From positions 10,714-74,713 of the forward strand of contig CAUVQU010000002.1 in assembly GCA_963554175.1 (NCBI GenBank): a stretch of 64,000 bases of DNA, given 5' to 3'. How positions within the stretch are numbered: the stretch's first letter is position 1; each line of letters begins with the position of its first letter. Both the position numbers and the translations under genes were made by a program. The DNA is from an uncultured Candidatus Saccharibacteria bacterium (GTDB lineage: Bacteria > Patescibacteriota > Saccharimonadia > Saccharimonadales > Saccharimonadaceae). This document shows, piece after piece, positions 1 to 64,000 of this stretch. The notes under the pieces are model-generated. The model was given only the letters and a program-made list of their open reading frames with translations, was not told the DNA's origin and searched no databases.

Positions 1-772
1 CGGCTTGAAACTTAGTGTAGCGAGCACGTTCGTAGTTTTCCTGGGCATAGGATTTGACGGAGATGATGTTGGTAATTGAATCGGTAAGTTGACCGGTCTG
101 TTTATTTTGGGCGGCAGCTTCTTTTTCGTTGCATTCACCAATACGTTTAAAACTTCTTGAAGATACGATGGCGAAGATGACCGAGAAGATCATTAATAGG
201 ATAGCGAAGGCAGGCGCGCGATTGATCAGGATGATAAAGATAGATGAAAAAGTGACGATAAGAGGAACGATATTAAATACGATGGAATCTGCAAAACGTT
301 CGTAGGCTCTCGTAAAACGGCCAACCTGTGCGGTAAGAGAACCGGAGAAGCGATCAGAGTGAAACTGCATAGATTGATTATTGATAGTATCAAAACATTG
401 AATCGAAAGGTCATTAATAGTGAGAAGTTCCATCTTCCAGACCAGATAGACACGTAGATTGCCGAGTATGCTTGAACCAATTAATTGACAGAGGATAAGA
501 AAAATACCCTGCGGTAGGACTTTTTGTACAAGCGGAATTTGGAAAATGTTGCCAGGGTTGATGAAATCTTCTGGTCTAGCGGAAGAAAGAATATCGATAA
601 TATTAGCTACAACAAGTGGAGCGAGAATGGTGCGTACGAAAATAACAATAGGGGTAACAATGAAGACGCCAAGGGCGAGCCACTTGTAGTTCTTATTGGC
701 TTTTAAAAAGTAGTGAAGGGTGCGTCCAATGGTTGATTTATATTTGGGGTTTTTCTTGGGTTGTTTTGTCAT
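1..772 (-). CDS. ABC exporter, N-terminal transmembrane domain (MsbA-like); 3' part lies outside the window
   Basis: Hand translation of the minus strand from ATG 772-770. This frame is absent from the ORF track because it has no stop in the window: MTKQPKKNPKYKSTIGRTLHYFLKANKNYKWLALGVF...NDLSIQCFDTINNQSMQFHSDRFSGSLTAQVGRFTRAYERF...NEKEAAAQNKQTGQLTDSITNIISVKSYAQENYERARYTKFQA. This is a typical ABC exporter TMD pattern. Track ORFs 226..480(-) and 524..706(+) are off-frame or opposite-strand shadows. Confidence 0.7.
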   Translation of the reverse strand, partial: MTKQPKKNPKYKSTIGRTLHYFLKANKNYKWLALGVFIVTPIVIFVRTILAPLVVANIIDILSSARPEDFINPGNIFQIPLVQKVLPQGIFLILCQLIGSSILGNLRVYLVWKMELLTINDLSIQCFDTINNQSMQFHSDRFSGSLTAQVGRFTRAYERFADSIVFNIVPLIVTFSSIFIILINRAPAFAILLMIFSVIFAIVSSRSFKRIGECNEKEAAAQNKQTGQLTDSITNIISVKSYAQENYERARYTKFQA

Positions 773-905
773 AAAGCCTCGTATTAATTATTGATTTGTT
801 AAATGATTTATTAAAAAGTGTTGATTTTGGGCAGACTTAGCGCCTAGAGAATCATATAATAGGTCTATTTTATCATAAAAATATTTTTACGGCAAAGAGG
901 TGGCA

Positions 906-914
906 TGGTATAAT
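906..914 (+). promoter_or_regulatory. Extended -10 promoter element (TGgTATAAT) upstream of ppa
   Basis: tggtataat at 906-914; AGGAG Shine-Dalgarno at 931-935; ATG at 943. Confidence 0.45.
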
Positions 915-942
915 GAGTGAAAAATTAAATAGGAGTTTAATT

Positions 943-1476
943 ATGGCAGATTTTAATAAAATCTTGACCCCAGGAAACTTTGAAGACGGTGAAATTAATG
1001 TAGTAATTGAGATTCCAACCGGTTCTAATCATAAGATTGAGTGGGATCGCAAAAATGCTTGTTTTATGCTTGACCGTGTAGAACCAATAGCCTTTGCTAA
1101 GCCATGTAATTATGGTTTTATTCCACAGACACTTGACGAGGATGGTGATGAGCTTGATGTTTTGATGGTAACAGACCAGCCACTTACTACTGGTATTTAC
1201 ACTAAAGCACGCGTGCTTGGTGTGATGAAGTTTGTTGATTCAGATGAAGTAGATGACAAGGTGATTTGTGTACCAGCTGATGATCGTAATAATGGTGATA
1301 AATATCAAACACTTGAAGATTTGCCAAAGCAATTAATTAAGCAAATCGAGTTCCATTTTAACCACTATAAGGACCTTAAGAAGCCTGGCACTACCGTAGT
1401 TAAAGGCTTTGAGGGTGTAGAATCTGCGAAAGAAGTAATTAAAGCTGCAATTCAACGTTGGAACGACGCTGAATAA
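943..1476 (+). CDS. ppa: Inorganic pyrophosphatase, family I
   Basis: INVVIEIPTGSNHKIEWD...NYGFIPQTLDEDGDELDVLMV are classic family I PPase motifs. Start moved to ATG 943 (MADFNKIL), which follows the AGGAG RBS. Confidence 0.9.
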   Translation: MADFNKILTPGNFEDGEINVVIEIPTGSNHKIEWDRKNACFMLDRVEPIAFAKPCNYGFIPQTLDEDGDELDVLMVTDQPLTTGIYTKARVLGVMKFVDSDEVDDKVICVPADDRNNGDKYQTLEDLPKQLIKQIEFHFNHYKDLKKPGTTVVKGFEGVESAKEVIKAAIQRWNDAE

Positions 1477-1492
1477 TTCAGTTAAAAATAAA

Positions 1493-1520
1493 AATAGACT
1501 CTTATCGGAGTCTATTTTTT
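1493..1520. terminator. Bidirectional intrinsic terminator between ppa and the convergent gene
   Basis: 9-bp stem aatagactc (1493-1501) / gagtctatt (1508-1516), loop ttatcg, A-run upstream and T-run downstream. Confidence 0.7.
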
Positions 1521-1553
1521 GTCTATATGAAAATGAGGGCCTAGGGACTGAGA

Positions 1554-2564
1554 TTATTCGAGGATTGTGGACTCGATGGATTTGGCGAGATCAATTAATG
1601 AGGCAGCGTCGATGTCGGAGGCTAGGAAGATGAGAGCGAAGACATGTCTATCAGTAGGATCTTCTTGTTTAGTCTCAAGAAAATAGACGTTATTGAAAAT
1701 CGGATAATTTAGATTTGCACTAGTAGTATCATTTGTTTGAGCGCCAAAAACACCATAAGTATTAAGTTTGGAAAAACCAGTCAGGAAGGGATTTTTTGTG
1801 GCATTGACTGGGGTTAGCTTGGTTTTAAGATCTTGCCAGAGTTGATCGGAAAAATCGGGATGATCTTTGAATCGCTTCATTAGGCTTAAAAGATCTGCGG
1901 TATTAGTGAGATGAGAGGAAAAGTTAGTATTACTATATGATTGATCTTTGAGAAAATCTTTCAAACGATCCTCGCCGAGGTCTGCAATAAGGGCGAGCGT
2001 GCAACCTTGATGGTTGTCCTGAAGAATTTTTGTAAGACAGTTATCACGAGAGATTTGTTCAGATCCAACAGTTAGGAGGTCTTCTTTTTTCCAGTTTCCC
2101 TGTTCAATTTTTGTATAAGTAAGATAGGCGAGAAAGAGATTTTCAACCCCGAGACTGTTGTTTTGGGTAAAATCATTATTTCTGGCAATAATCTCTTGGT
2201 TGTTAAGGTCGTAGATGAGAATACTGTTGTTTTTCTTGCTGACTTGCGTGGCGAGCCAGCGATCAAGGGTGGGTTGTAGATTTATTTTTTTAAAGTTTTT
2301 TACAACCTGCTGGGTTTGCTCAGGTTTTGCGGTTTTTTCATTAAGATACTTCATGAGGTAAACAATACCAAATGAGAGGGCGACTACTCCGAAGGTAGTA
2401 AAAATGATGATAAGGAGGATTTTACCAAATTTCGGCATACTATGTTTTGATAGTTCATTAGGGGTAAGATCTTCTGGTGGCTGAACATTCATAGGTGGAG
2501 TTGCATTCTGAGGTGTATTGGTATTAGTGAAAATATTTTTTTGGTTTAAGTTATTTGGTGGCAT
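1554..2564 (-). CDS. Membrane-anchored hypothetical protein
   Basis: 336-aa ORF. Pro/Asn-rich N-terminus, one TM helix (ILLIIIFTTFGVVALSFGIVYLM), then an extracytoplasmic domain. No catalytic motif recognised. Confidence 0.6.
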   Translation of the reverse strand: MPPNNLNQKNIFTNTNTPQNATPPMNVQPPEDLTPNELSKHSMPKFGKILLIIIFTTFGVVALSFGIVYLMKYLNEKTAKPEQTQQVVKNFKKINLQPTLDRWLATQVSKKNNSILIYDLNNQEIIARNNDFTQNNSLGVENLFLAYLTYTKIEQGNWKKEDLLTVGSEQISRDNCLTKILQDNHQGCTLALIADLGEDRLKDFLKDQSYSNTNFSSHLTNTADLLSLMKRFKDHPDFSDQLWQDLKTKLTPVNATKNPFLTGFSKLNTYGVFGAQTNDTTSANLNYPIFNNVYFLETKQEDPTDRHVFALIFLASDIDAASLIDLAKSIESTILE

Positions 2565-2583
2565 AAATTCCTTTGTAATATTA

Positions 2584-4170
2584 TTAATTTCCTTTTGGCG
2601 AAGCAGAGATGAGGCGATTTAAAAAGTTTTGAGCCTCAGCGTGATCAAGTAAACGGGGTCTAAAAGTATCATCATAAATGGTGGGAGAAATGCGGGTTTG
2701 AAGTAGTTTGTTATTATCAAAATAATGAGTAAGAATGAGACTACGAGTAGTATCTGGCCAGTAGATTTGATCAAAGAAAAGATTGCCTAGGCCATAGTAG
2801 ATTGGTTTTTGGTTGTAAAGTTCATAAGTTTGGGGTTGGTGGGCAGAAGTGCCGACAACCATATCGGCGCCAAGGTCGATGAGGTGACGGAAAAACTCCT
2901 TTTGGTTCTGAATTGGTTGGTCACAGGTTGGGTAGGCAACTGACTGGTCTGGATAGGCATAGCATTCAAAGTATTGAATATTAATAATAGTAAATTTTTG
3001 TTCAGCTTTGGCGACAGCTATATCTTGTTTTACTTGCTCTTCGTTATAGGGGTTAGCGCCTGGTGTGGTATCTGTTGCAATCTGGCCATTGGCGATACTG
3101 CTGGTAGAATGGTTGTAGGCGAGGAGACGAATGGACTGGTTAAGATCAAGCGGTTTTTTCGCTTCTTCAAGGTTTTCACCACCGCCAACGGTCTTTAGTC
3201 CAAGTTCATGATATTTAGTAATGGTCGCTAGGTTATTTTGGGTACCAGTATCATTATTGTGATTACCAGTAAGCTCTACAATATCAGTTCCAATTGTGTT
3301 AATAGTGTCGAGGGTGCGCCAGTCGGCACAGAGTGTCATGGTTTGATAACCTCCGAGACAACCTTCTTTAAAACTAACCTCGTTACTGATATGGGTAAAA
3401 GTCTTAGATTTTAAGAAGTCGGCGATATGTTCTGCAAAATATGTTCCATTTTCAACCTGGTTGAGTTTTAAGGTGAGACGGCGTGTGAGAGCGGTGACGC
3501 CAGTCTCGGCGAATGAAACTAGTTTCTTCGGTTGATTCTGAGAAAAAATATTAGCAAGAAGATTGTGGATGGCTTCGGTTTTGGTTTGACCCATAGAATT
3601 ATCGGTATTTTTTCTCGTAATATGCAGGATGGTAAAACGGGCTCCTGAATCTTGGTGGTCGAGATAAAAATCATTTTGGAGGCTGAGTAATTTAATAGTG
3701 GGGTTTAATTGTTCTGTAGAAATAAAAGTAATATGATTTTCTTGGATAAATTCTTTGTCGTCAAAATGGTCCAATGATAGGTCTACTAGTGGGCTATAGA
3801 AGTCGGTGGTCGGTAATTCGATTTTGGCCACGAGATAGTTCTTCGGATCTGAAGGTAATTTAAAAACTTGACTGTCTTGGAGTTCAAAATCGGAAAAATT
3901 TAATTTTCCTACCAGCTGATTACAGATAGTGCCTTGATCTAAAAAATTCAACTTAAGATTAGATAAGCAAGTGGATTGATCGAGAAGGTAGGTTTGGGTT
4001 TTATGACAAAGGCTTTTAAATATTGTGATAGTGCTGAGAACGATAAAAATAAAGCCAAAAACTATAGCGAAAAAAGGTGTACGATAGCGAGTTTTAGTTT
4101 GATGTGGTTGTTTGATTTTCTTAGTTTTTATTTTGTGGTAAGGTGTGCTGTTGGAAGTCATAGATATCAT
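2584..4170 (-). CDS. CapA / PGA_cap family metallophosphoesterase-like protein, membrane anchored
   Basis: N-terminal TM (FFAIVFGFIFIVLSTITIF). C-terminal motifs ELTGNHNND, GLKTVGGGEN, LLAYNHSTS, GADMVVGTSAHQPQ and GLGNLFFDQ are typical of the CapA family. Confidence 0.75.
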   Translation of the reverse strand: MISMTSNSTPYHKIKTKKIKQPHQTKTRYRTPFFAIVFGFIFIVLSTITIFKSLCHKTQTYLLDQSTCLSNLKLNFLDQGTICNQLVGKLNFSDFELQDSQVFKLPSDPKNYLVAKIELPTTDFYSPLVDLSLDHFDDKEFIQENHITFISTEQLNPTIKLLSLQNDFYLDHQDSGARFTILHITRKNTDNSMGQTKTEAIHNLLANIFSQNQPKKLVSFAETGVTALTRRLTLKLNQVENGTYFAEHIADFLKSKTFTHISNEVSFKEGCLGGYQTMTLCADWRTLDTINTIGTDIVELTGNHNNDTGTQNNLATITKYHELGLKTVGGGENLEEAKKPLDLNQSIRLLAYNHSTSSIANGQIATDTTPGANPYNEEQVKQDIAVAKAEQKFTIINIQYFECYAYPDQSVAYPTCDQPIQNQKEFFRHLIDLGADMVVGTSAHQPQTYELYNQKPIYYGLGNLFFDQIYWPDTTRSLILTHYFDNNKLLQTRISPTIYDDTFRPRLLDHAEAQNFLNRLISASPKGN

Positions 4171-4234
4171 CCAATTAAACGTTTAATGGTTATTTTTATT
4201 TTAACATAAGTTTAAGTTGAGGTATAATTTAAGC

Positions 4235-6205
4235 ATGAGTTTTAAAATTAAACTTTTTGGTGGAAAGTCTAAAGAAAAACATTTTGATGTTGAATCTCCA
4301 AATAAAAACGTTAAATGTCGAGTAAAGATAGCAAATGGCCGAATTTATTATGAGGTAAGAAAGAATAATGACGTATTAGTGCGGGAATCTCGTCTTGGCT
4401 TTAAGTTGCATGGAGAAAATGATTTAGGGCAAGATTTGGTACTCGTGCGGACACAGAAGAAGAGTGAAAGTTCAGTCTGGGAGCCGATAGTTGGTGAGGA
4501 AAAACAGATTCATAATGAATATAATGAAACGGTTTTTTATTTGTCGGAGACGACGGAAAAGCAAAGACTTTTTTCATTACGTTTTCGAGTCTTTAATGAG
4601 GGGGTGGCCTTTCGATATGAGATACCTCCGCAGCCAAGTTTTCAACGTATTATAATTATGGATGAGCTAACAGAATTTAATTTGGATTTAAACGGTCAGG
4701 CTTGGAGGATTCCAGCTTATCAAGCAACTAAGTATGAGTTGAATTATGAAAAGTGGCCAGTTTATGAGCTAAGAGATTCGGTGCATACACCTTTGACGGT
4801 GGAAACTAATAACAATAAATACGTTGCGATTCACGAGGCGGCACTTTATAATTATGGTTCGATGACCTTGAAGATGAATGCGGACAAACATCTTCAAGCA
4901 GACATTACACCGCTGTCTGATGGGGTGAAAGCCTATGTTGATCTTCCCTTTGATTCTCCTTGGCGTGTAATCATGATTGCGGATTCGGCGATTGAGCTGA
5001 CGGTGAACCGAATGATTCTAAATTTAAATAATCCGCCAAAAGAAGACTTTAGTTGGGTGAAGCCATTGAAATTTTTAGGAATTTGGTGGGCCATGTATGT
5101 TGGCGAGTGGACCTGGGCGGAAGGTAGGAAGCACGGTGCTTCTACTGAACATGCGAAACAGTACCTGGATTTTTGTTTAAGGCTCGGTGTATCTGGGCTT
5201 CTGATTGAGGGGTGGAATAACGGTTGGAGTGGTGAGTGGTCAATGGATGGTAAGTTTACGGACTACCTTCATCCAGTGGCTGATTTTAATATGGAAGAAG
5301 TCTCCGAAAAAAGTAGGGGATGTAATATTGAGCTGATCGCTCAGCATGAAACGGTTGGGCAGATTGATAATTATGAAAGGCAGCTTGAAAGTGCGTTTTC
5401 TTATCTTGTCAGTAATGGTATTCATTATGTGAAAACTGGGTATACTGGTTCAAAGATGTTAATTCGTGGAAAACAGGAGTATCATCACTCACAGGCTGGG
5501 GTACTGCATTATCAGAAGACTGTAGAGTTAGCGGCAAGATATCAGATTATGTTGAATATTCATGAACCAATTAAGGGGACTGGGATTGAGCGGACTTATC
5601 CAAATATTTTGACAAGAGAGGGGGCGAAGGGACAAGAATATGAAGGTGGAAAGATCAGGTTAAATCATGCAACGATCTTGCCTTTTACAAGGATGTTATG
5701 TGGTGCCTTTGATTATACGCCTGGAATTTTTGATTTAAAGAATCCAGCGAAGCGTGTTTACACAACTCTTGCCAGGCAACTTGCCTATTATGTGGTATTT
5801 TACTCTGGAATGCAGATGTTGGCGGATCGACCAGAGATGTATGAAAAGCAACCAGCGGTCTTTGAATTTTTACAGAAAGTTCCAGTTAATTGGCAGATGA
5901 CGATTCCGCTACTCGGGAAAATTGGAGAATATTATGTTGTAGCAAGACAAGATCGAGATTCCGATGATTGGTATGTGGCGGGGGTAACCAACGAAGAACC
6001 GAGACGAGTGAACTTAAATATGGAGTTTTTAGAGGAAGGTATAAAATATACCGCTTATATTTATCGTGATGGTGAAATGTGTGATTACCTCGAGAATCCA
6101 TTGGATATTATGATTGAGAAGAGGGTTGTTCAAAGAGGCGAGTTTTTAGATATCTGGCTAGCAGCTGGTGGCGGCTTTGCGGTGCGTTTAATTAAAGGAT
6201 ATTAG
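4235..6205 (+). CDS. Glycoside hydrolase family 97 (alpha-glucosidase/galactosidase-like)
   Basis: GVSGLLIEGWNNGW, IAQHET, YVKTGYTG and LNIHEPIKGTGIERTYPNILTREGAKGQEY match GH97 by eye. Start set to ATG 4235 (MSFKIKLF), 6 nt after TATAAT 4223-4228, so the mRNA may be leaderless. Confidence 0.75.
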   Translation: MSFKIKLFGGKSKEKHFDVESPNKNVKCRVKIANGRIYYEVRKNNDVLVRESRLGFKLHGENDLGQDLVLVRTQKKSESSVWEPIVGEEKQIHNEYNETVFYLSETTEKQRLFSLRFRVFNEGVAFRYEIPPQPSFQRIIIMDELTEFNLDLNGQAWRIPAYQATKYELNYEKWPVYELRDSVHTPLTVETNNNKYVAIHEAALYNYGSMTLKMNADKHLQADITPLSDGVKAYVDLPFDSPWRVIMIADSAIELTVNRMILNLNNPPKEDFSWVKPLKFLGIWWAMYVGEWTWAEGRKHGASTEHAKQYLDFCLRLGVSGLLIEGWNNGWSGEWSMDGKFTDYLHPVADFNMEEVSEKSRGCNIELIAQHETVGQIDNYERQLESAFSYLVSNGIHYVKTGYTGSKMLIRGKQEYHHSQAGVLHYQKTVELAARYQIMLNIHEPIKGTGIERTYPNILTREGAKGQEYEGGKIRLNHATILPFTRMLCGAFDYTPGIFDLKNPAKRVYTTLARQLAYYVVFYSGMQMLADRPEMYEKQPAVFEFLQKVPVNWQMTIPLLGKIGEYYVVARQDRDSDDWYVAGVTNEEPRRVNLNMEFLEEGIKYTAYIYRDGEMCDYLENPLDIMIEKRVVQRGEFLDIWLAAGGGFAVRLIKGY

Positions 6206-6224
6206 TCTCTTAAGTTTTCGTGTA

Positions 6225-6249
6225 AAAATCCCCAAAGTTGGGGATTTTT
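6225..6249. terminator. Bidirectional intrinsic terminator (GH97 / sortase)
   Basis: 10-bp stem aaaatcccca (6225-6234) / tggggatttt (6239-6248), loop aagt. Confidence 0.7.
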
Positions 6250-6283
6250 ATATATTATGGGTTAAGAGGCTAAAGCGATCCTC

Positions 6284-6775
6284 TTAGCTGTCTAATTCGG
6301 CTGTTAGAATTAGTCTTTCGGTATAATCATTTTCGGCAATTTTTTCTCCATGACAAGTCATAAGGGTGAGAGTGGGTATGGCTTTGGGCTCAAGGACTTT
6401 GGACATACTAATACTATCTTTGGCCTGGATGTAGAGGTTAGTAATTTTGTAGGTGTGATTATCAAGTTTAATCTGGTCATTGAGTTTTAAATTATGAAGA
6501 CTGCCAAAGATTGTGGATGAATGACCGATGATAAAAGTGTTATTTTCAGCTGCGTAATAGAGGCCAGCGATTTGGTCGGGAGCGGTGAGCGTGTAGTCGT
6601 TATTTAATTGTAAAACTTTAATGGCTGATTTGAGGCTGATTTTGGGTGCTTCCAGAATGAGATTTGAGTTTGCCTCGACATTATGTGGCTGCATGCCAAA
6701 ATAGCCAAAAATAGCAAACAGAAAAAGATAAATACAGATAAAAATTTTATGTGAATAATGCTTCTTGAATCGCAT
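6284..6775 (-). CDS. Sortase family transpeptidase
   Basis: N-terminal TM; IIGHSS (His) and TLMTCHG (TLxTC catalytic Cys). Start at ATG 6775, which follows GGGAGG. Confidence 0.75.
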   Translation of the reverse strand: MRFKKHYSHKIFICIYLFLFAIFGYFGMQPHNVEANSNLILEAPKISLKSAIKVLQLNNDYTLTAPDQIAGLYYAAENNTFIIGHSSTIFGSLHNLKLNDQIKLDNHTYKITNLYIQAKDSISMSKVLEPKAIPTLTLMTCHGEKIAENDYTERLILTAELDS

Positions 6776-6912
6776 TTTTCCTCCCAACAACCTTAATAGT
6801 TTGATTATAACATAAGCTAGATGAAAATATGAATAGTAAATGAAGGCTGGATGAATAAAATATGAATCTGTAGAAAAACGCCCCTTGCGGAGCGTTTTTT
6901 TGAGTAAGTATG

Positions 6913-7596
6913 TTAGTCCTGATATCTTTCGTAACTAAAATCACGGTAGTAGTCACGATAGATAACAGGGTCGTCACCCATAGGGTCTCTAATTAGAGCC
7001 TCCATGAGCTGATGTAAGACGTTGAACTCAGCTACATAGAGGTATTCATCGTAACCTTCGATCTTGATACGACTACCCCAGTTATCAGGCATCTTAAATG
7101 TCCTCTTGTATTTTTTATGAGGATTACCGCCTGGTCTCACGCCGATGATGGTGATGGCAATTGGATTGTCTTCACCGATGAAATCTTTGTCGTCAGCAAA
7201 GGAGATAACGACGGATTGAATACCTGGCTCCTTTGGTTTTAAGGTCTTACGTGCAAGCCTTAGGCAATGGGCTTCCTTATCAACAAAGATGGCGTAGTCC
7301 GGATCATAGGCGACAAACTGTCCTAAAAAATCCGTGATCGCCAGAGTGCTTGGCCTGATGAAGGTGGTAACATCGTATTCGATGCTGGTCGGAGATAAAG
7401 TGACCTTCTGCTCCTTCTTTGTAGAGGCAATCTCCACCTTTGATTCTGGTTTGAGATCATATGGTGGCGGTGGCACTAGGGCCTCGACGGTCTCTTCGGC
7501 TGCTGCGGTTTGTTTGTTGGCAGCAAAACAGGTGATTGGGGTAACGAAACTGCAAATACTGATGATTAATAAAGTTGCTAAAAAAAACTTTTTCAT
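6913..7596 (-). CDS. Secreted hypothetical protein
   Basis: Signal peptide MKKFFLATLLIISICSFVTPITCFAANK; strong RBS (AGGAGG) upstream; no LPXTG motif seen. Confidence 0.65.
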   Translation of the reverse strand: MKKFFLATLLIISICSFVTPITCFAANKQTAAAEETVEALVPPPPYDLKPESKVEIASTKKEQKVTLSPTSIEYDVTTFIRPSTLAITDFLGQFVAYDPDYAIFVDKEAHCLRLARKTLKPKEPGIQSVVISFADDKDFIGEDNPIAITIIGVRPGGNPHKKYKRTFKMPDNWGSRIKIEGYDEYLYVAEFNVLHQLMEALIRDPMGDDPVIYRDYYRDFSYERYQD

Positions 7597-7697
7597 ACTT
7601 TTCCTCCTTTAAAGTACGAAGTGAATTAACAAAAACCCAAAGAATTTTGGAGTTTTTGGAGTTACCTATACTGATATTATACAATAATTATATAAAA

Positions 7698-8159
7698 TTA
7701 CAACTTATCGTATGGTTCGGTAATGGGAATCTGGATAGTAGTGCCAAAACCGAGTCGGGATTTGACTTTGGCGCCAAGGATGGCGTACTGCTCTCGCTGT
7801 TCAACAGTGATGATGGTGGAGTCATCTTTGATGGTGATGAAGTTTGAGATAGGCCTGATATCGGCTAATGTATCTCCGGCAGTATTCATGGAAATAATGA
7901 TATTTCCCTTTTGTGGAGTTTTTAAGACGTGGTTTAGATAAGAAACAATAATTTTAGTTAAGGCAAGGAAATTTTCCACCTGATGTTTTGGGCGCAGTAC
8001 GTCGAGGTCAAGAGTATAACCGGCACGTTCAAGGCGAATGACGTATTCACGATAAATAGGATCAATGACATCAGAAAGATACATAAACTTGCGCTCAAAC
8101 ACACTAGTGTGTACTTTGTTTAAGTCAAGGATTTTGAGAAAATCTTGATTCTCCTTCAT
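7698..8159 (-). CDS. Hypothetical protein
   Basis: 153-aa ORF filling the gap between flanking same-strand genes. No recognisable motif. Confidence 0.5.
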   Translation of the reverse strand: MKENQDFLKILDLNKVHTSVFERKFMYLSDVIDPIYREYVIRLERAGYTLDLDVLRPKHQVENFLALTKIIVSYLNHVLKTPQKGNIIISMNTAGDTLADIRPISNFITIKDDSTIITVEQREQYAILGAKVKSRLGFGTTIQIPITEPYDKL

Positions 8160-8235
8160 AGGCTATATTATAACATAGAATCTCTCAGTTAAATAGAAAA
8201 GAGGTTTTAGACGCGTCTTAGCGCGAGGGCAAGGA

Positions 8236-8805
8236 TTAGACTCCTGGGCTGTGAGTACTAAGTAATTCACGGTGGGCGCGATAGTCTGGATCGTGAGATT
8301 CAACTTCTGCCCAGAAGGCTTTGGAATGATCTGGGTGATTGATATGTGCGAGCTCATGAATAATAACATAATCACGTTGAGCTTCAGGAACTTGCATAAG
8401 GCCAATATTGAGTGAAATAGTGATAGTGGTCGGGGAAAAAATTGAGGTCTTACGGTGGGTGCAGGAGCCCCAACGACTACTGGCGTGAGACAAGACTACC
8501 TTATCGTAATGATAGCCAAAGCGTTTAGCAAGATACTCGAGACGATAAGGCAAGTACTCCTTGGCTTGTTTTGTGAGTAGTTTCTTCTTGAGGTCACGCG
8601 CACGTTGTGTATTAGGGTCTTTAACTTTTAGTTTTTGCCGAATTTGATCCCTCATCTTCTCCAGAGTTTTTTTGACGACTAAATCGGATGCAAAACTTGG
8701 AACTGTGGCCTGAAGACGACCAGAAGTGGAAATTGAAAAACTAACCGAACGTGAACGGGAATTCTTGCGAATAATAACTTCACCAAACTCTGGATCGTTA
8801 AGCAT
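8236..8805 (-). CDS. YgjP-like (DUF45) zinc metallopeptidase
   Basis: IIHELAHINHPDHSKAFWAEVE: an HExxH motif in the context typical of the YgjP/DUF45 family. Confidence 0.7.
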   Translation of the reverse strand: MLNDPEFGEVIIRKNSRSRSVSFSISTSGRLQATVPSFASDLVVKKTLEKMRDQIRQKLKVKDPNTQRARDLKKKLLTKQAKEYLPYRLEYLAKRFGYHYDKVVLSHASSRWGSCTHRKTSIFSPTTITISLNIGLMQVPEAQRDYVIIHELAHINHPDHSKAFWAEVESHDPDYRAHRELLSTHSPGV

Positions 8806-8843
8806 AAGTGGCTCCGTAAAAAGAAAATGGGCGGATTTTAATT

Positions 8844-9329
8844 CTAGGAAAGTTGAGAGAGGACGTGTGAAAGTTGTGTGTCAAATGTATGCTTACCGGA
8901 GAGAATGATGGGCTTTTCGGTTTCGGCAGGAGCTTCCATGGCGCGAATGCGAGAATCGTATTCTTCTTTGGCGCGAGCAACGGAACGAAACTTAAGTTTA
9001 AGGCGAGCCTTAATGGTATTAATGTCAGTTTGGATCCAAACGAGGGTGGGATTATAGCCACAGATCTTGAGGAGTTTGCGGACGGCATTGCGTTCGTTTT
9101 CAGTATCAAGGCCTCCTTCAATAATAATATTCTGTCCTGTTTTTGAAATTGCTTCCAGTACGACATGAATTTGTTTTTCGGTAAAGTCAGCTTCTTCACG
9201 TAAAGATTGTAGATTGTAATAAGGAGCTTTGAATCTCTGAGAAAATTTCTCACAAAAGGTAGTTTTTCCACTACATGGAGCACCGAAAACCAGAATTGCA
9301 CGCGGTTTAGTCTTCTTTTTACTTTCCAT
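8844..9329 (-). CDS. P-loop NTPase / small kinase-like ATPase
   Basis: Walker A ILVFGAPCSGKTTF; 161 aa. The overlapping 8798..9367 ORF is an off-frame shadow. Confidence 0.55.
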   Translation of the reverse strand: MESKKKTKPRAILVFGAPCSGKTTFCEKFSQRFKAPYYNLQSLREEADFTEKQIHVVLEAISKTGQNIIIEGGLDTENERNAVRKLLKICGYNPTLVWIQTDINTIKARLKLKFRSVARAKEEYDSRIRAMEAPAETEKPIILSGKHTFDTQLSHVLSQLS

Positions 9330-9368
9330 ATTGTGAGTATTATAGCATGAAGTAAGAGATGGTACAAT

Positions 9369-10196
9369 TTATAAATTTTTAACTAGTTTAGATTTATTAC
9401 CAATGGTTTTGATCTTTGAATCAAACGGGGCATAATAAGGGGTGGTCATCATCGATGAGTTAGTTAAGAGAATTTGAGATGGAAAATAGAAAAGCCAGCA
9501 AATAAAATTAGCTGGGGCAAAAAGAAACTCTGGAAGTATGTGGATGCGAGCAAAATACGAAATCATAACCGTTAAATCACAACAAATAAAGAGGGCGAAG
9601 CCAAAGAAATTACAGAGAGCCGCACGACGATATTTTGGTGATTCCCTTTTAATCCAACGGTGGGCGAGAATAAGGTTGAGAAATAAGGTGTTTGCGTAAA
9701 TAAAGGCGACACCATAGAGCGGCTCGGTGAAGGTGGCCCTAGTAAAGGAGAGGATAAGAAGATTAATGATTGACCAAAGAATAAATAATTTTGGATTGAG
9801 GCTTGCATAGCGTGAGATATGAAGATATTGGGCAAGGCAGAAAATGATGACGCCGATGGGTGAAATATTGTTATATAGTAGGATGATGTCTGCAAGAAAA
9901 GTAAATAGAAGAGCAAAACGAAGGAGGTAATCTTTTGGTGCGAAAAAGGACGCGTAGAGAAAACAAGTGAAGATAGTACAGACTTTAACAAGGCTGGCGG
10001 TATCAAGTAGCAGGCGCGGAATAAGGCGCTCACCAAAGATGAGTGCGAGTAGGTCAATGGTGAAAAAATAGATAAACATAAGAGACCAGAGAGTAATCCA
10101 GAAGGCTAGACTAGAAAATAATCGTAGATGAAAGGAGAGGTGTGTCGGAGTTTTGCGACGAGCGACGAGTCGTGCTTTTGATTTATGTTTTAGCAT
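9369..10196 (-). CDS. Polytopic membrane protein (possibly YhhN-like)
   Basis: 275 aa, about 8 hydrophobic helices. The YhhN assignment rests only on size and topology. Confidence 0.4.
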   Translation of the reverse strand: MLKHKSKARLVARRKTPTHLSFHLRLFSSLAFWITLWSLMFIYFFTIDLLALIFGERLIPRLLLDTASLVKVCTIFTCFLYASFFAPKDYLLRFALLFTFLADIILLYNNISPIGVIIFCLAQYLHISRYASLNPKLFILWSIINLLILSFTRATFTEPLYGVAFIYANTLFLNLILAHRWIKRESPKYRRAALCNFFGFALFICCDLTVMISYFARIHILPEFLFAPANFICWLFYFPSQILLTNSSMMTTPYYAPFDSKIKTIGNKSKLVKNL

Positions 10197-10273
10197 AAGA
10201 ATTATTTTAAGTATAGCGGATTTATAGAGAAAAGCATAGTATGAAGGACTGGATATGTTATAATAATGATATT

Positions 10274-10348
10274 AGGGGCGTAGTACAACGGTTAGTATAG
10301 CGGTCTCCAAAACCGTAGATCATGGTTCGATTCCGTGCGCCCCTGCCA
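10274..10348 (+). tRNA. tRNA-Trp (anticodon CCA), CCA end encoded
   Basis: Cloverleaf folded by hand. Acceptor AGGGGCG/CGCCCCT, D stem GTAC/GTAT, anticodon stem GCGGT/ACCGT with loop CTCCAAA, T stem CATGG/CCGTG with loop TTCGATT, discriminator G plus CCA. Confidence 0.9.
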
Positions 10349-10362
10349 AAATGGAATATAAA

Positions 10363-10386
10363 ACTCGACTTGGTCGAGTATTTTTA
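10363..10386 (+). terminator. Intrinsic terminator after tRNA-Trp
   Basis: Stem actcgac / gtcgagt followed by attttta. Confidence 0.55.
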
Positions 10387-10462
10387 TGGTCATTTTTCTT
10401 GGGTGGTTAGTTTTTTGTTGTATTTTTAAATTAATTTTTTTTGAAGCTATAGGTAATAACTT

Positions 10463-11695
10463 TTATGGATGAAGATTTTGGCGATATTTTTTGTAATAGT
10501 AGAGCCGAATGCAGAAAAGTATGATTTCAGTAATCACGCGAGTAATGGCGACGGAATATAAATTGAGATTACTAGAAAGATATAGAAGAATAAGTGAGAC
10601 GAAATTAAAGACCGTGGAAATAATGGTGGAGAGGGTGACTTTATTTTGTTGATTGATGACTCCAAGTGTAGGCCAGCCAAGTAATGTGTTGATAAAACTA
10701 AAAAAGATAGTGATGGCAAGGATTTGTATGATAGGGTGGGCGGCTGCGTATTTATCGCCAGCAAGCACCTGAAGGACAAGGGGGAGTAGAATGATAATGA
10801 GACCTGTAAAGAGAAAAACAAGTGGGATGGTTTTTTGGAAAATTTGTTGAATAAACTTTCGGCTTTTTTGGCGTACCATAATGGGGTAAATGCCGCTGGA
10901 GAGCTGGCCCAACAAGGCTTGAATAGCGCCAATAATTTGAATAGAAACGCCGAAGAGTGCTACTTCGGTTGAAGAAAAAACTAAGCCAATAATGATTGTA
11001 CTGATAGCGTTAAAAGCCGTTGCGGAGACGTCGGAGAGAAAATATATTAGACTAATTTTTAGACTATAGATACTAGATTTTAATTTTGGGCGAATCAGTC
11101 TGAAGCTTCTTTTTTGAAGCTCAAAAGCGACTAGGATGATGGCGATGACTGAGGAGAGGATATCAAATAGTGGAATTAATATAATTTGATGATCTTGTCT
11201 GACAAAGAAAATTGTTAAGAGGAAGGAGATTGTCTTCATGATAATGAATCGAATTGTCATGACATGAATAATTTCGAGTCCGCGAAACAGAAAATCGAAG
11301 AGGAAGATTGAGAGAAAGACGGTTAGATAGGATGTGATGGTGAATAGAAAATTATGGCCCAGTATGGGAAAGAAAAAGCTGAGAATGATTATTAGGAGGA
11401 ACCCAATTCCACCAAGAAGAAGACGGGCCAGAAGGGTGTCGGCCATGATTTGTTGGATTTTATTTGTGTCATTCTTGATTTTGGCAATTTCTTTAGTAGC
11501 AGAGAGCATGAAACCGAAATCCAAAAAGATTTGTAAAAAATTCATGACGGTTTTGATAAAGGTCAGGTTGCCGTAGGTTTCAACCGAGAGTCGGCGAGTA
11601 AGAATGGGGAGGATGAGGAATGGAAAAACCATTTTGGCTAGTTGGAAGATGGCAAGCCAAAAGGTGTTTTTCTTTACTTGGCTGAGTTTAATCAT
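10463..11695 (-). CDS. Polysaccharide flippase (Wzx / MOP superfamily-like)
   Basis: 410 aa, about 12 TM helices, located in a glycosyltransferase cluster. Confidence 0.6.
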   Translation of the reverse strand: MIKLSQVKKNTFWLAIFQLAKMVFPFLILPILTRRLSVETYGNLTFIKTVMNFLQIFLDFGFMLSATKEIAKIKNDTNKIQQIMADTLLARLLLGGIGFLLIIILSFFFPILGHNFLFTITSYLTVFLSIFLFDFLFRGLEIIHVMTIRFIIMKTISFLLTIFFVRQDHQIILIPLFDILSSVIAIILVAFELQKRSFRLIRPKLKSSIYSLKISLIYFLSDVSATAFNAISTIIIGLVFSSTEVALFGVSIQIIGAIQALLGQLSSGIYPIMVRQKSRKFIQQIFQKTIPLVFLFTGLIIILLPLVLQVLAGDKYAAAHPIIQILAITIFFSFINTLLGWPTLGVINQQNKVTLSTIISTVFNFVSLILLYLSSNLNLYSVAITRVITEIILFCIRLYYYKKYRQNLHP

Positions 11696-13073
11696 TGTTC
11701 CCTTTTTTAGTGACTAGCATGGAGGCAATGAAGAGCCAGATTGCATAAAAGCTGAGTGACTCGAACTGAAGGTAAAGATAGAAGATAATGAGAAGGTAGT
11801 GATAGCGAAAGGCGAGTCTGGAATTTTTAGCAAGATATATTAGATAAAAGATAAAGAGAAAAAGAGCTATGATGCCAAATTCACTAATTATACGTGTATA
11901 TAGGCAGTATGAAACACTATCGTCATGATAATTTGGATTTTCTAGATCGTTGACTTCTTTTAAATAGGTGCTTTTATAGTCTTTTTTTGCTTGAGCATGA
12001 CCGAGATGGACGGGATAGATAGAGTTACCAAGGCCAAAACCAGTAAAAAATCCGAGTGGAGACTTGGTGTAACCGAAGAGACTAGCCTTAATCCGAAAAA
12101 CACGGCTAGCGAATGAACCATCTGAATTAACTCCAGATTGCCTAGCTAGGAGGAGACATTCTTCGGTATTTTGATTTTTTTCTAAAGTACAATCGATGGT
12201 GGTCTCAGGGTTAGCCCCAAGAAAACCAAAGAAGATTTTATGAAAACGTCCGTTAACGGCTGAAATAGTTGTAAGAAAAATGAGAAAGGCCACAAAAGTG
12301 AGGGGGAGAAAAAGTTTTTCTTTAATCTTGGGTAGATAGAGCGCCGCGAGGATGACTAAAATGATTAAAATATCAAGGATAATGCGAACGCCGGCACCAA
12401 AAAGGATGGCGGAATAAGCGTATAGGACAATTAAAAATAATAAATCTTTACGACGAGTCAGCCAAAAGAGGGGGAGTAAAATGCCAAACAGATGCATGCC
12501 GATAAATGAGGGTTCGGTGAAGAAAAATTGCACGCGGTTTTTGGCAAGATAGTTGCGTTTGAAGATTAAATTAAAAAGATCTGTGACTAACGTTAGGTGA
12601 TATTTAATGGCAAAATATTCGAGCAGGCCGATAATGAGACTAGCGAGATAAGTAATAATAATGATAGAGGCAAGACGATTAAGTTGTTTTTTGAGATCCG
12701 ATTTTTTGTGTTTTGCATAAAATTCAAGAAAACTAGTGAGACAGGCGAGCCCTAAATTAATTGGGATATAGGCAGATAGATAATCATCTATCCGACCTTT
12801 ATAGAATAGACAGGTGATGGTTCCCAGGATAGTGAAGCTAGTAAAAAAAAGAAGGATGGGGCGTAGCTTAGGGAAAAATGATTTTAAATAATAAAGGTTT
12901 AAGATGGCGTAGAGGAAAAGAATGAGTGGCGTAATGGTGGCCCAACCGTTGGAGGGGGCAAAGATGAAGTTTTCAAAAGGTAATGTGGCGGCAGCGAGAT
13001 AAAAAAGAAAGTCAGAATTAAGGCTGGCAAGTTTTTTCAAAACATATTCGGTAATATGTAGAATTGACTTCAC
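11688..13073 (-). CDS. O-antigen polymerase/ligase-like (Wzy-type) membrane protein
   Basis: 461 aa, at least 10 TM helices with a large loop. Its stop overlaps the start of the flippase gene. Confidence 0.5.
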   Translation of the reverse strand: MKSILHITEYVLKKLASLNSDFLFYLAAATLPFENFIFAPSNGWATITPLILFLYAILNLYYLKSFFPKLRPILLFFTSFTILGTITCLFYKGRIDDYLSAYIPINLGLACLTSFLEFYAKHKKSDLKKQLNRLASIIIITYLASLIIGLLEYFAIKYHLTLVTDLFNLIFKRNYLAKNRVQFFFTEPSFIGMHLFGILLPLFWLTRRKDLLFLIVLYAYSAILFGAGVRIILDILIILVILAALYLPKIKEKLFLPLTFVAFLIFLTTISAVNGRFHKIFFGFLGANPETTIDCTLEKNQNTEECLLLARQSGVNSDGSFASRVFRIKASLFGYTKSPLGFFTGFGLGNSIYPVHLGHAQAKKDYKSTYLKEVNDLENPNYHDDSVSYCLYTRIISEFGIIALFLFIFYLIYLAKNSRLAFRYHYLLIIFYLYLQFESLSFYAIWLFIASMLVTKKGNND

Positions 13074-13105
13074 AGGTATATTTTACTTGATATCTTGAGA
13101 TTTGA

Positions 13106-14191
13106 CTACTTGGATGTGTTTTGTTTTGCGCGGAGTCGACCGATTAGCTGGAGAATCAAGAAAAGGCGGAACTTAAAACAAAATAAAATAAAGGCTTTTG
13201 GCGGTGAGAAGAATCGTAGTGGCGCAAGGTAGATGGCGCGATAAAAAAGAGGAATATTGTATAGGGCTCGGAGGGTTTTTCTTGGATGCTGATTCTGCGG
13301 ATGGCAACAAAAATTCACTAGGATAAAGAAGAGGTGTGTGGCAATAAAAGCCTGAAGTGATTTTTCGAGGCGTGGAAAAAGATCGGGATACTGAAAATGA
13401 AGATAGGTACTAATTTTTTGCAAGGCATGGTGATAATTCTCTGCGTAATCTTTGGTAAAGGTGCGGACGGTAGAGTGTGGGTGAACTTGATAGATATATA
13501 GAGGTTTTTCTAAGATTCCCACTTGGTCGAAGTTTTTTAGAATTGTAAAATTATACAGAGCATCTTCGGCTACTTTAAGATCTGGGTCAAAAAGAGTAGT
13601 TTTTAGGCTATGATGAAAAAGCTTCATATGACAGAAATTATATCCAGTTTCGAGATCAAGTAGTTTTTTGAGGAAGTCGGAAGTGGGGATGATTTTATAG
13701 GGGAAACTTGACGATAAAGGAAGGGTTGTTTTTTCTGTGAGAGGTGGTTTTTGATCTGAGGAATAAATGTGGCGTTGGTAAGTGGAGCTGACATACTTTA
13801 GCCGATGTTCAGTCGCGAAAAGATAAAGATCGGAAATAAAAGTGGGGGTAAGTAAGTCGTCGGCGTCAAGAAAACAAAAATATTTACCAGAAAACTCTCT
13901 TAGTCCGTGATTACGGGTGCGACTGACTCCTTGATGAGGGAGATTAAAGAAACGAATATGACGGTTATTTTTTGTATGATTTTTATTTTTAGTATTTTGA
14001 TATTTTGTAATATATGACTCACAAATCTGTTTTGATTGATCGGTTGAACCGTCGTTTAGAAGAAGGATTTCAAGGTTAGGATAGTCTTGACTCAGGACGG
14101 AGTCGATGGTTTGCGGGAGAAAGGAGGCTGCATTATAGATGGGGATAATGACGGAGATGAGTGGATGCGAGATTACTTGTTGATTCTGCAT
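13106..14191 (-). CDS. Glycosyltransferase family 2
   Basis: ISVIIPIYNAASFL, LLNDGSTDQS, FLDADD. Confidence 0.8.
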   Translation of the reverse strand: MQNQQVISHPLISVIIPIYNAASFLPQTIDSVLSQDYPNLEILLLNDGSTDQSKQICESYITKYQNTKNKNHTKNNRHIRFFNLPHQGVSRTRNHGLREFSGKYFCFLDADDLLTPTFISDLYLFATEHRLKYVSSTYQRHIYSSDQKPPLTEKTTLPLSSSFPYKIIPTSDFLKKLLDLETGYNFCHMKLFHHSLKTTLFDPDLKVAEDALYNFTILKNFDQVGILEKPLYIYQVHPHSTVRTFTKDYAENYHHALQKISTYLHFQYPDLFPRLEKSLQAFIATHLFFILVNFCCHPQNQHPRKTLRALYNIPLFYRAIYLAPLRFFSPPKAFILFCFKFRLFLILQLIGRLRAKQNTSK

Positions 14192-14196
14192 AATAT

Positions 14197-15060
14197 CTAA
14201 CAGCTTTTATGATATTTTTTGCCAAAGAATTTGGCAAGCAAGAAGCTAGTGATTTTGTTGCACCAGTTGACGGGTTCAGTTTCAATAATCTTGAGTTCTA
14301 AAATATTGGTTTTTTGGTCGAGGTCGGGATATTTAGTATAGAGAAAGACGTCAAGAAGAAGCTCTGAGATACGACCAAAAAATCTAGCGTGAAACTCATC
14401 ATGTTGATTGATCTCAGCTTTGGTAAGGGTTTTTTCAAGATTCATGAGGACATCGAAGAGAAAATTACAGTATTCATTAAAAATTTCTTTGCGCATAATA
14501 AAAATATTAAACATATGCGCGGAGCGACGGATTTTGAGTCGATCAAACTCGGAGAGATATTCTGGATGGCGATCTTGGATAATTTGACGAGTTTTATCAA
14601 GCGGCCCAATATGTAAGGTGTGAGCGTAGTGACTATATAGACTTTCAATGTAGTACTTACGTTTTTTCGGGAGAATTATATCATATTTGATATTTTTACC
14701 TGGCTCACAGAGAAGAGACTTTAGATAATCTTTGGTGAGTATTTCTTTGTGATTTATTTTTGACAGAAAACGGCGGTAATGAACAAGACCGTAGAATGAA
14801 TTTGGAGCTTGGTCTTTTATCGCTTGGTTTTGCCAAAGCCAATAGAGGCCAGTGAGCTCGGAATAGTTATGATTTTTTTTGGAAATATTCTTGCCAGTGT
14901 TATCAAAAGAGAAGCTGTCAGGTAATTTTATGTCTGAATGTTCGGCTTGAAAAAAATGCGAGCCAACTAATAACGGCCGGTATAACGGGTCGTCGGGCAT
15001 CGTGTAAAGTTTATGAGTTGCAACGATAACCTCCAAGGTTGGGTCGGTTCCCTTTTTCAT
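14197..15060 (-). CDS. DUF4422-type putative glycosyltransferase
   Basis: N-terminal EVIVATHKLYTMPDDPLYRPLLVGS pattern and the size are typical of DUF4422. Assignment is from memory. Confidence 0.55.
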   Translation of the reverse strand: MKKGTDPTLEVIVATHKLYTMPDDPLYRPLLVGSHFFQAEHSDIKLPDSFSFDNTGKNISKKNHNYSELTGLYWLWQNQAIKDQAPNSFYGLVHYRRFLSKINHKEILTKDYLKSLLCEPGKNIKYDIILPKKRKYYIESLYSHYAHTLHIGPLDKTRQIIQDRHPEYLSEFDRLKIRRSAHMFNIFIMRKEIFNEYCNFLFDVLMNLEKTLTKAEINQHDEFHARFFGRISELLLDVFLYTKYPDLDQKTNILELKIIETEPVNWCNKITSFLLAKFFGKKYHKSC

Positions 15061-15118
15061 CTCCCCTATTATACCATAGAAAAATCCTCTCTAGATGAGA
15101 GGACTTTCTGAAATTATT

Positions 15119-15328
15119 CTAACGCTTCTTTTCTTTAACTTCGTTGCGACCGAGGTTTTTCTTGGTTTCTACGAAAACAACGTGCTTTCTTAGAATTGGG
15201 TCATATTTTCTCAAGCTGAGCTTGTCAGGGGTATTCATGGTATTCTTCTTAGTGTAATAGGCACGGATACCAGACTCTTCAGATACGAGACCAACGAGTT
15301 TGCGTTTTGTATTACTCTTCTTTGACAT
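15119..15328 (-). CDS. rpmG: 50S ribosomal protein L33
   Basis: [33 protein letters not shown] matches the L33 core (non-zinc type). Confidence 0.8.
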
Positions 15329-15415
15329 AATTACGGCTATTTTATCATGGAAATTAGGTTTTGTAAACTAAGTGAAGAAAAGAACTCTAGGGAAATAATG
15401 GAGAGAGGTTGGTTA

Positions 15416-15682
15416 CTAATCGGTTGGATCGAAATCTTCGGTTTGACTATCTGAATAATCAATGAATGGTTCTAATCGTTGAGTGTTTAAATCGTCAAAC
15501 TTTTGTTCAATTTGGGTCTCATAAGCATTGAGCGATTTAAAGGGCATAAATTGAGCGGCACGCTTAGAGTGACTAAGTGGGGGATGCGTGGGATCTTTGA
15601 AATGAGGAAGATAGAGAATATCTTGATAAGGATTTTTAAAAAGTTCTGTGCTTGAAGCGGGGTTTTGCTGATTAGCCGGCAC
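15416..15682 (-). CDS. Small accessory protein of the Y-family polymerase (YolD-like?)
   Basis: 88 aa. Start overlaps the polymerase stop by 11 nt. The YolD-like call rests on position and size only. Confidence 0.35.
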   Translation of the reverse strand: MPANQQNPASSTELFKNPYQDILYLPHFKDPTHPPLSHSKRAAQFMPFKSLNAYETQIEQKFDDLNTQRLEPFIDYSDSQTEDFDPTD

Positions 15683-17066
15683 GGTGACCTCCTATTTGTT
15701 GGTTACGTTCACGCATGGTTGCTTCAGGTCGAAAATTCGTACCCAGCATAAGGGCATTTTTACCATAACGTGTTTGGATGTCTAAGGTTGCTTTCTGAAG
15801 GAGAAGAGCTTGTTCGGTTTCTTGTTCGGTTTTTACGGGAGAGTCAAAAAGGTTGAGCTGCGTGGTTTCAGTAGTATTGTTTTGACTAGATAAAATATGA
15901 TTGGCAGTGATGCCGACACGACGAACCATGGCGTGATTTGGCATGATTTTTTGATAGATTTCCAGTGCAGCTTGTGAAATTATTTTTGCACTACTGGTGT
16001 TCTGAGGAAGATTTTTAGAAGCGTGAGCAAATGAAGAACGGCTAGGACCGGAGAAGCCAAGGTCGAGGATAATTTGATCTGTTAAAAGATTTTTTTGGGT
16101 TAAATCGAGAGCAAGGCTGTAGGCCATCTCTTTAATGATGGTGATGGTTTCGGTACGGTTATAAGGGCGGTGTAAAACTTGTCCAGAGCAGAGACAGTGG
16201 TTGGCGGCCTGATAGTTTTTTATATCGGAAATAGTGGTTGGTTCATAGCCCCAAGCGTGGTCGATGAGTAATTCGGCGTTCACACCAAAGACTTTAAAGA
16301 GCTTAGCGGAGGCAGTAAGAGAATATCTGGCGAGATCGCCCATGGTGTAGATACCAAGATTTTGAAGTCGTTTGGAATAGCCTGGGCCAATCCGCCAAAA
16401 GTCGGTGAGTGGAGTGTGCGTCCATAGTTTTTCACGGTAAGAATATTCTGTGAGTTCGGCAATACGTACGCCGTCCGAATCAGGCGGTAAATGTTTGGCG
16501 ACGATATCCATGGCGACTTTTGCGAGATAGAGATTTTCGCCAATACCAACAGTGGCGGTAATACCAGTGTGCCCTAGAACATCCTTAACGATGGTGCGAG
16601 CGAGTTGATGGGCGGTCATCTGATAGGTCTGAAGGTAACTGGTAACATCAAGGAAGGCCTCATCGATAGAATAAATGTGAATATCAGTGGGAGCAAGATA
16701 CTCTGCATAGATACCAAAAATAGAGGCGCTTACGTCAATATATTTTTGCATTCTGGGAGGGGCGATGATAAAAGAGCCTCTAGGTACTTTTTTATAGACC
16801 TGAAAAAGACGATCACGGCCGCCAACGCCAAGAGCTTTAAGGGCGGGAGAAACGGCAAGGCAGACTGTTTTGTCGGTACGGGTAATATCGGCAACCACTA
16901 ATTTGGTGGTTAGGGGGTCGAGACCGCGATCTACGCATTCGACTGAGGCATAAAAAGATTTAAGATCAATCGCAATGTAAGTGCGAGAGTTGGTGTTTGC
17001 CGAGTCTTGTTTTGGTAGAGTTTGATCAAGCATTGATAAAATAATTCCCTGTGGATATTTAAACAT
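15672..17066 (-). CDS. Y-family DNA polymerase (UmuC/ImpB/YqjW-like)
   Basis: YIAIDLKSFYASVECV, SIDEAFLDVTSY, and little-finger region. Confidence 0.85.
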   Translation of the reverse strand: MFKYPQGIILSMLDQTLPKQDSANTNSRTYIAIDLKSFYASVECVDRGLDPLTTKLVVADITRTDKTVCLAVSPALKALGVGGRDRLFQVYKKVPRGSFIIAPPRMQKYIDVSASIFGIYAEYLAPTDIHIYSIDEAFLDVTSYLQTYQMTAHQLARTIVKDVLGHTGITATVGIGENLYLAKVAMDIVAKHLPPDSDGVRIAELTEYSYREKLWTHTPLTDFWRIGPGYSKRLQNLGIYTMGDLARYSLTASAKLFKVFGVNAELLIDHAWGYEPTTISDIKNYQAANHCLCSGQVLHRPYNRTETITIIKEMAYSLALDLTQKNLLTDQIILDLGFSGPSRSSFAHASKNLPQNTSSAKIISQAALEIYQKIMPNHAMVRRVGITANHILSSQNNTTETTQLNLFDSPVKTEQETEQALLLQKATLDIQTRYGKNALMLGTNFRPEATMRERNQQIGGHRAG

Positions 17067-17099
17067 AAAATGTTTGGTTGTGGTATAGGACGGCTATTT

Positions 17100-17127
17100 T
17101 TGACAATATTCAGATTTATATTATAAT
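17100..17127 (+). promoter_or_regulatory. Sigma-70-type promoter of MYG1 paralog 1
   Basis: TTGACA 17100-17105, 16-nt spacer, TATAAT 17122-17127. Confidence 0.5.
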
Positions 17128-17183
17128 ATATCGGTATCTAGAAGCTATAGCTTCAAAAATTGTTCTTTGAAAAGGAGAAGAAA

Positions 17184-18146
17184 ATGAGAAAAATGCACAA
17201 TCGTGTCACTACGGTGACGGACCTTGAGAATGCAAATGTAATCACTAATTCAGGCCGACATCATGCCGGGGATGTTTTTGCGACGGCAATGCTGTCGATG
17301 TTGAAGAAGGTGCGGGTGTTGCGCACTAATGATCAAGTTCTGGTTCAATATGCTAAGAAGAGTGGCCCGAAGGGGCTGGTGATGCTTGGTATTGGGGGAG
17401 AATTCAGAGCAGACAAAAAACGTTTTGATTATCATCAAGAGGGCTTCGAGGAGCACTATAGTGATTTTACAAAGCTCTCAACTGCAGGATTAGTCTGGCG
17501 TCACTATAGTATGGAAATATTGTCCAAGTTTGACTGCCCATTGCAGTTGATTGTGGAAGCCACAATGGATGTGAGCCATGATTTGGTTCATGGTATCGAT
17601 GCGAGAGACCAAGGCTGCTTAGCTAGTGGAATTGAGATGTCGGTATCAGAAGCAATCAATTTATTCAATCCAAACTGGGATGATCAGGACCAGGATCCTG
17701 ACGAAGCCTTCTTAGAGGCAGTTGGTTTTGCGCAAAAAATTCTTGAAAAAGAGATTAGGCGCGTGATTTCCATAGTGAAGGCTAAAAGCAAGATTGAAGA
17801 TATGGTTGCGCATAATGAGGGGGAATTTTTATATTTGCCAATGTATATTGGTGGCTGGGAGGAGTATATACTGAGATCTTTTAATCCGAAGGCGAAAAAG
17901 TTACTATATTGCGTTTTCCCCAATCTTGATGGCGAATGGAGCATACAGGCGGTCTCGGTTTCAAGAGATAATCTGGGATGCAAGAGAAAAAAGTTACCTA
18001 CAGCTTGGTGCGGATTAAAGGAAGCACAGTTGGTAAAGGCGACTGGGGTGGCCGAGGCGATTAATTGCGAAGCTAACGGTGCTTTAGCGCAAGCAAAAAC
18101 TTTGGCAGGAGCATTAACGCTGGTAAAGATTGCAATTTCTTCTTAA
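17184..18146 (+). CDS. MYG1 / UPF0160 family metal-dependent hydrolase, paralog 1
   Basis: SGRHHAGDVFATAML, KRFDYHQ, HGIDARDQG. Start at ATG 17184, which follows AAGGAG. Confidence 0.75.
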   Translation: MRKMHNRVTTVTDLENANVITNSGRHHAGDVFATAMLSMLKKVRVLRTNDQVLVQYAKKSGPKGLVMLGIGGEFRADKKRFDYHQEGFEEHYSDFTKLSTAGLVWRHYSMEILSKFDCPLQLIVEATMDVSHDLVHGIDARDQGCLASGIEMSVSEAINLFNPNWDDQDQDPDEAFLEAVGFAQKILEKEIRRVISIVKAKSKIEDMVAHNEGEFLYLPMYIGGWEEYILRSFNPKAKKLLYCVFPNLDGEWSIQAVSVSRDNLGCKRKKLPTAWCGLKEAQLVKATGVAEAINCEANGALAQAKTLAGALTLVKIAISS

Positions 18147-18195
18147 AAATTTGGCTGGAGTTATCCAGCCTTTTTTAAAGGAAAATAAAATCTAC

Positions 18196-18756
18196 TTATT
18201 TGGTGTGGAGGTTGTTTTTCGGAGCTGATTGATTATCCCTCAGCAACTCTAGGATGCGACATTCACGAATTACCATTTCTTCTTTACATTCAGTAGGCGT
18301 TCCCTGGCAGTTGGCGATAAAGGCTTGATTGGTGGCAATGGCTTCATCGAGACTGACTGTTTTTAAAATAAAATCGGCTTCCTGCTCGTCTTGATCAAGA
18401 TGCTGAGAGTGAATCTGGTCAGTAGTTTGGCAAATATAATAAAAATTTTGTTGAACGAAAATAGTATCTTTCAGGGTACTTGACTTTTGAATCCTCAAGG
18501 CTTCGCCAAATTCTTGAATACTATCTGGGATGACGGTGAGGCCAGTTTCTTCATCAACTTCGCGAATGAGTGTTTCAAGGTGGCTTTCACCTTCTTCGAT
18601 GCCGCCGCCAGGAAGTTTATAGAAATGATATTTTTGACTATAAATAAGAGAAATAAGGTTATCATTACTAATAATAATTCCTCGAACGGAGGGGCGGTAA
18701 GATTTTGGCCAGCTGGGGTCATAGTCTTTTGCATCAATTGTAAAAAGTTGTTTCAT
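18196..18756 (-). CDS. NUDIX hydrolase
   Basis: Nudix box GGGIEEGESHLETLIREVDEETGL. Start chosen at MKQLFT (ATG 18756), which follows AAGGA. Confidence 0.8.
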   Translation of the reverse strand: MKQLFTIDAKDYDPSWPKSYRPSVRGIIISNDNLISLIYSQKYHFYKLPGGGIEEGESHLETLIREVDEETGLTVIPDSIQEFGEALRIQKSSTLKDTIFVQQNFYYICQTTDQIHSQHLDQDEQEADFILKTVSLDEAIATNQAFIANCQGTPTECKEEMVIRECRILELLRDNQSAPKNNLHTK

Positions 18757-18825
18757 AGTTATCCTTGAATAGTTCCGATGGTTTAAATATAGCATAAAAA
18801 GGTTCTAAATGGAAAACGCTTAGCC

Positions 18826-18854
18826 TTGACAGTGCGTAATATATATTATATAGT
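18826..18854 (+). promoter_or_regulatory. Promoter of the 19057 gene
   Basis: TTGACA 18826-18831, 17-nt spacer, TATAGT 18849-18854. About 195-nt leader. Confidence 0.5.
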
Positions 18855-18928
18855 TTTAGGGCTGAACACGAGAGTGGAAGGAGTATTTTAAGAATTTACC
18901 AACGAACTCTTTTTTTCTTATCTTTTAG

Positions 18929-18974
18929 GTAGCGTTAAACTGGTGATTTTATATAATTATCGGTTTGGCGCTGC
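18929..18974 (+). promoter_or_regulatory. Conserved leader hairpin (copy 1)
   Basis: gtagcgttaaac (18929-18940) pairs with gtttggcgctgc (18963-18974): 12 bp including 3 G-U pairs. The core GCGTTAA...TT(A/G)GCGCT is shared with 47461-47513. Confidence 0.45.
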
Positions 18975-19056
18975 TTAAAAGAAGCGGTACTACCAATGTG
19001 AGGAAAAACCTCTTAATCTTATATGGCATTGGGTCCGAAAGGAGAAAGGAAGAAAA

Positions 19057-20484
19057 ATGAAGAAATTGATGAGCTTAGCAGAGGTGAAGGAGTTTTTCGA
19101 GAATGAAAAGTGTTTTGAAACTGAAACTACTTTTCTAATTAATGAATTTGGAAAATATCACCCGAATATTTGTTTTGTGATCGATAAAGAATTTGATCTA
19201 AATGAATGTAATGGGCCGATGAATCCTCTAGAATTTTTCGAGGATTATGAAGTGCCCGCCAATATGAATATAGACTTCAATGGCTGGACAAGCTTTATGT
19301 TTGGGGACTTTTGGGTTTCCAAAAAAGGTGATGCTTGTTTTAGGCCAATGGATGCTGTTTTGGCAAAGCATATCCTTATCAAGGTTAGCTGGGGTGGTAG
19401 TTATAATCACACTAGGGGCAGAGAGCCATCAGAGGTGGATCAGATCAAGGATGTGCTGTATTTTAGACATGCTACGTCTAACGGCGGTGGCGAAGGGTTT
19501 GACTTCTGGGTGGTGCCAGTTGGTTTTCGCTATGTGATTCACGATGATGAATTTGATGGTGAGATTTGTAAGATTGAAAAATCGGAAGCTCAAAATGTGA
19601 AGACTCCAGAATACTGTGAGAAAATTTCCCATAGAAAGCAGGAAGAATTAGATCGTGCTACCAGAATCATAGAAGAAAGAAAAAAGGCCGTTGAGAAATC
19701 AAAGCAGGATAAATTTCTCTATGAGGAAGAGTTGATGGAGATTCAGAAAGAGCTGAAGAAGCTTTCTAGGCCACGTAAGTGGGGGACATATTCTGTAGAC
19801 CAGTTGGAGCTTGGAGAAATGTTCTTTACTTTGGGATATACGCAGTATTTATATAACAGCGCAAATATCTCTTTTGTAAAAGATTATTTGGATAAGAAAC
19901 AGGTTTATATTAGAAGTGCTGAGAAAGAAAAACAGGCTACCTATGACGATAAGATGAAGTTCAAACCTAAGTTTGAAGAATTGTCTAGTGATCTTGAGGA
20001 GATAGGCTGGACAATTCTGTGTGACGACAAGGTTTATGTAACAAATCCAAATAAGGAAGTGGATGGATACCTTGGTTATGAAAGTGAGGTTTTGTCGTAC
20101 GAGTATTCAAACAAGGGTTTGAAAGCTTTACGTCACGACATAGTCGTCGAAGAGGATAGACAGGCGGCAGAAAAAACTAGAGAAGTAAATAGTAAACGCA
20201 TTAAGAGGCTTTTGTCTAGTACAGAGCTGCCGGAGAAACTTTGGTTTTTGTTTGAAGGGACAGAAGCTCTCGATTCAGAAATTCTTGAGGAGGTGCAGGC
20301 TATTTTAAAGGCATCTTATGACCCAAAAAATGAAAAAGATTTTCATGAGTTAATGAACTGCAGCTTTAAGAGTAAGGTTGAGGCGAGTAAACGTTTAATT
20401 GAGCAAGCAGGTGGTAAACTCCAGCTGAAGCTTGAGGGGGACGCGAACTGTCGCAGACTGGCAAATTTTCTTGTCGGCAAATAA
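19057..20484 (+). CDS. Hypothetical protein, distant paralog of the 47.6-49.3 kb gene
   Basis: 475 aa, strong RBS (AAGGAGAAAGGA). By-eye alignment to the 47.6 kb gene: FNGWTSFMFGD...KKGDACFRP...HILIKVSWGG versus FTPWFSSFNLAD...KKGTRLLIP...RILLITARGG; LELGEMFFT versus QLGETFFV. Confidence 0.7.
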   Translation: MKKLMSLAEVKEFFENEKCFETETTFLINEFGKYHPNICFVIDKEFDLNECNGPMNPLEFFEDYEVPANMNIDFNGWTSFMFGDFWVSKKGDACFRPMDAVLAKHILIKVSWGGSYNHTRGREPSEVDQIKDVLYFRHATSNGGGEGFDFWVVPVGFRYVIHDDEFDGEICKIEKSEAQNVKTPEYCEKISHRKQEELDRATRIIEERKKAVEKSKQDKFLYEEELMEIQKELKKLSRPRKWGTYSVDQLELGEMFFTLGYTQYLYNSANISFVKDYLDKKQVYIRSAEKEKQATYDDKMKFKPKFEELSSDLEEIGWTILCDDKVYVTNPNKEVDGYLGYESEVLSYEYSNKGLKALRHDIVVEEDRQAAEKTREVNSKRIKRLLSSTELPEKLWFLFEGTEALDSEILEEVQAILKASYDPKNEKDFHELMNCSFKSKVEASKRLIEQAGGKLQLKLEGDANCRRLANFLVGK

Positions 20485-20536
20485 TTTTTAGTTGGTAAAT
20501 ATTTTAGGCCCCTGGAGTAATCTAGGGGTATTTTTA

Positions 20537-20565
20537 TTGACAAAGTATGAAGAATATGTTGAGAT
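20537..20565 (+). promoter_or_regulatory. Promoter of the 20658 gene
   Basis: TTGACA 20537-20542, 17-nt spacer ending in TGT, then TGAGAT. Confidence 0.4.
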
Positions 20566-20657
20566 GGTATGGATAACCGTGAGGCGCACATTAATAATTA
20601 GATTTAGTTTAGATACTCTAATTTGAATCCATGAAAATGGAAGAGAGGGGAGGCTAT

Positions 20658-21005
20658 ATGTCAAAATATTATTTTGGAACTGATATTATGGACGTGATGT
20701 TCAGTGAGAGGCTGTTAATTAGACGGAGAAAGCTGAATGTTGATGAAGTTTGGGATAGATTGGTTTGTGGTGAAGTGGTAATGTGCTTCGATGATACTTA
20801 TGATGAACTAGTCATGTCGATTTGGAAAAAGCTGAGGATGCCGATAAGGATAACAAACAAAGTGACAGAAATTCATCTTCGTCCAAGAGATATCTTGGTA
20901 GTGATGAAAGTCGAAGTGGCGAAGAAATTGATTTTCGAGGAGAATACAAACTCTCTGGAATCCGAACTTTGTGAGGATTTATTTATTGAATATGCAATAT
21001 TCTAA
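20658..21005 (+). CDS. Hypothetical protein (115 aa)
   Basis: ATG 20658 follows GGGGAGG. Hairpin terminator gacccag...ctgggtc plus T-run downstream. Confidence 0.6.
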   Translation: MSKYYFGTDIMDVMFSERLLIRRRKLNVDEVWDRLVCGEVVMCFDDTYDELVMSIWKKLRMPIRITNKVTEIHLRPRDILVVMKVEVAKKLIFEENTNSLESELCEDLFIEYAIF

Positions 21006-21062
21006 GAGCTTAAGGTTTTTACTAAATCTAATTTTAGACCCAGAAGTGATGTGCTGGGTCTT

Positions 21063-21091
21063 TTGACTTTTTATGTATTTTATGTTATGAT
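21063..21091 (+). promoter_or_regulatory. Promoter of the 21256 gene
   Basis: TTGACT 21063-21068, 17-nt spacer ending in TGT, TATGAT 21086-21091. Confidence 0.5.
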
Positions 21092-21191
21092 ATCTATGTA
21101 ATTATTGCTTCTAGCAGATTAAGTATTTTAAGGTAGTATTCTATGTTTTTTGCGACTAGTTATGTCGACTAGTTTAATCGATATGACCAGT

Positions 21192-21247
21192 CGCAGAAAA
21201 TTCCTTCTGCGATCAAATTTTTTTGTTGCGGTAAGAGCCGCAGAAGG
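21192..21247 (+). promoter_or_regulatory. Candidate anti-SD / anti-anti-SD leader switch
   Basis: cgcagaa (21192-21198), ccttctgcg (21203-21211) and cgcagaagg (21239-21247, overlapping the SD AAGGAGG). The middle element can pair with either neighbour. The first hairpin is followed by atcaaattttttt. Confidence 0.4.
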
Positions 21248-21255
21248 AGGTAAAA

Positions 21256-21887
21256 ATGGTAGAGTTGAAAATGAAGACTCTTGTTGGGATGACTATAGAA
21301 AAATGGGCGCAGAGTCCTGTTACTTCTGAGATGGTCAGACCATACCCGGTCGAGAAGGAAGAGGTTATTTTGGTCTTTCTTGATGGCAGTAATCTTACCG
21401 TCAAGGAGGCGGAAGACGGTTCTGGGCAAGTTGTCTGGGAGTGGTCTGACGCTAAAAGACCTTTTTCCTGCCGTCCGAAGGACGGGCCGATGAAAGTAAA
21501 GATCTCGGAGGATGTGGATTCTGGCCGCCTAGAGATCTTAGCGAGCGGCACAGGTGAGACTGTACTACTCGTTTCAAGAGAAGAGGTGGATTTCTGCGAG
21601 GAGATGTTTGAAAAAACGCCTCGCATCATGGAAAAACGCCCGGTCTGGATCTTTGCTGGAGGCTCTGGAAATCTACCCTCGGTAGATTTTTGGAGCTCCA
21701 GGGGAAGATTATCTACGAGACTGACTCTGACCAGAGGTTGCCAAATATCATTATGGCAGACGTTATCGTTGCTGGAAACAGAAACAGGAGTCTCAGTATT
21801 GATGATATTTGTGCGAGACTTCCGGACGGAGTTGAGCCAATCTTCGTTGAATTTTCTTTGGCAGAAGAATATCTGACAAAGAAATAA
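21256..21887 (+). CDS. Hypothetical protein with an apparent frame break at a T5 run
   Basis: The frame starting at 21256 looks protein-like up to about 21690. The -1 frame (open 21612-21887) then reads LELQGKIIYETDSDQRLPNIIMADVIVAGNRNRSLSIDDICARLPDGVEPIFVEFSLAEEYLTKK and is followed by a terminator. The T5 run at 21687-21691 lies at the junction. Confidence 0.5.
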
Positions 21888-22009
21888 GACGAGAGTGCTT
21901 CTCGCATGGGGTGGCCCGCCCCGCAAAAATGCCCATAGAATGCCTGAAAGGCCCTCATGGAGGGTCTTTTTTATATTTTCCTGTTCGCTATGTGATAACT
22001 ATTAATTAC

Positions 22010-22038
22010 TTGACATTATTGGATTGCTATGTTTTAAT
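22010..22038 (+). promoter_or_regulatory. Promoter of the 22123-22921 two-gene unit
   Basis: TTGACA 22010-22015, 17-nt spacer ending in TGT, TTTAAT 22033-22038. Confidence 0.45.
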
Positions 22039-22122
22039 ATTAGAGTTCGTCCAATTGTGGAAAACGAGGTAGGCCCAGGCCGTGTATGCGCTGGGTAGTT
22101 CTTTAAGAAAGGAGGTACTTGT

Positions 22123-22524
22123 ATGAGTACCATGAGAAAAAGTAACCAGACTATCTTAGATAGTCAGACCGTTCGTTTTAATATCAGCGGAGGTCCTAGC
22201 AGGGACAGGATCTTCGATGCGTGTAAGTATTTGCACGACAAGATCAAGATTGACCTGGATTTTAAAGTCATCCTGGGGTATTCAGCCCCGAAGGATGATC
22301 CGTGCTGTGCGGCATTTGAAGTACCGATCAAGGACTTTAGGGTACATAAGATTATGCATGAGGACGGATCAGGAGAGAGTTTTATGCTCTCCGGACGTTG
22401 TAAAGCGGATCTTGATCCGTGTATGCCTATTATAAAAAAATATAAGGAGTACGGCTTCTCGGCTTGGTATAATAGCAAGCGCAGAACGGGCTGGATCTCT
22501 TTGACTGAAAAGGAGGGGATGTAA
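22123..22524 (+). CDS. Hypothetical protein (133 aa)
   Basis: AAGGAGG RBS. Followed 1 nt later by the next ATG. Confidence 0.6.
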   Translation: MSTMRKSNQTILDSQTVRFNISGGPSRDRIFDACKYLHDKIKIDLDFKVILGYSAPKDDPCCAAFEVPIKDFRVHKIMHEDGSGESFMLSGRCKADLDPCMPIIKKYKEYGFSAWYNSKRRTGWISLTEKEGM

Positions 22525-22525
22525 A

Positions 22526-22921
22526 ATGGAACAGTTTATGCAATGCTTGAAGAAGATCAGCTTCTTAGCTTATGACTATGAGGCAGATGACGAATCTTTC
22601 GAGATTGCAGACTCTGCGAAGGTGGAGTTTGTGAATGGATTGGTGCTTTTTCTTTCTAAAGTCAAAAGCATCTGTCCAAGTGGCCACGGTACATGCACTT
22701 ACGGGTCATGGATTTGGAAGGATAAGCCGCTGAACGGTAATCCGATAGTAGCTGAATTCCCTTCTTTGCCTGTAAAGGTAGAAGAGGATGGGCGTTATCT
22801 TTCTATCAAGGACTTAAATAATCGCGAGATTATTGCGGTCTCTAAGGATGGAGCGGATTACTACTATCCGGACGGCTATATTGAGGTTAATTTTGATTAC
22901 TTAAATAAGTATCAAAAATAA
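22526..22921 (+). CDS. Hypothetical protein (131 aa)
   Basis: Coupled to the upstream ORF. Terminator follows immediately. Confidence 0.6.
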   Translation: MEQFMQCLKKISFLAYDYEADDESFEIADSAKVEFVNGLVLFLSKVKSICPSGHGTCTYGSWIWKDKPLNGNPIVAEFPSLPVKVEEDGRYLSIKDLNNREIIAVSKDGADYYYPDGYIEVNFDYLNKYQK

Positions 22922-22931
22922 TCTCAATCTA

Positions 22932-22957
22932 CCCCCCAACTTTGGGGGGATTTTTTA
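22932..22957 (+). terminator. Intrinsic terminator
   Basis: cccccc aacttt gggggg a tttttt. Confidence 0.75.
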
Positions 22958-22963
22958 TTATTC

Positions 22964-22994
22964 AAAAAGGAAAACCCCGACCAAATGGTCGGGG
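22964..22994 (-). terminator. Intrinsic terminator of the 23032-23781 gene
   Basis: Stem ccccgacc (22975-22982) / ggtcgggg (22987-22994). The T-run on the minus strand corresponds to the plus-strand A-run at 22964-22974. Confidence 0.7.
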
Positions 22995-23031
22995 AAAATA
23001 GATTCTACCTTCTGAAACGGGAGCTCCAATC

Positions 23032-23781
23032 CTATCTGGAGACTTCTGGGATGTTATCCCAAAGATATCTTAGATAGGAATCGGTAATTTTTTCTGGACC
23101 ACTAAGTGGTACCAGAAAATCTTGCTTTCTATAGCCAGCTTTCTCCAGGATATCCATAATGGCCGGATCCTTTGAGAGATAGGTGTGTCCGTCGCGGTAG
23201 ACGAAGACTACCCTACCTGCATTGTAACTATAGCTGCCAAGGCTACTAATGGCTACAATATCCACACAGGTCTCATTGAGACGTGGATAGTATATTGAAT
23301 ATACCCCACAGTCCTCAACTGGGATACCGCCGTGTGGGACCCTGAGACAGGATTCTAGTAGACGATCATCTATGGAGCCGATATGGTGTTCGTCACACCA
23401 AACCTCAGAATCTTTCTCGAACTGCTTTCGAGCTAAGCGGTTCGCCTCATCACAGAGTTCCTGCCATTCATTTGTTTTGTGATATGGTAGGTCGCCGTTT
23501 GAAAATGGGACGTAGAACGATTCGTTCCTGAACCCAGCCTGGTCGAGTAGCTGTACCAGGCTCCTGGTGTACGGTGCGGCGTAGATCTCGCCGTCCATCA
23601 CCCAGCAAACAGTACCGTTGTTTACTGAGTACTCACCCTCGCGATGTTCTGCCAGATGGGTGAGATTAAGTTGATACGGTAACCCCTCCCTTTCAGCCTT
23701 AATTAGGGGATATTTTGTTACCAAGAATCCAATTTCTTTAAGGCTTTCTCTTGCTGTTTTCTGGTTTGTTTCTCTTGTCAT
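23032..23781 (-). CDS. Hypothetical protein with an internal domain duplication
   Basis: Start at ATG 23781 (MTRETNQ), which follows GGAGG. Two related segments: GEIYAAPYTRSLVQLLDQAGFRNESFYVPFSNG and GHTYLSKDPAIMDILEKAGYRKQDFLVPLSGP. Confidence 0.65.
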   Translation of the reverse strand: MTRETNQKTARESLKEIGFLVTKYPLIKAEREGLPYQLNLTHLAEHREGEYSVNNGTVCWVMDGEIYAAPYTRSLVQLLDQAGFRNESFYVPFSNGDLPYHKTNEWQELCDEANRLARKQFEKDSEVWCDEHHIGSIDDRLLESCLRVPHGGIPVEDCGVYSIYYPRLNETCVDIVAISSLGSYSYNAGRVVFVYRDGHTYLSKDPAIMDILEKAGYRKQDFLVPLSGPEKITDSYLRYLWDNIPEVSR

Positions 23782-24056
23782 GTTGACCTCCTTGCGGCTG
23801 TTGCCGCTTCTAAAAATATTTCCGCGGCCTATTCCGCGGTTTAGCCTGCCCACCAATCTTTAATAGACAGATTAAACCGCAGAAAAATGCAAGGGGGTGG
23901 TAGAATCTTTTAAGATACTGCTCTTTGCTAGAGCTTATATATTATAACATTCTAATGCTAAGTTGTCAATTTAGAAGATTATTTGATATATGTTCAAAAT
24001 TATATTATAATGACCCTGTTTCCAAAAAACGCACATTTACGAAAGGGGGTTCTGTT

Positions 24057-24404
24057 ATGGCAGAAAACAAAGGACTCAATGATTTTACAATCGACTGGAA
24101 TAAGGCGCATAGAAGCTTTTTCTTTACCATTCAATGGGCGCCAGTGGTTGGAAGGCCAGTGAATATCGATATGAGGTATACTGCGGTATGCTACGGGGAT
24201 CTATACACCACTGATGATTGGAATCATTTCAAAGCAATGGTTGATCTGAAGTCACATAATTTGATGATGGTGGTTTCTAGTGAGGAAGCTTTCAGTCAAG
24301 GTGTAGTACAGATTGTAGTGTCTTCGGCGAATCATGATTATAGCGAAAGTTATATCGTGAGCACTCTGGAATGGATCAGTAGAGATTTCTTTGGAGTAAA
24401 GTAA
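24057..24404 (+). CDS. Hypothetical protein (115 aa)
   Basis: ATG 24057 (MAENKGLND) follows AAGGGGG. Confidence 0.55.
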   Translation: MAENKGLNDFTIDWNKAHRSFFFTIQWAPVVGRPVNIDMRYTAVCYGDLYTTDDWNHFKAMVDLKSHNLMMVVSSEEAFSQGVVQIVVSSANHDYSESYIVSTLEWISRDFFGVK

Positions 24405-24411
24405 AATTAAA

Positions 24412-24437
24412 AACCCCGGTTTCCCGGGGTTATTTTC
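24412..24437. terminator. Bidirectional intrinsic terminator
   Basis: aaccccgg tttc ccggggtt with flanking A-run and T-run. Confidence 0.7.
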
Positions 24438-25482
24438 ATGGATGAGGATAGATCCTAAAGGTCGGATAGCCAAACCTTTGCATCTTGCTTTCTACTTCTC
24501 TGATCGAATTGAGACCAAGATTTTTGATCCTGAGCCAATCCATGTACGGATAATTAATAATATCCGAGATGGTATAAATTTCAGCTCTCCTCAGGGCTCG
24601 ATATGTGTGTGTCGTTAGGTCTAGGCACTCTATCTCGGTCTGATCTTCCACCTCGCCACTTAAGAACTCCTTTGCTTTTTCCGCGCATTCGTACGGAGTA
24701 AAGGTGATCTTTCTGAGCTCTTGTCTTAGAGCAAATTCCTCCTGGAAGAGAGGATTTTGCCTTAAGGATTTTAGTCTGTCGATGATATCATCAACAGTCT
24801 TTGTCTGAGCTTCAGAAGGCTTGAGAATAGAAGGCAACGCTCTGGCACTGCGGATCTTACGAATAGCAAGGTCCTCAGTCTGTCTGATCCTGTTGGATGA
24901 GACGCCTTGATCGATTGCGATCTCACAAGCTGCCATTACCTTACCTTCGAGTCCATACCACTTTGAGATGACCTGAAACTCTTTCTCGGTCAAGCAGCCT
25001 TTGATCCCTGCTTGGATCTTTTGGCATTGGCTAGTGGTCGGATTCTGATATGTCTCGTAGCTCAGATTTCCGAACGTATAGTCAATGGAAAAAGTTTGAT
25101 CATCCTTGAAGATCTTGCAGAGATCCTCGAACTCTACTACTACTGGTTCCTCTCTCATGAGATCGTGATGAACGGTCATGTATAAGAGGTTAATAGTAAA
25201 GGAGTTGGCCACAAAGTCGTGACGTAAATATCCTTTCTTATCTAGTGCGGCGGCAAGCTCCAGTAAATACTTTGGAGTTTTGCGGATGTAGTTTTCGTCG
25301 CGGTCGATTAGATAGGCGGTGCGCCTGCCCTGCCAGATAATCTCAGGAAGTGTCTGGTAATACTTTTCGAGATGTCCTTCTGCAGATTTTGATAAATATA
25401 GTTCATCTAGGCACTGCAAGTCGGCGGCTTTTCTGGCTGGTAAACTATAATATCCCCTGTTGGTATAAAGATTATTTGTCAT
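24436..25482 (-). CDS. Putative transcription factor: sigma-70 region 4-like HTH fused to an RNAP alpha-subunit CTD-like domain
   Basis: LTEKEFQVISKWYGLEGKVMAACEIAIDQGVSSNRIRQTEDLAIRKIR resembles sigma region 4.2. IECLDLTTHTYRALRRAEIYTISDIINYPYMDWLRIKNLGLNSIREVESKMQRFGY aligns by eye with E. coli alpha-CTD ([23 protein letters not shown]...LLKTPNLGKKSLTEIKDVL). Confidence 0.6.
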   Translation of the reverse strand: MTNNLYTNRGYYSLPARKAADLQCLDELYLSKSAEGHLEKYYQTLPEIIWQGRRTAYLIDRDENYIRKTPKYLLELAAALDKKGYLRHDFVANSFTINLLYMTVHHDLMREEPVVVEFEDLCKIFKDDQTFSIDYTFGNLSYETYQNPTTSQCQKIQAGIKGCLTEKEFQVISKWYGLEGKVMAACEIAIDQGVSSNRIRQTEDLAIRKIRSARALPSILKPSEAQTKTVDDIIDRLKSLRQNPLFQEEFALRQELRKITFTPYECAEKAKEFLSGEVEDQTEIECLDLTTHTYRALRRAEIYTISDIINYPYMDWLRIKNLGLNSIREVESKMQRFGYPTFRIYPHP

Positions 25483-25616
25483 TTTTTCTTCCCCCTTTTG
25501 GAAAAATTCTTAAAACAGAGATTATTAATAGAGGGACGCTCTAGAAAAATCCTCTTTTTAAGGTTCTCGCCATATATGACGTTTTTTGTATTTACAGACA
25601 AAGTCTGCATACTATA

Positions 25617-25645
25617 TATTATGCCATAAAGTATATGATTGTCAA
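25617..25645 (-). promoter_or_regulatory. Promoter of the sigma4/alpha-CTD gene
   Basis: Minus strand: TTGACA (25645-25640), 17-nt spacer, ATAATA (25622-25617). Confidence 0.4.
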
Positions 25646-25783
25646 TGTTGGAGTGGGGTAGTTTTTGGGCAAGATCTCAGTTTTGGAGTAAGATTAGGTT
25701 TGGTTAAGATTTTGACTTATGGTAAGGTTTAAAACTCTGAGTATGATATATTAATAAGAGAAAAAGCAGAGAGGTATGACGGG

Positions 25784-28282
25784 ATGAGTCGAGGTATGGA
25801 ATTTGGCGGTGCTAATGTCGAGCAGGATAAAGAAGAAACGACAGATTGGCAGCAGGCGATGCAGGGGGTGAAGTTTCAGGGAGCAAAGACATTTAAATCT
25901 AGTGATAATGAGTTTTTAATTCCACCGACCCCAGAGGCAGAAACAAGTGAGGTTTTAAAGCATCCTGGAATACTCGGTACTTTTAAGAATTTTTTAGCAG
26001 AGAAATTTGGATCTAAAAAGGCGGGGACTGGGCTTTTTGGTCTGCTTGGAAAACAGGGGGCGAATTTATCTAGTCTATATGGAGCGAGTGTTGGCCAAGA
26101 AAAAATCAAGATTCCGGGAGTTGATGATGGTAATGGAGCGAACGAGGCTGCATCTGATGTAGCCGAGTCGATAAATGAGATTTTTCAGAACGATTACACA
26201 CACGAAGTGGTGGGTCAGACGGTGGATGAAGAACTAAGGCCTCCGATATGGGACGTAAAGAGGGTTAGTGAAAAACTTGGCTCAAATGAGGGCGGCTGGT
26301 TCGAGAAGCAGAATGGTGAAAAATATTATGTAAAATTTTATGAAAATCCAAATCAGGGGCGGGCGGAATTTATCGCCAATGCGATCTATGAAAAGGCTGG
26401 TATTAAGGCGGCGCATACTGAGAGAGTAATGATAGATGGACGGGAAGCAATTGCTTCGACGGCAGTTGAGGATGCGCGGCCAGTAGCGGCAGTAGATCAA
26501 GCGGCGAGTTTTGATGTGCAGAATGGGTTTGTGGCGGATGCGTTCTTGGCAAACTGGGATGTTGTAGGGGCGACATATGATAATATCGTGCAAAATCAAG
26601 ATGGTTTTTATCGGATCGATAATGGAGGCTCACTAATTTTTCGGGCGCAGGGTGGAGACAAAGAATTTAGTGCGAAGGAGATTCCTGAGCTCGAATCAAT
26701 GCGTGTACGGGGGCGGCAAACTGGGGAGGTTTTTAGTGGCATAACTGAAGAGGAGATTCAAAGACAGGCGCAAGAATTTGTACAGAAAGTACAGCCAGAA
26801 GATATTCTTTCGATTGTTAACCAATCAGGAATATCTGGGAAGGCGCGTGAGCGAGTGCTGCAGGGGCTTTTGGGACGAAGAGAGTATTTGGTTAATAAAT
26901 ATACCGATGAAAATGACAAAAGAGAAACTGCGAAGCTGCGTCGACGAGTATCAGTAAGTGAGGCATTGCAGGGATTAAAAAATCAGGAGTTGGAGAAGTC
27001 TTATGAGGGGGTGCTACGGATGAGGACTGAGGTGATTTGCGATCGTGATCATATTGAAGGGCAACGGATTGATATTATTGATAAGTCGGATGTGGGGTTA
27101 ACAGAGGTAAGATTGAAGGTACGAGATCATAGTAGCTTGATTGCTGCATTGAAGCGAAAATATCTTGAGCTCGAAGATCGTAAACAAGAGTTGAATTTAG
27201 CAGAGAGTGAAACGAAGGGAGCGGATGAGAAGATATATGTGGACAAATTTGTTTATGAAGGAGTAAACAATAAGAGGCCGCAAGAACTTTGTCAGGCTTT
27301 TGTGCTGCAAAAAGGTGATATTAAGGTTTATATCGCTGACCCCACAAAGCGCGCAAGAGGACGGCTGACGACGATCTATACGAATAATAACCAGAGCGGT
27401 TTAGTGCGAAGCGCACTGGGTTTGGTAAAAATTGAAATGCCGGCTGGAATGGATCCGATAGAAATTGAGCAGACAGTTGATGAGATTTTAGAAAAAGATC
27501 TTGGGATAAATAATGCACTTTCCGAGGTAACTGAGGAAGCGGCGCAAGAATATAAGGAATCACGTTTGAAGTGGCAGTATAAGATCGAGGGAGAGTTGTC
27601 TGTCGAGGAGAAAGAACGTGCAGAGAGACTTGAGCGAAAAGAGGTCTTCCCTGGCTATTCAACCTTAGTGGAGGAAGGCAAGCATCTTGAATATTTAGAG
27701 AAATATGGTGATGATCTGAGAGCGATACATAATATGGGTATAGCGTCGGCCGAAGATGTGAAGATGGTCTTCACGCAAGGGTTGATGTGCACCACGGAGC
27801 GTTTTTCTCGAGGTTTGATGCGAGGCGGACTTTCTTCGGTGAGAGATATGGACTCTGGGGGAGCGGATAATGTGTTTACGCGGATTATGGGAAAGGAAAA
27901 ACGAGCGGAGCTGGGAGGGGTTGTATTGATTTTGAAGCCTGAGATTTTCGATCGCACGGATTGGTATAGTTATTCCTCTGATACTTATGGGTCGACTGAT
28001 CGAAGTGAGTTCAAAAAACGTATGTCGCCTGATGAAGTATTTGATTTTGTGGCAAATAGTGGAGATTATATAAGAAATAATGAGCAGATGTTTCGGATGG
28101 GGATTGGGGCAGAATATATTGAGGGGGTGGAGGTGGATGCTCAATTTAGGGAGGAGATGATTGAGAAGTTACATGCAAGGGGGCTGCACGAGTTGAATGG
28201 AAAGAAGATTGAAGAGGTGATTGTGGCGCGGGAACCAGTGGCACTGAGAAGTGCAGTAGCGGAGACTTTGAGTCATGAATAG
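25784..28282 (+). CDS. Large protein with protein-kinase-like motifs and a conserved C-terminal domain (module copy A)
   Basis: 832 aa. Motifs: LGSNEGGWF (Gly-rich), YYVKFY (Lys), AEFIANAIY (Glu), DAFLANWDVVG..YDNIV, YRIDNGGSLIFRAQGG. C-terminal block: QGLMCTTERFSRGLMRGGLSS..DMDSGGADNVFTRI...NNEQMFRMGIGA. Colinear paralog at 43822..46665. Confidence 0.8.
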   Translation: MSRGMEFGGANVEQDKEETTDWQQAMQGVKFQGAKTFKSSDNEFLIPPTPEAETSEVLKHPGILGTFKNFLAEKFGSKKAGTGLFGLLGKQGANLSSLYGASVGQEKIKIPGVDDGNGANEAASDVAESINEIFQNDYTHEVVGQTVDEELRPPIWDVKRVSEKLGSNEGGWFEKQNGEKYYVKFYENPNQGRAEFIANAIYEKAGIKAAHTERVMIDGREAIASTAVEDARPVAAVDQAASFDVQNGFVADAFLANWDVVGATYDNIVQNQDGFYRIDNGGSLIFRAQGGDKEFSAKEIPELESMRVRGRQTGEVFSGITEEEIQRQAQEFVQKVQPEDILSIVNQSGISGKARERVLQGLLGRREYLVNKYTDENDKRETAKLRRRVSVSEALQGLKNQELEKSYEGVLRMRTEVICDRDHIEGQRIDIIDKSDVGLTEVRLKVRDHSSLIAALKRKYLELEDRKQELNLAESETKGADEKIYVDKFVYEGVNNKRPQELCQAFVLQKGDIKVYIADPTKRARGRLTTIYTNNNQSGLVRSALGLVKIEMPAGMDPIEIEQTVDEILEKDLGINNALSEVTEEAAQEYKESRLKWQYKIEGELSVEEKERAERLERKEVFPGYSTLVEEGKHLEYLEKYGDDLRAIHNMGIASAEDVKMVFTQGLMCTTERFSRGLMRGGLSSVRDMDSGGADNVFTRIMGKEKRAELGGVVLILKPEIFDRTDWYSYSSDTYGSTDRSEFKKRMSPDEVFDFVANSGDYIRNNEQMFRMGIGAEYIEGVEVDAQFREEMIEKLHARGLHELNGKKIEEVIVAREPVALRSAVAETLSHE

Positions 28283-28712
28283 AGATTTTGAGGAGCAGGT
28301 ATATTATGTCGAATCGGACCAGGATGAGTCGGTACTCGTGGCGGTGGGGTTAAAGATTCAGAGGAGTTCTCGTGATGGTGAGAATGTGGCTGGGGGTGTT
28401 GGCGGAGGTATTGGCAGTCACGAGAATGGATACAAACATGAGAATGGGAATCTGGGGGATGGCGGGGTATATTTTTTGGAGTGGTTTGACACTGTCTATT
28501 GGCGACGAATGACTGCGAGTGAGGTGTGGATGAAGAATGGTGAACTGTTTTTTAAAAGGATTGAGCCTGAAGGGGGTGGAATGTATCATTTTACGCCAAT
28601 GACTGTTGCGACCTATAATCAATTTGTGCGTGATGAATTGTTTGAGGCAAAAGATTTTATAGATGACGAAGAGGTGCGGCTGGCCTTTTTAAGGATGATA
28701 AAGAGAGTATAA
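28275..28712 (+). CDS. Small partner protein of module A (immunity/antidote-like?)
   Basis: 145 aa. ATG overlaps the upstream stop (ATGAATAG). VYYVESDQDESVLVAVG...RRMTASEVWMKNGELFFKRIEPEGGGMYHFTPM is homologous to 46697..47137. Confidence 0.75.
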   Translation: MNRDFEEQVYYVESDQDESVLVAVGLKIQRSSRDGENVAGGVGGGIGSHENGYKHENGNLGDGGVYFLEWFDTVYWRRMTASEVWMKNGELFFKRIEPEGGGMYHFTPMTVATYNQFVRDELFEAKDFIDDEEVRLAFLRMIKRV

Positions 28713-28736
28713 AGAAGGTGTTATAATAATAGTAAT

Positions 28737-29051
28737 ATGGACGAAAATGAGAAAATGATCAGATTGGCAACTGAGGTAAAGGACGAGAATAATAATAGTC
28801 TTGAGGCGGTAGATAAGGAGAGCGATGAAACCCTCGAGGAGACATTTTCTGGTAAGGATGAGAGATGTGCTAGGGGTGCGGACGGCAGGGAGACTGGTCA
28901 TTGTGAAGAGGATGTGAGCTTAAAGAATGAAACTACGACCCCTCAGACGAACTGGTTCTTAAATGGTGTGGTTGCGGTAGTGGCTATTGCGGCGGCAATA
29001 TTGCTGAGATATCTAAAATTTAAGATGAGAGATAAGATTAATAAGGCGTAA
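28737..29051 (+). CDS. Acidic tail-anchored membrane protein
   Basis: 104 aa. C-terminal TM WFLNGVVAVVAIAAAILLRYL. TGTTATAAT at 28719-28727 lies just upstream. Confidence 0.5.
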   Translation: MDENEKMIRLATEVKDENNNSLEAVDKESDETLEETFSGKDERCARGADGRETGHCEEDVSLKNETTTPQTNWFLNGVVAVVAIAAAILLRYLKFKMRDKINKA

Positions 29052-29192
29052 GTGGTATTTTATAAAAACGTCGAAGTAATTTGACGTTTTTTTGATGAAT
29101 ATATGTTCTGAGTTTTTGAAAAATAAACAATGTTTTTTAGATAGTTACTTAAGGTTTATGCTTGCTTTTACTAGGAAATATTATAAAAAGTA

Positions 29193-29221
29193 TTGACAAA
29201 AAAGAATGTATATGTTATTAT
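29193..29221 (+). promoter_or_regulatory. Promoter of the 29463 gene
   Basis: TTGACA 29193-29198, 17-nt spacer ending in TGT, TATTAT 29216-29221. About 235-nt leader. Confidence 0.55.
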
Positions 29222-29462
29222 ATGACCATAAGCTTGAGAACGGCAAAAGAACCGGACAAAAGCTTAAGAACGTTAAGACCAATATGAAGATGTAAATCCT
29301 TAATCACAAGGTGGGATGAGTGAATATAATACAGTAGTAAAACTATTGAGCATATTATATTCAGCCACCCTACCTTGCGAAAAAAGAGCTTGGTGTCAGG
29401 GCGGTATCCGACCGATTCGGAAAATTTCCAGAGCGGCAGAGACCGCTAGAAAGGAGCCTATC

Positions 29463-29798
29463 ATGGCTACAATTAAGAATTTGACACCTCATACAATCAA
29501 CATCTGCGCTGAGGACGGAACTATTGTGAAGTCCTACGAGAGCGAGGGCATTGCCCGCGCTAAGCAGACTGCAGAGCATATAGGCGAGATCGACGGAGTG
29601 GAGCTTGTCTCCATGAAGTTTGGTGAACCAGAGGATCTGCCAGAGTTTGAGGAAGGAGTTTACTACGTGGTTAGTATAATCACTGCAAACGCTGCTAAGG
29701 CAGTTGGGCGCAGGGTTGACGATTTACTAATTACAAGTGATCCTGTCCGTGACGCTGATGGTCGTATAGCTGGCTGCAAGAGGTTTGCCCTCGTCTAA
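29463..29798 (+). CDS. Hypothetical protein (111 aa), GC-rich
   Basis: ATG 29463 (MATIKNLTPHTINI) follows AAAGGAG. The longer track ORF from 29316 has no RBS and runs through leader hairpins. Confidence 0.65.
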   Translation: MATIKNLTPHTINICAEDGTIVKSYESEGIARAKQTAEHIGEIDGVELVSMKFGEPEDLPEFEEGVYYVVSIITANAAKAVGRRVDDLLITSDPVRDADGRIAGCKRFALV

Positions 29799-29942
29799 GC
29801 AGCTCAGCAACTGAGCATCTCCTACGGAAAGCGTAATAATAGAAATTTTAAGGTTCGCCCTTAATTCTAGCGGACAATCCGCAATAAACGCTGACCAAAA
29901 AAGAGCTCTGCTCCCCCCCTACAACTAAATATTGGTATTTTT

Positions 29943-29972
29943 GCCTGGACGAATGTCCAGGCTTTTCTTTTT
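29943..29972 (+). terminator. Intrinsic terminator
   Basis: gcctggac gaat gtccaggc ttttcttttt. Confidence 0.8.
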
Positions 29973-30032
29973 ATTAAAAGTGGTTTCTGTGTTATATTTG
30001 AAACAGGTAATACTTAATAAGGATAAATTAAG

Positions 30033-31529
30033 ATGGATAAAACTTTTCCAGGAGCGGATTTTGTACGATCGTCTCAAGATGAGAAGCCTATTCAGGAATA
30101 TAATGAAAAGATAGATGTGGATAAGGCTCCTCTCTCAGCTAATCCAGCTTATAATCTTGGAAAAATCACTATAGAGTCAATGAATTTTGAGGATTTGACT
30201 CCTGAGTCATCGATGGATGAGGCGGAAAAGGAATCTTCGGAAGAGCTGGTAAATGAAAAAATACCAGTCATGGATACGGCTGAGAGGTTAGCTGCAAGAC
30301 AGGAAAAGTTGAAAAAAGGTATAAAAATCGTAATTGGCGGACCTCCACATTCGGGAAAGTCGGTGTTCATTGAGGCTCTAACCCAAAATCTTGATAAAGA
30401 TAATACTTTTTCGTTTAGTGCAGCACCAGATGGCGAGGGGCCTTGGTTGCAGCGACATTATGATGATCCTGATGTGGTAAAATTGCGACAAAAAGGAAAA
30501 TTCACTCCAGAATATGTGGCTGATCGCAAAAAGAAGATCAATGATTGGGAAGGACCACTGATGATTATTGATGTGGGTGGTCGAACAAGTGAGGAGAATG
30601 CACAGATGATTGAGGGGGCGACACATGCAATTATCCTTGCTGGTGATCTTTCTAAGGTTGCGGAATGGCGTGATTTCTTTGAAGAAAACAATATTGAAGT
30701 TATTGCAAAACTGCATAGTCATTATCAGGGTAAAAAAGATATTCAGCGACCAGTGGAAAGCGGAGAAAACCATATAGTTAGCTCTGTACATTATCTCGAA
30801 AGGGGGGAGCCGGCTGCTGATCGTGAGACCATTAATCAGGTAGCGGGTTTGATTACTGGCATGGTTGAGGGGAATGTGGCTTATAAGCAGGCTCACGAGG
30901 GCGAAAATGCTAATCCATTTGAATTATCGATTTCAGATGTGTTTAAGGACTTACCAAGTGAAACTATCGAGAGAACCATAAATACCCTCGATGGGCAGCA
31001 GAAGATAATACAGAATAGGCAAATATTGCGTTCGGCGATTCCTCAAATTTATGAGAAAGCGCTTAGTTATGATGCGCAGCCGGCGTGGTTGAGCGGACCA
31101 GTTAATTCTTGGGAGGCCATTGCGTTAGCTATGGCATTTGAGGAGGCCGGTAGCACGGATGTTCGTTTGCGAAGTCCGGACGGATTTGTCTCGGTAAAGA
31201 GTTTACCTGAAGCTGAGGAGTTGGATACGAAATGGTGGATGGAACCAAGGCAGCAGGGTGAGATGGATGGTAAGCCAATTTATGTAGTGCATAATACTGC
31301 ACACGTGTCTAATAATCCAATTTCTCCAGCCGATCTCGAATCAATGACAGTACCGAAACTGCCAGAGGATGCAATTGTAGTTATTTCTACGCAAGGTCCA
31401 AACTGGTTGAAAGCATCTATTGCTGCAGGTTACCGAGGTAAAGTGGCTGGGATTGCTGCTTTTCAACCTGGTGAAGGTTCAACTATAGCTTGGGCTGCAG
31501 ATAAGAATAATCTTGGAAAAATTATATAA
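30033..31529 (+). CDS. P-loop NTPase with a C-terminal domain possibly related to Csx3
   Basis: Walker A VIGGPPHSGKSVF and Walker B-like LMIIDVGG. The C-terminal AWLSGPVNSWEAIALAMAFEEAGSTDVRLRSPDGFVSV resembles, from memory, the Csx3 core ISGRGPIWLHCFLAHKY..VAVYDPRLGAVVV. Confidence 0.6.
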   Translation: MDKTFPGADFVRSSQDEKPIQEYNEKIDVDKAPLSANPAYNLGKITIESMNFEDLTPESSMDEAEKESSEELVNEKIPVMDTAERLAARQEKLKKGIKIVIGGPPHSGKSVFIEALTQNLDKDNTFSFSAAPDGEGPWLQRHYDDPDVVKLRQKGKFTPEYVADRKKKINDWEGPLMIIDVGGRTSEENAQMIEGATHAIILAGDLSKVAEWRDFFEENNIEVIAKLHSHYQGKKDIQRPVESGENHIVSSVHYLERGEPAADRETINQVAGLITGMVEGNVAYKQAHEGENANPFELSISDVFKDLPSETIERTINTLDGQQKIIQNRQILRSAIPQIYEKALSYDAQPAWLSGPVNSWEAIALAMAFEEAGSTDVRLRSPDGFVSVKSLPEAEELDTKWWMEPRQQGEMDGKPIYVVHNTAHVSNNPISPADLESMTVPKLPEDAIVVISTQGPNWLKASIAAGYRGKVAGIAAFQPGEGSTIAWAADKNNLGKII

Positions 31530-31559
31530 CTAAGAATTAAAATATTTATTATGTTTTGG

Positions 31560-31595
31560 ATACTGCGGTCATTAACTTGTCGCAGTATTTTTATT
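31560..31595 (+). terminator. Intrinsic terminator
   Basis: atactgcg (31560-31567) / cgcagtat (31581-31588) plus ttttatt. Confidence 0.65.
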
Positions 31596-31716
31596 GAGTT
31601 CTTTTCATATTTATTGGAAGAACTGCACTCTTAATGCTTAGCTTGAACTTTATATGATTATATTGTATAATATTTATGTATTTATAAACAAATTGGACAT
31701 TAAAAAGGAGGGGTAT

Positions 31717-32655
31717 ATGATAAATATTCATAAGTTTTATAGTGAGAAAGTAAATTCGATCACACATGTGGCACCGCATCATGCCGATGAGGTATTTGCA
31801 ACGGCTATGTTGTCTATATTATTCCCTGTCGAGCTTCTGAGGACGCGCGACCAGGAGATTATAGAAAATACAAAAGCCATTGTTTATGATGTCGGTGGCG
31901 AATTTGATCCTTTCAGAAAACGTTTCGATCATCACCAGAAGAGTTTCTCTGAAATACGTGATGATGGAATTAGCTACTCATCGGCAGGGCTAATTTGGCG
32001 TGAGTATGGTGCATCGATTGTAAAATCGATGGCTAAAACTAGGCCAATCGATGATGTGATGACTGCAGAGGTAGTTTCCTTAGTCGACGAAGCGCTGATT
32101 CGAGGTATCGATGCGAGAGATAATGGACAAGGAGAGAAGGAGGATTCAATGTCTGTATCCTCGGTGATTTCCGCCTGCAATTCCCTTTGGGATGAGAATG
32201 AAGATGCTGACATGTGTTTTTTAAGAGCATGTGATTTAGCGATCGCAATTCTTGTGCGTGAAATTAAAGTGGCGATTTCGACTATTCGTGGCCGCAAGTT
32301 GGTAGCAGATAAGATTAAGACTGTCGATGGACCTATTTTGGTAATAGATCAGTTTATCGGCGGTTGGCTTGAAGAAGTTCTTAATACCGACAGTCCGAAA
32401 GCTGCAAGTTTGTTGTTCGCAGTTTTTCCTGCTACAAACGGAGACTGGAATATACAGGCAATCCCTCCATCAAAAGAAGATATGATGGGGCAAAGAAAAC
32501 CATTTCCAGATGCCTGGCGTGGGCTGAAAGATGAAGAGCTTATAGAGTCTTCTGGAGTAGGCACGGCTGTATTCTGCCATAAGGCTGGATTCTTTGCAGT
32601 TGCTAAAACCAAGGAGGATGCTATTAGGCTTGCTGAAAAGGCAGTCAATAGCTGA
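31717..32655 (+). CDS. MYG1 / UPF0160 family metal-dependent hydrolase, paralog 2
   Basis: APHHADEVFATAML, KRFDHHQ, RGIDARDNG. ATG 31717 follows AAGGAGGGG. Colinear with 17184..18146. Confidence 0.75.
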   Translation: MINIHKFYSEKVNSITHVAPHHADEVFATAMLSILFPVELLRTRDQEIIENTKAIVYDVGGEFDPFRKRFDHHQKSFSEIRDDGISYSSAGLIWREYGASIVKSMAKTRPIDDVMTAEVVSLVDEALIRGIDARDNGQGEKEDSMSVSSVISACNSLWDENEDADMCFLRACDLAIAILVREIKVAISTIRGRKLVADKIKTVDGPILVIDQFIGGWLEEVLNTDSPKAASLLFAVFPATNGDWNIQAIPPSKEDMMGQRKPFPDAWRGLKDEELIESSGVGTAVFCHKAGFFAVAKTKEDAIRLAEKAVNS

Positions 32656-32680
32656 TTCTTAGATCTTGTTAGCATCTTAA

Positions 32681-32708
32681 ACGGTCAGAATATTCTGGCC
32701 GTTTTTTA
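32681..32708. terminator. Bidirectional intrinsic terminator
   Basis: acggtcag aatatt ctggccgt tttttt. Confidence 0.65.
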
Positions 32709-32763
32709 ATGTAATGAATAAGTTTGACTAATAAATGATTCTAAACTTTTAATCAAAGCTCAG

Positions 32764-33687
32764 CTAGTTTTCTTGACGTTTTAGGCTTTGATTCAATATA
32801 TTGTAGTAGCATTCATCCGTATAGCCGTTTACTTTTATTTTACGAAATTTGTTAAGTGCAGTATTGAAATTACTAATAAAATCTTCACCTTCTTTTAAGT
32901 TAATGAGTTTATTTAATGCGTGGGCAGATGCGAGTCGAACCGCATCACAGGTCTGTATGGCACGATTAATAATCTCATCTTTGCCGCTAACTTCATTACG
33001 TAGTTTGTTGGCTAGGTTATGTGACTGTATGAATAAGCTAGATAGAATATTGAACTGCAGGTCAGGGTCGGGGGTATGGTAAACTGAACCTTCTTCATCC
33101 AGGTGAAAATTATCAAGATATTTTTGGTGACCAACGAAGAGGGGGCTTGCGCCTAGAATAAACCTAGGCACACCCTTCATGCATGCCACATAACTGTTAT
33201 CTTTGTAAAATTTAATAAAAGAACATCCTGACGGAATATCGCCTCTCGTATGGTCTCCACGAGCAAATTTCTTACTGACGGCGTCAGGCAAAGTGGCGGT
33301 ACATATATCTATGCCAAATACATGAGGAGCTTTGTTGATATCATCGCTAAGTTTACAGATGATATCGATACCATTAAGATGATCGTCGTATTCGGAGGCA
33401 AGACTTGCGCGGCAACCAGGCAATGTTTCTCCATGGTTGAGTGCGTAGGTAAATTCCCACTCGGCAAGTTTACCTGCTTCGTCACTGGAATCACGTTCAA
33501 ATCTAAGCTTATCGCTTAATTCTTCATTAGCCTTATCTATATATTCTTTGTTATAATAGCGCTTTCCAATAAAGTCGATTAACCGAGGCCTGTCGGCTTC
33601 TACCGCCTTTTCGATGGCTATTATTTTTTTCTCATTTTCAGTATAGTACTCATTACTATGCGGTGGATTATTTATCTTCTCCGTCAT
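32764..33687 (-). CDS. Hypothetical protein (307 aa)
   Basis: Start chosen at ATG 33687 (MTEKINNPP), 6 nt after a minus-strand TATAAT (33699-33694). A hairpin plus T-run lies between it and the upstream gene. Confidence 0.55.
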   Translation of the reverse strand: MTEKINNPPHSNEYYTENEKKIIAIEKAVEADRPRLIDFIGKRYYNKEYIDKANEELSDKLRFERDSSDEAGKLAEWEFTYALNHGETLPGCRASLASEYDDHLNGIDIICKLSDDINKAPHVFGIDICTATLPDAVSKKFARGDHTRGDIPSGCSFIKFYKDNSYVACMKGVPRFILGASPLFVGHQKYLDNFHLDEEGSVYHTPDPDLQFNILSSLFIQSHNLANKLRNEVSGKDEIINRAIQTCDAVRLASAHALNKLINLKEGEDFISNFNTALNKFRKIKVNGYTDECYYNILNQSLKRQEN

Positions 33688-33741
33688 ATGCAGATTATAA
33701 CACAAGAAAAAATAGGCCCCACCTAAATGTGGAGCCATGAC

Positions 33742-34077
33742 TTAAAAAGTGATTGGTGCTAAATTGTCGAAATATTCAAGAAAAAGATTCTTAATATACT
33801 CGACGTCCCCCCTGCCCATGATGATGGGATTTAATCTGATTACAATCTCACCATACTGGAGCCTATCTAGATCAGGCTTGCTGATCCCAGCTCTCAGCGA
33901 CAAATGGGTTATTAAGGTTGTAATATCAATTTTTTTGATATTGAACCTGCTGGGATTAAAGAAAAATCTCAGCTCAAAGTCACCAACCTCTCTTATAAGG
34001 AGAGGGGATTCTTTAGGTGGTAGAGGATCATCTTCAGTATAATCACTACACACCTCAAAGATCAAATCGTCATGCAT
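33742..34077 (-). CDS. Hypothetical protein (111 aa)
   Basis: ORF with a plausible acidic N-terminus. No motif recognised. Confidence 0.5.
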   Translation of the reverse strand: MHDDLIFEVCSDYTEDDPLPPKESPLLIREVGDFELRFFFNPSRFNIKKIDITTLITHLSLRAGISKPDLDRLQYGEIVIRLNPIIMGRGDVEYIKNLFLEYFDNLAPITF

Positions 34078-34204
34078 GCTATCACCTCCTCTATGGTGGA
34101 CGATATTGTTATATTATAGCATGGAATATTATTTTGTCAAGATTAAACGAAATGAGAATCAAAAATAGAAATTATAACCAAAGTTTTTATGCTATAGTTA
34201 AAAT

Positions 34205-37200
34205 ATGGAGAGTGGCAATAAATCAAAGGCAGACATTATTAAGAATAATGAGAATACTGAGACTGAAATTAATTGGGAAGACTTTAAAGAGGACGATGAC
34301 ATATTTGTGGCGACATTCGTAGCCCATGCTCTGCAAAAACAAAAAGTTAGAGAGAGATTTATTGACGGAAGAAAAAAATCTGTTCCAGAAATTCCTTATA
34401 AGTATAATCGAAGAAGAATTGAGCGAAATTTAGGCCATGTCGGTACTTCCATACTCGATGTTCGCGAGAAAACTACAGATAGGCAGGCTATAAGACAAGA
34501 ATTTAAGGATCATGGCGGGTTTAATATAGAGAACCTTGAGGATGAGAAGATTATCTCGCCTGAAAAAGTGTTTAAAAAATTTAATGGATTATTTACTTTC
34601 TTGGGCGAAAATACGAATGGTAATCCAAATCTATTAGAAGAATATAGGCAGATTGATGATAAAAAAGAAAAATTAAGGTTTATTCTAGAATCGTCTTTGG
34701 CTGATAAAGTCAGACTGTTTTATAATGAGTTAGAGTATCCAAATTATGATAATTTTTTACAACGGCTGCAGTTCCAACAAGATTTTATTAATGGAACAGC
34801 AAGGGTTTGGGATGATAAGTGGAATAGTTTGGCAGGAAAGTATGTTAAGGTTCAACGACTGCTTGATCCTGCTGAGGCTAATGTAAAGGATATATCACTC
34901 GGACTAAACCGGGCGTCATTAAAATCGGCAATGATTGGTACTCCAGAGTACGGTGCATATAAAATTGCTATGGATATAAAAAAGGATTATGACTTGAGAA
35001 AAACACCAGATTTTCCTGAGATCAACGGATACTGGTCTGGTATTACTAATACACGCATAGGTTCTTGGGAGACGATTATCGATGAGTATGGGGATATAGC
35101 TGACAAGATTGCTAAAAGAAATTCGGAATTGAATGAGGAAGAATTGGAGCATTTGACTGTTCGCAAAGTTGCTAAAATTTTCGCTGATTCGTTGGGATAT
35201 AATGATCCTGGTAGAGGGCCAGAGTCTCCTTATGTATCAAGATTCCACGAATCTGTAGCATGGGCGCAGTTAGGAGAAGGAGCTCAAAGACAGCTTCGAG
35301 GAATGCGGCAAAAAATCAGTTATTCTAATTTAAAGAATATAGAACGCTTTATCGGTAAATCTGGTTATTCGCAGAAGCGTAAGTCGTTTGAATCTGAAAG
35401 TGCGCGGTTAAAAGGTCGAGTGAAGCATATATTAGAACTGTCTAAAGACGATAAAGAGGCATTTTTGGTAAAAGAGAATGCGTTTGAGATAAAGAAACAA
35501 GAGGAATGGCGAGAAAAAGAAGTCGCAAGGATTAATCATAAATATAATAAGCTAATCGATAAAACTCGGAGCGAAGAACGTAAAGACGTTTTTGCGAAGC
35601 GACGGAAAGAAGAGGTTCGAAAAGTCACTATTGATACTTCGAGCCAAATTGAATATTTCGAGAATAGAACGTTAGATGGATTATTCTCTGATATTGAAAA
35701 GAGACAAGAACTACTTTCACGAAGAATTGAAAAACGGAAATCGTTAGCAGAAAAAGCGATTGATCTTCATTTTCAGCTGGAAGTTGATCAACAAAAATGG
35801 GATAATGACTCGGAGGAATATGTACGGGTCAAACCTTCTAGGTATAGTGTGTGTCTTGATTGGATTAACGATGCTCCTTTAGGGGTAATTAAACGATCGC
35901 ATAAGAGAATGGTCGAAGGGGTATCCGCTGATGATATCTATGTGCTTGCTATTGGTGATATATTCCAGAAAGTATTGAACGACTCAGAGCAGGTTGACAA
36001 TCTCATGTGGAGAATGTATGGCAATGACGATAATCTTGATGTATATGCAATTCGAAATATGGTACGTTTGGCTGGAAGGTTGTCTAAAAGTGGTGAAAAG
36101 TTAAGCTATTCGGAACTGGAAGCTATGTCTAAGCAAGATACTAGGTGGATAGAGGAGTCACTTGCAATGTTTCCGATGACTGATGTGAAGCGATTTCTTG
36201 ATAATGAGCTAAATCTTTCCCTTGTACCAAAAATAAGTCGCGTTGCTAATCAATTTGGATATAATTTAGATACTGATCAATTGATTAATCTCGCAAGTAA
36301 GAGAATAATAAATTCTTACTACTTTAAAACAGTGGAGAGTATATTTTCTTCTACTCTTAAAAATTTTTCATTAGAGGAAGCGATAAGCGCCATGGATGCA
36401 AACGTGGATTTGAGGGTTTTGAACAAAACTAGGTCAATTTTATCCACTGAGGGGATTACTGATTTTTCTGATATATTAGATCGAGCGACTAAGCTATGTC
36501 GGCTTTCTGATGATGAAGGTGGACATGAGAAGCTTATTTTAGATTATTGTAATGCTATTACATCTTTGGGATTAAAGAAAGCTGATATCTTACTAGCGAG
36601 AGGGGTTAATCTAGGTACATTTAATATGATATCTAGAAAATTTAGTAGTATTGTTGATGGTGATTTTGATAAAACCCTTGAGCTATCTGACAGGGTTAGT
36701 GCTATTTTAAATAAGCGAGGAGAACTAGACAAAGAAGAATCTTCCATTCGTACTTTACGTACTATTGACAATGGTAAGCAATATACAGAGATTCAAATAG
36801 CTGATTTATATAAATACGGAATTTTAGCTAATGATTATAAAGAGGTATTCATAAATTCTGATCGTGATAAAAACGATATCGTGAGAACGTATGAAAAAAA
36901 TAATCTAAATTTTGACGACAAAGTCAAACTATTAAAGAATTCCATGAGAGGTAGTTTTGAGGCATGGAGGATTAGAGAAGCTATTGAGCATTTTGATGAT
37001 GATGTGTTGCATAAGATTGCAGCGGAAGGTGCAGATGTTGTACGTGCTTCCAGGATTAAATATCTATTAAACAAAGAAGATAAATATGCGGAATTTAATA
37101 CTATGGAAAACGTATTATATTTGGCATCAAACAATCTAGATGTTGACGTTTTTCTACGTGCTACTGAAGCTGGTTTTAGTGTAGACGAAATTAAATTATA

Positions 37201-37246
37201 TCCATTCTTAGCTTCGGATTTATTAATTAAGGAAAGGACTAAATGA
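34205..37246 (+). CDS. Large helical hypothetical protein; first gene of the MoxR-VWA operon
   Basis: 1013 aa, no TM or signal peptide. Extended -10 TGCTATAGT (34190-34198) lies 6 nt before the ATG. Its stop overlaps the next start (ATGA). Confidence 0.75.
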   Translation: MESGNKSKADIIKNNENTETEINWEDFKEDDDIFVATFVAHALQKQKVRERFIDGRKKSVPEIPYKYNRRRIERNLGHVGTSILDVREKTTDRQAIRQEFKDHGGFNIENLEDEKIISPEKVFKKFNGLFTFLGENTNGNPNLLEEYRQIDDKKEKLRFILESSLADKVRLFYNELEYPNYDNFLQRLQFQQDFINGTARVWDDKWNSLAGKYVKVQRLLDPAEANVKDISLGLNRASLKSAMIGTPEYGAYKIAMDIKKDYDLRKTPDFPEINGYWSGITNTRIGSWETIIDEYGDIADKIAKRNSELNEEELEHLTVRKVAKIFADSLGYNDPGRGPESPYVSRFHESVAWAQLGEGAQRQLRGMRQKISYSNLKNIERFIGKSGYSQKRKSFESESARLKGRVKHILELSKDDKEAFLVKENAFEIKKQEEWREKEVARINHKYNKLIDKTRSEERKDVFAKRRKEEVRKVTIDTSSQIEYFENRTLDGLFSDIEKRQELLSRRIEKRKSLAEKAIDLHFQLEVDQQKWDNDSEEYVRVKPSRYSVCLDWINDAPLGVIKRSHKRMVEGVSADDIYVLAIGDIFQKVLNDSEQVDNLMWRMYGNDDNLDVYAIRNMVRLAGRLSKSGEKLSYSELEAMSKQDTRWIEESLAMFPMTDVKRFLDNELNLSLVPKISRVANQFGYNLDTDQLINLASKRIINSYYFKTVESIFSSTLKNFSLEEAISAMDANVDLRVLNKTRSILSTEGITDFSDILDRATKLCRLSDDEGGHEKLILDYCNAITSLGLKKADILLARGVNLGTFNMISRKFSSIVDGDFDKTLELSDRVSAILNKRGELDKEESSIRTLRTIDNGKQYTEIQIADLYKYGILANDYKEVFINSDRDKNDIVRTYEKNNLNFDDKVKLLKNSMRGSFEAWRIREAIEHFDDDVLHKIAAEGADVVRASRIKYLLNKEDKYAEFNTMENVLYLASNNLDVDVFLRATEAGFSVDEIKLYPFLASDLLIKERTK

Positions 37247-37596
37247 TGATAATTATTGATAATATTTCCCCGAAATTAGATAAAACAATAGCAATACATA
37301 CGAAGAAGAGTCTCGGTGCTACTGCTTCAGTTTGGCTGCATGAGATTGCAAGAAAACTAGAGGATTATAATCTACCAATAGAATGTTGGCAAATAGGAAA
37401 AGATGCTGTCGGAAATGAGATAAAAATTAATTGCTTAGGGAGGTTCTTATTCGGTGTCCCTGGTTATGATGGGCATCTAAGAGTGGTTATGAATGGAACG
37501 GAATTAACGATCTATTATCCTTCTGAACCAGTGGAGGTTGAAGGGTTGTTGAAAAGAATAAAATATGAGGTAGAAAACGGAGGCAGTCATGAATAA
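37243..37596 (+). CDS. Small hypothetical protein (117 aa); operon gene 2
   Basis: Overlaps both neighbours (ATGA at 37243; downstream ATG 37589 lies before its stop at 37596). Confidence 0.65.
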   Translation: MMIIIDNISPKLDKTIAIHTKKSLGATASVWLHEIARKLEDYNLPIECWQIGKDAVGNEIKINCLGRFLFGVPGYDGHLRVVMNGTELTIYYPSEPVEVEGLLKRIKYEVENGGSHE

Positions 37597-39640
37597 TAGT
37601 CCTGAACGATCTAAGGTGGAGACTGAGAAACAAGAACCAACAACGGCAGAAATTCAGAACAGGATGACTCGAACCAATAATTTGCTAACAAGGCTGCGTG
37701 CTTTTCCTTCTGATTGGGTGAGTAAAGCTGGCGAATCAAAGCAAGATGTTGAAAAACGACTTGAAGACGCTTTATCTAATATGAGCGTCATGCAGGAAAC
37801 CCTAAGTGTATCTACTATGCCTGCGGAAACGAATTGGGACACGTTAAGAAATATGTCGATGATCGACAAAAGAGAACAACAGTCTTCTACTGGTATTTTG
37901 CAGGAAAGAGTTGTATCAAGGGTCAATTCAAATACAGACAGGGTTAATGAATCGGATTTAGGTAATTCGAACATAGATATAACCAATGAATCAAACTTTG
38001 GCAACTCAGAGATAATAAAGGAACAACCAAGAGCAAAATTTTTTGAGGTCGACGGTACTTATATACCGATTATGCCAAAAGTATCACATGCTACGAAAGA
38101 ATGGGAGGCAGTGCCTAGTAGGATGATGATGTCTGGCGGAAAGAAATTTTCAGAGGTTAAATTTGTTAAAGATGAGAATGGTCTAACTACTGTTGCAAAA
38201 CCTGGCGAAAAAATGAATTTTATAGAAGGTGCCAAAAATGAAAGACTTGAGTCAATTGATACTCTTCTCTCTGGGCGACATGAACTGAAGACATTTAATT
38301 CAATTTATGAACAATTAGCAAATACTACCTCTGAGTATCGAGGACTTAATCCGGATAGTCCAGATTATGATCAACGTGCCACTGCATTAGCTGATATGAT
38401 AGATTCATTTACTACCCCAGAAGGAATTGCTTCCCGGATTACCGAAAAAGAGTCTGAGAAGCTTGAGGATGTAGAGGATTTTTCCGAGAGAGTGGCAGAT
38501 ATAATATCTACACTTCAATATTTAAGAGAAGTCGATCCTGGCCAGACGGAATTCATACCGCCAATCGATCACAACTATAAGATGACACCGTTTATTAGAA
38601 AGAAATTTGCCGAGTTTGCGCAACTCTTAAATCGCCAAATGGGCGTAGGTAACAATGCCTATATGGATGAATTAGTTTGCAATGAACAGGCACCAGCATG
38701 GGAAAAACTCTCGGCCAAAGGCATGACGGTGGTGGTAGGTCCTAGAGGTACTGGTAAAAATAAACTGGTAGATCATTATGCCTCAATTTCTGAAAGACCT
38801 CTGTTCAGGTACGCTTGCTCACCAGACAAAGAAGAGCGGGATTTGACATATGGCGTTGAATTGTCTGATGGTGAAGTAGTTAAGGTGCCGACGCGTATTT
38901 TAACTGCCATATCAACTCAGAACTCTATTCTTGAGCTAGATGAGATAAATCTATTGCGACCAAATGTGGCAAAATTCTTTAATTCCCTATTTGATGGAGA
39001 CCGGGCAGTCTTTTTAAATGATCAAGTAATACATGCGGCTCCGGGTGTAATGTTTGTAGGACTAATGAATCCAGCAGACTATAATGGGGTTGAGGATTTG
39101 CCGGAAACTATCGACGACCGTTCTAATATTATGACGATGGGTTATCCGCCGTTTAAAGAACGTAATCGTAATACTGGTGAAGAAACCTTTACGTATGATG
39201 AAGCATTAATCCTTAAGAATAACATCTCGCCGCTGCAAGGCTACTCTGATGCACAATTCGTACAGATTTGGGATCGCGTCGTGAATAGTCGCGGTCAAGC
39301 CGATGTTTCGCCAGAAGTTGTGAAAATTGTACGCGACCTCAAAAATATGGTTCTAATTGCAAATCGTACAAGACAAACTGTCGAAGCATACAAAACCCGT
39401 ACTGGCGATGCTCGAATGGAACGTGATATATCCTTACGTGGAATGAGTGAAGCGACAAGATATTATTCCGAGAACCATCTCTGGCAGCAAGATCTTTCAC
39501 GGCTGCCGGGCTGGAAAGCACCATGGAACGCTGCGCAGTATGCTATCGCGATGACTTATCTACCACATACCGAAACCTATCGCAAAGGTCAACAAGACAA
39601 GAATGCCATTGAAGCAATCTTGGCAGAGGGGGTTCGCTAA
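37589..39640 (+). CDS. MoxR/CbbQ-type AAA+ ATPase (AAA_5-like) with a roughly 370-aa N-terminal extension
   Basis: Walker A VVVGPRGTGKNKL, Walker B ILELDEINL, sensor region VMFVGLMNPADY. Confidence 0.75.
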   Translation: MNNSPERSKVETEKQEPTTAEIQNRMTRTNNLLTRLRAFPSDWVSKAGESKQDVEKRLEDALSNMSVMQETLSVSTMPAETNWDTLRNMSMIDKREQQSSTGILQERVVSRVNSNTDRVNESDLGNSNIDITNESNFGNSEIIKEQPRAKFFEVDGTYIPIMPKVSHATKEWEAVPSRMMMSGGKKFSEVKFVKDENGLTTVAKPGEKMNFIEGAKNERLESIDTLLSGRHELKTFNSIYEQLANTTSEYRGLNPDSPDYDQRATALADMIDSFTTPEGIASRITEKESEKLEDVEDFSERVADIISTLQYLREVDPGQTEFIPPIDHNYKMTPFIRKKFAEFAQLLNRQMGVGNNAYMDELVCNEQAPAWEKLSAKGMTVVVGPRGTGKNKLVDHYASISERPLFRYACSPDKEERDLTYGVELSDGEVVKVPTRILTAISTQNSILELDEINLLRPNVAKFFNSLFDGDRAVFLNDQVIHAAPGVMFVGLMNPADYNGVEDLPETIDDRSNIMTMGYPPFKERNRNTGEETFTYDEALILKNNISPLQGYSDAQFVQIWDRVVNSRGQADVSPEVVKIVRDLKNMVLIANRTRQTVEAYKTRTGDARMERDISLRGMSEATRYYSENHLWQQDLSRLPGWKAPWNAAQYAIAMTYLPHTETYRKGQQDKNAIEAILAEGVR

Positions 39641-39643
39641 TTT

Positions 39644-42600
39644 ATGCATGAGGGATTGCCAAAAAGTGGCAATGAACGAGTGGGTGGAAACGATCCGTTT
39701 AGTTTTGATACTCTGGAAGGTGAAAACACCGTTGAGTCTTCGATATCTTCGCCTGAGCAGGATCGAAAAAGAGTCGACTTAATAAGGGAAATCAATGAGC
39801 AGATACCTTTTCTAGCCTATGGCCTATCGGAAAAGATTCAACAGAGTGGTCTCGGAGGAAAGGTTTCAATACGCGGCATAATGGGGGATAGCTGGGGGGT
39901 AGGCGTAAGCAAAAATAATCCTCGAAAAGATATACCAAACATAGTAATTTATCCAGAGAGTATCCTGTCAGAAGAACGTGCAGTAACAAATGCACAACTT
40001 CGTCATGAAGTTGGAAATCTTAACCATTCGATCGACGGCGAAAAAGCAGATCTTGCGATATGGTGTAAGAAGAATAACCAAAATTATAAACTAATCTCGC
40101 CATTAGTTGAAGCTGTGCAGGAGGCATCTGTAAACTATTTAGAGATGAGGAACTCAATCTCGGACGATCCTGCAGCTGCTTTCAGACCACTATATGAAAA
40201 AATTATCCCAGTAAAAAGTATCGCTGAAAACATAGGTTCAGATCTTGAATATAAGCAAGCCGTAGACATGACCTTATTAAAATCCTTAAATATCGCTGGA
40301 CTAGTGGATTCTACGACGCTTGATATTGCCGATGGTAATCTTTCTGATGACGTAAGGGCCGCATTTTCTAATAAAACTAGCTCCGTCATTGAACAGGCTG
40401 TCAGAACGTCTTCTGGGAAGATTAGGGTGCAGCTAGTGAGAGATTATTTATGGCCAGAATTTGCTAAGCTTGTATCAGATTCGAATGTGACGAGTGAAGC
40501 TGAGACTGAAGATCAATCGAAAGTTAATCTTAATCAGAACAATAATATTGAACGGATCAACCGTAATGAACAAACGGTGCGTGCTTTTGATAATCAAAGA
40601 GTATTAGACATTATTGAAAAAAATCAAGTATTATCTCCGGAGGAGCAAAATGAACGAGCTTCTGTAAGTGATTCTCTTTTGGGTGAGATCGGGAGAAAGG
40701 TGGATGAACTATCTGATCAGTTATCCAGTCTAGATTCTGATAGTCAGAGTGAGGAAAATCAAGACAATGAAGATCGTATAGACCAAAGTGAAGAGATTCA
40801 GGAACAGCTTGAAAATCTTCAATCGCTTCTTGATGATTTGAAGAATCCTGAAAAAGCTTCCGGTGACGACTTAGAAAACTTGCAGTTTAAAATTAATGAA
40901 ATTGGAATAGACGAGTCGAGTTTAGATGAAAAAGAACTGAAACTACTTGAGAATCTTCGAGAATTCTGTAAATCTACTACAGTCACTTATGTTCGCACGA
41001 TGCGTTTTATCATGGAGGAATATAAAAGCTGTAACCCGAACTTTACGGACGAAATGATGGAAAAAATGATTCTTCATGGACACGATACGCCAAGTTTTAC
41101 TATCTATGGCAAGGAAGCCGGAGAAAACTTTATTGAAAATACTTGCCCTGAACTAGGTTATGGGGATTTTGAATCTAATGGCATGGTACTCAATTTTAAT
41201 CTTCCAGACGTGTTAGGTAGATTTTGGTATAGGGGTGGTAATGGTGCAAGGGCTCAATCAGTTCCAGATGGTGCCATAGAGTGGGGACACCTGTATCGAA
41301 ATGGAATGCCGGCTATTTGGAGATCGGTTGATTCCGCGCCAAGAACAGGTATCTATTTCAATCGCCTAAACGAATTTGGCCAGCACGATTACAGGAAATA
41401 TTATTATCTATATGATGTGATTGGTCTTGGTTCTAAATTCAATGAACAACAAGAAGCGGAAAATGATCTAGACGGTCAGAATGAATTACTGGAATCAGAT
41501 GTGGATGGTAATGGAGAATCCAATAACGACACTGACGGACAAAGCCAGAATGGCGAAATCGGCGAGGGGCCGCAACAAGATAATCAAAATGGATCTGATA
41601 GTGGCAGCGAAATGGGCCAAATGTCTGGTAGCGACATGGAACAAATGGGTGACACTGAAAGCTTTGACGAAATGAATGGCACGGAGATGGGTAATTTGGG
41701 TGATATGCAAAAGCAGTTATCTGATATGCTTAGCGATTTAGAGTCCTTGATGAGTGAACAGAGTAGCGAGATTAATCAGGCACTGACGGATGCTTTATCC
41801 AAGGCCATTGCGGAATCCTTATCCAATGATGCAATGTCAGATAATCATTCTGAGCACATAGACTTGGCAGAATTATTTAGCCAGCTACAAGAAACTCAGG
41901 AGAAGCTAGAAAGCTCATTTTCTGATGCGAAATCCGAGCAAGGTGGCTTTAGGGAATACGAGATAGATGATCAAGATATAGAGCCAGACACGGTTGAATC
42001 AATAGATAATCTTGAGGCTATAAAAGAGCAACAACAAAGACAGTTGGAGTCAATTTATCGTGAGCAATCAGGATTATCTGGTGAGGCTTTGGGTAGATAC
42101 ATAGATTATCGTGAGGATACAAGGGCTTTCACAGACGATTTGGTAACTTATTTTACCGAAAAATTTAAAATGGACACCGAATACGTATACGAAAAAAATC
42201 AACGCAGAGGTAATCGTTTACAGCGTGGGTGGACTAGTAGAATACTAGGTCGTACAGCCCTTGGTGCAACTGCTATAGAACCAGAAGTTTTCGAACGTAG
42301 ATCGATCCCGAAGAAACCTCAGTTCGTCTGGAGTGTAATAATCGATAATTCTGGATCTTGTAGTGGCGACATTATTGAAGAAGAAAAGAAGACAGCCGTT
42401 GCTCTGACAGAAGTAGCTAGTAGACTAAATATACCACTAGAAATAGTCACGTTTGGCGGCCCAAATGAATATACCTTCTTAAAAACATTTGATCAAGAAC
42501 TGTATGGCGATCAACTATCAAGATTAGTGCAACTTGGTGCCGATCAAAGTACGCCAGACGTTGTTACACTGAACGCTGCGTGTACTAGTGTAGCGGATTA

Positions 42601-42850
42601 CGCGGATAGCTTCAATCGACCATATAACTTTGTATATTTTATGACTGATGGTGAATCTGGGTCTGGTTCGATTCAATCGGTAATAAGTAAATTTAAACGT
42701 GACATGGTTATAACTGGAGTAGGATTAGCTGGTGCCGCTGACTCTATTTCAAGTACGTGGGGTAAGAATTCAGTTGGGGTTGAAGATGTTAGTAAACTGT
42801 CGGATACACTGATCCGTAAAATTGAAGATCAAATAGAGGAAACATTTTGA
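39644..42850 (+). CDS. Large protein with a C-terminal von Willebrand factor A (MIDAS) domain
   Basis: MIDAS DNSGSCSG...QSTPD...YFMTDGESG near the C-terminus. Two long Asp/Glu/Ser/Gln-rich low-complexity tracts in the middle. Confidence 0.75.
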   Translation: MHEGLPKSGNERVGGNDPFSFDTLEGENTVESSISSPEQDRKRVDLIREINEQIPFLAYGLSEKIQQSGLGGKVSIRGIMGDSWGVGVSKNNPRKDIPNIVIYPESILSEERAVTNAQLRHEVGNLNHSIDGEKADLAIWCKKNNQNYKLISPLVEAVQEASVNYLEMRNSISDDPAAAFRPLYEKIIPVKSIAENIGSDLEYKQAVDMTLLKSLNIAGLVDSTTLDIADGNLSDDVRAAFSNKTSSVIEQAVRTSSGKIRVQLVRDYLWPEFAKLVSDSNVTSEAETEDQSKVNLNQNNNIERINRNEQTVRAFDNQRVLDIIEKNQVLSPEEQNERASVSDSLLGEIGRKVDELSDQLSSLDSDSQSEENQDNEDRIDQSEEIQEQLENLQSLLDDLKNPEKASGDDLENLQFKINEIGIDESSLDEKELKLLENLREFCKSTTVTYVRTMRFIMEEYKSCNPNFTDEMMEKMILHGHDTPSFTIYGKEAGENFIENTCPELGYGDFESNGMVLNFNLPDVLGRFWYRGGNGARAQSVPDGAIEWGHLYRNGMPAIWRSVDSAPRTGIYFNRLNEFGQHDYRKYYYLYDVIGLGSKFNEQQEAENDLDGQNELLESDVDGNGESNNDTDGQSQNGEIGEGPQQDNQNGSDSGSEMGQMSGSDMEQMGDTESFDEMNGTEMGNLGDMQKQLSDMLSDLESLMSEQSSEINQALTDALSKAIAESLSNDAMSDNHSEHIDLAELFSQLQETQEKLESSFSDAKSEQGGFREYEIDDQDIEPDTVESIDNLEAIKEQQQRQLESIYREQSGLSGEALGRYIDYREDTRAFTDDLVTYFTEKFKMDTEYVYEKNQRRGNRLQRGWTSRILGRTALGATAIEPEVFERRSIPKKPQFVWSVIIDNSGSCSGDIIEEEKKTAVALTEVASRLNIPLEIVTFGGPNEYTFLKTFDQELYGDQLSRLVQLGADQSTPDVVTLNAACTSVADYADSFNRPYNFVYFMTDGESGSGSIQSVISKFKRDMVITGVGLAGAADSISSTWGKNSVGVEDVSKLSDTLIRKIEDQIEETF

Positions 42851-42866
42851 TTAAGAAGGGAGTATT

Positions 42867-43421
42867 ATGGAGGTAGTTAATGAAAAACTAGTTTTGGGGA
42901 CGCAATGGGGAGAGGAGAAAACAGGCGAGGTATTTGATTACGATGAATTTGGACAATACTTAGATGATATTGAGACTCAACTTTCTCCACGACATATACT
43001 GGATGAATTGAATGAGACTATAGATTCGGTAGAGAATGAGCTAGATTCGTATGATTCAAATATAATGTCTAGTAGTAAAGAGACAAAAAGAAAAATGGCA
43101 GTTGCAGCTATTGAATCGTATAATTTGAATCTGTTAGCTAGAGATGAGGATTTTAATGTTAGAACGCTGGCTTTATGTAATAAGGCTATTTCTCCGGCGA
43201 TTTTGGAGCAGACAATTGAAGATATTGGAAATGACGACAAATTCACTTTAATGGTGATAGCCAATAATCCAAGTGCTTCAACTAGACTCCTTGGCAGAAT
43301 ATATGATTTGGCTGGTGATGAAAGAGAGGTTCAGACGGCAATTCTAAGAAATCCAAATTGTGATGATGTTTTGCGGTTTAAAATTAATAGCCTAAGAGAA
43401 CGTGTCGGGGCTAGTATGTAA
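42867..43421 (+). CDS. HEAT/LRV-like repeat protein; operon gene 5
   Basis: NVRTLALCNKAISPAILEQ..., VIANNPSASTRLLGRIYDL..., EVQTAILRNPNCDD resemble leucine-rich-repeat-variant / HEAT-PBS repeats. Confidence 0.5.
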   Translation: MEVVNEKLVLGTQWGEEKTGEVFDYDEFGQYLDDIETQLSPRHILDELNETIDSVENELDSYDSNIMSSSKETKRKMAVAAIESYNLNLLARDEDFNVRTLALCNKAISPAILEQTIEDIGNDDKFTLMVIANNPSASTRLLGRIYDLAGDEREVQTAILRNPNCDDVLRFKINSLRERVGASM

Positions 43422-43501
43422 ATAGTACGCACTTATACGGTGTGGTTATCACGCTACGCTACCCTAATTCCTCGAGTGCAGCACTTCGAGACCTATAGAC
43501 T

Positions 43502-43534
43502 TCGAGTGGAGTCTTCCACTCGAGTCTCTTTCTT
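43502..43534 (+). terminator. Intrinsic terminator of the MoxR-VWA operon
   Basis: tcgagtgg (43502-43509) / ccactcga (43516-43523) plus gtctctttctt. Confidence 0.6.
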
Positions 43535-43772
43535 GGTCTATTATTTATTAAATTCGTTATTTAATTTTAACAGGACTAAGAATAGTTGATGTCTCTTTTC
43601 GTTGGTTATTGTTGTACTTGAGGGGCTAATTTAGATGAAAAGCTTATTTTCCGTGCGAAAAAATGGTAAAATGGAAATGGTAAATCATAATTATCCAGTT
43701 GATTCCTACTTATAGAGAGTAAACTGCGGCTATTTACGCTGATAATTCTCTACAAGGGATAACTATGGTTTA

Positions 43773-43799
43773 GCGACTAAGTAAATAGTCGCATTTTTA
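43773..43799 (+). terminator. Intrinsic terminator-like hairpin located 22 nt upstream of the module B start codon
   Basis: gcgacta (43773-43779), loop agtaaa, tagtcgc (43786-43792), then attttta. An extended -10 TGGTAAAAT lies at 43664-43672, about 100 nt upstream. Confidence 0.5.
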
Positions 43800-43821
43800 T
43801 TAGGCGCGGGAAAACTAAAAA

Positions 43822-46665
43822 ATGAACCATAATTCATATCCATCAAATTACGAAAGTGAAAACGATAGCCAGCCAAATGATAACTATACAGAGTGGCAGG
43901 AGGCTATGAAAGATGTTGAGTTTCAAGGAGGTAAAGCTTCTGTCTCCATGGTAGGTCAAGAAGTGGCTGACATGCTGGCTGGCCCAGAAATTCATGAAAA
44001 ACCTGTCAGTAAGATGGAAAAACTACTTGGAAAAATCCAAGGTGTCAAAGATTTTATTAAAAGTAAGTTCGGAATACAAAGTAGCGAAAAACTAGTGAAA
44101 ATGACAGATCATGCACTTGTTTATGTTGCGAAAGAGACAATTACCGCCGCCGACAAAGATGGTATTCGCACTGAAGCAGAAGCTGCTAAAATTGAAGAAG
44201 CTGTTTCGTCCGTAGTAGTGCAAGGTGCTATGGAAGAAGCTGGCATGGAACAGTCTGCTGGAGAAAATCCTATTTTGGAACTTAACCAAAGTGATGCTCA
44301 ACTTGATTTGATGGCATCTATAGAGACTTTACACAAAGAAGGTGTAATATTGCCTAGCGGTGAAAGCGTTGCTGGACTTGCTACGCGTACTATTGAACGC
44401 GACAAAAAGTGGGATTTAACAAAAGTAAGTGGTCGGCTAGGCTCTAATGAGGGTGGTTGGTATGAAAAACCGAATGGCGAGAGATTCTATGTTAAGTTTT
44501 ATGAAAATCCTAGTCAAGGACAAGCCGAGTTCGTGGCTAATGCTGTTTATGCAAAACTCGGGATTAAAGCGGTACGTTCAGAAATTATCCAATTGGACGG
44601 TCGTGAAGCTATCGCTTCGCCAGCTGTGCCAAAGGCTACGACGGTTAGTGGAGAGGCTCAAGGCGGAAGTGAGGATGTCCAAAAAGGTTTTGTTGCCGAC
44701 GCGTTCCTAGCCAATTGGGATGTTGTCGGTCTTGTCTACGACAATATAGTTCAAGGAGAGGATGGTTTTTACCGTATAGATAATGGTGGTTCTTTGATTT
44801 TCCGGGCACAAGGTGGAGACAAGGCTTATTTGCCAAATTCTATTCCAGAGCTACAGTCAATGCGTGTACCAGGACGCCCCACTGGAGAAGTTTTTGCAGG
44901 CATAACAGAAGACGAAATTGGTAAGCAAGCGCGTGAACTAGTTAGCAAGTTGAGCCCTGAAGATATAAGAGCTATCGTAGATGAGTCTGGTCTAGAAGGC
45001 AAAGATCGTGATAGGATATTGACTGGATTGCTAGGACGTCGTGAATATCTAGCTAAGACTTATGGAAAACCAGAACCAGAGCAACCATCAAATCCAGAAT
45101 CTAGAGAGCGTAGACCGAGAAGAAGCATAAGTGAAACAATCAGAATACTTAGCGGTCAAGAGATGGAACGTACTGGGGAAACAGTAGTTCGTCCCCGAAC
45201 CGAAATTGTATGCGATCATGATCATATCGAAGGGCAAAAAATCGATGTAATAAACAAAAGAGATCGCGGTACGATGGAATTTAGATTTAAACTGCGGGCT
45301 CCAACCGAAGTACTGACAGCATTGGCGACAAAACCGGAAGGCGAAGGAGAGGATACGCAAACTGAAATTACCACGCCAAGTGGAGCAGTTTTGCGACGAG
45401 GAAAAATTACTTACGAAGATGCGTCTTCTGATAGTTCATATGAGTTATGCGGTGCGTCCGTTTTTGAAAAAGGCGGAGTAAAAATATTTATTGCAGACCC
45501 CTCGTCTAAAAACGGCATTACCTATGATTACAATAGTAGTCATCTTGTCCGAACGGCTATGGGTTTAGTTAAGGTTGAAGTTCCATCTGGAACGGATCCC
45601 GAAGCAACGGAACAAATTTTGGAAGAAATTTTAGAAAAAGACTTAGGTATTCCAGATGCGCTTGGCGAAGTCCCTGAAGAAGCGGAAAGAGAATATAAGA
45701 TGGCTCGCTATAAATGGCAACATGTAATTACTGGAGATTTAACACCTGAGCAGATGGAGCAAGCGGAAAAGTTATATCGCGAAGAAGTCTTCCCTGGCTA
45801 TACAACACTCGTAGAGAGGGGAAAACATGAAGAATACCTTGAAAAATATGGCAGAGATGTTCGCGCAGTTCATCGCTTAAATACTGAGAGCGCTAGATCG
45901 ATTTATAGAATACTAACACAGGGGTTGATGTGTACGACTGAACGATATTCTAGAGGTGTCATGAGGAATGGCATGTCGTCCACTATTGATATGGATACTG
46001 GTGGAGCAGACAGCGTTTTTACGAGAATTGCCAATGAGGCTCAAAGAGGAGAAATGAGCGGTGCAGTGATAGTATTTAAGCCCGAAGTTTTCGATCGCAC
46101 AGATTGGTATTCCTATAATTATGACACATGTGGCTCAACAGATGATGATTATTTTGCTTGGCGACTCTCTCCAGATACTATCTTTGATAAGACTACAAAT
46201 CCTAACAGTAATTATTCAATCGGAAATGAACAGATGTTTAGAACTGGTATCGGTGCTGGGTTTGTTGAATCCATAGAAGTAGATTCCAGTCAACGTAATG
46301 GAATAATTGCAGAATTACGATCTATGGGCCTAGAAGAAATAAACGGTAAACCCATAGAAGAAGTTGTCGTATTACACAAGACTCCGCCTTCGGAAGCTAC
46401 GCCAGATTCTAATGTCAATTGGGATGTATCCAACCAGTCGCCAGAGGAATCATCTCAAGAGGTCGCTCCAGATTCTAATGTCAATTGGGATGTATTCAAC
46501 CAGTCGCCAGAGGAATCACCTCAAGAGGCACAACCAGAGACGACACCAGAGACACCATCCTCAGAGCTATGGCAAGATTGGCCAGATGATTGGGGAAACT
46601 GGGATGAAAGTTTTTCAACTCCAACCCCAGAACCACCATCGGAATCGGTTGATGGTTGGATGTAG
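43822..46665 (+). CDS. Large protein with protein-kinase-like motifs and a conserved C-terminal domain (module copy B)
   Basis: 947 aa. LGSNEGGWY, FYVKFY, AEFVANAVY, DAFLANWDVVG..YDNIV, YRIDNGGSLIFRAQGG, QGLMCTTERYSRGVMRNGMSS..DMDTGGADSVFTRI, GNEQMFRTGIGA. Carries an extra Pro/Glu/Ser/Trp-rich C-terminal tail. Confidence 0.8.
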   Translation: MNHNSYPSNYESENDSQPNDNYTEWQEAMKDVEFQGGKASVSMVGQEVADMLAGPEIHEKPVSKMEKLLGKIQGVKDFIKSKFGIQSSEKLVKMTDHALVYVAKETITAADKDGIRTEAEAAKIEEAVSSVVVQGAMEEAGMEQSAGENPILELNQSDAQLDLMASIETLHKEGVILPSGESVAGLATRTIERDKKWDLTKVSGRLGSNEGGWYEKPNGERFYVKFYENPSQGQAEFVANAVYAKLGIKAVRSEIIQLDGREAIASPAVPKATTVSGEAQGGSEDVQKGFVADAFLANWDVVGLVYDNIVQGEDGFYRIDNGGSLIFRAQGGDKAYLPNSIPELQSMRVPGRPTGEVFAGITEDEIGKQARELVSKLSPEDIRAIVDESGLEGKDRDRILTGLLGRREYLAKTYGKPEPEQPSNPESRERRPRRSISETIRILSGQEMERTGETVVRPRTEIVCDHDHIEGQKIDVINKRDRGTMEFRFKLRAPTEVLTALATKPEGEGEDTQTEITTPSGAVLRRGKITYEDASSDSSYELCGASVFEKGGVKIFIADPSSKNGITYDYNSSHLVRTAMGLVKVEVPSGTDPEATEQILEEILEKDLGIPDALGEVPEEAEREYKMARYKWQHVITGDLTPEQMEQAEKLYREEVFPGYTTLVERGKHEEYLEKYGRDVRAVHRLNTESARSIYRILTQGLMCTTERYSRGVMRNGMSSTIDMDTGGADSVFTRIANEAQRGEMSGAVIVFKPEVFDRTDWYSYNYDTCGSTDDDYFAWRLSPDTIFDKTTNPNSNYSIGNEQMFRTGIGAGFVESIEVDSSQRNGIIAELRSMGLEEINGKPIEEVVVLHKTPPSEATPDSNVNWDVSNQSPEESSQEVAPDSNVNWDVFNQSPEESPQEAQPETTPETPSSELWQDWPDDWGNWDESFSTPTPEPPSESVDGWM
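46402..46533 (+). repeat. Two tandem copies of a 66-bp in-frame repeat
   Basis: ccagattctaatgtcaattgggatgta(t/c)... occurs at 46402 and 46468. It encodes PDSNVNWDV(S/F)NQSPEES(S/P)QE(V/A) twice. Confidence 0.85.
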
Positions 46666-46696
46666 AGTATAATATTAACATAATATAGGTAAAAAG

Positions 46697-47137
46697 ATGA
46701 GATCATTTGAAAGTATCATGAAGCACTCAGGGAATGAGAATATTAATGGTAAAGATAATAATATAGAAAAGGTTGATTCTATGGAAAAATTGCCAAAGCC
46801 AGTTTACTATATTGAATCCCCCAATGACGATACGGTCTTAGTTGGCATAAACGTAACTATAGATCACGATAGAATGGGCGAGCAAGAAATCTCTATAATT
46901 AGATGGTATGATACTTCGCATGAGCGCATTATGACAGCATCGGAAACAAGGCAAAAAGATGACCATTTTGCCTTTAAGCGGATAGACCAGGAAGGCGGTG
47001 GGGTATATTATTTTACGCCAATGAATTTAGAGATTTACAATAATAAAGTTAAGCAGCACCTAGCTGCAGGATCTGACTTTACAAATAACGAAGATTTAAT
47101 AAAGGCATTCCTAACGACAACAGAAGATGAAGTTTAG
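46697..47137 (+). CDS. Small partner protein of module B
   Basis: 146 aa. PVYYIESPNDDTVLVGI...ERIMTASETRQKDDHFAFKRIDQEGGGVYYFTPM is homologous to 28275..28712. Confidence 0.75.
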   Translation: MRSFESIMKHSGNENINGKDNNIEKVDSMEKLPKPVYYIESPNDDTVLVGINVTIDHDRMGEQEISIIRWYDTSHERIMTASETRQKDDHFAFKRIDQEGGGVYYFTPMNLEIYNNKVKQHLAAGSDFTNNEDLIKAFLTTTEDEV

Positions 47138-47168
47138 ACTACTAAACATGAAGTTTAGACTACTAAAC
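47127..47168 (+). repeat. Perfect 21-bp tandem duplication spanning the stop codon
   Basis: atgaagtttagactactaaac occurs at 47127-47147 and 47148-47168, followed by the hairpin aaccccc...gggggtt. Confidence 0.85.
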
Positions 47169-47326
47169 CCCCGATTGTTCGGGGGTTGTTCTAAATGCTA
47201 AGGCAAGAGACGCAAAGTTTATGCCTTGATTTTTATTGATAACTGTTTTTTCCTAGAAATAAGTTTAAGAGCTACCTTATTTTTATGCAAGATTTTGTTG
47301 CAAAGGTTGTGAGCTATTACGAAGTA

Positions 47327-47355
47327 TTGAGAAATCTATAAGAATATGTTATAAT
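47327..47355 (+). promoter_or_regulatory. Promoter of the 47620 gene
   Basis: TTGAGA 47327-47332, 17-nt spacer ending in TGT, TATAAT 47350-47355. About 260-nt leader. Confidence 0.55.
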
Positions 47356-47460
47356 ATAGAAGTTCGTAGATTCTAAGGAAAAAACGAATAATATTGATTA
47401 TCACTTTTATGATGTGGTGATAGAAACTTAATAATTAGCTAGGATAAGGCATAATTCTCT

Positions 47461-47581
47461 TTTGTGAGTGGCGTTAAATCTATCTTGACGGTGGACTTAG
47501 CGCTACTCACAAAGTGGGGGCGACCTGAAGCGGGACGATAGTGTCGCCGTGGAAGTGGAAATCAGAGTGGGGAAAATCCCC
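47461..47581 (+). promoter_or_regulatory. Structured leader RNA (conserved hairpin copy 2 plus two further hairpins)
   Basis: 17-bp stem tttgtgagtggcgttaa (47461-47477) / ttagcgctactcacaaa (47497-47513); ggcgac (47519-47524) / gtcgcc (47543-47548); gggg aaaat cccc (47569-47581). Confidence 0.5.
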
Positions 47582-47619
47582 TTGAATTTACAAAGCTCTG
47601 ATATATAGAAGGAGAAATT

Positions 47620-47748
47620 ATGTTGAAATTTTTGTATGGCAGTGAGAAGACAAACAGTTACCGCCCTGAGCCATGGGCTTGGAGCGAGGTTCCGTTCCCT
47701 GCCCTTATAGGGGTGCGGGTCAAAGATATAATGCCTTCCTCGCAGTAG
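47620..47748 (+). CDS. 42-codon ORF with the only strong RBS. Either a uORF or the true, frame-shifted 5' end of the downstream gene
   Basis: AAGGAG lies 6 nt before ATG 47620. Encodes MLKFLYGSEKTNSYRPEPWAWSEVPFPALIGVRVKDIMPSSQ. Overlaps the -1 frame ORF that is open from 47673. Confidence 0.35.
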   Translation: MLKFLYGSEKTNSYRPEPWAWSEVPFPALIGVRVKDIMPSSQ

Positions 47749-49295
47749 CGGGTGGGTTTACACCATGGTTTAGTTCTTTTAACCTTGCCGATAATAAGGC
47801 AATGAGCGATGATTATTCCAAGGTGATAAACACCAAGAAGGGCACACGTCTTTTGATACCTTGCGGAAAGAACGATGACGAGCGCATCCTGCTTATCACA
47901 GCTCGCGGAGGTTTCCGTGGTGGCTTCGGCAAGATCGAGGCGATTGGAGCCGAGATTTTATGGCAGAACGGCAGCAGTATGCACTGCTGCCCAGTGGCGC
48001 ATATTATTGCGCGTGTGACCGAGCCTGACGGATATGTGCGTACTGAAACGGGCCGTCGTTGCTGCTCCGGTTATACTGAAGTTTACTCCTGGAAAGGAGG
48101 CTACTTCGGTATGGACACCGAAGAGTACAACGCGGCAGTCGATACTGGTGCTCTCTTCGCGGCACATGACACTATCCAGAGCGATCTGGAAGAGTGTAAG
48201 GCGAAGAGAGCTGAGCAGGCGGCAAGCCGCCAGGCGAGGGGCATATTTATAGCTGAACTTGAGGCTATAAACTCTCGTCTTAAAGCTTGTGGAGAAACCC
48301 AATATCAGCTGGGGGAGACTTTCTTTGTTATAGAAGAGACTGGTTGGGGTGCTTGCACCATCCGCCATCTCTACACTGAGGAAGCGGTTGCTAAGGCGGA
48401 GAATAGAGCTGCAAGAGCTGAAGCGGAACGTGCAATACGTGAAGCGAAGGCAACTTGGGAGCCACAGTTCAAAGAGGCTGCTCAGGGATACTCCTTCCCA
48501 GAAGGAAAAGATGCTTGGGGAGATTCTAGTCTTAGATTTTATGGTAACGTTGTTAGCGTAGGAATTAAGACAGACGGCAAATCCTACAAGTACTCTGAGG
48601 AAGGATTCGCGCAGTTTAAGGCTGATCTCCCTGTTTATGAGGAGAAATATCAGGATATTCTGCGTGAGAAAGCCGAAGCTGAAGCCAAGGCGAAAGCTAA
48701 GGCAGAGGAAGAAGCTCGCAGAGCTCAGGCCGAAGCTGAGGCTAAAGCAAAAAAGGAAGCGGCCGAAGCTGAAGCTAAGGAGCTCGGTCTTCCAAGCAAT
48801 ATCCGCCTGTGGCATCGTGACGGCGCAACTAACGCCGGCGAGGCTTGGGTGATCGGTCCGAACGGTATGGAGCGCGAATGCGACTTCGTAGACACCATGG
48901 TGTGCGGAAGTAATTCCAAGCGCTACCATCAGAGCTACGAAGGTGACCATATATGGAATCAGATTCTTCCAGGAGAACTGGTGCTTTACTGGTCTCACGC
49001 CTACACGGCAGCGCCTCACAAATTTGTGGTCATCTATAGACCAGAAACTTTAACCGAGGCACAGCTTGAGCGCGTAGCGGAGATCCAGAACGGCATCGAG
49101 GAGCAATTCCTTGGTAAAGCCGGTCTGGTTAGCACACGCTCCTGTCCATCTATTGGGCAGGGCTGGGGACTGTTCCATCGCGAGGAGACTAGTTTAGCGA
49201 ATGCTGAGAAAGATTGTGATGAACAATCTAACGATGGATCTGGAACTACTCTTGGGCAGCTCTTCGGAGACATCTTCGGGAAGCTAAACTCGTAG
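47673..49295 (+). CDS. GC-rich hypothetical protein with an Ala/Glu/Lys-rich coiled-coil tract; paralog of 19057..20484 (start uncertain)
   Basis: 540-aa track ORF. Similarity to the 19057 protein begins upstream of the internal Met at 47802 (GGFTPWFSSFNLAD), so the start is at or before 47673. AEAEAKAKAKAEEEARRAQAEAEAKAKKEAAEAEAK tract. Confidence 0.7.
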   Translation: MGLERGSVPCPYRGAGQRYNAFLAVAGGFTPWFSSFNLADNKAMSDDYSKVINTKKGTRLLIPCGKNDDERILLITARGGFRGGFGKIEAIGAEILWQNGSSMHCCPVAHIIARVTEPDGYVRTETGRRCCSGYTEVYSWKGGYFGMDTEEYNAAVDTGALFAAHDTIQSDLEECKAKRAEQAASRQARGIFIAELEAINSRLKACGETQYQLGETFFVIEETGWGACTIRHLYTEEAVAKAENRAARAEAERAIREAKATWEPQFKEAAQGYSFPEGKDAWGDSSLRFYGNVVSVGIKTDGKSYKYSEEGFAQFKADLPVYEEKYQDILREKAEAEAKAKAKAEEEARRAQAEAEAKAKKEAAEAEAKELGLPSNIRLWHRDGATNAGEAWVIGPNGMERECDFVDTMVCGSNSKRYHQSYEGDHIWNQILPGELVLYWSHAYTAAPHKFVVIYRPETLTEAQLERVAEIQNGIEEQFLGKAGLVSTRSCPSIGQGWGLFHREETSLANAEKDCDEQSNDGSGTTLGQLFGDIFGKLNS

Positions 49296-49334
49296 TTAGC
49301 CGTTCTGTCTTCTTAAACTAGCTTGTACTTTTTT

Positions 49335-49362
49335 ACCCCCAGATTTCTGGGGGTATTTTTTA
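49335..49362 (+). terminator. Intrinsic terminator
   Basis: acccccag attt ctgggggt attttttat. Confidence 0.8.
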
Positions 49363-49428
49363 TCTTGAAATACTGATAGTAAAAATAGCCATTTTATTTA
49401 TTTTTGAGATTTATAGTATTATTTTAAT

Positions 49429-49845
49429 ATGATATTAAACATTTATTTGGATGTAGATGGAGTACTAAAAGGTTGTGCATCTCCAAAAGAGGATATCGAA
49501 AAGTTTCTTGAGTTTTGTTTGGATAATTGTGTTGTATATTGGCTTACTACTTACTGTCGTGACGAGATTAATTACGCGCCGCGGGCGCTTTCGGAAGAGT
49601 TTGATAAAGAATTGATCGGTCGCCTGAGCAAGAGTGTTAATCAGACCGATTGGATAAACTCAAAAGTTGAGGCGATTGATTTTAATACCCCATTTGTTTG
49701 GTTTGATGATAATATCGCTCAGTATGAACGGAATGAGTTAAGAAAGCGTGGTGTTGAAGAGAGTTTTTTCTGGGTCGATAGGAATGATCCAGAGTCGGCA
49801 AGGCATATGTTAGAGTTTGTGAGAAAAAAATATGAACAAGATTAA
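49429..49845 (+). CDS. HAD-superfamily-like small hydrolase
   Basis: N-terminal YLDVDGVL (DxDxV motif I) and WFDDN near the C-terminus. Confidence 0.5.
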   Translation: MILNIYLDVDGVLKGCASPKEDIEKFLEFCLDNCVVYWLTTYCRDEINYAPRALSEEFDKELIGRLSKSVNQTDWINSKVEAIDFNTPFVWFDDNIAQYERNELRKRGVEESFFWVDRNDPESARHMLEFVRKKYEQD

Positions 49846-49981
49846 CGTTGATGAACTTCCATGCTGGGCTGGATATTCGCTGGGATATTATTTAGTAAAA
49901 AGATATTTAGAGAGAACTGGAAAGAAGATTGAGGAGGCATTCTTTGATAAGTATGCGGATTTTAGAGAAAGACAAGGATGA
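49832..49981 (+). pseudogene. Remnant resembling the C-terminal end of a DUF2268-type metalloprotease gene
   Basis: 49-codon ORF MNKINVDELPCWAGYSLGYYLVKRYLERTGKKIEEAFFDKYADFRERQG. The GY..GY.LV..YL...G pattern is typical, from memory, of DUF2268/YjaZ C-termini. It overlaps the ends of both neighbouring genes. Confidence 0.4.
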
Positions 49982-49982
49982 T

Positions 49983-51422
49983 ATGGAAAGATTGAATAAA
50001 TCTCAAGAGGATATATCACAATCATCAAATAATAATGATTGGCCAGATTTTCCTCCGTTTAGAGGTGATATTGTTGAAGGATTGCCAAAAAATACGGAAA
50101 TGAAGAATCTGGAAGAAATACATAACTATGAAATTAATATGGTGGCTGAGAATCCTGATGTTTTGGGCTACAATATCGACAGCAAGCTTATTATTTGGCC
50201 AGAAAGAAGAGCGCAAGCTATAAAAGTTAAAGAGTTTTTAGATTCTGGCGGAAATATAGACATAATATCAGAGCGACTTGGGCAGCCAGCGGAGCGAATA
50301 CAGGAGGCAATAAATGAAGAGCTTCTAAAAGATCAATTACTGGATGATACTTTAGCAAAGGTACCAGAGGGGGTAAAATTGAGGATCAATCCACATGCTC
50401 CACGGTCGGCGTTTTCGGTAGCAAATTCAGAAAAGTTTGTGAATGAAAAGGGCGAAAACAGATTCTGTATTGATAGCGACGTAATGTCGCAGGTTAGAAA
50501 AATTAGAGAGAAAGCTGCTGGATCAGAGCTGTTGGTTGTTATGAACCAACTACATAGAGGCGAAGATGGTAAACTGACTAGTAATATCCCAGAAAATCCA
50601 TCGGATTATATTTTGCTGTGCCGTAGTTTTGTGGAGCAAAGTGGATATTCTGAACAAGCTGGAAAGGGGTTAGTCTTAGAGCTTGGAAATGAATGTAATA
50701 TGAGTCACGAAAGTAATGGTTTTTTATTTAAAACTGAAGCCTTTGCTGACACGGTTGATACGGAAGCTTATGCAAATCTTTATTTTGAGACTGCAAAAGC
50801 CTTAAAAACTTCTTTTCCTGATATTAAATTATCACTGACTGGCACTGCGTTCTATGATTATGATTTTACAAAACAAGTCATAGATCAAATTCAGGCCAGA
50901 AAAGTTACTGATGAGCTAGTAAAAGATACTAAATTAATTGATGTTATTAGTTTTCATCCATATAGGAAAACCGTTGAAAGCCCCGCTCCTTTTATGAGTA
51001 AAGGAAAAGGGCTTAGTGAATCTGAGCTAAGAGAAAGGTCGGAAGCACACTGGCAGTCTCTTAGTAATGAAGAAAAAGATACAATTAGAGGTGAAATACT
51101 TAGCAATTTACTTGACGAGGAAAGAATTGCAATCTCTGGTTTATCTAGTGAGGAAATTGAGAATAGTATTGCGTATAGGGCGTACGCTAACTTTGACTGT
51201 CAATTAAAGACATTGAGAAATATTGCTGATCAAATAGGTGCTGAAGTGACTGTCGGAGAAATAAGCTTTTATGCAGGAGAATGGGGGGAGTCGGTTAACG
51301 AAAATGAACAAGAGAAAAATGCAATCTATGGACGCGAGAAAGGATATACAAGCTTCTTGTGGCCAGGAGAGCAAATAGTAAAAAATGAAAATCCAGAACG
51401 ACGTAAAGCACATGAGGTTTGA
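49983..51422 (+). CDS. Clan GH-A-like glycoside hydrolase (TIM barrel) candidate
   Basis: LVLELGNECN (Asn-Glu acid/base), ISFHPY, VTVGEISF (candidate nucleophile Glu). Start could be 49953 or 49983. No signal peptide. Confidence 0.45.
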   Translation: MERLNKSQEDISQSSNNNDWPDFPPFRGDIVEGLPKNTEMKNLEEIHNYEINMVAENPDVLGYNIDSKLIIWPERRAQAIKVKEFLDSGGNIDIISERLGQPAERIQEAINEELLKDQLLDDTLAKVPEGVKLRINPHAPRSAFSVANSEKFVNEKGENRFCIDSDVMSQVRKIREKAAGSELLVVMNQLHRGEDGKLTSNIPENPSDYILLCRSFVEQSGYSEQAGKGLVLELGNECNMSHESNGFLFKTEAFADTVDTEAYANLYFETAKALKTSFPDIKLSLTGTAFYDYDFTKQVIDQIQARKVTDELVKDTKLIDVISFHPYRKTVESPAPFMSKGKGLSESELRERSEAHWQSLSNEEKDTIRGEILSNLLDEERIAISGLSSEEIENSIAYRAYANFDCQLKTLRNIADQIGAEVTVGEISFYAGEWGESVNENEQEKNAIYGREKGYTSFLWPGEQIVKNENPERRKAHEV

Positions 51423-51538
51423 GTGAAATGGAGCGGTTATATTATCGAAATTATTCTTCCCTCTCGAACCACAAGATCTGGGATTCGTGGTATAACTTAT
51501 AGTAAGGATATTTATAAAGTTAATTGTGGAGGAATATT

Positions 51539-53359
51539 ATGGATAACGTCGAGGAAGTCGATCTAGATCGCGTAGACTGGAAAAGTAGTCGCGAGTTCTT
51601 TGAATCATTAGGCGAAGCATTGGGCAAACTAGACGACAAGGATGAGTCGTACAACTTTACCTGGGTTGGTAAGCGAAAGTCCATTATTGAAGCTGGTGCA
51701 CCGATTAATAAAATTCTTCGTCCAGGCGTGGAAGCCTCCAAAGATTTTGACAATACAAAGAACATGCTCATTGTTGGTGATAACCTTGACGCACTAAAAC
51801 TCCTCCAAGAATCATATCTCGGTAAAATAAAAATGATTTATATTGATCCTCCATACAATACAGGTCATGACTTTGTGTACCACGACAACTTTACGATTAA
51901 AAAAGCCGACTTTGAGGATGATTCTATGGATTCTGATGGTAATGTAATTATCTCCGAAGACGAGTATGTCGAAAATTCAAAGACTAATGGCCGATATCAT
52001 TCTGATTGGCTTTCGATGATGTATCCGAGATTGAAGTTGGCGAGAAATTTACTCACAGAAGGTGGGGTTATATTTGTCTCGATTGATGATAATGAACAGG
52101 CGAACTTAAAGAAGTTATGTGATGAGATTTTTGGGGAAGATAATTTTATTTGCTCGTTTATTTGGGAAAAACATAAAGCGCCTAAGAATGACAATAAATA
52201 TGTAGCAGCGAATCATGAATACATTTTGCTTTATGCTAAAGATAAAAATAGTTTTGTGATAAAAAAAGATACCAGAAGTGAAGATAATCTGAATAGTTTT
52301 AGAAATAAAGACAATGACCCTAGAGGAAAATGGATTTCTGGTCCATTATTAGCGCCAACATTTTCACATTCGACTGTTTTTCCAATCATTAATCCTCATG
52401 GCGAGGAAATATATCCACCTGCTGGCAAATGCTGGTCTTTTAATAAAACTGGGATGGAACGATTAATGTCTGAAAATCGTATTTGGTTTGGTTCTGATGG
52501 ACGTAATGTACCACGTATTAAGCGTTTTTTGTCAGAGCTGCCAGACGGGCTAGTCCCGAGGAGTATATTATCTCATGATGTCTATGGTGGAACCCAAAAG
52601 GCTGCTAACGATTTGAAAAAAATATTTGCCGACAAGAAGATATTTGATTTTTCAAAGCCAGTTGATTTAATAAAATATTTCATTAATAAAGCAAGTAACA
52701 TAGATGATGTAATTCTTGACTTCTTTGCTGGCTCTGGCACCACTGGTCATGCAGTTATGGACTTAAATGCTGAAGATTGCGGAAAGCGTCAGTACATTTG
52801 TGTGCAGCTTGATGAAAAAACTGATGAAAAATCTGAAGCTAAAAAAGCTGGATATGACACCATTGATCAAATCACCGCCGAGCGTCTCCGTCGTGCTGGA
52901 GATAAGATCATGCAAGAGCACCCGGACGCTGATATAGATACAGGCTTCCGTTTATTGCGTATAGATAGCAATAATGAAAAAGACGGCATACGTAAACCAT
53001 TAAGTAAAATTGGGCAGACAGATATTTTTGATTCCATTGATAATATTAAAAAAGACCGCACGCCACTCGATTTACTCTTTGGCGTCGTTTACGTCTCCGC
53101 TCTTCCGTTCGACCTCAAACTCGAAACACGTAAGATTGGCGAAAATACAGTATATCTTTATGGCTACCTCGATGAGGGTACCGGTCTTGTAGCTTGTTTC
53201 GATGACAATATCCCAGAAGAAACAATTAAGGAAATCGCAAACCTCAAAGCACTGACTGCCGCATTCAAAGATTCGTCATTTGCTGGTTCTGCCGCAAAGA
53301 TTAATCTTTCTGAACACTTCCGTATTATTAGTCCTGATACGAGAGTCAAGGTAATCTAA
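51539..53359 (+). CDS. mod: Type III R-M DNA methyltransferase (Mod), beta-class N6A/N4C
   Basis: MIYIDPPYNTG (motif IV) precedes DFFAGSGTTGHAV (motif I). Start at ATG 51539, which follows GGAGGA. Confidence 0.85.
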   Translation: MDNVEEVDLDRVDWKSSREFFESLGEALGKLDDKDESYNFTWVGKRKSIIEAGAPINKILRPGVEASKDFDNTKNMLIVGDNLDALKLLQESYLGKIKMIYIDPPYNTGHDFVYHDNFTIKKADFEDDSMDSDGNVIISEDEYVENSKTNGRYHSDWLSMMYPRLKLARNLLTEGGVIFVSIDDNEQANLKKLCDEIFGEDNFICSFIWEKHKAPKNDNKYVAANHEYILLYAKDKNSFVIKKDTRSEDNLNSFRNKDNDPRGKWISGPLLAPTFSHSTVFPIINPHGEEIYPPAGKCWSFNKTGMERLMSENRIWFGSDGRNVPRIKRFLSELPDGLVPRSILSHDVYGGTQKAANDLKKIFADKKIFDFSKPVDLIKYFINKASNIDDVILDFFAGSGTTGHAVMDLNAEDCGKRQYICVQLDEKTDEKSEAKKAGYDTIDQITAERLRRAGDKIMQEHPDADIDTGFRLLRIDSNNEKDGIRKPLSKIGQTDIFDSIDNIKKDRTPLDLLFGVVYVSALPFDLKLETRKIGENTVYLYGYLDEGTGLVACFDDNIPEETIKEIANLKALTAAFKDSSFAGSAAKINLSEHFRIISPDTRVKVI

Positions 53360-54384
53360 TGAATAGTGATAAAAATAGTGAGATCATATTTTATGAGGGG
53401 GAAGATAAAAGTCTTCGTATTAAAGCATTCATTAAAGATGAAACGGTCTGGCTAAACCAAACGCAGCTAGCTGAGTTGTTCCAGACAACCAAGCAACTTA
53501 TCAGTTATCATTTGAAGAATATTTTCGATGAGAAAGAGCTTGCAAAAGACGCAACTGTCAAAGAATTTTTGACAGTTCAAAATGAAGGAGAGCGAGAGGT
53601 GTCGAGAAATATCGAGTTTTATAATCTCGATGTAATTATATCTCTCGGCTACCGTATCAACTCGAAGATTGCTACCGCTTTTCGTCAATGGGCGACTTTA
53701 AGGCTCAAGGAATATATTATTAAAGGTTTTACCTTAGACGATGAGCGTCTCAAACAAAACGGTGGCCGCTATTTCAAAGAGCTCTTGCAGAGAGTTCGCG
53801 ACATTAGAAGCAGTGAACGTAACCTCTGGCAGCAAGTAACCGATATTTATGCTACTTCGATTGACTATGACAAAAATTCTGAAACAACAAAGAAATTCTT
53901 TGCCACGGTTCAAAACAAAATGCACTATGCCGTCCATCAACAGACCGCCGCTGAAGTTATTTATAATCGTGTCAATAGCGAAAAACCAATGATCGGTATG
54001 ACCAATTTTAAAGGCGATTATATTACAAAAGCTGATACACATATTGCAAAGAATTATCTTAAGGAAGATGAGCTAAATATCCTAAACTTGCTCGTCAGTC
54101 GTTTTCTTGACTATGCCGAACTTCAAGCGATCTCCGAAAAAGTTATGACGATGAACGACTGGAAAGAGCGACTGGATATGGAACTAAAATCTGTCGGTCG
54201 CGAGATTCTACTAGACAACGGCAAAATTTCTCATGAAGAGGCTATCAAAAAAGCCGATACCGAATATGATAGGTATCGACAAAAAGAACTTGAGAATTAC
54301 GAAAGCGATTTTGACCGTGCAGTAGAGGAATTAACTAAAGAAGCGAAGCGCATAGGAGGAGGAAAAGATGAAGCTAAGATTTAA
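53359..54384 (+). CDS. rhuM: RhuM-family protein embedded between mod and res
   Basis: IIFYEGEDKSLRIKAFIKDETVWLNQTQLAELFQTTKQLISYHLKNIFDEKEL...NLDVIISLGYRINSKIATAFRQWAT matches the RhuM family by eye. TAATG overlap with mod. Confidence 0.7.
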   Translation: MNSDKNSEIIFYEGEDKSLRIKAFIKDETVWLNQTQLAELFQTTKQLISYHLKNIFDEKELAKDATVKEFLTVQNEGEREVSRNIEFYNLDVIISLGYRINSKIATAFRQWATLRLKEYIIKGFTLDDERLKQNGGRYFKELLQRVRDIRSSERNLWQQVTDIYATSIDYDKNSETTKKFFATVQNKMHYAVHQQTAAEVIYNRVNSEKPMIGMTNFKGDYITKADTHIAKNYLKEDELNILNLLVSRFLDYAELQAISEKVMTMNDWKERLDMELKSVGREILLDNGKISHEEAIKKADTEYDRYRQKELENYESDFDRAVEELTKEAKRIGGGKDEAKI

Positions 54385-57300
54385 ACATCAAAGATTCCAA
54401 GAGGACGCCGTTAAAGCTACTTGCGATATCTTCACTGGCCAGATCAAATCCGACCACCGCTTCCTTGTGGACCAAGGCGATGCAGATGGAACAGTGTTCG
54501 CCCAGCTCGAACAAGCAGGTTTTGGCAACGCAGATATTTCCCTACAAGACGCGCAGTTGATTAAAAATCTCCATGAAGTCCAAGGATTGCAAAATATTTC
54601 CCGTAATGCGAAGATAGAACGCCTCAATGGCCGACTGGTATTTACGATCGAGATGGAAACCGGTACGGGTAAAACCTATACCTATATCAAGACAATGTAT
54701 GAGCTTAATAAACAGTACAGCTGGTGCAAGTTTATCGTCGTGGTACCGAGTATTGCGATTCGCGAGGGCGTCTATAAAACCTTCCAGACAACAGCAGATC
54801 ATTTCGCCGAAGATTATGGTAAGCGCATTCGTTTTTTCATCTACAACTCTTCTAAACTAAGCGAACTCGAGCAGTTCTCCGAAGATTCCAACATTAATGT
54901 GATGATTATCAACACACAAGCATTCAACGCTCGTGGCGCCGACGCTCGTCGTATCTATATGCAACTCGATTCGTTCCGCTCTCGCAAACCAATCGATGTA
55001 GTTGCGGCGACAAAGCCAATCATTATCGTTGATGAGCCGCAAAGTGTGCTCGGTACAGATAGAAATGCAAACGTAACTCGCGAAAGCATTGCAAAATTCA
55101 ATCCACTATTCTTCTTGAATTATTCCGCTACGCATCGCGAAGACTTTAATAAAGTTTACCGCCTTGATGCTGTCGATGCATACCAGAAACAACTCGTAAA
55201 GAAAATTACTGTCAAAGGTATTACTGTTAGGGGTGGAACTGCAACAAATGGATATCTCTATCTCCAGAAGATTAATACTTATCCGAATAAGAAGCCGACT
55301 GCAACTGTCGTGTTCGAGTTTGGCACAAAAACAGGTGGCGGAATCCTTCGCAAAACTAAAACGCTTGTTCTGGGCGATGACATTTACGTCCACTCCGGTG
55401 AGCTTGAAGCGTATCATGACGGATACAAAATCTCAGAGATTAATGCTCGTGACGAGGAAGGCTATGTTGACTTCGTAAACGGTATTCGTATTCACGAGGG
55501 CGAAGTTATCGGTGAAACTAGTGCAGATGATTTACGCCGCATTCAAATTCGTGAAACAATCATGTCGCATCTTGAGACAGAACGAAAACTCTATAAGAAA
55601 GGTATTAAGGTTCTCTCGCTCTTCTTTATTGACAAAGTAGCCGAATATAAATATTACGATGAAAATGGTGAGCAAAAAGGAACTTATGCAAAGATATTCG
55701 AAGAGGAATTCGGAAAAGCAATAGATATTTATCTGAACCAACAGCTTCAATTCGAAGAGGACGCCGACTTTCGCAGTTATCTAGAGAAATTCTCTCCATC
55801 AGAAATTCATGCAGGGTACTTCTCGATTAATAATAAAGGTCACGCAGTTGATAGTAAGGAAAGTAAAGATGGCGGCTCTGACGACGTATCAGCCTACGAT
55901 CTTATTATGAAGAATAAGGAACGTCTGCTCGACTTCAGAGAGCCAGTTCGCTTTATCTTCTCTCACTCTGCTCTCCGTGAGGGTTGGGATAATCCGAATG
56001 TTTTTCAGATCTGTACACTTCGCGAATCTAATGCTGAGATTAAGAAGCGTCAGGAAATTGGGCGTGGTCTCCGACTTTGCGTAGATCAGAACGGTATTCG
56101 TCAGGACGCAGAGGTCCTCGGTGAGAGTCTGGTGCATGATATAAATATTTTGACAGTAATTGCTAATGAAAGCTACGAAAGTTTTGCGAACAGTTTACAG
56201 AGTGAATTCAATGAGATTATCGCGAAGCGTCCTAAAGATGCTTCAGCCTCGCTATTTATCGGAAGAGTTTTACAGGATGAGAGTGGCGCCAGGTCTACTG
56301 TTATTGACGACAATGCAGCAGCTGATATTTATGCTGGACTAGTAATGGCTGGACTTGTTGATAGGATCTCTAAACAATTAACGGAAGATTATCACGCACT
56401 AAATGATGAGATGAAGGTACAGAAGATTCGCGAGGCGGTTGGTGATTTGTATACGCCATATGCGGAGAATATTGAGAATATTCTTGCTTCTATTTATGAT
56501 CCAAAGAGGGGGCAGCTTGTAACTAATGCACGCCGCTCTGAGAAGCTTAATCTTAATCCAGAAAAGTTTGCGTCAAAGAAGTTTAAGGAATTATGGAACC
56601 GGATTAATGAGAAAACTTATTATACGGTTGAATTTGATGAGAGTGAACTTGTTGAGAGATGTATTAATTCCCTGAATAGGAATTTACGAGTGACTAAAAC
56701 TGAGGTTATTATTACTGAGGGTCTTTTGAAAACTGCTGGCAAAGATAAACTTGAGATGTATAAGAATAGAATTGGCACGCCAATCACTATCTCTGAGTTA
56801 GTGAACGACAGGATTCAATACGATCTACTCTCCGAGCTATCGAAGTCGCAAAACGACGGCGGTACAAGTTTGACGCGCAAAGCTATTGCGGACATCCTTA
56901 CCGGAATCGAACCAATCGTATTTAACCTCTTTAAGACGAACCCAGAAGAATTTATTCATAATGCAATTCAATTAATTAACGAACAAAAAGCTTCAACAGT
57001 GGTTGAGCATATTCAGTACGATAAGTTGAACGAAAAGTGGGATGGCGGCGAGATTTTTATTAACAGCGATATTATGGGCGAATATGGAAATAATCTGATT
57101 GATACGCCAAATCATCATCTATACGATAAGCTTCGTTATGATTCGGATATCGAGAAGAATTTTGCGGAGGAGCTGGATAAAAGTGAGGCGGTTGAAGTGT
57201 ACGTGAAGCTTCCGAGGAAGTTCTATATTGATACGCCAATGGGCCATTATAACCCAGATTGGGCGATCGCGTTTAAGGACGAAGCTGGCGTGAAGCATAT

Positions 57301-57478
57301 CTATTTTGTTGCGGAAACAAAGGGGGTGAACGAGGGGCAGCTAGATGTCGGAGTTAAGGGGATCGAGAAGGCGAAGATCGAGTGCGCCAGGAAGCACTTT
57401 GCAAAAATTAGCAATGGTGACTGTATTTATGGTGTATGTAATTCTTACGAGAAGTTGCTGGAGCTTGTGAGGGGATAA
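54368..57478 (+). CDS. res: Type III restriction enzyme, Res subunit (helicase plus PD-(D/E)xK nuclease)
   Basis: METGTGKTYTY (Walker A), IIVDEPQ (DEAH-like), C-terminal NPDWAIAF...FVAETKG nuclease motif. Start overlaps the end of rhuM by 17 nt. Confidence 0.85.
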   Translation: MKLRFKHQRFQEDAVKATCDIFTGQIKSDHRFLVDQGDADGTVFAQLEQAGFGNADISLQDAQLIKNLHEVQGLQNISRNAKIERLNGRLVFTIEMETGTGKTYTYIKTMYELNKQYSWCKFIVVVPSIAIREGVYKTFQTTADHFAEDYGKRIRFFIYNSSKLSELEQFSEDSNINVMIINTQAFNARGADARRIYMQLDSFRSRKPIDVVAATKPIIIVDEPQSVLGTDRNANVTRESIAKFNPLFFLNYSATHREDFNKVYRLDAVDAYQKQLVKKITVKGITVRGGTATNGYLYLQKINTYPNKKPTATVVFEFGTKTGGGILRKTKTLVLGDDIYVHSGELEAYHDGYKISEINARDEEGYVDFVNGIRIHEGEVIGETSADDLRRIQIRETIMSHLETERKLYKKGIKVLSLFFIDKVAEYKYYDENGEQKGTYAKIFEEEFGKAIDIYLNQQLQFEEDADFRSYLEKFSPSEIHAGYFSINNKGHAVDSKESKDGGSDDVSAYDLIMKNKERLLDFREPVRFIFSHSALREGWDNPNVFQICTLRESNAEIKKRQEIGRGLRLCVDQNGIRQDAEVLGESLVHDINILTVIANESYESFANSLQSEFNEIIAKRPKDASASLFIGRVLQDESGARSTVIDDNAAADIYAGLVMAGLVDRISKQLTEDYHALNDEMKVQKIREAVGDLYTPYAENIENILASIYDPKRGQLVTNARRSEKLNLNPEKFASKKFKELWNRINEKTYYTVEFDESELVERCINSLNRNLRVTKTEVIITEGLLKTAGKDKLEMYKNRIGTPITISELVNDRIQYDLLSELSKSQNDGGTSLTRKAIADILTGIEPIVFNLFKTNPEEFIHNAIQLINEQKASTVVEHIQYDKLNEKWDGGEIFINSDIMGEYGNNLIDTPNHHLYDKLRYDSDIEKNFAEELDKSEAVEVYVKLPRKFYIDTPMGHYNPDWAIAFKDEAGVKHIYFVAETKGVNEGQLDVGVKGIEKAKIECARKHFAKISNGDCIYGVCNSYEKLLELVRG

Positions 57479-57517
57479 AATTTGATTTCATGAGGAACGC
57501 AAAGGAGATTAAGGCTA

Positions 57518-58588
57518 GTGAACAATCCTAAACATAGTGAGCAATCTGAACAAATGGTTGACCCAGGAGATGTTTCTCATATTGCTACTCAAATCCTAAT
57601 AGTTGCCAGAGATTTTGGTGTTAATGCTGAAGCTGTTGGCGCGAATATTGGTCCTACGTTTACCGAATATGAGTTTACGATTCTTGATAGTTCGTTTGAC
57701 GACGATATTCTGGCAAGTTTTGAAGAAAGACTCTCAGTCGATCTAAAATGTGGTTCAGCTATAAGGTGTACTCGTACGGATAAGAAGTTAGGGATAGTGG
57801 TTCCTCATATAAAACGTCTATACCCGGATTTTCAGTCATATGTTATAAGTCACTTGGGTGATTATAAAGACAAAATAATTTTTCCCATAGGACTAGATCT
57901 TGACGGAAAAACTTTTTACTCCTCTCTTGATAAAACCTCAAATATTCTAGTGTGTGGTAGTGCTGGTTCTGGCAAATCAATGTTTATTCATCAGATTCTT
58001 TGTTCGTTAGCTTTCAATAATAAGCCAGAAGACTTAGGGTTAGTGCTAATCGATACAAAAGCAGTTGAACTTGACCTGTATAAGGATCTTAAGTATTTGG
58101 TATTTCCCTTTGCAAACTCAGTAGATAAAGCTAATGATGCACTAACATGGGTAATAAATGTAATATCCAATCGAAAGACCAATGAGCAGGTAAAACATAA
58201 GCCAATCTTAGTTGTAATTGATGAATTTGCTGACTGTGCAATCAGTAATAAAAGGTTTCATACCCAAATAGAGTTTATTGTTGAAAAAGGGCCTGCTTTC
58301 AATGTTTATATTATTATGGCATCGCAAAGCCCTCGCTATTTCATCTATGATAATTATAAAGCCCATGATGACTTAAACTATAAAATGTTGAATAAGCTTT
58401 TTAAAACAAGAGTTATATTTTATATGTCTTATGATTCAAAAAAATTAATTAATGAAGACGCTGCAAAGTACCTATTAGGAATAGGTGATATGTTTTTTTC
58501 TTGCGAGAATAAGTGTTTAAGATTACAGGGATTCCATGTTAAGGATGGCACAATTAAAAAGCTCTGTGATGGTAATTTATGGGTATAA
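57518..58588 (+). CDS. FtsK/SpoIIIE-like P-loop ATPase (soluble, no gamma domain)
   Basis: GTG start follows AAGGAG. IGPTFTEYEFTI, Walker A VCGSAGSGKSMF, Walker B LVVIDEFAD. Confidence 0.7.
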   Translation: MNNPKHSEQSEQMVDPGDVSHIATQILIVARDFGVNAEAVGANIGPTFTEYEFTILDSSFDDDILASFEERLSVDLKCGSAIRCTRTDKKLGIVVPHIKRLYPDFQSYVISHLGDYKDKIIFPIGLDLDGKTFYSSLDKTSNILVCGSAGSGKSMFIHQILCSLAFNNKPEDLGLVLIDTKAVELDLYKDLKYLVFPFANSVDKANDALTWVINVISNRKTNEQVKHKPILVVIDEFADCAISNKRFHTQIEFIVEKGPAFNVYIIMASQSPRYFIYDNYKAHDDLNYKMLNKLFKTRVIFYMSYDSKKLINEDAAKYLLGIGDMFFSCENKCLRLQGFHVKDGTIKKLCDGNLWV

Positions 58589-58595
58589 TAGTGCT

Positions 58596-59372
58596 ATGAA
58601 TGCTAGTCAAAACAAGTATCCGTCAGTTGTCTTAGGACTTGACAAGGACGGCAATGAAATAACTCATACATTTGGTCCAAGAGAAGCGGTTACTCTTATG
58701 GCTGGAACTTGTGGCAATGGGCGCTCAGTATTAATTAATCGAATGCTTACGCAACTTATTACGAAATATTTTTCTGACGGAATTCAATTCATTATCGCCG
58801 ATACAATAGGAATATCTTTTAATAGCTACAAAGGCTTGCCGTGTCTAATAAAAGATCCTCTAACGAAACCGGAAGAAATCCGTGAAATGATGGACTGGAT
58901 TTTAGCAGAAAATGAACGTAGGGTTGCCATTATTAAAGAAAGTGATGATAAGAAAAAAGCGATCGAGAATTTCCCTGCTATTATTTTCGTAATTGATGAA
59001 TACTCCTATCTATTCAAAAGAGGGGTGTTTGAGACAAAAGATATGTTTTTATTCCTGCTAAAGTTTGTAAAACTCAGCAGATATACGAATACCCACATAA
59101 TACTCTCGACGCAAAGACGTGAAAAAGAATTTATTACTACGCTTGATCTAAACTATATGGATACCAGAATGATTTTTCACTGTCTAGATGAAGTAGAGTC
59201 TGAAAGATTAATATCCTCACCCGATGCGGTAAATCTCAAACAAGGCGAATTTCTATATATGAATATGAATAGATACATGACTGAGCCAGTTTTCTGTAGC
59301 TTCGAGAATTTTACTGATAAAGACGTTAGGGAGCAAATCAAATCTATAACAAGTCTATCTTTGACGAGATAG
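58596..59372 (+). CDS. FtsK-like ATPase paralog with an atypical Walker A (GNGRS)
   Basis: MAGTCGNGRSVLINRML (Lys replaced by Arg), Walker B IFVIDEYSYL. Start chosen at ATG 58596, just after the upstream stop. Confidence 0.6.
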   Translation: MNASQNKYPSVVLGLDKDGNEITHTFGPREAVTLMAGTCGNGRSVLINRMLTQLITKYFSDGIQFIIADTIGISFNSYKGLPCLIKDPLTKPEEIREMMDWILAENERRVAIIKESDDKKKAIENFPAIIFVIDEYSYLFKRGVFETKDMFLFLLKFVKLSRYTNTHIILSTQRREKEFITTLDLNYMDTRMIFHCLDEVESERLISSPDAVNLKQGEFLYMNMNRYMTEPVFCSFENFTDKDVREQIKSITSLSLTR

Positions 59373-59407
59373 GTAAAGATCTAGACTTTAAGTGGTACAA
59401 TCATATT

Positions 59408-61531
59408 ATGAAACCAGACGCAACATCAATTCTGTCTTTTATAAATAGTGCGGATAAGACTTTTGTGATTCCTGTCTACCAGAGGAATTATTCTTGGAGT
59501 GCCGAGGAGTGCGGCAAATTATTTGAGGATTTACTTGATTCCATGAAGACTGGCAAGCGCCATTATTTTGGGAATATCGTATTCTACGCTAAAGAAACTA
59601 ATGCCTGGGCAGGATACTCTGAGCTCATTCTCATTGATGGACAACAGAGAGTCACGACGACTATGCTGCTTCTTGCTGCGATTCGTGATGTTGAGGAAGA
59701 TGAGGTTAAGCGATCTAAGATTACAAATACTTACCTATTAAACCGAAATAGTGACACTAAGGAGCGAGTGAAGCTCAAACAGATCGAATCTGATAGAGAT
59801 ATTTATGAGTCGATTATTAACGGTGAATTTGACGAGTCGTCAGATAGTAATGCGAGTAGAAACTACAAAACATTCAAGCGATTGATTCGTGAATCTGGTG
59901 TTAAAACTGACGATATTCTAAATGCAATTAATAATCTTGAAGTTGTGGCTTTGGATCTGAAATTAAATGAAAATAAAGAACGCACGGAGTCACCACAGAT
60001 TATTTTTGAGAGTATCAACGCTACCGGCAAGCCACTGTCTACTGCTGATTTACTTAGAAATTATCTGCTGCTCGGTATTGATGATTCAGAACAAGAAAGA
60101 TATTACAAGGACTATTGGCTTATTATCGAAAAAGGTATTGGCGATGCGAATATTTCCGACTTCATTAATAAATATTTAATTATGAAAATTGGCGATAACG
60201 TAAATAAAAATACGGAATATGCCGAGTTTAAAAAATATCTTTCTAAAAACAATATTGAAGCGATTGCGGCGCTTAGGGATCTTGCGCATTATTCAAAATA
60301 TTATGGATGGATACAGGATCCGATGAGGGCGAAGGATTTTGATAAAAAAGTTTCTCTTTGTCTTGAGGACTTGAGAGAACTCAAAACGGCTTCCATGTCT
60401 CCACTGTTACTTTTCTTGCTGGAAAAAGCGGATGATGATGCTGTGATTGGCTTTAGTTCTAGTGAATTATTGGGTGCGTTGCTGGTTCTAGAGTCCTGGG
60501 CATTTCGTGCACGCGTTGCTGGTTCATTAACAAGCGGTGCGTTTAATACGATTAGCTCGACTAGTCTTCTGAATAACTTGAAGCGCGCCAAAGAAGATGA
60601 TTACCACCATCAAATTAGGTTTGAACTTTCAAATTATCGTACGTATGATATCTGGCCAAACGACAATGACTTTATGGAAGCTTTCAAGAAATATAACTTC
60701 TATAAAAATTATAATAAATATGTACAGAGGAAACTTGAGAATTTCATTTCCAATGATCATCATAATTGGCGACCGGATTCGATTGAACATATTATGCCGG
60801 AAACCCTCAGCGCGGACTGGAAGAAGCGGCTTGGTGAAAATTATAGCGAGATTCATGGTGAATATTTACATACGATCGGGAATCTGACGCCGCTCAATAT
60901 GACGGATAATATTATAAATTCCAATGATCCATTTGCCGTAAAACTTCCACAATATAAATCATCTAGTTGGAAGTTGACTCGTGATGTTTATGATGATTTT
61001 AAGGATGCTGAGAACTGGGGCGTGGCCGAGATTAATAGCCGTGCGGAGAATCTTGCGTATAAGGCTTCGAAAATTTGGTTTGGGCCTATGCAGCGTGAGA
61101 GGCAAATTGAAGCTGATGTAAAAAAGAAAACTGATGACTATCGTCGGATTCTTGCGGGCAGACTTGCTTGTGAAACAATTTTTTATATAAATTACGAAAA
61201 AGGTAAGGGGGAGAACAAACACCAAATCGATGCGAAAATGCGCATTGAAGTAATTGATGATAAACCACGTTTTATCGTGATGGCGGGGTCGAGAATCTTT
61301 CCTTATGCGCTTGAGGGAGTTAAGCCTATGTTCGAAGACAAGATCAGAAAGTGCGGATGGTATGATGAGGTGGTGCTTGAGGAAGATATTAATATCTTTG
61401 AAACACCTTCGGCGGCGTCGTGTTTTGTTGTGGGTGGCTCGTCAAATGGCTGGACATGGTGGATGAATGGAAATGGTGAATCGCTGGACGAAATAGTGGC
61501 AGACGATTTGGAAAGAAGTTACGAGGAGTAA
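59408..61531 (+). CDS. GmrSD-type DUF262-DUF1524 nuclease with a C-terminal DUF4357-like domain
   Basis: FVIPVYQRNYSW, LIDGQQRVTT (DUF262/ParB-like); DSIEHIMPE...GNLTPL (DUF1524 His-Me finger); ETPSAASCFVVGGSSNGWTWW (DUF4357-like, from memory). Confidence 0.75.
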   Translation: MKPDATSILSFINSADKTFVIPVYQRNYSWSAEECGKLFEDLLDSMKTGKRHYFGNIVFYAKETNAWAGYSELILIDGQQRVTTTMLLLAAIRDVEEDEVKRSKITNTYLLNRNSDTKERVKLKQIESDRDIYESIINGEFDESSDSNASRNYKTFKRLIRESGVKTDDILNAINNLEVVALDLKLNENKERTESPQIIFESINATGKPLSTADLLRNYLLLGIDDSEQERYYKDYWLIIEKGIGDANISDFINKYLIMKIGDNVNKNTEYAEFKKYLSKNNIEAIAALRDLAHYSKYYGWIQDPMRAKDFDKKVSLCLEDLRELKTASMSPLLLFLLEKADDDAVIGFSSSELLGALLVLESWAFRARVAGSLTSGAFNTISSTSLLNNLKRAKEDDYHHQIRFELSNYRTYDIWPNDNDFMEAFKKYNFYKNYNKYVQRKLENFISNDHHNWRPDSIEHIMPETLSADWKKRLGENYSEIHGEYLHTIGNLTPLNMTDNIINSNDPFAVKLPQYKSSSWKLTRDVYDDFKDAENWGVAEINSRAENLAYKASKIWFGPMQRERQIEADVKKKTDDYRRILAGRLACETIFYINYEKGKGENKHQIDAKMRIEVIDDKPRFIVMAGSRIFPYALEGVKPMFEDKIRKCGWYDEVVLEEDINIFETPSAASCFVVGGSSNGWTWWMNGNGESLDEIVADDLERSYEE

Positions 61532-61535
61532 ACAA

Positions 61536-63203
61536 ATGTCTCATATCATCGGAATCGATTTTGGATCAACTAATACCACTGTCGCATATGCAGATGGTGA
61601 TGAAATAATTGTAATTCCGGACGGAAACGGGAATGAGAGTTTTCCTTCGATAGTTTCCATAAAAGACGATGGTGAATTCCTGGTCGGGCGTGATGCGCAA
61701 AAGAGATCACTTCTCTATCCGGAAGAAACATTTTTTGGGATTAAACGATTATTGGGTTTGAAACCAGGCGATTATGTGACTGAAAATCATCCAGAGATTG
61801 TCTGTAAAGATGGGGTAGTTTGTGTAAAGTCTAACAATAAAACATATAGTCCTGAACTTATTGCTTCTGCTATTCTCAAAAAAGCGAAAGAGATTGCTGA
61901 GAATTATTTGAATGAAGAAATAAAGGAGGCAATAGTTACCATCCCGGCATATTTTAATATATCTCAGCGTCATGCTATTAAAAAGGCTGGCGAGATGGCG
62001 GGTCTAAAAATTAAAAGATTTATAAACGGTTCGACGGCTGCTGCCGTAACCTATGGTATGCTTGCGAGGGACACTAAGAAAATTTACCAAAAAGAGACAG
62101 TGATTACGGATGGCATGCTAAGGTCGGAACGGGTTGTTCTTAAGGACAAGAAGATCGAGTTTGACGGAAAGATGGTGGTGATTGATTTTGGTGGTGGCAC
62201 ATTGGACGTATCAATTCTTGAGGTTGGAGACGGTGTCTATGATGTGCTTTCAATTTGTGGTAATAAGATGCTGGGGGGTGAGGATTTTGATGCCGCTATC
62301 GCAAAACACATAATTAGTGACATTGCAGAAAAATATGGTAGATGTCTACAAAATAATTCTTCGACCAGGAGACGTATACTAGAGGCGGCTAAGATGGCAA
62401 AAGAAGATTTATCTTCATCTAAAACAGTTGAAATCAATATTCCCTATCTCCTAAAAACAAAAGATGGACTGAGAAATTATAATAGCACTTTATTACAAGA
62501 GGATCTAAAAGTAATCTTCGCCAATTTATTGGACAAAATGAGAGAACCGATTAAACAAGCGATTGCGGACGCTTCGTGCACTGACAAGAAAAGTATAAAA
62601 AGAGTAGTGTTGGTCGGCGGGATGACTAGAATGCCTATATTTAGAGGAGTAATCAAAGAATATTTCGGAAAAGAACCGTCTTGTGATATTAATCCATATA
62701 CGGCTGTGGCTATGGGTGCGGCTATTATAGGTGGAGTGCTTACTGGTAATATTAAGAATGTTACATTGTTGGATGTTACGTCACTGAGTTTTGGTGTAGA
62801 AATGAATGACGGTATAGTCTCGCCGTTGATAAAACGAAATTCCACAATTCCTACATCTGTGACAGAAACTTTTACGACAACGGATAAGAATAGCTCCAGT
62901 ATAAAGATACACATCGTGCAGGGTGAGAGTAGTAACGCGCAGGATAATGAATCAGTTGGCTATATAACTGTTAATGATTTGGACCCGAAATTAAATGGAG
63001 AACAGAAGATTGAGATAACATTTTTGGTTGATAGCGATGGTATTCTAAAAGTTTCTGCCGAAAATAAAAGCACTCATAAAAAGGTATCCATAGTTGCCGA
63101 TGGTGATATTGGGGCTATGCAAAAAATTGAATGCACCGATGGTAATGAAGGCACTGATAAAGTTATTGAAGATAAAAAACGTTGGTGGAATAGGAAAAAG
63201 TAG
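61536..63203 (+). CDS. HscC-like short Hsp70 family ATPase
   Basis: IIGIDFGSTNTTVA, VIDFGGGTLDVSIL, VVLVGGMTRMP, SBD LLDVTSLSFGVEM. 555 aa, with no C-terminal lid region or EEVD tail. Starts 4 nt after the upstream stop. Confidence 0.8.
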   Translation: MSHIIGIDFGSTNTTVAYADGDEIIVIPDGNGNESFPSIVSIKDDGEFLVGRDAQKRSLLYPEETFFGIKRLLGLKPGDYVTENHPEIVCKDGVVCVKSNNKTYSPELIASAILKKAKEIAENYLNEEIKEAIVTIPAYFNISQRHAIKKAGEMAGLKIKRFINGSTAAAVTYGMLARDTKKIYQKETVITDGMLRSERVVLKDKKIEFDGKMVVIDFGGGTLDVSILEVGDGVYDVLSICGNKMLGGEDFDAAIAKHIISDIAEKYGRCLQNNSSTRRRILEAAKMAKEDLSSSKTVEINIPYLLKTKDGLRNYNSTLLQEDLKVIFANLLDKMREPIKQAIADASCTDKKSIKRVVLVGGMTRMPIFRGVIKEYFGKEPSCDINPYTAVAMGAAIIGGVLTGNIKNVTLLDVTSLSFGVEMNDGIVSPLIKRNSTIPTSVTETFTTTDKNSSSIKIHIVQGESSNAQDNESVGYITVNDLDPKLNGEQKIEITFLVDSDGILKVSAENKSTHKKVSIVADGDIGAMQKIECTDGNEGTDKVIEDKKRWWNRKK

Positions 63204-63529
63204 GAAGTCGGCTCACTACAATCATAATATTAATCGTGTGCCGGAGGTTTTGCAGGGTGTATTGTTGTCGGAATTATTATATATACATAGTCTTATTATA
63301 TCGTAAAAATAAGTCCCTACGGGTGTGCTAGTTGCCTGGTGTTTTTCGTACATAGATATCTGATTTATTGAAATAAAAAAAGAATACCTCTATTCTATTT
63401 TTCTCTTCATAGAGCAAAAAACTATATTATTTTCTTCCTTGCCTTTTATGTTTTCTTAATGTTTTTTAAGGTTAAATATAAGTATATAATATACTGGTTA
63501 CTTGCGTTAATTGCGTTATAATTACAATC

Positions 63530-64000
63530 ATGGATAAGGTAAATGTATTACTTACAGAAGCCAATGGTAGTCTTTCTAACAATAAAGAGATGATTATAGA
63601 CGCTGTTAAAGCTGCCGAGGGATATGCATTTTCTAAACTAAAAATTGATTGGGATATTGATTTGCTTGTCACAAATCGCTTATATGATATTATCATTCCT
63701 GAAGATGGAGTTGGCGGACGCACACGAACTAATGACTTTATTGAGTTTGCGATAGATGAAGAAAAAGCAACTGAAAGCCTGATTTCCGAGATGGTTGCGC
63801 ATGAACTTTGTCACGCGGCCCGTTGGGGTAAAAACGACGAGTGGATCAACTCGCTATTTGACGGAGTGATTAGCGAAGGTATCGCAACTTATCTTGAGGC
63901 AGAATTCATTAAGGATCGGACTGAAAAAACAGTATTTATTAAAACTATTCTGGAACGAAGTGATGAGGAAAATGAAAAGATTCTTGAAAAACTTCGTAGT
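63530..64000 (+). CDS. DUF2268-like putative zinc metalloprotease, 3' end outside the window
   Basis: Hand translation: MDKVNVLLTEANGSLSNNKEMIIDAVKAAEGYAF...ISEMVAHELCHAARWGKNDEW...GIATYLEAEF, with an HExxH motif. TATAAT 63517-63522 lies 7 nt before the ATG. Track ORF 63472..63723(-) is a shadow. Confidence 0.6.
   Translation, partial: MDKVNVLLTEANGSLSNNKEMIIDAVKAAEGYAFSKLKIDWDIDLLVTNRLYDIIIPEDGVGGRTRTNDFIEFAIDEEKATESLISEMVAHELCHAARWGKNDEWINSLFDGVISEGIATYLEAEFIKDRTEKTVFIKTILERSDEENEKILEKLRS

What the first reader, a model, noticed from the sequence alone, without database searches (positions are those of the whole stretch)
24436..25482. Single polypeptide combining sigma-70 region 4 with an RNA polymerase alpha-CTD-like domain
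Residues around 165-215 look like sigma region 4.2 (a -35-binding HTH). The last roughly 70 residues align well by eye with the alpha-subunit C-terminal domain, which is the UP-element and activator contact module. The N-terminal roughly 160 aa are unassigned. I do not recognise this combination as a described family. It could act as an RNAP-mimicking or RNAP-recruiting regulator of the uniform island promoters.
Basis: partly seen in the sequence, partly recalled or inferred. Interest (0 to 1): 0.65.

Follow-up and report, generated by a model that had tools for sequence, protein, structure and literature searches.

The report
RNAP-derived three-module regulator in Saccharibacteria
This gene of an oral Saccharibacteria (TM7) bacterium encodes a real, conserved protein built from copies of the promoter-recognising parts of RNA polymerase (one sigma region 4 and two alpha-CTD-like domains). 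It belongs to a large, unnamed, fast-evolving family that most likely binds promoter-like DNA as a transcription regulator.

Summary
The ORF at 24436-25482 (-) encodes 348 aa. It has an RNA_pol_A_CTD domain (res 279-335, 43.6 bits, above Pfam's cut-off) and a Sigma70_r4 domain (res 163-211, 19.9 bits, just below cut-off).

At family level both calls are strong. A 41-member profile hits RpoA CTD chains at 5e-19 and the whole of sigma-A domain 4 at 3e-16.

The "unassigned" N-terminus is partly resolved. Residues 18-88 are a second, degenerate alpha-CTD-like domain (hhalign 95%, E 2e-8; 86% against genuine RpoA CTDs). A family-specific middle segment follows, carrying near-invariant N139/Y142/E143.

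With the deep alignment AlphaFold gives pLDDT 91.9 and pTM 0.79. No solved or viral structure matches the whole chain.

The protein is not a one-off. 148 representative clusters match at E<1e-10, none with a name in any source that was checked, and no paper was found. Contexts that could be placed are Saccharibacteria.

A sister lineage has the architecture split: one linker+alpha-CTD protein next to three N+sigma4 paralogues. The sigma4+alpha-CTD pairing also recurs in other architectures.

There is no sigma region 2 and no alpha-NTD, so it is neither a sigma factor nor RpoA. The best reading is a promoter-like DNA-binding regulator. Its targets and the sign of its effect are unknown.

The parts
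24436..25482 (-). Gene for the 348-aa protein (N alpha-CTD-like - middle - sigma4 - helical connector - alpha-CTD)
   Evidence: ORF. Orthologues at 66-99% identity in Saccharibacteria MAGs. dN/dS about 0.12.
25219..25431 (-). Residues 18-88: degenerate alpha-CTD-like (HhH) domain. R53 is invariant in 159/159 family members; the motif ALDxAG(F/Y)IRHD closes the domain.
   Evidence: hhalign against the family's own C-terminal alpha-CTD: 95.4%, E 1.8e-8, 62 columns. Against four genuine RpoA CTDs: 85.7%, E 5.5e-6, 55 columns. Column frequencies. Not detected by Pfam or PDB sequence search.
25006..25218 (-). Residues 89-159: family-specific middle segment (helices plus a variable beta-hairpin insert at 123-134) with near-invariant N139, Y142 and E143.
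   Evidence: Alignment A2 and column counts. AF2 secondary structure. No Pfam, PDB or hhalign match.
24841..25005 (-). Residues 160-214: sigma-70 domain 4 (regions 4.1-4.2 HTH). Recognition helix VSSNRIRQTEDLAIRKIRS, against sigma-A VTRERIRQIEAKALRKLRH.
   Evidence: Pfam Sigma70_r4 at 19.9 bits. Family profile against sigma-A/RpoD domain 4 at 3e-16. Residue alignment. Column frequencies.
24649..24840 (-). Residues 215-278: conserved three-helix connector (LPxI ... PxFxxExEL ... PF). It travels with the alpha-CTD when the protein is split.
   Evidence: A2 consensus. Architecture census, lnk-aC forms. L017 150-aa protein aligns to window res 237-347. AF2 helices 224-240, 246-259 and 266-276.
24463..24648 (-). 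Residues 279-340: RNA polymerase alpha-subunit C-terminal domain (alpha-CTD).
   Evidence: Pfam PF03118 at 43.6 bits. PDB RpoA CTDs at 1.3e-8. Foldseek TM 0.8-0.9, rmsd 1.1-1.7 A.
25618..25645 (-). Predicted promoter of the gene: TTGACA - 16 nt - CATAAT with an upstream TG. The ~125-nt leader that follows contains two small palindromes.
   Evidence: Consensus scan. Conserved in L001-L003. Prediction only.
24412..24431 (.). Bidirectional intrinsic terminator shared with the convergent gene 24057-24404.
   Evidence: Terminator scan, 8-bp stem with 6 GC pairs on both strands; sequence.
24057..24404 (+). Co-conserved neighbour c8 (about 115 aa, no known domain). It lies beside family members in distant loci. 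This is association only.
   Evidence: Local clustering and gene maps: adjacent in L001-L003, L010 and L011, and present in L036. No Pfam hit.
32764..33738 (-). Co-conserved neighbour c17 (324 aa, no known domain). It is directly adjacent to family members in L010, L011 and L014. Here it lies 7 kb away, inside a strain-specific insertion. This is association only.
   Evidence: No Pfam, PADLOC or PHROG hit.

Best explanation
The protein is a DNA-binding transcription regulator assembled from exapted copies of RNA polymerase's own upstream-promoter-recognition modules.

- A complete sigma-A-type domain 4 (HTH) would read a -35-like hexamer in the major groove.
- The C-terminal alpha-CTD (HhH) would contact an adjacent A+T-rich minor groove, as alpha-CTD does at UP elements.
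- The N-terminal degenerate alpha-CTD plus the invariant middle segment form the family-specific core. This core probably packs the modules into one rigid unit and provides a partner or signal surface.

The protein lacks sigma region 2 and the alpha-NTD. It therefore cannot melt DNA or assemble into core RNAP. It should act by occupying promoter-like sites, either competing with holoenzyme (repression) or contacting it (activation).

Its likely targets are the lineage-specific, fast-evolving genes that travel with it (c8, c17, c1, and the divergent 832-aa gene).

Shown: the domain identities, the compact high-confidence fold, family size, split/fused evolution, purifying selection and co-conserved neighbours.

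Inferred: DNA binding, promoter-like targets and regulatory outcome.
For: - Domain identities.
- DNA-contact residues are the plurality state across the family. The sigma4 recognition helix is T/S-R-E-R-V/I-R-Q, and several members carry the exact sigma-A string VTRERIRQIEAKALRKLR.
- The positions equivalent to E. coli alpha-CTD R265, N268, C269, N294, G296, K298 and S299 are R 75%, N 50%, C 51%, N 61%, G 75%, K 44% and S 40%. The residue roles come from established knowledge of the 265 determinant.
- The recognition-helix positions vary between paralogues while the scaffold A(L/I)RK(L/I)R is conserved. That is the pattern of a diversifying DNA-specificity family.
- AF2 gives pLDDT 91.9 and pTM 0.79 with the 41-sequence alignment.
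- The Rosetta-stone split into linker+alpha-CTD and N+sigma4 proteins encoded side by side implies that the halves work together.
- No Sigma70_r2 and no alpha-NTD hit in any of the 41 members.
- The gene has its own promoter and terminator, and dN/dS is 0.12.
- Conserved neighbourhood across loci where the protein itself is only 23-36% identical.
Against: - No binding site, target or expression data were obtained. The public-run search found no usable RNA evidence.
- In this particular orthologue group the canonical contacts are partly replaced. In sigma4, R584->S and E585->N. In alpha-CTD, R265->H (R in most orthologues), N268->R, C269->A and K298->N/S. Specificity, and possibly affinity, therefore differ from RNAP's modules.
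- The most conserved residues of the family (R53, R87, N139, Y142, E143) lie outside the two recognised DNA-binding domains. The key activity could be something other than DNA reading.
- Model coordinates and PAE were not available, so the inter-domain geometry could not be inspected.
Confidence: 0.5

Rival explanations
1. RNAP-associated specificity factor (sigma-like or 'sigma-4 swap'). The sigma4 domain docks on the beta-flap tip in place of, or alongside, sigma-A region 4 and re-targets holoenzyme to promoters with a different -35 element. The alpha-CTD adds UP-like contacts. The N+middle core binds core RNAP or sigma-A. In the split lineage, several N+sigma4 specificity subunits would share one alpha-CTD subunit.
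For: - The sigma4 match covers the whole of domain 4 including region 4.1, the part that binds the beta flap in sigma factors (the role is established knowledge).
- N+middle+sigma4 proteins of 200-220 aa are the size of ECF sigmas. They occur as 3-4 paralogues with variable recognition helices beside a single linker+alpha-CTD gene.
- Foldseek gives long (224-248 column) but non-significant alignments to sigma-A chains.
Against: - There is no detectable sigma region 2 or 3 by Pfam, PDB profile or hhalign.
- The N domain is alpha-CTD-derived, not sigma2-like.
- The Foldseek whole-chain matches have E>0.01 and TM 0.17.
- No interaction test was possible.
Confidence: 0.2
2. Molecular decoy or sensor. 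The protein displays RNAP's alpha-CTD and sigma4 surfaces to capture factors that normally target them, such as phage or competitor proteins that modify or bind alpha-CTD or sigma4, or endogenous activators. It would act as a sponge or as the sensing part of a defence or conflict system.
For: - The gene sits in a hypervariable island that also holds an AAA-Csx3 protein. Restriction/defence-like genes appear to lie further on, but the 51.5-63 kb region was judged by eye from the translated N-termini and never scanned.
- Weak local similarity to the alpha-CTD-like stretch of BREX PglW and to the MzaA sigma factor.
- A helicase+sigma4+3x alpha-CTD relative lies beside a serine recombinase and Bro-N.
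- Phages encode stand-alone alpha-CTD proteins.
Against: - The PADLOC hits are marginal (E 1e-3) and cover one domain only.
- No effector domain is fused, and none was recognised among the conserved neighbours.
- In another Saccharibacteria genome (L036) the gene lies among housekeeping genes.
- Conservation of DNA-contact residues across the family points to DNA, not protein, as the ligand.
Confidence: 0.1
3. Architectural or nucleoid-associated DNA-binding protein. Three weak DNA-binding modules bind A+T-rich DNA with low specificity and shape the chromosome, not individual promoters.
For: - Multiple HhH/HTH modules. Relatives carry up to 11 tandem alpha-CTD repeats.
- The genome is A+T-rich, about 40% GC.
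Against: - The recognition helix diversifies between paralogues and several paralogues occur per genome, which suggests specific sites.
- The family evolves fast and sits in variable islands, unlike core nucleoid proteins.
Confidence: 0.1
4. Chance or generic similarity: the C-terminal region is only a generic helix-hairpin-helix and the HTH a generic HTH, with no relation to RNAP subunits.
For: Sigma70_r4 on the single sequence is below Pfam's gathering score.
Against: - RNA_pol_A_CTD is 20 bits above its gathering score.
- The family profile hits only RpoA CTD and sigma-A domain 4 chains at 1e-12 to 5e-19.
- Generic HHH_5 hits 1 of 41 members.
- Foldseek rmsd is 1.1-1.7 A to alpha-CTD structures.
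Confidence: 0.02

Closest known systems
RNA polymerase alpha subunit C-terminal domain (RpoA alpha-CTD, Pfam PF03118)
   Same: Same fold and sequence family. The family consensus LSxRTYNCLKRAGIxTV...RNxGxKS keeps the DNA-binding '265 determinant'.
   Different: No alpha-NTD (dimerisation and core assembly), so it is not an RNAP subunit. In this orthologue group several DNA-contact residues are replaced. A second, degenerate copy sits at the N-terminus.
Primary sigma factor domain 4 (sigma-70/sigma-A regions 4.1-4.2, Pfam PF04545)
   Same: The whole domain aligns. The recognition helix in many members is identical to sigma-A (VTRERIRQIEAKALRKLR).
   Different: No regions 1.2-3, and in particular no sigma2. 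It therefore has no -10 recognition or melting and none of the known core-binding determinants. The window protein has S-S-N where sigma-A has T-R-E.
Stand-alone sigma4-like HTH regulators (GerE/LuxR-type effector domains) - functional analogy only, from general knowledge
   Same: A sigma4-type HTH used outside a sigma factor as a promoter-binding regulator.
   Different: No Pfam GerE/LuxR hit here. The similarity is specifically to group-1 sigma region 4, and the HTH is combined with alpha-CTD modules.
Phage and other stand-alone alpha-CTD proteins (BFVD entries annotated 'RNA polymerase, alpha subunit, C-terminal', about 130 aa; Mycobacterium phage Mithril protein)
   Same: An alpha-CTD domain exists outside RpoA.
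   Different: These lack sigma4 and the N/middle core. No INPHARED phage record encodes the full architecture, and only one partial (sigma4+alpha-CTD) hit was found in IMG/VR.
Sigma appropriation and split sigma systems (T4 AsiA/MotA; two-subunit sigma SigO-RsoA) - analogy from general knowledge
   Same: -35 recognition is supplied in trans by a separate protein. This resembles the split N+sigma4 / linker+alpha-CTD arrangement in the sister lineage.
   Different: No sequence or fold relationship was found, and no evidence of RNAP binding was obtained.
Other uncharacterised sigma4+alpha-CTD architectures found here (P0073 226 aa; P0126 sigma4+5 alpha-CTD; P0103 Spo0A_C x3+sigma4+alpha-CTD x3; P0120/P0258 SF2 helicase+sigma4+alpha-CTD x3)
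   Same: They share the sigma4 - helical connector - alpha-CTD module.
   Different: They lack the N alpha-CTD-like and middle core. P0126 has a Firmicute-like context and P0258 a mobile-element-like one.

Membership tests
Sigma-70 family sigma factor | Region 2 (sigma2: core binding, -10 recognition and melting) | tested here: not met
   No Sigma70_r2 or ECF hit in the window protein at E<=10 or in any of 41 members. The N+middle profile finds no sigma chain in the PDB.
Sigma-70 family sigma factor | Region 4 (sigma4 HTH, -35 recognition) | tested here: met
   Pfam 19.9 bits on the single protein, below the gathering score of 24.1. 27/41 members hit, best 1e-14. Profile against sigma-A domain 4 at 3e-16.
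Sigma-70 family sigma factor | Binds core RNAP and directs initiation | not testable with these tools
   Needs biochemistry or complex modelling.
RNA polymerase alpha subunit (RpoA) | Alpha-NTD (dimerisation, beta/beta' assembly) | tested here: not met
   NCBIfam rpoA equivalog models match only their C-terminal ~60-80 positions. Scores are 22-44 bits against cut-offs of 228-523. No RNA_pol_A_bac or RNA_pol_L hit.
RNA polymerase alpha subunit (RpoA) | Alpha-CTD domain (PF03118) | tested here: met
   43.6 bits against a gathering score of 23.8. rmsd 1.1-1.7 A to solved alpha-CTDs.
Alpha-CTD DNA-binding '265 determinant' (R265, N268, C269, G296, K298, S299 in E. coli numbering) | Conservation of the DNA-contact residues | tested here: inconclusive
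   These are the plurality residues across the family: R 75%, N 50%, C 51%, G 75%, K 44%, S 40%. The window protein has H, R, A, G, N, S, and its orthologues mostly R, R, A, G, S/N, S.
Anti-phage systems (BREX PglW, MZA MzaA; PADLOC models) | Full-length match to a system component, plus partner genes | tested here: not met
   Only a 76-residue local hit to PglW (E 1e-3) and a 59-residue hit to MzaA (E 0.014). No hit to either system's models among the eight neighbouring proteins that were scanned.
New family defined here: N alpha-CTD-like + middle + sigma4 (+/- connector + alpha-CTD) | Full-length homology including invariant R53 and the N139-x-x-Y142-E143 motif | tested here: met
   64 full-length and 56 N+middle+sigma4 members aligned. 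R53 100%, Y142 98%, E143 95%.

The most novel reading that the evidence does not exclude
The protein is a single-chain copy of the whole upstream-promoter-recognition apparatus of RNAP holoenzyme (two alpha-CTDs plus sigma region 4). It defines a new class of transcription-initiation factor in Saccharibacteria.

It would either dock on RNAP, with sigma4 on the beta flap, to swap -35/UP specificity in trans, or pre-occupy UP/-35 sites as a holoenzyme mimic. In some lineages it would work as a modular two-component system: several N+sigma4 specificity subunits sharing one alpha-CTD subunit. It would control the fast-evolving, lineage-specific island genes of these epibionts.
Probability: 0.2. 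Interest if true: 0.8.

Novelty: new variant of a known kind. Interest (0 to 1): 0.55.

Why it matters
Saccharibacteria and other Patescibacteria have tiny genomes. Almost nothing is known about how they regulate the lineage-specific genes thought to underlie their epibiotic lifestyle.

This is a large, unnamed, rapidly diversifying regulator family. It is made entirely of recycled RNAP promoter-recognition modules, and it sits in hypervariable islands beside equally uncharacterised conserved genes. That gives a concrete handle on the regulation problem.

The family is also a clean natural example of domain exaptation from the transcription machinery. The fused and split forms predict a protein-protein interaction. 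Genetically tractable Saccharibacteria now exist (PMC10633639), so the predictions can be tested.

Tried and rejected
1. Sigma region 2 or ECF-like identity for the N-terminus. Rejected: no Pfam, PDB-profile or hhalign signal.
2. Generic HhH instead of alpha-CTD. Rejected.
3. Phage origin. tblastn against 50,697 phage records gave no full-architecture hit; the hits were host rpoD/rpoA fragments. IMG/VR gave one partial sigma4+alpha-CTD locus (L005) and one 25-residue hit.
4. Known defence-system component. Only marginal one-domain PADLOC hits.
5. First AF2 run with 20 near-identical orthologues was uninformative (pLDDT 54.6). It worked only with the diverse alignment.
6. Whole-chain fold search. 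No significant analogue in PDB or BFVD.
7. The search for related loci with the 41-sequence alignment failed for lack of a conserved stretch. A 10-sequence sub-alignment worked.
8. Expression evidence. No near-identical public run; the only 'RNA?' run yielded a 15-kb contig at under 90% identity, which is not evidence of transcription.
9. Special 'island promoter' motif. Only ordinary -35/-10 consensus was found.
10. Phylogenetic footprinting of the upstream region. The four sequences are too similar (89% identity) to separate operators from background.
11. Literature. Seven searches and one paper read found nothing on the architecture.
12. Source names for family members. None.
Full report
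**Observation.** The window is a chromosome segment of a Candidatus Saccharibacteria (TM7) bacterium. Near-identical and syntenic loci come from Saccharibacteria / Nanosyncoccus MAGs. The left flank is housekeeping: pyrophosphatase, GH97, glycosyltransferases, DinB-type polymerase, MYG1 and NUDIX.

The ORF at 24436-25482 (-) is real. It has a Shine-Dalgarno sequence and a near-consensus promoter at 25645-25618. It shares a bidirectional terminator at 24412-24431 with the convergent gene. It is under purifying selection, with dN/dS about 0.12.

Pfam finds RNA_pol_A_CTD at residues 279-335 (43.6 bits, cut-off 23.8). It finds Sigma70_r4 at 163-211 (19.9 bits, cut-off 24.1). NCBIfam and PDB sequence searches agree.

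**Family.** The word-indexed search found only orthologues at 66% identity or more, none with a name. An exhaustive HMMER scan of 1.84 billion representatives changed the picture. It found 1066 hits at E<1e-3, 148 at E<1e-10 and 28 at E<1e-30. Many are full-length matches (300-360 aa) at 25-38% identity.

In an alignment of 41 full-length members (A2), 39 hit RNA_pol_A_CTD (best 4e-23) and 27 hit Sigma70_r4 (best 1e-14). The family profile matches RpoA CTD chains at 5e-19. It matches the whole of sigma-A/RpoD domain 4, regions 4.1 and 4.2, at 3e-16. Both domains are therefore specifically RNAP-derived. Generic HHH_5 hits only one member.

**The N-terminus.** The distant relatives share the motif KAETLKSLDELNLSxRTxxYL...SLDEIIWxGR...ALDxAGFIRHD.
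- Profile-profile comparison aligns residues 18-85 with the family's own C-terminal alpha-CTD over 62 columns (95.4%, E 1.8e-8). Control pairs score below 2%.
- Against a small alignment of genuine RpoA CTDs the N domain still scores 85.7%, E 5.5e-6, over 55 columns.
- Sequence-to-profile methods do not see it, so this domain is degenerate.
- The following middle segment (89-159) matches nothing known.
- The family's most conserved positions lie in these two regions: R53 100%, Y142 98%, E143 95%, R87 91%, N139 86%.
- No sigma region 2 signal exists anywhere.

**Structure.** With only close orthologues AlphaFold failed (pLDDT 54.6). With A2 it gave pLDDT 91.9 and pTM 0.79. A pTM that high for a five-segment protein suggests a defined, compact arrangement.

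Foldseek finds domain-level matches only. Alpha-CTDs match at rmsd 1.1-1.7 A and TM 0.8-0.9. Sigma-A chains align long but non-significantly. Phage stand-alone alpha-CTD proteins also appear. No whole-chain analogue exists in PDB or BFVD. Coordinates and PAE were not available to me.

**Functional residues.** Across about 180 sigma4 and 146 alpha-CTD copies, the plurality residues equal the canonical DNA contacts.
- The sigma4 recognition helix is T/S-R-E-R-V/I-R-Q, followed by the conserved scaffold A-L/I-R-K-L-R. Several members carry the exact sigma-A string.
- The alpha-CTD positions equivalent to E. coli R265, N268, C269, N294, G296, K298 and S299 are R 75%, N 50%, C 51%, N 61%, G 75%, K 44% and S 40%.
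- The base-contacting positions of the HTH vary between members while the scaffold does not. That is the usual signature of diversifying DNA specificity.
- The window orthologue group deviates. It has S-S-N for T-R-E in sigma4, and H/R, R, A, N/S in the alpha-CTD determinant. Its site is unlikely to be a plain TTGACA plus UP element.

**Modularity and the split form.** A census of 221 aligned sequences gives:
- 64 full architectures, plus 24 with a short connector;
- 56 N+middle+sigma4 proteins of about 200-220 aa without alpha-CTD;
- 21 connector+alpha-CTD proteins;
- 19 sigma4+connector+alpha-CTD proteins.

In one group of metagenomic loci (L015-L028) a 150-175-aa connector+alpha-CTD gene lies next to three N+middle+sigma4 paralogues. 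These are interspersed with small unknown genes. The halves align to window residues 237-347 and 16-200.

That lineage is a related Saccharibacterium. Its DinB fragment is 75.5% identical to the window's, and the array lies next to dinB, as the island does here. Fused here and split there, encoded side by side, the two halves are predicted to act together.

**Wider pairing.** The sigma4-connector-alpha-CTD module also occurs elsewhere:
- a minimal 226-aa protein;
- sigma4 with 2-5 alpha-CTDs;
- three Spo0A_C domains plus sigma4 plus three alpha-CTDs;
- an SF2 helicase with sigma4 and three alpha-CTDs.

Two of these were placed. One is Firmicute-like (P0126, Coat_F neighbour). One lies next to a serine recombinase and Bro-N (P0258). 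The combination is therefore recurrent in nature, although I found no description of it.

**Context.** Immediate neighbours have no Pfam, PHROG or PADLOC identity. Several are nevertheless co-conserved with the family across loci where the regulator is only 23-36% identical.
- c8 (24057-24404) is adjacent here and in L001-L003, L010 and L011, and is present in L036.
- c17 (32764-33738) is directly adjacent to family members in L010, L011 and L014.
- c1 (22123-22524), c9 and c10 (the divergent 832-aa gene) also recur.

P0036, at 36% identity, lies in a Saccharibacteria chromosome whose Tgt is 85% identical to named Saccharibacteria Tgt. The family therefore evolves much faster than housekeeping genes.

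The 'uniform island promoters' are ordinary -35/-10 consensus promoters. The same kind is present in the housekeeping flank.

**Mechanism.** The best-supported reading (about 0.5) is a sequence-specific DNA-binding regulator. It uses a sigma4 HTH and an alpha-CTD HhH, held in a fixed geometry by an alpha-CTD-derived N domain, the middle segment and a helical connector. It would bind promoter-like DNA near the lineage-specific genes that travel with it.

The protein lacks sigma2 and the alpha-NTD. It can neither initiate transcription nor assemble into RNAP. It could repress by occupying UP/-35 regions, or activate by contacting holoenzyme.

The rivals are:
- a sigma-like or sigma4-swap factor that rides on RNAP (about 0.2);
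- a decoy or sensor for factors that target alpha-CTD or sigma4 (about 0.1);
- a low-specificity architectural protein (about 0.1).

Chance similarity is excluded.

**Verdict.** The protein belongs to a large, undescribed, apparently Saccharibacteria-centred family. Its architecture is richer than proposed (alpha-CTD-like, middle, sigma4, connector, alpha-CTD), with informative split forms.

Function remains inferred. I rate it a new variant of a known kind (HTH/HhH transcription regulators), of moderate to good interest.

Noticed in passing
window 32709-47320: A 14.6-kb insertion absent from the otherwise collinear MAG loci L002 and L003. It carries c17 and c33, three giant unknown ORFs (1013, 683 and 1068 aa), and a diverged second copy (63-69% nt) of the 832-aa+145-aa gene pair (43822-46665 + 46697-47137). 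The window's c17 is 63% identical to that of the distant locus L014, although the adjacent regulators are only 23% identical. This suggests horizontal acquisition.
   Followed up: partly
window 21228-21249 (+), 23788-23807 (-), 29433-29456 (+): A small GC hairpin abuts the Shine-Dalgarno sequence (GCGG-N6-CCGC-N0-4-(A)AGGAG) upstream of three unrelated island genes. Three were found against 0.05 expected by shuffling. It may be a shared translational or stability element.
   Followed up: partly
window 25520-25615 (minus strand, leader of the target gene): Two palindromes lie downstream of the predicted -10: CAGACTTTGTCTG and CG(T/C)CATATATGGCG. In L003 both arms change together (CAGAT..ATCTG; CACCATATATGGTG). 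They could be operators or 5'-UTR hairpins. Four sequences are too few to decide.
   Followed up: partly
window 30033-31529: A 498-aa AAA-Csx3 fusion protein (PADLOC Csx3 1e-45, C3a67 'AAA-Csx3' 2e-37; Pfam Cas_csx3 at the C-terminus). No CRISPR array or cas genes were noticed nearby, but neither was searched for.
   Followed up: no
window 17160-18146 and 31654-32655: Two MYG1/UPF0160 paralogues bracket the variable island. The sister lineage's island carries DHH and HD-like phosphohydrolase genes instead (L017 3500-4408 and 2451-3488).
   Followed up: no
window 25784-28282 + 28275-28712: An 832-aa protein with no known domain is divergently transcribed from the regulator. An overlapping 145-aa gene follows it. 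The pair is duplicated in the insertion, and a 40%-identical fragment occurs in L016. No consensus -35 at proper spacing was seen upstream by eye, so it is a candidate activator-dependent target. This is speculative.
   Followed up: partly
window 51524-63203: Judging only from the translated N-termini, this stretch looks like restriction-modification or defence genes: large helicase/methylase-like ORFs, a DUF262-like N-terminus at 59408, and an Hsp70-like ATPase at 61536. None of it was scanned.
   Followed up: no
L015-L028 (e.g. L017 5905-10816): Tandem arrays of four family paralogues (one connector+alpha-CTD, three N+sigma4) alternate with small unknown genes (clusters c1, c2, c3, c6, c5) in a conserved order across 12 metagenomic contigs.
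   Followed up: partly
P0064 (1031 aa), P0103 (1003 aa), P0120/P0258 (1075 aa; L037 7954-11181): Large uncharacterised proteins. One has 11 tandem alpha-CTD repeats. One has three Spo0A_C domains plus sigma4 plus three alpha-CTDs. One has an SF2 helicase plus sigma4 plus three alpha-CTDs and lies next to a serine recombinase and Bro-N.
   Followed up: partly

What the first reader, a model, noticed from the sequence alone, without database searches (positions are those of the whole stretch)
25784..28712. Duplicated two-gene module: kinase-like multidomain protein plus small cognate partner (candidate effector-immunity or toxin-antidote system)
Two copies occur in this window (25784..28712 and 43822..47137). 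Each encodes a colinear large protein followed by a roughly 145-aa partner.

Large protein:
- It carries an ordered set of protein-kinase-like motifs: Gly-rich LGSNEGGW, Lys in (Y/F)YVKFY, Glu in AEF(I/V)ANA, a catalytic-loop-like DAFLANWDVVG..YDNIV, and a DFG-like YRIDNGG.
- A conserved middle region follows (V/I)CD(R/H)DHIEGQ.
- The most conserved block is C-terminal: QGLMCTTER(F/Y)SRG...G(L/M)SS..DMD(S/T)GGAD(N/S)VFTRI ... DRTDWYSY ... NEQMFR.G.GA.
- The spacing of an invariant His (RA(I/V)H), the VFTRI strand and NEQMF is loosely reminiscent of H-Y/F-E ADP-ribosyltransferases. That is only a guess.

Partner and context:
- The partners share (V)YY(V/I)ES...(R)(R/I)MTASE...F(F/A)FKRI(E/D).EGGG.Y.FTPM.
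- In copy A the partner's ATG overlaps the large gene's stop.
- There is no signal peptide or TM.

An enzyme-rich large protein tightly coupled to a small conserved partner, and its duplication with divergence, fit a conflict or effector system I cannot assign to any named family.
Basis: partly seen in the sequence, partly recalled or inferred. Interest (0 to 1): 0.85.

Follow-up and report, generated by a model that had tools for sequence, protein, structure and literature searches.

The report
Phage-type two-enzyme toxin with immunity partner
Two copies of an unannotated gene pair in an oral Saccharibacteria genome encode a large probable toxin (a HipA-like kinase plus a new, probably ADP-ribose-transferring enzyme module) and a small protein that probably neutralises it; uncultivated phages carry the same cassette fused to a capsid-packaging domain.

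Summary
The window (close to Ca. Nanosyncoccus nanoralicus) holds two diverged copies of a large gene followed directly by a ~145-aa gene. The large proteins are 56% identical and the partners 33%.

None of the four proteins matches Pfam, NCBIfam, PHROGs or PDB sequences; PADLOC gave one weak hit.

Large protein, from an AlphaFold model:
- Disordered N-terminus of about 150 aa.
- Kinase domain closest to H. pylori CtkA and the HipA/HipT toxins.
- An obligate middle plus C-terminal ("mid-ct") module belonging to about 2,300 clusters.

Conserved companions:
- The partner follows mid-ct in every locus with enough downstream sequence, in at least four other CPR lineages, and after one kinase-less mid-ct protein.
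- An ADP-ribosylglycohydrolase (ARH) gene flanks the pair in six loci and is the only strongly recurrent neighbour.

Phage link: 51 viral contigs carry ct at the C-terminus of ~1,100-aa proteins. The two examined have an upstream portal and a MuF region; six show a divergent kinase. Partner homologs follow in about nine contigs, ARH in one. This mirrors the characterised Bxa/Bsi/BAH system.

Best reading: a MuF-less chromosomal toxin-immunity cassette. ADP-ribosyltransferase chemistry is inferred, not shown. The delivery route is unknown.

The parts
25591..25620 (+). Promoter-like site upstream of copy A (TTTACA-18-TATATT)
   Evidence: Consensus scan gives 10 of 12 matches, about 160 nt upstream of the ATG. 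This is a weak pattern match only.
25784..28282 (+). Large protein, copy A (832 aa): disordered N-terminus, kinase, mid, ct
   Evidence: ORF. AlphaFold model with pLDDT about 85-95 from residue 150 to 820. 234 homologs, none with a Pfam domain.
25784..26233 (+). Copy A residues 1-150: acidic, predicted-disordered N-terminal region, a possible trafficking region of unknown type
   Evidence: pLDDT is below 50 over residues 1-65 and 78-150. The region varies in length (20-340 aa) and sequence across homologs and has no hydrophobic segment.
26234..26908 (+). Copy A residues ~151-375: HipA/CtkA-type kinase-like domain. Motifs are G166-S167 loop, K184, E195, W258-D259, D266-N267, D279-N280-G-G and R287-A-Q-G
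   Evidence: Foldseek: CtkA E 5e-7, HipA/HipT/LepB probability 1.0. 28-38% identical to domains inside phage 'ADP-ribosyltransferase' proteins. Residues invariant across CPR, phage and MuF versions.
26996..27592 (+). Copy A residues 405-603: 'mid' domain (alpha/beta, motif CD.DHIEGQ.ID), an obligate companion of ct
   Evidence: pLDDT about 85-95. mid-ct occurs without the kinase in 83 of 129 family representatives. No Pfam match.
27593..28249 (+). Copy A residues 604-822: 'ct' domain, the predicted catalytic toxin domain. Invariant residues are R673, S684, D688, GG692-693, D695, F698, R700, R724, D726, D733, G736, R746, N766 and E767
   Evidence: 2,310 cluster representatives at E<=1e-3. Invariant residues across 55 CPR and viral sequences. 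The only non-kinase PDB match listed for the whole model is DarTG 7omu (probability 1.0, E 0.014). Found at the C-terminus of large proteins on 51 viral contigs.
28275..28712 (+). Partner A (145 aa): predicted cognate immunity protein, with a Gly-rich insert absent from other members
   Evidence: ORF overlaps the large-gene stop by 8 nt. Family of 166 proteins with no Pfam domain. Present downstream of mid-ct in all loci with room.
43501..43524 (+). Terminator-like hairpin separating the upstream MoxR-vWA-LRV genes from copy B
   Evidence: 10-bp stem with 5 GC pairs and a T-rich tail. Suggests copy B is a separate transcription unit.
43822..46665 (+). Large protein, copy B (947 aa). Approximate domains: kinase residues 192-416 (44395-45069), mid 450-638 (45169-45735), ct 639-858 (45736-46395), acidic Trp-rich tail 859-947
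   Evidence: ORF. 56% identical to copy A with all motifs kept.
46402..46528 (+). 66-nt tandem duplication (1.9 copies, 96% match) encoding the repeated PDSNVNWDV.NQSPEES segment in the C-terminal tail of copy B
   Evidence: Tandem Repeats Finder, score 240.
46697..47137 (+). Partner B (146 aa): predicted cognate immunity protein
   Evidence: ORF. AlphaFold model pLDDT 81, seven beta strands plus two C-terminal helices. No significant PDB fold match.

Best explanation
Each copy is a toxin-immunity cassette of the polymorphic-toxin type.

The large protein carries two enzymatic modules behind a disordered N-terminal region:
- A HipA/CtkA-type Ser/Thr kinase-like domain with a complete catalytic residue set.
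- A previously undescribed two-domain module (mid-ct). Its C-terminal domain most likely uses NAD+ to ADP-ribosylate a target, with E767 as the catalytic glutamate.

The small protein encoded immediately downstream, often translationally coupled, binds and blocks the mid-ct module and so protects the producer. In some lineages an adjacent ADP-ribosylglycohydrolase adds a second, enzymatic layer of protection by removing the modification.

The same cassette (kinase, mid, ct, then the partner, and in one case ARH) is used by uncultivated phages. There it is fused behind a MuF capsid-targeting domain next to the portal gene, presumably for injection with the DNA. The CPR versions lack MuF and sit among ordinary chromosomal genes.

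Shown: the homologies, the architectures, the gene linkage and the fold of the kinase domain.
Inferred: toxicity, ADP-ribosylation chemistry, that the partner acts by binding, and where the toxin acts (own cell, host bacterium or competitor).
For: Kinase fold: CtkA E 5e-7; HipA, HipT and LepB at probability 1.0. Catalytic Lys, Glu and Asp residues are invariant across CPR, phage and MuF versions.

mid-ct is a unit and the kinase is optional: 83 mid-ct against 30 kin-mid-ct among 129 representatives.

Partner linkage:
- It is directly downstream in all loci with room, including other CPR lineages.
- It follows a kinase-less mid-ct protein (L035, E 2e-57).
- It is absent where only the kinase is present.
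- Its residual co-variation is stronger with ct and mid than with the kinase.

ARH: it flanks the pair in six distinct loci, in both orientations, with ARHs as little as 22% identical. It is the top recurrent family among 101 flanking ORFs.

Phage versions:
- ct lies at the extreme C-terminus of 1,030-1,155-aa ORFs on most of 51 viral contigs. Partner homologs lie downstream in about nine of them.
- The two examined (L055, L053) have a MuF or head-morphogenesis region and an upstream portal gene. Six show a divergent kinase.
- L053 has the order portal, toxin, partner (E 4e-19), ARH (E 1e-77).

Kinase with ART elsewhere: the same kinase domain precedes bona fide C-terminal ARTs in phage and prophage proteins. 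Examples are PF03496 in Dolphis gp117 and ECML-606-1, and DRAT with MuF in L026.

Precedents:
- Bxa (MuF-ART) is neutralised by a small binder, Bsi, and an ARH, BAH (PMC11699363).
- Imm-ARG accompanies ART toxins (PMC3482391).

The only non-kinase PDB match listed for the model is DarTG.
Against: - No sequence or profile link from ct to any ART family. Pfam, PADLOC and PDB profile searches were negative. The hhalign test was uninformative.
- The DarTG Foldseek hit is marginal (E 0.014). I cannot tell whether it aligns to the DarT half or the macrodomain half.
- The proposed His of an H-Y-E triad is not conserved.
- ct has unusually many invariant Asp and Arg residues for an ART, which could point to other nucleotide chemistry.
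- The partner has no recognisable immunity fold and is not hypervariable.
- There is no secretion signal, no MuF domain and no nearby secretion apparatus in the window. ARH is absent from the window itself.
- The kinase domain also occurs on its own, so its coupling to ARTs is not universal.
- Nothing has been tested experimentally.
Confidence: 0.6

Rival explanations
1. Same toxin-immunity architecture but different chemistry. ct is not an ADP-ribosyltransferase but another nucleotide-using enzyme, for example a nucleotidyltransferase or alarmone-synthetase-like enzyme, an NAD+ glycohydrolase or a phosphoesterase. The ARH neighbours would then act on a related ADP-ribose-containing small molecule.
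For: No ART profile match. There are many invariant acidic and basic residues (D688, D695, D726, D733, R673, R700, R724, R746). The D695-x4-R700 and E767-x3-R771 spacings loosely recall RelA/SpoT-type synthetase motifs; this is my own recollection, not tested. MuF toxins with (p)ppApp synthetase domains and dual immunity exist (Apk2, cited in PMC11699363).
Against: ARH-family hydrolases act on ADP-ribose linkages, and ARH is the only strongly recurrent neighbour. Known alarmone-toxin immunity hydrolases belong to a different family (PMC11699363). The only structural neighbour is an ADP-ribose-system protein.
Confidence: 0.17
2. A reversible regulatory modification system working inside the CPR cell, like DraT/DraG. 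The large enzyme modifies the bacterium's own proteins in response to a signal, ARH erases the mark, and the small partner is a regulatory subunit or the substrate rather than an antidote.
For: The pairs lie among housekeeping genes, with no mobile-element or secretion genes beside them. The family is very widespread in CPR. The partner evolves no faster than the enzyme domains. The kinase-containing protein in L026 carries a DRAT-family domain.
Against: The same cassette sits at the C-terminal end of MuF-containing proteins beside portal genes on viral contigs, which is a delivery context and not a regulatory one. A genome carries two diverged copies, each with its own diverged partner. The closest kinase folds are toxins. 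ARH is present in only about a third of loci.
Confidence: 0.12
3. An anti-phage abortive-infection or decoy system. The chromosomal pair is kept because the partner (and ARH) neutralises homologous toxins injected by phages, or because release of the toxin on infection kills the cell.
For: Phages carry homologous toxins. The window has defence genes nearby: AAA-Csx3 about 1.3 kb downstream of partner A, and a type III R-M/GmrSD island beginning about 4.4 kb downstream of partner B. DarTG and HipA-like kinases are known defence toxins (PMC9503650).
Against: PADLOC found only one weak hit. The flanking defence genes are shared only with close relatives. Most loci lie among housekeeping genes. 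A pure immunity role would not need an intact toxin with all catalytic residues conserved.
Confidence: 0.08
4. The partner is not an immunity protein but a chaperone, adaptor or co-effector needed for folding, activation or export of the large protein.
For: Its fold is weakly PH-like or Ran-binding-like, a common protein-binding scaffold. It shows moderate rather than extreme divergence.
Against: Its position immediately downstream of the toxin domain is the canonical immunity position (PMC5576092, PMC3482391). It tracks the toxin domain rather than the N-terminal trafficking region. It is retained in both the MuF-fused and MuF-less versions, which must use different delivery routes.
Confidence: 0.05

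Closest known systems
MuF polymorphic toxins of temperate phages, in particular Bxa-Bsi-BAH of Bacteroides stercoris (PMC5576092, PMC11699363)
   Same: A large protein with a C-terminal enzymatic toxin domain, a small non-enzymatic gene immediately downstream, and an optional adjacent ARH-family hydrolase. Direct homologs of the window's ct domain (with mid, a divergent kinase and the partner each detectable in a subset) occur inside large, in examined cases MuF-containing, phage proteins next to portal genes.
   Different: The window proteins have no MuF domain and are not in a prophage. The toxin module (mid-ct) and the partner are unrelated in sequence to Bxa and Bsi. An extra kinase domain is present. 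The host lineage is CPR.
Phage 'polyvalent' or head-packaged kinase plus ART proteins, such as Pseudomonas phage Dolphis gp117, Escherichia phage ECML-606-1 and Gordonia phage GodonK gp67 (framework in PMC5512222, PMC9503650)
   Same: The kinase-like domain is homologous (28-38% identity, E to 5e-31). In Dolphis and ECML-606-1 it lies about 240 residues upstream of a C-terminal ART, the same relative layout as kinase, mid, ct.
   Different: Their C-terminal domain is a PF03496 or DRAT ART, not mid-ct. No partner homolog is present. They are far larger proteins.
HipA/HipT toxin kinases and H. pylori CtkA
   Same: These are the best structural matches to residues ~150-375. Catalytic Lys/Glu/Asp-Asn/Asp pattern is present. 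They have toxin or effector biology.
   Different: No Pfam HipA_C match for the window proteins. No HipB or HipS-type antitoxin is present, and the partner tracks mid-ct rather than the kinase. The family-specific GGSL.FRAQGG.K motif is distinctive.
DarT-DarG toxin-antitoxin system
   Same: Toxin gene first and antidote second. It is ADP-ribose chemistry. It is the only non-kinase PDB fold match listed for the model (7omu).
   Different: No sequence or PADLOC match. The partner is not a macrodomain. The eraser here is ARH-type and optional.
Tre1-Tri1 and 'Imm-ARG' ART toxin systems (PMC3482391; Tre1 is mentioned in PMC11699363)
   Same: An ART-type toxin protected by an ADP-ribosylglycohydrolase-family immunity protein.
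   Different: Those toxins are delivered by T6SS or other known routes and have recognisable R-S-E ART domains. Here ARH is accessory and a separate small protein is the universal companion.

Membership tests
HipA/CtkA-type kinase superfamily | Kinase fold resembling HipA/HipT/CtkA | tested here: met
   Foldseek against PDB: CtkA 3akl E 5.4e-7; HipA 4pu5, HipT 8ezr and LepB 4jw1 at probability 1.0, on a model with pLDDT about 90.
HipA/CtkA-type kinase superfamily | ATP-binding Lys, helix-C Glu, catalytic-loop Asp/Asn and metal-binding Asp all conserved | tested here: met
   K184, E195, D259, D266-N267 and D279 are invariant across CPR, phage and MuF versions.
HipA/CtkA-type kinase superfamily | Match to the Pfam HipA_C model (PF07804) | tested here: not met
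   No hit for either window protein at E<=1. There is only a sub-threshold hit (E 9e-4, 19 bits against a cutoff of 30.5) in the relative L028.
HipA/CtkA-type kinase superfamily | Phosphotransfer activity | not testable with these tools
   Needs biochemistry.
ADP-ribosyltransferase superfamily (ct domain) | ART split beta-sheet fold | tested here: inconclusive
   The only non-kinase PDB match listed is DarTG 7omu (probability 1.0, E 0.014, 194 columns).
ADP-ribosyltransferase superfamily (ct domain) | Conserved catalytic triad (H-Y-E or R-S-E) on strands 1, 2-3 and 5 | tested here: inconclusive
   E767 is invariant (55 of 55) just before a predicted strand. H649 is variable in viral members, so H-Y-E is not met. 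R700 / [ST]737-T738 / E767 fits R-S-E spacing and the predicted strand positions, but position 737 is Ser or Thr in only 35 of 55 sequences.
ADP-ribosyltransferase superfamily (ct domain) | Profile match to any ART family | tested here: not met
   Pfam, PADLOC and a PDB profile search were negative. hhalign against PF03496 and DRAT regions was negative, but the positive control also failed.
ADP-ribosyltransferase superfamily (ct domain) | Genomic linkage to an ADP-ribose-removing enzyme | tested here: met
   PF03747 ARH sits beside the pair in six CPR loci and one phage contig.
MuF polymorphic toxins | N-terminal Phage_Mu_F domain | tested here: not met
   There is no Pfam hit in the window proteins, and the N-terminal 150 aa are predicted disordered. 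The domain is met in phage homologs L055 and L053 and in L026-L028.
MuF polymorphic toxins | Encoded in a (pro)phage head-morphogenesis module | tested here: not met
   The window flanks are chromosomal genes. It is met for viral contigs L053 and L055.
MuF polymorphic toxins | C-terminal toxin domain followed by a small immunity ORF | tested here: met
   The partner lies directly downstream in all loci. That it is an immunity protein is inferred.
DarTG toxin-antitoxin | Macrodomain antitoxin | tested here: not met
   The partner model is a beta-sandwich with two helices. The best PDB matches are PH/Ran-binding-like at E 0.07 or higher.
DarTG toxin-antitoxin | DarT (DUF4433) sequence match | tested here: not met
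   No Pfam or PADLOC hit.
HipBA / HipBST toxin-antitoxin | HipB HTH or HipS antitoxin encoded with the kinase | tested here: not met
   The partner has no HipS fold match, although HipS-HipT complexes are in the PDB. The partner is absent from kinase-only loci.

The most novel reading that the evidence does not exclude
The large protein is a delivered effector of CPR epibionts. Saccharibacteria, which live attached to Actinobacteria, would have taken the kinase plus ADP-ribosylating warhead that actinophage-like viruses inject from their capsids, dropped the MuF capsid-targeting domain, and now export it by an unknown route (the disordered N-terminus or the acidic Trp-rich tail acting as the signal) to reprogram or kill their host bacterium. 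The partner would be self-immunity. This would be a first candidate enzymatic host-manipulation effector for Patescibacteria and would show shared weaponry between phages and epibiotic bacteria attacking the same hosts.
Probability: 0.2. Interest if true: 0.85.

Novelty: new variant of a known kind. Interest (0 to 1): 0.6.

Why it matters
**Annotation gap.** The mid-ct module (about 2,300 clusters at 50% identity) and its partner are large families with no entry in Pfam, NCBIfam, PHROGs or PADLOC, and I found no paper describing them. Recognising them as a toxin-immunity cassette shared by CPR bacteria and uncultivated phages would fill that gap.

**CPR biology.** How epibiotic Patescibacteria exploit their hosts is a major open question. 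This gives a concrete, mutable candidate: two paralogous pairs per genome with defined catalytic residues. Saccharibacteria are now genetically tractable (my own knowledge; no paper was read for this).

**Phage biology.** The same HipA-like kinase domain recurs in front of three different C-terminal modules (PF03496, DRAT and mid-ct). That suggests a functional partnership between phosphorylation and ADP-ribosylation in injected proteins that has not been studied.

If the cassette turns out to be a plain intracellular toxin-antitoxin pair, the interest is more modest: a new toxin family.

Tried and rejected
**Sequence and profile searches that found nothing**
- The four window proteins against Pfam, PHROGs, NCBIfam, PADLOC and PDB sequences, plus PDB profile searches with the full-length and ct-only alignments. 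There was nothing significant; the one weak PADLOC hit was PDC-M03A at E 1e-3.
- Pfam on 70 proteins with other mid-ct architectures found nothing. PHROGs on 8 long ones found no head domains.
- tblastn of the window's mid-ct and of a phage mid-ct against 50,697 annotated phage genomes gave no match. The module is confined to uncultivated viral contigs and CPR.
- A pattern scan of viral contigs with the partner profile found nothing. The partner homologs there were found only by local hmmsearch on ORFs next to ct.

**Other negative or uninformative tests**
- No natural fusion of the large protein and the partner exists among 120 homologs, so no complex could be modelled.
- Foldseek on the partner gave no significant match, so it is not a macrodomain or a HipS-like fold.
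- hhalign of ct against the PF03496-type and DRAT-type regions was negative, but the positive control also failed, so it is uninformative.

**Ideas rejected**
- Functional linkage of copy B to the upstream MoxR-vWA-LRV genes. The adjacency is shared only with a close relative (L006), and a terminator-like hairpin intervenes.
- The sigma4+alphaCTD protein next to copy A as a conserved partner or decoy. It occurs only in close Nanosyncoccus relatives.
- Recent horizontal acquisition. GC of the modules (0.43-0.45) is within the window's range.
- The H-Y/F-E triad.

**Limited result**
- The kinase-only homolog search was word-limited (40 hits, mostly stand-alone domains). It is therefore not a census of kinase-ART coupling.

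**Literature**
- Searches for a prior description in Saccharibacteria or Patescibacteria found none.

Full report
**1. Observation**

- Large A: 25784..28282, 832 aa.
- Partner A: 28275..28712, 145 aa.
- Large B: 43822..46665, 947 aa.
- Partner B: 46697..47137, 146 aa.

The large proteins are 56% identical over 665 residues. The partners are 33% identical, E 1e-25. The ATG of partner A lies 8 nt inside the end of the large gene. Neither large protein has a hydrophobic segment. The quoted motifs are real and are kept in 86-117 of 120 homologs, most of them in 106-117.

**2. Organism and annotation status**

The best genomic match is a Candidatus Nanosyncoccus nanoralicus MAG, at 92% protein identity in L003. 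The window is therefore Saccharibacteria (CPR/Patescibacteria) chromosome. Around the two modules are capsule and polysaccharide genes, a Y-family polymerase, two MYG1 paralogs, AAA-Csx3, a MoxR-vWA cluster, and a type III R-M/GmrSD island. GC content is unremarkable.

None of the four proteins gives a significant match in Pfam, NCBIfam, PHROGs or PDB sequences. PADLOC gave one weak hit, E 1e-3. The large-protein family has 234 detected members and the partner family 166. The only names attached are 'hypothetical protein' from Saccharibacteria.

**3. Anatomy of the large protein**

An AlphaFold model built on a 30-sequence alignment is confident (pLDDT about 85-95) from residue 150 to 820. It predicts the first 150 residues to be disordered.

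*Kinase-like domain (residues ~150-375).* The best PDB matches are H. pylori CtkA (E 5e-7), then the HipA, HipT and LepB kinases at probability 1.0. The catalytic set K184, E195, D259, D266-N267 and D279 is invariant even in the most distant relatives.

*Middle and C-terminal domains (residues ~405-603 and ~604-822).* A ct-only profile finds 2,310 cluster representatives at E<=1e-3 among 1.84 billion proteins. Of 129 new representatives:
- 83 are mid-ct without a kinase.
- 30 are kin-mid-ct.
- None has ct preceded by anything recognisable in Pfam.

So mid-ct is the core unit and the kinase is an optional addition. In L036 and L023 the kinase is a separate upstream gene. The named members of the wider family are again CPR (Vogelbacteria).

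**4. The partner**

The AlphaFold model (pLDDT 81) shows seven strands followed by two helices. It has no significant PDB neighbour. The best matches are PH/Ran-binding-like at E 0.07, so it is not a macrodomain or a HipS-like fold.

Its linkage to the large gene is the strongest regularity in the data:
- Among the loci from the first two look-ups and the GTDB scan, every one with a full-length large gene and enough downstream sequence has the partner immediately after it. That is about 16 distinct loci plus the window's two copies, including Azambacteria, Colwellbacteria and Sungiibacteriota. L035 and L036, fetched later, add two more.
- It follows a truly kinase-less mid-ct protein, whose upstream gene is an alanyl-tRNA synthetase (L035, E 2e-57).
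- It is absent from loci that have only the kinase domain.
- Its residual co-variation is stronger with ct and mid (partial r about 0.36) than with the kinase (0.13-0.18). This is weak evidence but points the same way.

The partner therefore belongs to mid-ct.

**5. ADP-ribosylglycohydrolase neighbours**

A PF03747 ARH gene lies directly beside the partner in six distinct loci (L001, L008, L015, L016, L023, L036). It occurs in both orientations, and the ARHs are as little as 22% identical to each other.

In a Pfam census of 101 flanking ORFs from 20 distinct loci, ARH is the top family with 6 members. Sigma70_r4 has 3. Everything else is assorted housekeeping seen once or twice. The window itself has no ARH.

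**6. The phage connection**

*The kinase domain.* It is 28-38% identical (E to 5e-31) to a domain inside very large proteins of cultured phages. Several of these are annotated 'ADP-ribosyltransferase (toxin)'.
- In Pseudomonas phage Dolphis gp117 and Escherichia phage ECML-606-1, a PF03496 ART domain follows it about 240 residues downstream.
- In Gordonia phage GodonK the protein directly follows the portal gene.
- In non-CPR bacteria the domain sits between a Phage_Mu_F domain and a C-terminal ART: DRAT in L026, and a weak PF03496 hit in L028.
- These proteins were also the best Foldseek hits in the viral structure library, at E 4e-14 to 2e-7.

*The ct domain.* It occurs on 51 IMG/VR viral contigs at 28-39% identity across the whole domain.
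- On most of them it forms the extreme C-terminus of ORFs of 1,030-1,155 aa. A recognisable mid domain precedes it in about ten.
- Divergent partner homologs lie immediately downstream in about nine contigs. One 1,760-aa protein carries kin plus ct.
- In L055, residues ~120-330 match MuF-like minor capsid proteins. Residues ~350-625 match mycobacteriophage 'minor capsid and ADP-ribosyltransferase domain fusion' proteins.
- The latter region is a divergent copy of the kinase domain, at E 2e-8 with a profile that includes phage versions. Five other contigs show the same.
- The ORF upstream in L055 is a portal, 45-47% identical to Arthrobacter phage portals.
- Contig L053 (GC 0.40) has this order: portal; a 1,100-aa protein with a MuF/head-morphogenesis N-terminus and mid-ct at the end; the partner (E 4e-19); then ARH (E 1e-77).

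**7. Interpretation**

The arrangement in L053 matches the experimentally characterised Bxa system. Bxa is a MuF-ART toxin neutralised by an adjacent small binder (Bsi) and an adjacent ARH-family hydrolase (BAH) (PMC11699363).

It also matches general rules from the literature:
- About 89% of MuF toxins are followed by a small putative immunity ORF.
- Toxin-immunity cassettes move between toxin families with unrelated N-termini (PMC5576092).
- ARH ('Imm-ARG') is an enzymatic immunity protein that accompanies ART toxins (PMC3482391).

I therefore read each window module as a MuF-less, chromosomal toxin-immunity cassette. The large protein carries two enzymatic warheads (kinase and mid-ct). The partner is the cognate inhibitor of mid-ct. 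ARH is an optional second layer of protection.

**8. How sure is the ADP-ribosyltransferase chemistry?**

For:
- The ARH linkage.
- mid-ct occupies the position held by bona fide ARTs behind the same kinase domain.
- The only non-kinase PDB match listed for the model is the DarTG ADP-ribosylation toxin-antitoxin fusion (probability 1.0 but E 0.014).
- E767 is absolutely invariant and sits immediately before a predicted strand.

Against:
- There is no profile link to any ART family.
- My hhalign test lacked power.

An R-S-E-like reading fits typical ART spacing, and Imm-ARG is reported to accompany R-S-E-clade ARTs. The reading places R700 at the end of strand 696-702, [ST]737-T738 before helix 740-743, and E767 before strand 768-771. 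However, position 737 is only partly conserved, so the triad is unresolved. I put ART-type chemistry at about 0.55-0.6 and 'some ADP-ribose/NAD-linked reaction' somewhat higher.

**9. What is not known**

Where the toxin acts is open. The CPR proteins have no MuF domain, signal peptide or known trafficking domain. They have only a variable, acidic, disordered N-terminus (median 176 aa) and, in many members, an acidic Trp-containing tail. Three roles remain possible:
- An intracellular toxin-antitoxin or abortive-infection pair.
- Protection against phage-injected homologs.
- An exported effector against the host bacterium.

The last is the most interesting. Many of the viral carriers are GC-rich, and the one examined (L055) has an actinophage-like portal. 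Actinobacteria are the hosts of oral Saccharibacteria. There is no direct evidence for export.

**10. Novelty and score**

The logic is known: a polymorphic toxin with a binder immunity protein and an ARH. What is new is the following:
- The toxin module, its partner and this kinase subfamily are undescribed and unannotated.
- The CPR version lacks any known delivery domain.
- The recurrent pairing of this kinase with three different C-terminal modules has not been noted in the papers I read (PMC5512222, PMC9503650, PMC5576092, PMC3482391).

I rate it a new variant of a known kind, with interest 0.6.

Noticed in passing
window 24436..25482 (-): A 348-aa protein combines a Sigma-70 region-4-like segment (residues 163-211) with an RNA polymerase alpha C-terminal domain (residues 279-335), and is transcribed divergently from copy A. 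The alpha CTD is the classic target of phage T4's injected ART (PMC5512222), so a decoy or regulatory role is conceivable. Homologs occur only in close Nanosyncoccus relatives (L003, L005, and a shorter form in L018).
   Followed up: partly
window 30033..31529 (+), 17160..18146 (+), 31654..32655 (+), 49429..49845 (+): A cluster of genes of RNA-repair or conflict flavour: an AAA-Csx3 fusion (PADLOC Csx3, E 1e-45), two MYG1-family exonuclease paralogs, and a small protein with a weak 'Swiss Army Knife RNA repair' HAD hit (PF18143, E 5.5e-4, below the cutoff).
   Followed up: no
window 34205..43421 (+): A four-gene block: a 1,013-aa protein with no Pfam match, a MoxR-type AAA_5 ATPase (683 aa), a 1,068-aa acidic protein ending in a vWA domain, and a 184-aa protein with a sub-threshold LRV-repeat hit. 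MoxR-vWA clusters have been proposed as threat-sensing systems. This one is separated from copy B by a terminator-like hairpin, and the adjacency is shared only with a close relative (L006).
   Followed up: partly
window 51524..61531 (+): A defence island: a type III R-M methylase (51524..53359), a RhuM-family gene inserted between mod and res (53359..54384), a Res helicase-endonuclease (54368..57478), two overlapping FtsK/SpoIIIE-like ORFs (57518..58588 and 58536..59372) that look like one gene split by a frameshift, and GmrSD (59408..61531).
   Followed up: no
window 47673..49295 (+): A 540-aa protein with no Pfam match lies directly after partner B. It contains a long Ala/Glu/Lys-rich segment (AEAEAKAKAKAEEEARRAQAEAEAKAKKEAAEAEAKE). 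It is conserved at the same position in L007 (a close relative) but not in distant loci.
   Followed up: partly
window 28275..28712 (partner A, residues ~35-65): Partner A carries a Gly-rich insertion of about 27 residues (GENVAGGVGGGIGSHENGYKHENGNLGDGG) inside the beta-sandwich. It is absent from partner B and from most family members. Some close orthologs (117 aa, P0171 and P0176) lack it.
   Followed up: no
window 1..64000: GC skew is positive in every 2-kb bin (0.02-0.38) regardless of gene orientation, so the whole window appears to lie on one replichore with a strong strand bias.
   Followed up: no
L005 4001..6633; L007 153..2966; L016 7..4821; L023 3563..8198; L036 2833..7468: In several related genomes the large gene is split into two or more ORFs. 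In L023 and L036 the break falls exactly between the kinase and mid-ct (385-386 aa plus 1,155 aa), consistent with modular independence. Other breaks may be frameshifts or assembly errors. L016 seems to hold a second large-gene fragment after the partner.
   Followed up: partly
L053 (IMGVR_UViG_3300017963_003169, 48 kb): This viral contig has GC 0.40, like the window, and its ARH is very similar to the CPR ARHs (E 1e-77). It may be a phage or prophage of a Saccharibacterium or another CPR bacterium, which would be of interest in itself.
   Followed up: no
P0380-P0385 (376 aa), P0387 (288 aa, SEC-C motif): Stand-alone versions of the kinase-like domain exist, some on contigs up to 439 kb, and one is fused to a SEC-C motif. 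Their context was not examined.
   Followed up: no

Follow-up and report, generated by a model that had tools for sequence, protein, structure and literature searches.

The window analysed here, a 64-kb stretch of a Candidatus Saccharibacteria genome, contains five tightly packed genes on the plus strand, at exactly the coordinates listed in an earlier note made from this DNA alone: g1 (34205-37246, 1013 aa), g2 (37243-37596, 117 aa), g3 (37589-39640, 683 aa), g4 (39644-42850, 1068 aa) and g5 (42867-43421, 184 aa). Direct reading of the sequence reproduced the described junctions, with an ATGA overlap of g1 and g2 at 37243, the g3 ATG at 37589, 8 nt upstream of the g2 stop, a 3-nt gap (ttt) between g3 and g4 and a 16-nt gap between g4 and g5. 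A purine-rich, SD-like run lies upstream of every start. The view of these genes as a translationally coupled operon centred on a MoxR-class AAA+ ATPase and a VWA/MIDAS protein was borne out. All five products are soluble and acidic, without transmembrane segments.

Upstream of g1 lies an AT-rich intergenic region (34078..34204, plus strand), which is also upstream of a divergent 111-aa ORF. Only about 7 nt separate the end of a TATAGT box from the g1 start codon (ATG), and the g1 mRNA may therefore be leaderless or have a very short leader. A promoter scan of this region revealed a perfect -35/-10 pair on the minus strand only, and no strong plus-strand promoter upstream of g1 was among the matches listed. 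A terminator-like hairpin with a 10-bp stem and a T-rich tail (43501..43534, plus strand), 80 nt downstream of the g5 stop, likely marks the operon end.

The ATPase and its VWA partner

The MoxR/CbbQ-type AAA+ core of g3 was recovered as Pfam AAA_5 at residues 381-511 (E=1.8e-17). NorQ (8e-11) and CbbQ are its closest solved relatives, and no RavA match was returned from the solved-structure sequences. The core is preceded by the N-terminal extension recognized earlier, residues 1-370, which is conserved family-wide, and followed by a helical lid at about 530-683. Walker B (LELDE; D451, E452) and the sensor and arginine residues are invariant in 14 divergent orthologues; the motif residues outside the Walker boxes are N494, R511 and R617. 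Walker A reads GPRGTGKN, N391 invariantly replacing S/T, and aligns as GPrGtGKn with GPTGCGKT of NorQ. With an invariant Asn in place of the Walker A Thr/Ser, normal ATPase chemistry is not guaranteed for g3.

The C-terminal VWA domain of g4 and its intact MIDAS were located where they had been placed before. The Pfam VWA match (residues 898-1028, E=8.5e-4) falls under the gathering score; 11 of 17 g4 orthologues match the model, the best at 2.7e-6. Across g4 orthologues D901, S903 (S/T) and S905 of the DNSGS motif (D901-S905; 42344..42358, plus strand) as well as T1001-D1002-G1003 are invariant or conservatively replaced, T970 being the remaining site residue. The protein starts with a conserved helical domain (residues ~105-280, with invariant N116-A117-x-L119-R120-H121), continues with a coiled, acidic segment (~300-410), a second conserved domain of alpha/beta type (~415-600) and a strongly acidic low-complexity linker (~600-800, net charge about -46), and ends with a pre-VWA segment and the VWA domain (~895-1068). 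Residues 1-610, confidently modelled by AlphaFold, found no PDB match by Foldseek. This layout of N-terminal body, acidic linker and C-terminal VWA is like that of CbbO, NorD and CobT. By its domain layout, g4 is taken as the VWA adaptor itself rather than the second large client that the earlier note had proposed.

Conservation and mobility of the cassette

A neighbourhood survey found the five-gene order kept in other genomes, in 43 loci non-redundant at 95% g3 identity and mostly from Patescibacteria, the remaining carriers being some Peptococcaceae, Synergistaceae and MAGs labelled Gammaproteobacteria. In this set tblastn placed g4 next to g3 in 37/37 assessable loci and detected g2 in 38/41, g1 in 26/32 and g5 in 23/27; these counts are minima, profile searches having found more. 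Such conservation of order goes far beyond what chance would give. Across Patescibacteria classes, Peptococcaceae and Synergistaceae g3 shares at least 50% identity over its full length.

Only 34 of 185,579 species genomes carry the cassette, and large serine recombinases, seen at five loci, were the only neighbours recurring across loci. At one site (L107) two serine recombinases flank the cassette together with ParB-methylases; the L006/L007 cassette lies inside a T4SS conjugative element, among VirB4, TrbL, TrbC, T4CP and relaxase genes. Another Saccharibacteria lineage holds it at a different chromosomal site. The few carriers, the lack of a conserved neighbour and the mobile-element settings together indicate a rare, self-contained and horizontally mobile cassette, which, judged by these sequence comparisons, moves as a unit between distant bacteria.

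The other three proteins and a shared C-terminal tail

The description of g1 as helical agrees with its AlphaFold model, which is almost wholly helical (mean pLDDT 82). It comprises an N-terminal module (residues ~90-555; 34472..35869, plus strand), a repeat array (about 555-980) and a C-terminal tail. The module carries the motifs MIGTPEYGAYK, ESVAWAQLG, RGMRQKI, RFIGKSG and IDWINxAP, and defines a superfamily of only 187 representatives among 1.84 billion proteins; it also starts proteins of >1200 aa outside cassettes, which end in GNAT domains. In the array, hhalign self-comparison detected helical repeats of ~55 aa (E=3e-19, shift 55 residues), the number of which varies between loci. No Pfam, NCBIfam, PADLOC or PHROG family matched g1, and Foldseek returned nothing for its model at E<1e-3 in PDB or BFVD.

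The small soluble protein g2 shows the invariant motif GR(W/F)LFGVPG...H.R and matched neither a family nor a PDB sequence. Three loci in which the tail-bearing partner is without a g1-type N-module yielded no g2. The assignment of g5 as a HEAT/LRV protein is weak: the LRV_2 match (E=4.7e-4) of this acidic helical repeat protein is below cut-off, three NP-x6-L (LRV-like) repeats are visible in the alignment, and PDB sequences gave no match. It is a conserved core member, retained also where g1 and g2 are missing.

The last ~30 residues of g1 read …AGFSxEEIxxFPFLxSxL and belong to a tail at residues ~980-1012 (LRATEAGFSVDEIKLYPFLASDLLIKE; 37142..37240, plus strand) with the consensus [LI]-x-AGF-[ST]-x-x-[ED]-[IL]-x-x-[FY]-P-F-L-x-S-x-L, its invariant acidic position being E995 in g1. 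A tail HMM matched extreme C-termini only, with E-values of 1e-14 to 1e-18, and did so once within the window. The tail is present on every g1 orthologue and also ends otherwise unrelated proteins embedded in cassettes, among which BLAST similarity is confined to those ~25-45 residues. In loci without g1 and g2 (L003, L021, L022) the protein adjoining g5 bears it; such g1 replacements have unrelated bodies and are as short as 168 aa. Other genomes have one to three tail-bearing proteins with quite different bodies, none with a recognizable enzymatic or effector domain. The tail is missing from non-cassette relatives of g1; the relatives that lack it number 24 and include all 18 that exceed 1200 aa and have the N-module. 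Two loci with g2, g3 and g4 (L018, L035) yielded no tail-bearing protein. Because pLDDT is low there, the last ~12 residues of g1 may be exposed.

We regard the tail as a candidate recognition tag that probably marks the targets of the ATPase machinery. The proposal that g1 is a client remains plausible, now on account of this cassette-specific tail. Alternatively, since its first half (AGFSxxE) resembles the internal repeats of g1, the tail could be a conserved cap at the end of a helical-repeat domain common to these proteins.

Possible functions and relation to known MoxR–VWA systems

We tentatively favour the reading that g1-g5 form one self-contained, cytoplasmic, ATP-driven remodelling machine, which engages tail-tagged partners and travels as a mobile accessory cassette. 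In such a machine g3 would form a MoxR/CbbQ-type AAA+ ring and g4 would act as its dedicated adaptor, the N-terminal body docking on the ring as in CbbO and NorD and the long acidic linker bearing the VWA domain, whose MIDAS metal ion would grip an acidic residue of the target. Targets would be the proteins with the conserved C-terminal tail, here g1, and recognition may proceed via the MIDAS, the ring pore or g5. The latter is probably a docking or regulatory partner, as a constant third core subunit, and g2 would go along with the g1-type partner. ATP hydrolysis would then switch the tail-bearing helical-repeat protein to another conformation or assembly state. By analogy, the biological role would probably lie in conflict or with mobile elements, since a constant core is combined with variable tagged payloads, a patchy distribution and island or mobile-element contexts.

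A somewhat unlikely alternative is defence against phages or mobile elements by an NTP-dependent conflict system, in which the MoxR-VWA pair would work as a threshold switch, infection releasing g1 or another tagged protein as the sensor or effector. The window island also holds a Csx3-domain protein, a type III R-M system with RhuM, and GmrSD; the rare, horizontally spread distribution and the variable partners and g1 repeat number of an otherwise constant core would suit defence, as would independent g1 frameshifts in natural strains, expected of a costly accessory gene. MoxR-vWA cores are moreover established in predicted conflict systems (PMC7159879). However, the core proteins are strongly conserved and not diversifying, the cassette matched no PADLOC defence family, and no nuclease, protease, TIR or other effector domain was recognized in it. 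Outside this window defence genes are not enriched in the flanks, which are mostly housekeeping; for 124 flanking proteins of other loci, the top PADLOC families among the matches listed are essentially all methyltransferase models, with at most 3 members each. The suggestion of an unrecognized conflict system is allowed as a hypothesis; the cassette is without the defining features of the described ternary systems (PMC7159879), having no VMAP, iSTAND, FtsH or beta-propeller component and a C-terminal VWA with a conserved, not variable, partner region. The two modules flanking the operon (25784-28282 and 43822-46665), described before as kinase-like, are paralogues with 48% identity and gave neither a kinase match nor any other in Pfam, NCBIfam, PADLOC, PHROGs or PDB sequences.

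It is improbable that the operon serves to assemble g1-type helical-repeat proteins into a cytoplasmic filament or scaffold, as a chaperone analogous to the MoxR-VWA pair on which tail development of Acidianus two-tailed virus depends or to GvpN in gas vesicles. MoxR-VWA pairs are documented as assembly chaperones of viral structures (cited in PMC7824862). That g1 is long and helical, ~130 of its residues (390-526) forming long paired helices in addition to the repeat array, fits this reading, as does the finding of an enzymatic domain nowhere in the cassette. Against it, Foldseek gave no filament-protein likeness at E<1e-3 (BFVD tape-measure matches had a TM of about 0.07-0.1), viral contigs and phage genomes were without the cassette, and unrelated tail-bearing proteins can replace g1.

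We consider it highly doubtful that the tail acts as a signal for export or translocation, with the MoxR-VWA pair as a chaperone or unfoldase that passes tagged effectors to secretion or conjugation machinery, for instance for transfer into a host or recipient cell. A position-specific, extreme C-terminal motif on variable bodies is like C-terminal secretion signals, one cassette sits among conjugation genes, and carriers are mostly Patescibacteria, many of which live as epibionts. In more than 100 loci, however, T4SS genes are limited to the L006/L007 element, no secretion genes recur in the flanks and the tail is invariably accompanied by the MoxR-VWA core, not by a transporter; no MoxR-VWA pair is known to act as a secretion chaperone. 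A chelatase-like or metal-cofactor-insertion system analogous to CobN-CobS-CobT, BchH-I-D or NorQD, with g1 as the large substrate-binding subunit, is hardly credible: the g3 core matches PHROG 249 (6e-12, "porphyrin biosynthesis", which we read as CobS-like), CobT tops the PDB sequences for the g4 C-terminal profile, weakly (E=0.042 and 0.37), an acidic linker also precedes the VWA domain in CobT and BchD, and the large protein, AAA+ and VWA agree with the three-part layout, but g1 has no CobN/BchH similarity in Pfam or fold, can be replaced by unrelated proteins and carries frameshifts in some strains, the carriers are metabolically reduced Patescibacteria, and in no locus do tetrapyrrole, NOR, CODH or Rubisco genes adjoin the cassette.

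The remodelling machine that we prefer lies outside all described MoxR–VWA systems. In agreement with the earlier note, no usual metabolic client (Rubisco, NOR, CobN or others) is encoded nearby. With CbbQ-CbbO and NorQ-NorD the cassette shares the AAA_5 MoxR-class core, a VWA partner with a large N-terminal body and C-terminal VWA/MIDAS, and adjacent, tightly coupled genes. It differs in the conserved 370-aa extension and the GKN, not GKT/S, Walker A of g3, in the larger size of g4, which has an acidic linker of ~200 aa and two further conserved domains, in three extra dedicated proteins (g1, g2, g5), in the absence of Rubisco or nor genes nearby and in its location on mobile islands. CobS-CobT(-CobN) and the phage "CobS/CobT" pairs are similar in that phrog_249 is the best PHROG for g3, in the CobT hits of the g4 VWA region, in the linker ahead of it and in the three components with a large third protein; g4, however, matches neither CobT nor CobT_C in Pfam, the all-alpha g1 is unrelated to CobN, a cobalamin context is lacking and phage genomes and viral contigs yielded no copy of the cassette. 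RavA-ViaA is likewise a MoxR AAA+ and VWA pair without a metabolic client gene nearby, but RavA falls in another MoxR subfamily, which has a LARA domain, ViaA is a small protein and partners like g1, g2 and g5 are missing.

Ternary conflict systems, of VMAP, iSTAND, FtsH and beta-propeller types, have variable effector domains C-terminal to the vWA and show enrichment among multicellular lineages (Kaur et al. 2020, PMC7159879). They resemble the cassette in a MoxR and vWA core with additional conserved partners, in sporadic, horizontally spread distribution and, thematically, in that variable proteins seem to be recruited to a constant core, like effector-associated domains (PMC7159879). In contrast, the cassette VWA is C-terminal after a conserved body, with no recognizable effector domains; g1, g2 and g5 take the place of the partners, and most hosts are tiny, single-celled Patescibacteria. 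Finally, Rea1/Midasin, the eukaryotic ribosome-assembly remodeller, combines ATPase modules of the AAA_5 type with a long helical stretch, a D/E-rich segment and, at the C-terminus, a MIDAS domain; its substrates carry small adaptor domains, in which this MIDAS grips a conserved glutamate. All six AAA modules of Midasin lie in a single giant polypeptide, and its substrates use UBL domains, not a C-terminal tail; at the level of domain classes only, the same order of elements is found in the cassette, split over g3 and g4.

Operon layout and surroundings

The six-frame ORF list contained five plus-strand genes, g1 to g5, at exactly the coordinates proposed in an earlier note: g1 (34205-37246, 1013 aa), g2 (37243-37596, 117 aa), g3 (37589-39640, 683 aa), g4 (39644-42850, 1068 aa) and g5 (42867-43421, 184 aa). 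Direct reading of the sequence confirmed the overlapping or tight junctions claimed there: g1 and g2 share an ATGA, g2 and g3 overlap by 8 nt, and gaps of 3 nt and 16 nt lie in front of g4 and g5, respectively. The starts of g2 to g5 were each preceded by a purine-rich Shine-Dalgarno-like run, which was missing in front of g1. The 127-nt AT-rich region 5' of g1 is common to this gene and a divergent 111-aa ORF. Within 34186-34207, a TATAGT box stops about 7 nt short of the g1 ATG. With a Shine-Dalgarno-like run missing as well, the mRNA from which g1, the first gene of the operon, is translated may be leaderless or nearly so. A terminator-like hairpin with a 10-bp stem and a T-rich tail is located 3' of g5 (43501-43534). 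All five proteins are soluble and acidic, and a hydrophobic segment was found in none of them.

The cassette is bracketed by a duplicated two-gene module (25784-28712 and 43822-47137), which was absent from the cassette loci of other lineages. Its large proteins (832 and 947 aa) are 48% identical and its small proteins (145 aa, 28275-28712; 146 aa, 46697-47137) 33% identical (E=1e-25). Searches of Pfam, NCBIfam and PHROGs with both large proteins, and of PADLOC and PDB sequences with the 947-aa protein, gave no match, so that the label 'kinase-like' previously given to these modules is unsupported. Downstream, a defence-type island (51524-63203) comprises a type III restriction-modification system (Mod, 51524-53359; Res, 54368-57478) with a RhuM-family gene in between (53359-54384), two adjacent FtsK/SpoIIIE-like ORFs that look like one split gene (57518-59372), a GmrSD-type endonuclease (59408-61531) and an Hsp70-family protein (61536-63203). 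Upstream of the cassette, a 498-aa protein (30033-31529) carries a C-terminal Csx3 domain (E=1.3e-6); Rfam detected no CRISPR repeat family in the window. One of two MYG1-family (UPF0160) paralogues (17160-18146 and 31654-32655) directly follows the Csx3 protein. At the edge of the accessory region, a 348-aa minus-strand protein (24436-25482) shows an unusual fusion of a sigma-70 region-4-like segment and an RNA polymerase alpha C-terminal domain.

The MoxR-VWA core and its partner proteins

A Pfam AAA_5 domain (PF07728) was found in g3 at residues 381-511 (E=1.8e-17), and the nearest solved relatives of the protein were NorQ (8e-11) and CbbQ. Walker B D451-E452, sensor-1 N494, R511 and R617 were invariant in 14 orthologues down to 44% identity. 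The N-terminal extension of about 370 residues, previously predicted together with a MoxR/CbbQ-like core, is conserved across the family and thus a genuine part of the protein; both elements of that prediction held. The Walker A motif (residues 384-391, window 38738-38761) reads GPRGTGKN, with N391 invariant in 14/14 orthologues in place of Thr or Ser. This position is Thr/Ser in essentially all P-loop NTPases and normally coordinates Mg2+; in an alignment of g3 to NorQ, the latter has Thr/Ser here. The substitution suggests unusual nucleotide or metal handling. Bar this single deviation, g3 is by its sequence features a protein of the MoxR class (AAA_5). Its core also matched phrog_249, annotated 'porphyrin biosynthesis'.

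For g4, the Pfam VWA match (PF00092) was below threshold in the window protein (E=8.5e-4); the same family was matched by 11 of 17 orthologues, at best with 2.7e-6. The MIDAS residues DxSxS (901-905) and T-D-G (1001-1003) were invariant or conservatively replaced across orthologues, and in all 17 aligned sequences the VWA domain formed the C-terminal end of the protein, with conserved last residues (…QI.xTFD). The reported VWA domain with intact MIDAS at the end of this protein is thereby borne out, and we assign g4 as a predicted VWA/MIDAS adaptor of the MoxR type. In front of the VWA domain lie conserved domains at about residues 105-280 and 415-600 and an acidic linker of about 200 residues with a net charge of about -46. 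The sole PHROG match of g4 was phrog_1576 (residues 600-964), and the best PDB-sequence matches to its C-terminal profile were to CobT, and weak. Pfam searches with the window protein and its orthologues revealed no effector domain in g4. Its N-terminal region had no family match in Pfam, NCBIfam, PADLOC or PHROGs, and an AlphaFold model of residues 1-610 (pLDDT 72.6) retrieved nothing from the PDB at E<1e-3 by Foldseek. An invariant RHExGN helix in the N-domain was considered as a degenerate zincin, like those of jumbo-phage DUF2201-type peptidase-VWA fusions, and rejected for now because conservation does not extend to the second His (consensus RHEIGNLNY) and neither Pfam nor fold searches gave a match.

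The AlphaFold model of g1 (38-sequence alignment, mean pLDDT 82, pTM 0.62) was almost wholly helical, as the earlier note had proposed. Foldseek with this model against the PDB and BFVD returned nothing at E<1e-3; a tape-measure likeness in BFVD was dropped, the TM-score of about 0.07-0.1 reflecting generic long-helix similarity. Neither g1 nor g2 matched a family in Pfam, NCBIfam, PADLOC or PHROGs, and the profiles of g1, g2, g4 and g5 against PDB sequences yielded nothing usable. The view that the large proteins are uncharacterised is thus upheld, and the structure searches matched neither g1 nor the g4 N-terminal region to a known MoxR/VWA client. Residues ~555-1000 of g1 consist of helical repeats of ~55 residues each, recognised by hhalign self-comparison (E=3e-19), and the repeat number differs among orthologues of 761-1045 aa. 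Residues ~90-555 form a conserved module that also opens a family of Patescibacterial proteins above 1200 aa (1280-1760 aa; P0182, P0198, P0201 and relatives; loci L042, L043). These are encoded away from any cassette; 10 of 19 end in a GNAT acetyltransferase domain, and they carry a conserved Cys-rich region (…DTGCCMT…MDNIEANQGRD…). The whole g1 superfamily amounts to 187 representatives among 1.84 billion clustered proteins.

The HEAT/LRV label given to g5 may apply: three NP-x6-L repeats are visible in the alignment and the orthologue at locus L001 has a weak precomputed LRV_2 match, while the LRV_2 score of g5 itself (20.5 bits, cut-off 27) was below threshold and PDB sequences gave no match. 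In total, the family scans of the five proteins (Pfam, NCBIfam, PADLOC, PHROG) returned only AAA_5, the weak VWA, the weak LRV_2 and the two PHROGs, and hhalign of all ten pairs among g1-g5 found no adaptor domain common to them.

Lesions were surveyed in 18 assemblies of a related lineage of gut Saccharibacteria (77% g3 identity), where several independent ones were found. In g1, ±1 frameshifts occurred at five positions, most of them in short A/T homopolymers (L012, L045/L046, L104-L106), on contigs that include ones at 48x and 97x coverage; the one at residue 981 would take away the C-terminal tail. The same lineage showed a g3 frameshift (L017/L053) and a g4 nonsense codon (L016). These lesions could reflect decay, phase variation or assembly error.

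Distribution and the shared C-terminal tail

In a collection of 5.8 billion proteins, g3 had 113 homologues, all of 600-760 aa and at least about 50% identity, with the N-terminal extension covered. Cassette loci numbered 34 among 185,579 species (one genome per GTDB species), with 60 further ones from a metagenome scan, and collapsing at 95% g3 identity gave 43 loci in which gene presence was scored by tblastn. In the assessable loci, g4 adjoined g3 in 37/37, g2 was present in 38/41, g1 in 26/32 and g5 in 23/27, all in the same order and orientation; profile HMMs added g1 and g5 copies in L102, L095, L093 and L040. The gene order is therefore conserved well beyond the window. Candidatus Saccharibacteria MAGs matched the window at 99% identity. 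Further Patescibacterial carriers were Parcubacteria/Paceibacteria, Gracilibacteria (including a 1.93-Mb closed chromosome), Peribacteria, Magasanikiibacteriota, Zambryskibacteria, Moraniibacteriota and Falkowbacteria, and carriers beyond Patescibacteria were Peptococcaceae, Desulfosporosinus and Synergistaceae. MAGs labelled Gammaproteobacteria, Pseudomonadales or Bdellovibrionales also contained the cassette; some of these labels (Gammaproteobacteria, Bdellovibrionales) are tentative, the contigs having a GC content of 38-46%, like the Patescibacterial loci.

All-against-all clustering of flanking ORFs identified large serine recombinases (5 loci) as the only recurrent neighbours, and in Pfam the 124 flanking proteins fell most often into Resolvase/Recombinase (4), DNA methylase (3), ParB_N (2) and Zeta toxin (2), with housekeeping families as the remainder. 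At L006/L007 the cassette lies inside a conjugative element (VirB4, TrbL, TrbC, coupling protein, relaxase and serine recombinase), and at L107 it is flanked by two serine recombinases with ParB-methylase genes. In a second Saccharibacteria lineage it sits between tmk/udg and serS/hpf, and in Synergistaceae among ordinary metabolic genes. A general linkage to T4SS was rejected, the corresponding genes occurring at the L006/L007 element only. So was a phage or plasmid origin: no match was found in 50,697 phage records (INPHARED) or in IMG/VR, and 72,556 plasmids (PLSDB) matched the generic AAA core only (~30% identity, <=30% coverage), leaving no full-length relative in any of the three. The cassette is a rare, self-contained, horizontally mobile accessory unit.

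Individual loci departed from this layout. The g1 position of L018 (176-3103) is taken by an unrelated, tailless coiled-coil/TPR-like protein of 975 aa, and in L040 (5069-7693) g5 is joined to the start of an 874-aa protein. A conserved protein of 826/909 aa (43% identity, weak HD-domain match) follows the cassette in L084 (5202-7679) and L102 (14889-17618). On the Gracilibacteria chromosome OY760177.1 (L002/L033), g1 is present as two tandem, tailed paralogues of 1044 and 1045 aa, and g4 is much longer, at 1692 aa. An AAA_14/DUF4143 protein and Ntox44/DUF5412 toxin-immunity-like genes come after this cassette.

When the g1 profile was compared with the loci, its last ~30 positions also matched the C-termini of other proteins inside or adjoining the cassette. 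This tail, [LI]-x-A-G-F-[ST]-x-x-[ED]-[IL]-x-x-[FY]-P-F-L-x-S-x-L, ends within about 10 residues of the stop; the corresponding HMM matched extreme C-termini only (E=1e-14 to 1e-18), among them every g1 orthologue. Additional in-cassette proteins with unrelated bodies carried it in L006 (208 aa), L068 (536 aa), L030 (523 aa) and L092 (511 aa). Tailed proteins were also found directly downstream of g5 in two Peptococcaceae loci (634/639 aa) and adjoining g5 in Synergistaceae (168 aa); it is precisely from these loci that g1 and g2 are missing. By BLAST, the tail was the sole similarity between tailed proteins of differing body. The window contains one copy, in g1. Among 96 g1 homologues, 72 had the tail and 24, including every GNAT-type relative above 1200 aa, did not. 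L018 and L035 have g2-g3-g4 and no detectable tailed protein.

A constant motif on variable bodies, found always with the core and never without it, is as expected of a recognition handle, and the last ~12 residues of g1, which have low confidence in the model, may be exposed. The first half of the tail resembles the internal repeat unit of g1, so that it may instead be a specialised terminal repeat and not an independent tag. We tentatively put forward the former reading in its full form, as a possible though rather doubtful one: the tail as a portable recognition tag that brings diverse payloads to a MoxR-VWA-LRV motor, in an undescribed mobile, tag-directed remodelling system for conflict or effector control, centred in Patescibacteria.

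Proposed role and relation to known MoxR-VWA systems

In the scheme common to CbbQO, NorQD, CobST/BchID and Rea1, a MoxR ring binds one or few VWA adaptors; the MIDAS ion of the adaptor captures an acidic client residue and ATP hydrolysis remodels the client. The anatomy of g3 and g4 fits this general scheme. In this arrangement, g3 would form the ring and g4 the adaptor, whose body would serve for docking and whose acidic linker would tether the MIDAS head. The tail would be the handle recognised by this machine, and E995, an invariant acidic position of g1, is a candidate MIDAS ligand; alternatively, the tail might enter the ring pore or bind g5. The minimal core would include g5, since it is kept in loci without g1 and g2, and g2 was not detected in three loci whose tailed partner has no g1-type module. 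We infer that the cassette acts in the manner of MoxR-VWA chaperone pairs, with partners of its own that are linked to the core through the tail.

A function in conflict or in mobile elements is pointed to by the constant motor with variable tagged payloads, the patchy mobile spread and the restriction-modification/GmrSD/Csx3 island of the window. Against this stand the lack of a recognisable effector, of a PADLOC defence-family match and of defence enrichment at other loci: PADLOC-DB v2 gave chance-level matches only for the component proteins (E>=1e-3, to unrelated regions of JetA, PDC-S68 and HamB), and the top PADLOC families listed for the 124 flanking proteins were essentially all methyltransferase models with at most 3 members each. 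As to the earlier suggestion of an unrecognised conflict-system variant, the mobile spread and the defence island of the window speak in its favour; the features of the described systems were not found.

MoxR-VWA pairs are widespread and, to our knowledge, only a handful have a known client, client choice being a long-standing gap. The cassette is a compact conserved system in which the client is apparently a product of the same operon and bears a short C-terminal motif that can be transplanted, which makes client recognition directly testable. It is also one of few multi-gene accessory modules common to Patescibacteria and Firmicutes- or Synergistetes-type bacteria and, being shared across phyla with conjugative or recombinase-flanked carriage, is relevant to how genes enter and leave the candidate phyla radiation. 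Should it turn out to serve conflict or effector control, the known range of MoxR-vWA conflict systems would gain a new architecture.

By sequence, the core is nearest to NorQ and CbbQ. Client genes of these and related systems (Rubisco, norCB, CODH, CobN/BchH) were detected neither by Pfam in the window nor in the annotated flanks of eight other loci, and no client family was among the 25 commonest listed for the 124 flanking proteins, in agreement with the earlier statement that the usual metabolic clients are not adjacent. Nor did g1 match CobN/BchH by Pfam or fold. As the defining client linkage was tested and absent, the cassette is not classed as CbbQO, NorQD, CoxDE or a chelatase (CobNST, BchHID). 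Unlike the CobS/CobT-like pairs of phages and plasmids, it was not on the phage or plasmid records searched. Four MoxR-vWA ternary conflict systems were described by Kaur et al. (PMC7159879). Their third component is VMAP, an iSTAND NTPase, an FtsH-type AAA+ or a vWA-fused beta-propeller; the vWA is followed by effector domains that vary from one paralogous system to another, and the systems occur preferentially in multicellular lineages. In contrast, g1, g2 and g5 had no NTPase, FtsH or propeller matches (Pfam, NCBIfam, PADLOC), g1 is all-alpha, the VWA domain of the cassette is C-terminal with nothing variable behind it, and the carriers show no such preference for multicellular lineages. 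By these features the cassette is none of the four systems, and literature searches on MoxR/vWA with conjugative elements or Patescibacteria, or on CobS/CobT with anti-defence, found no description of it. The MoxR-VWA chaperone pair is of a known type; new here are its own partner set and the proposed tail-based linkage of the partners.
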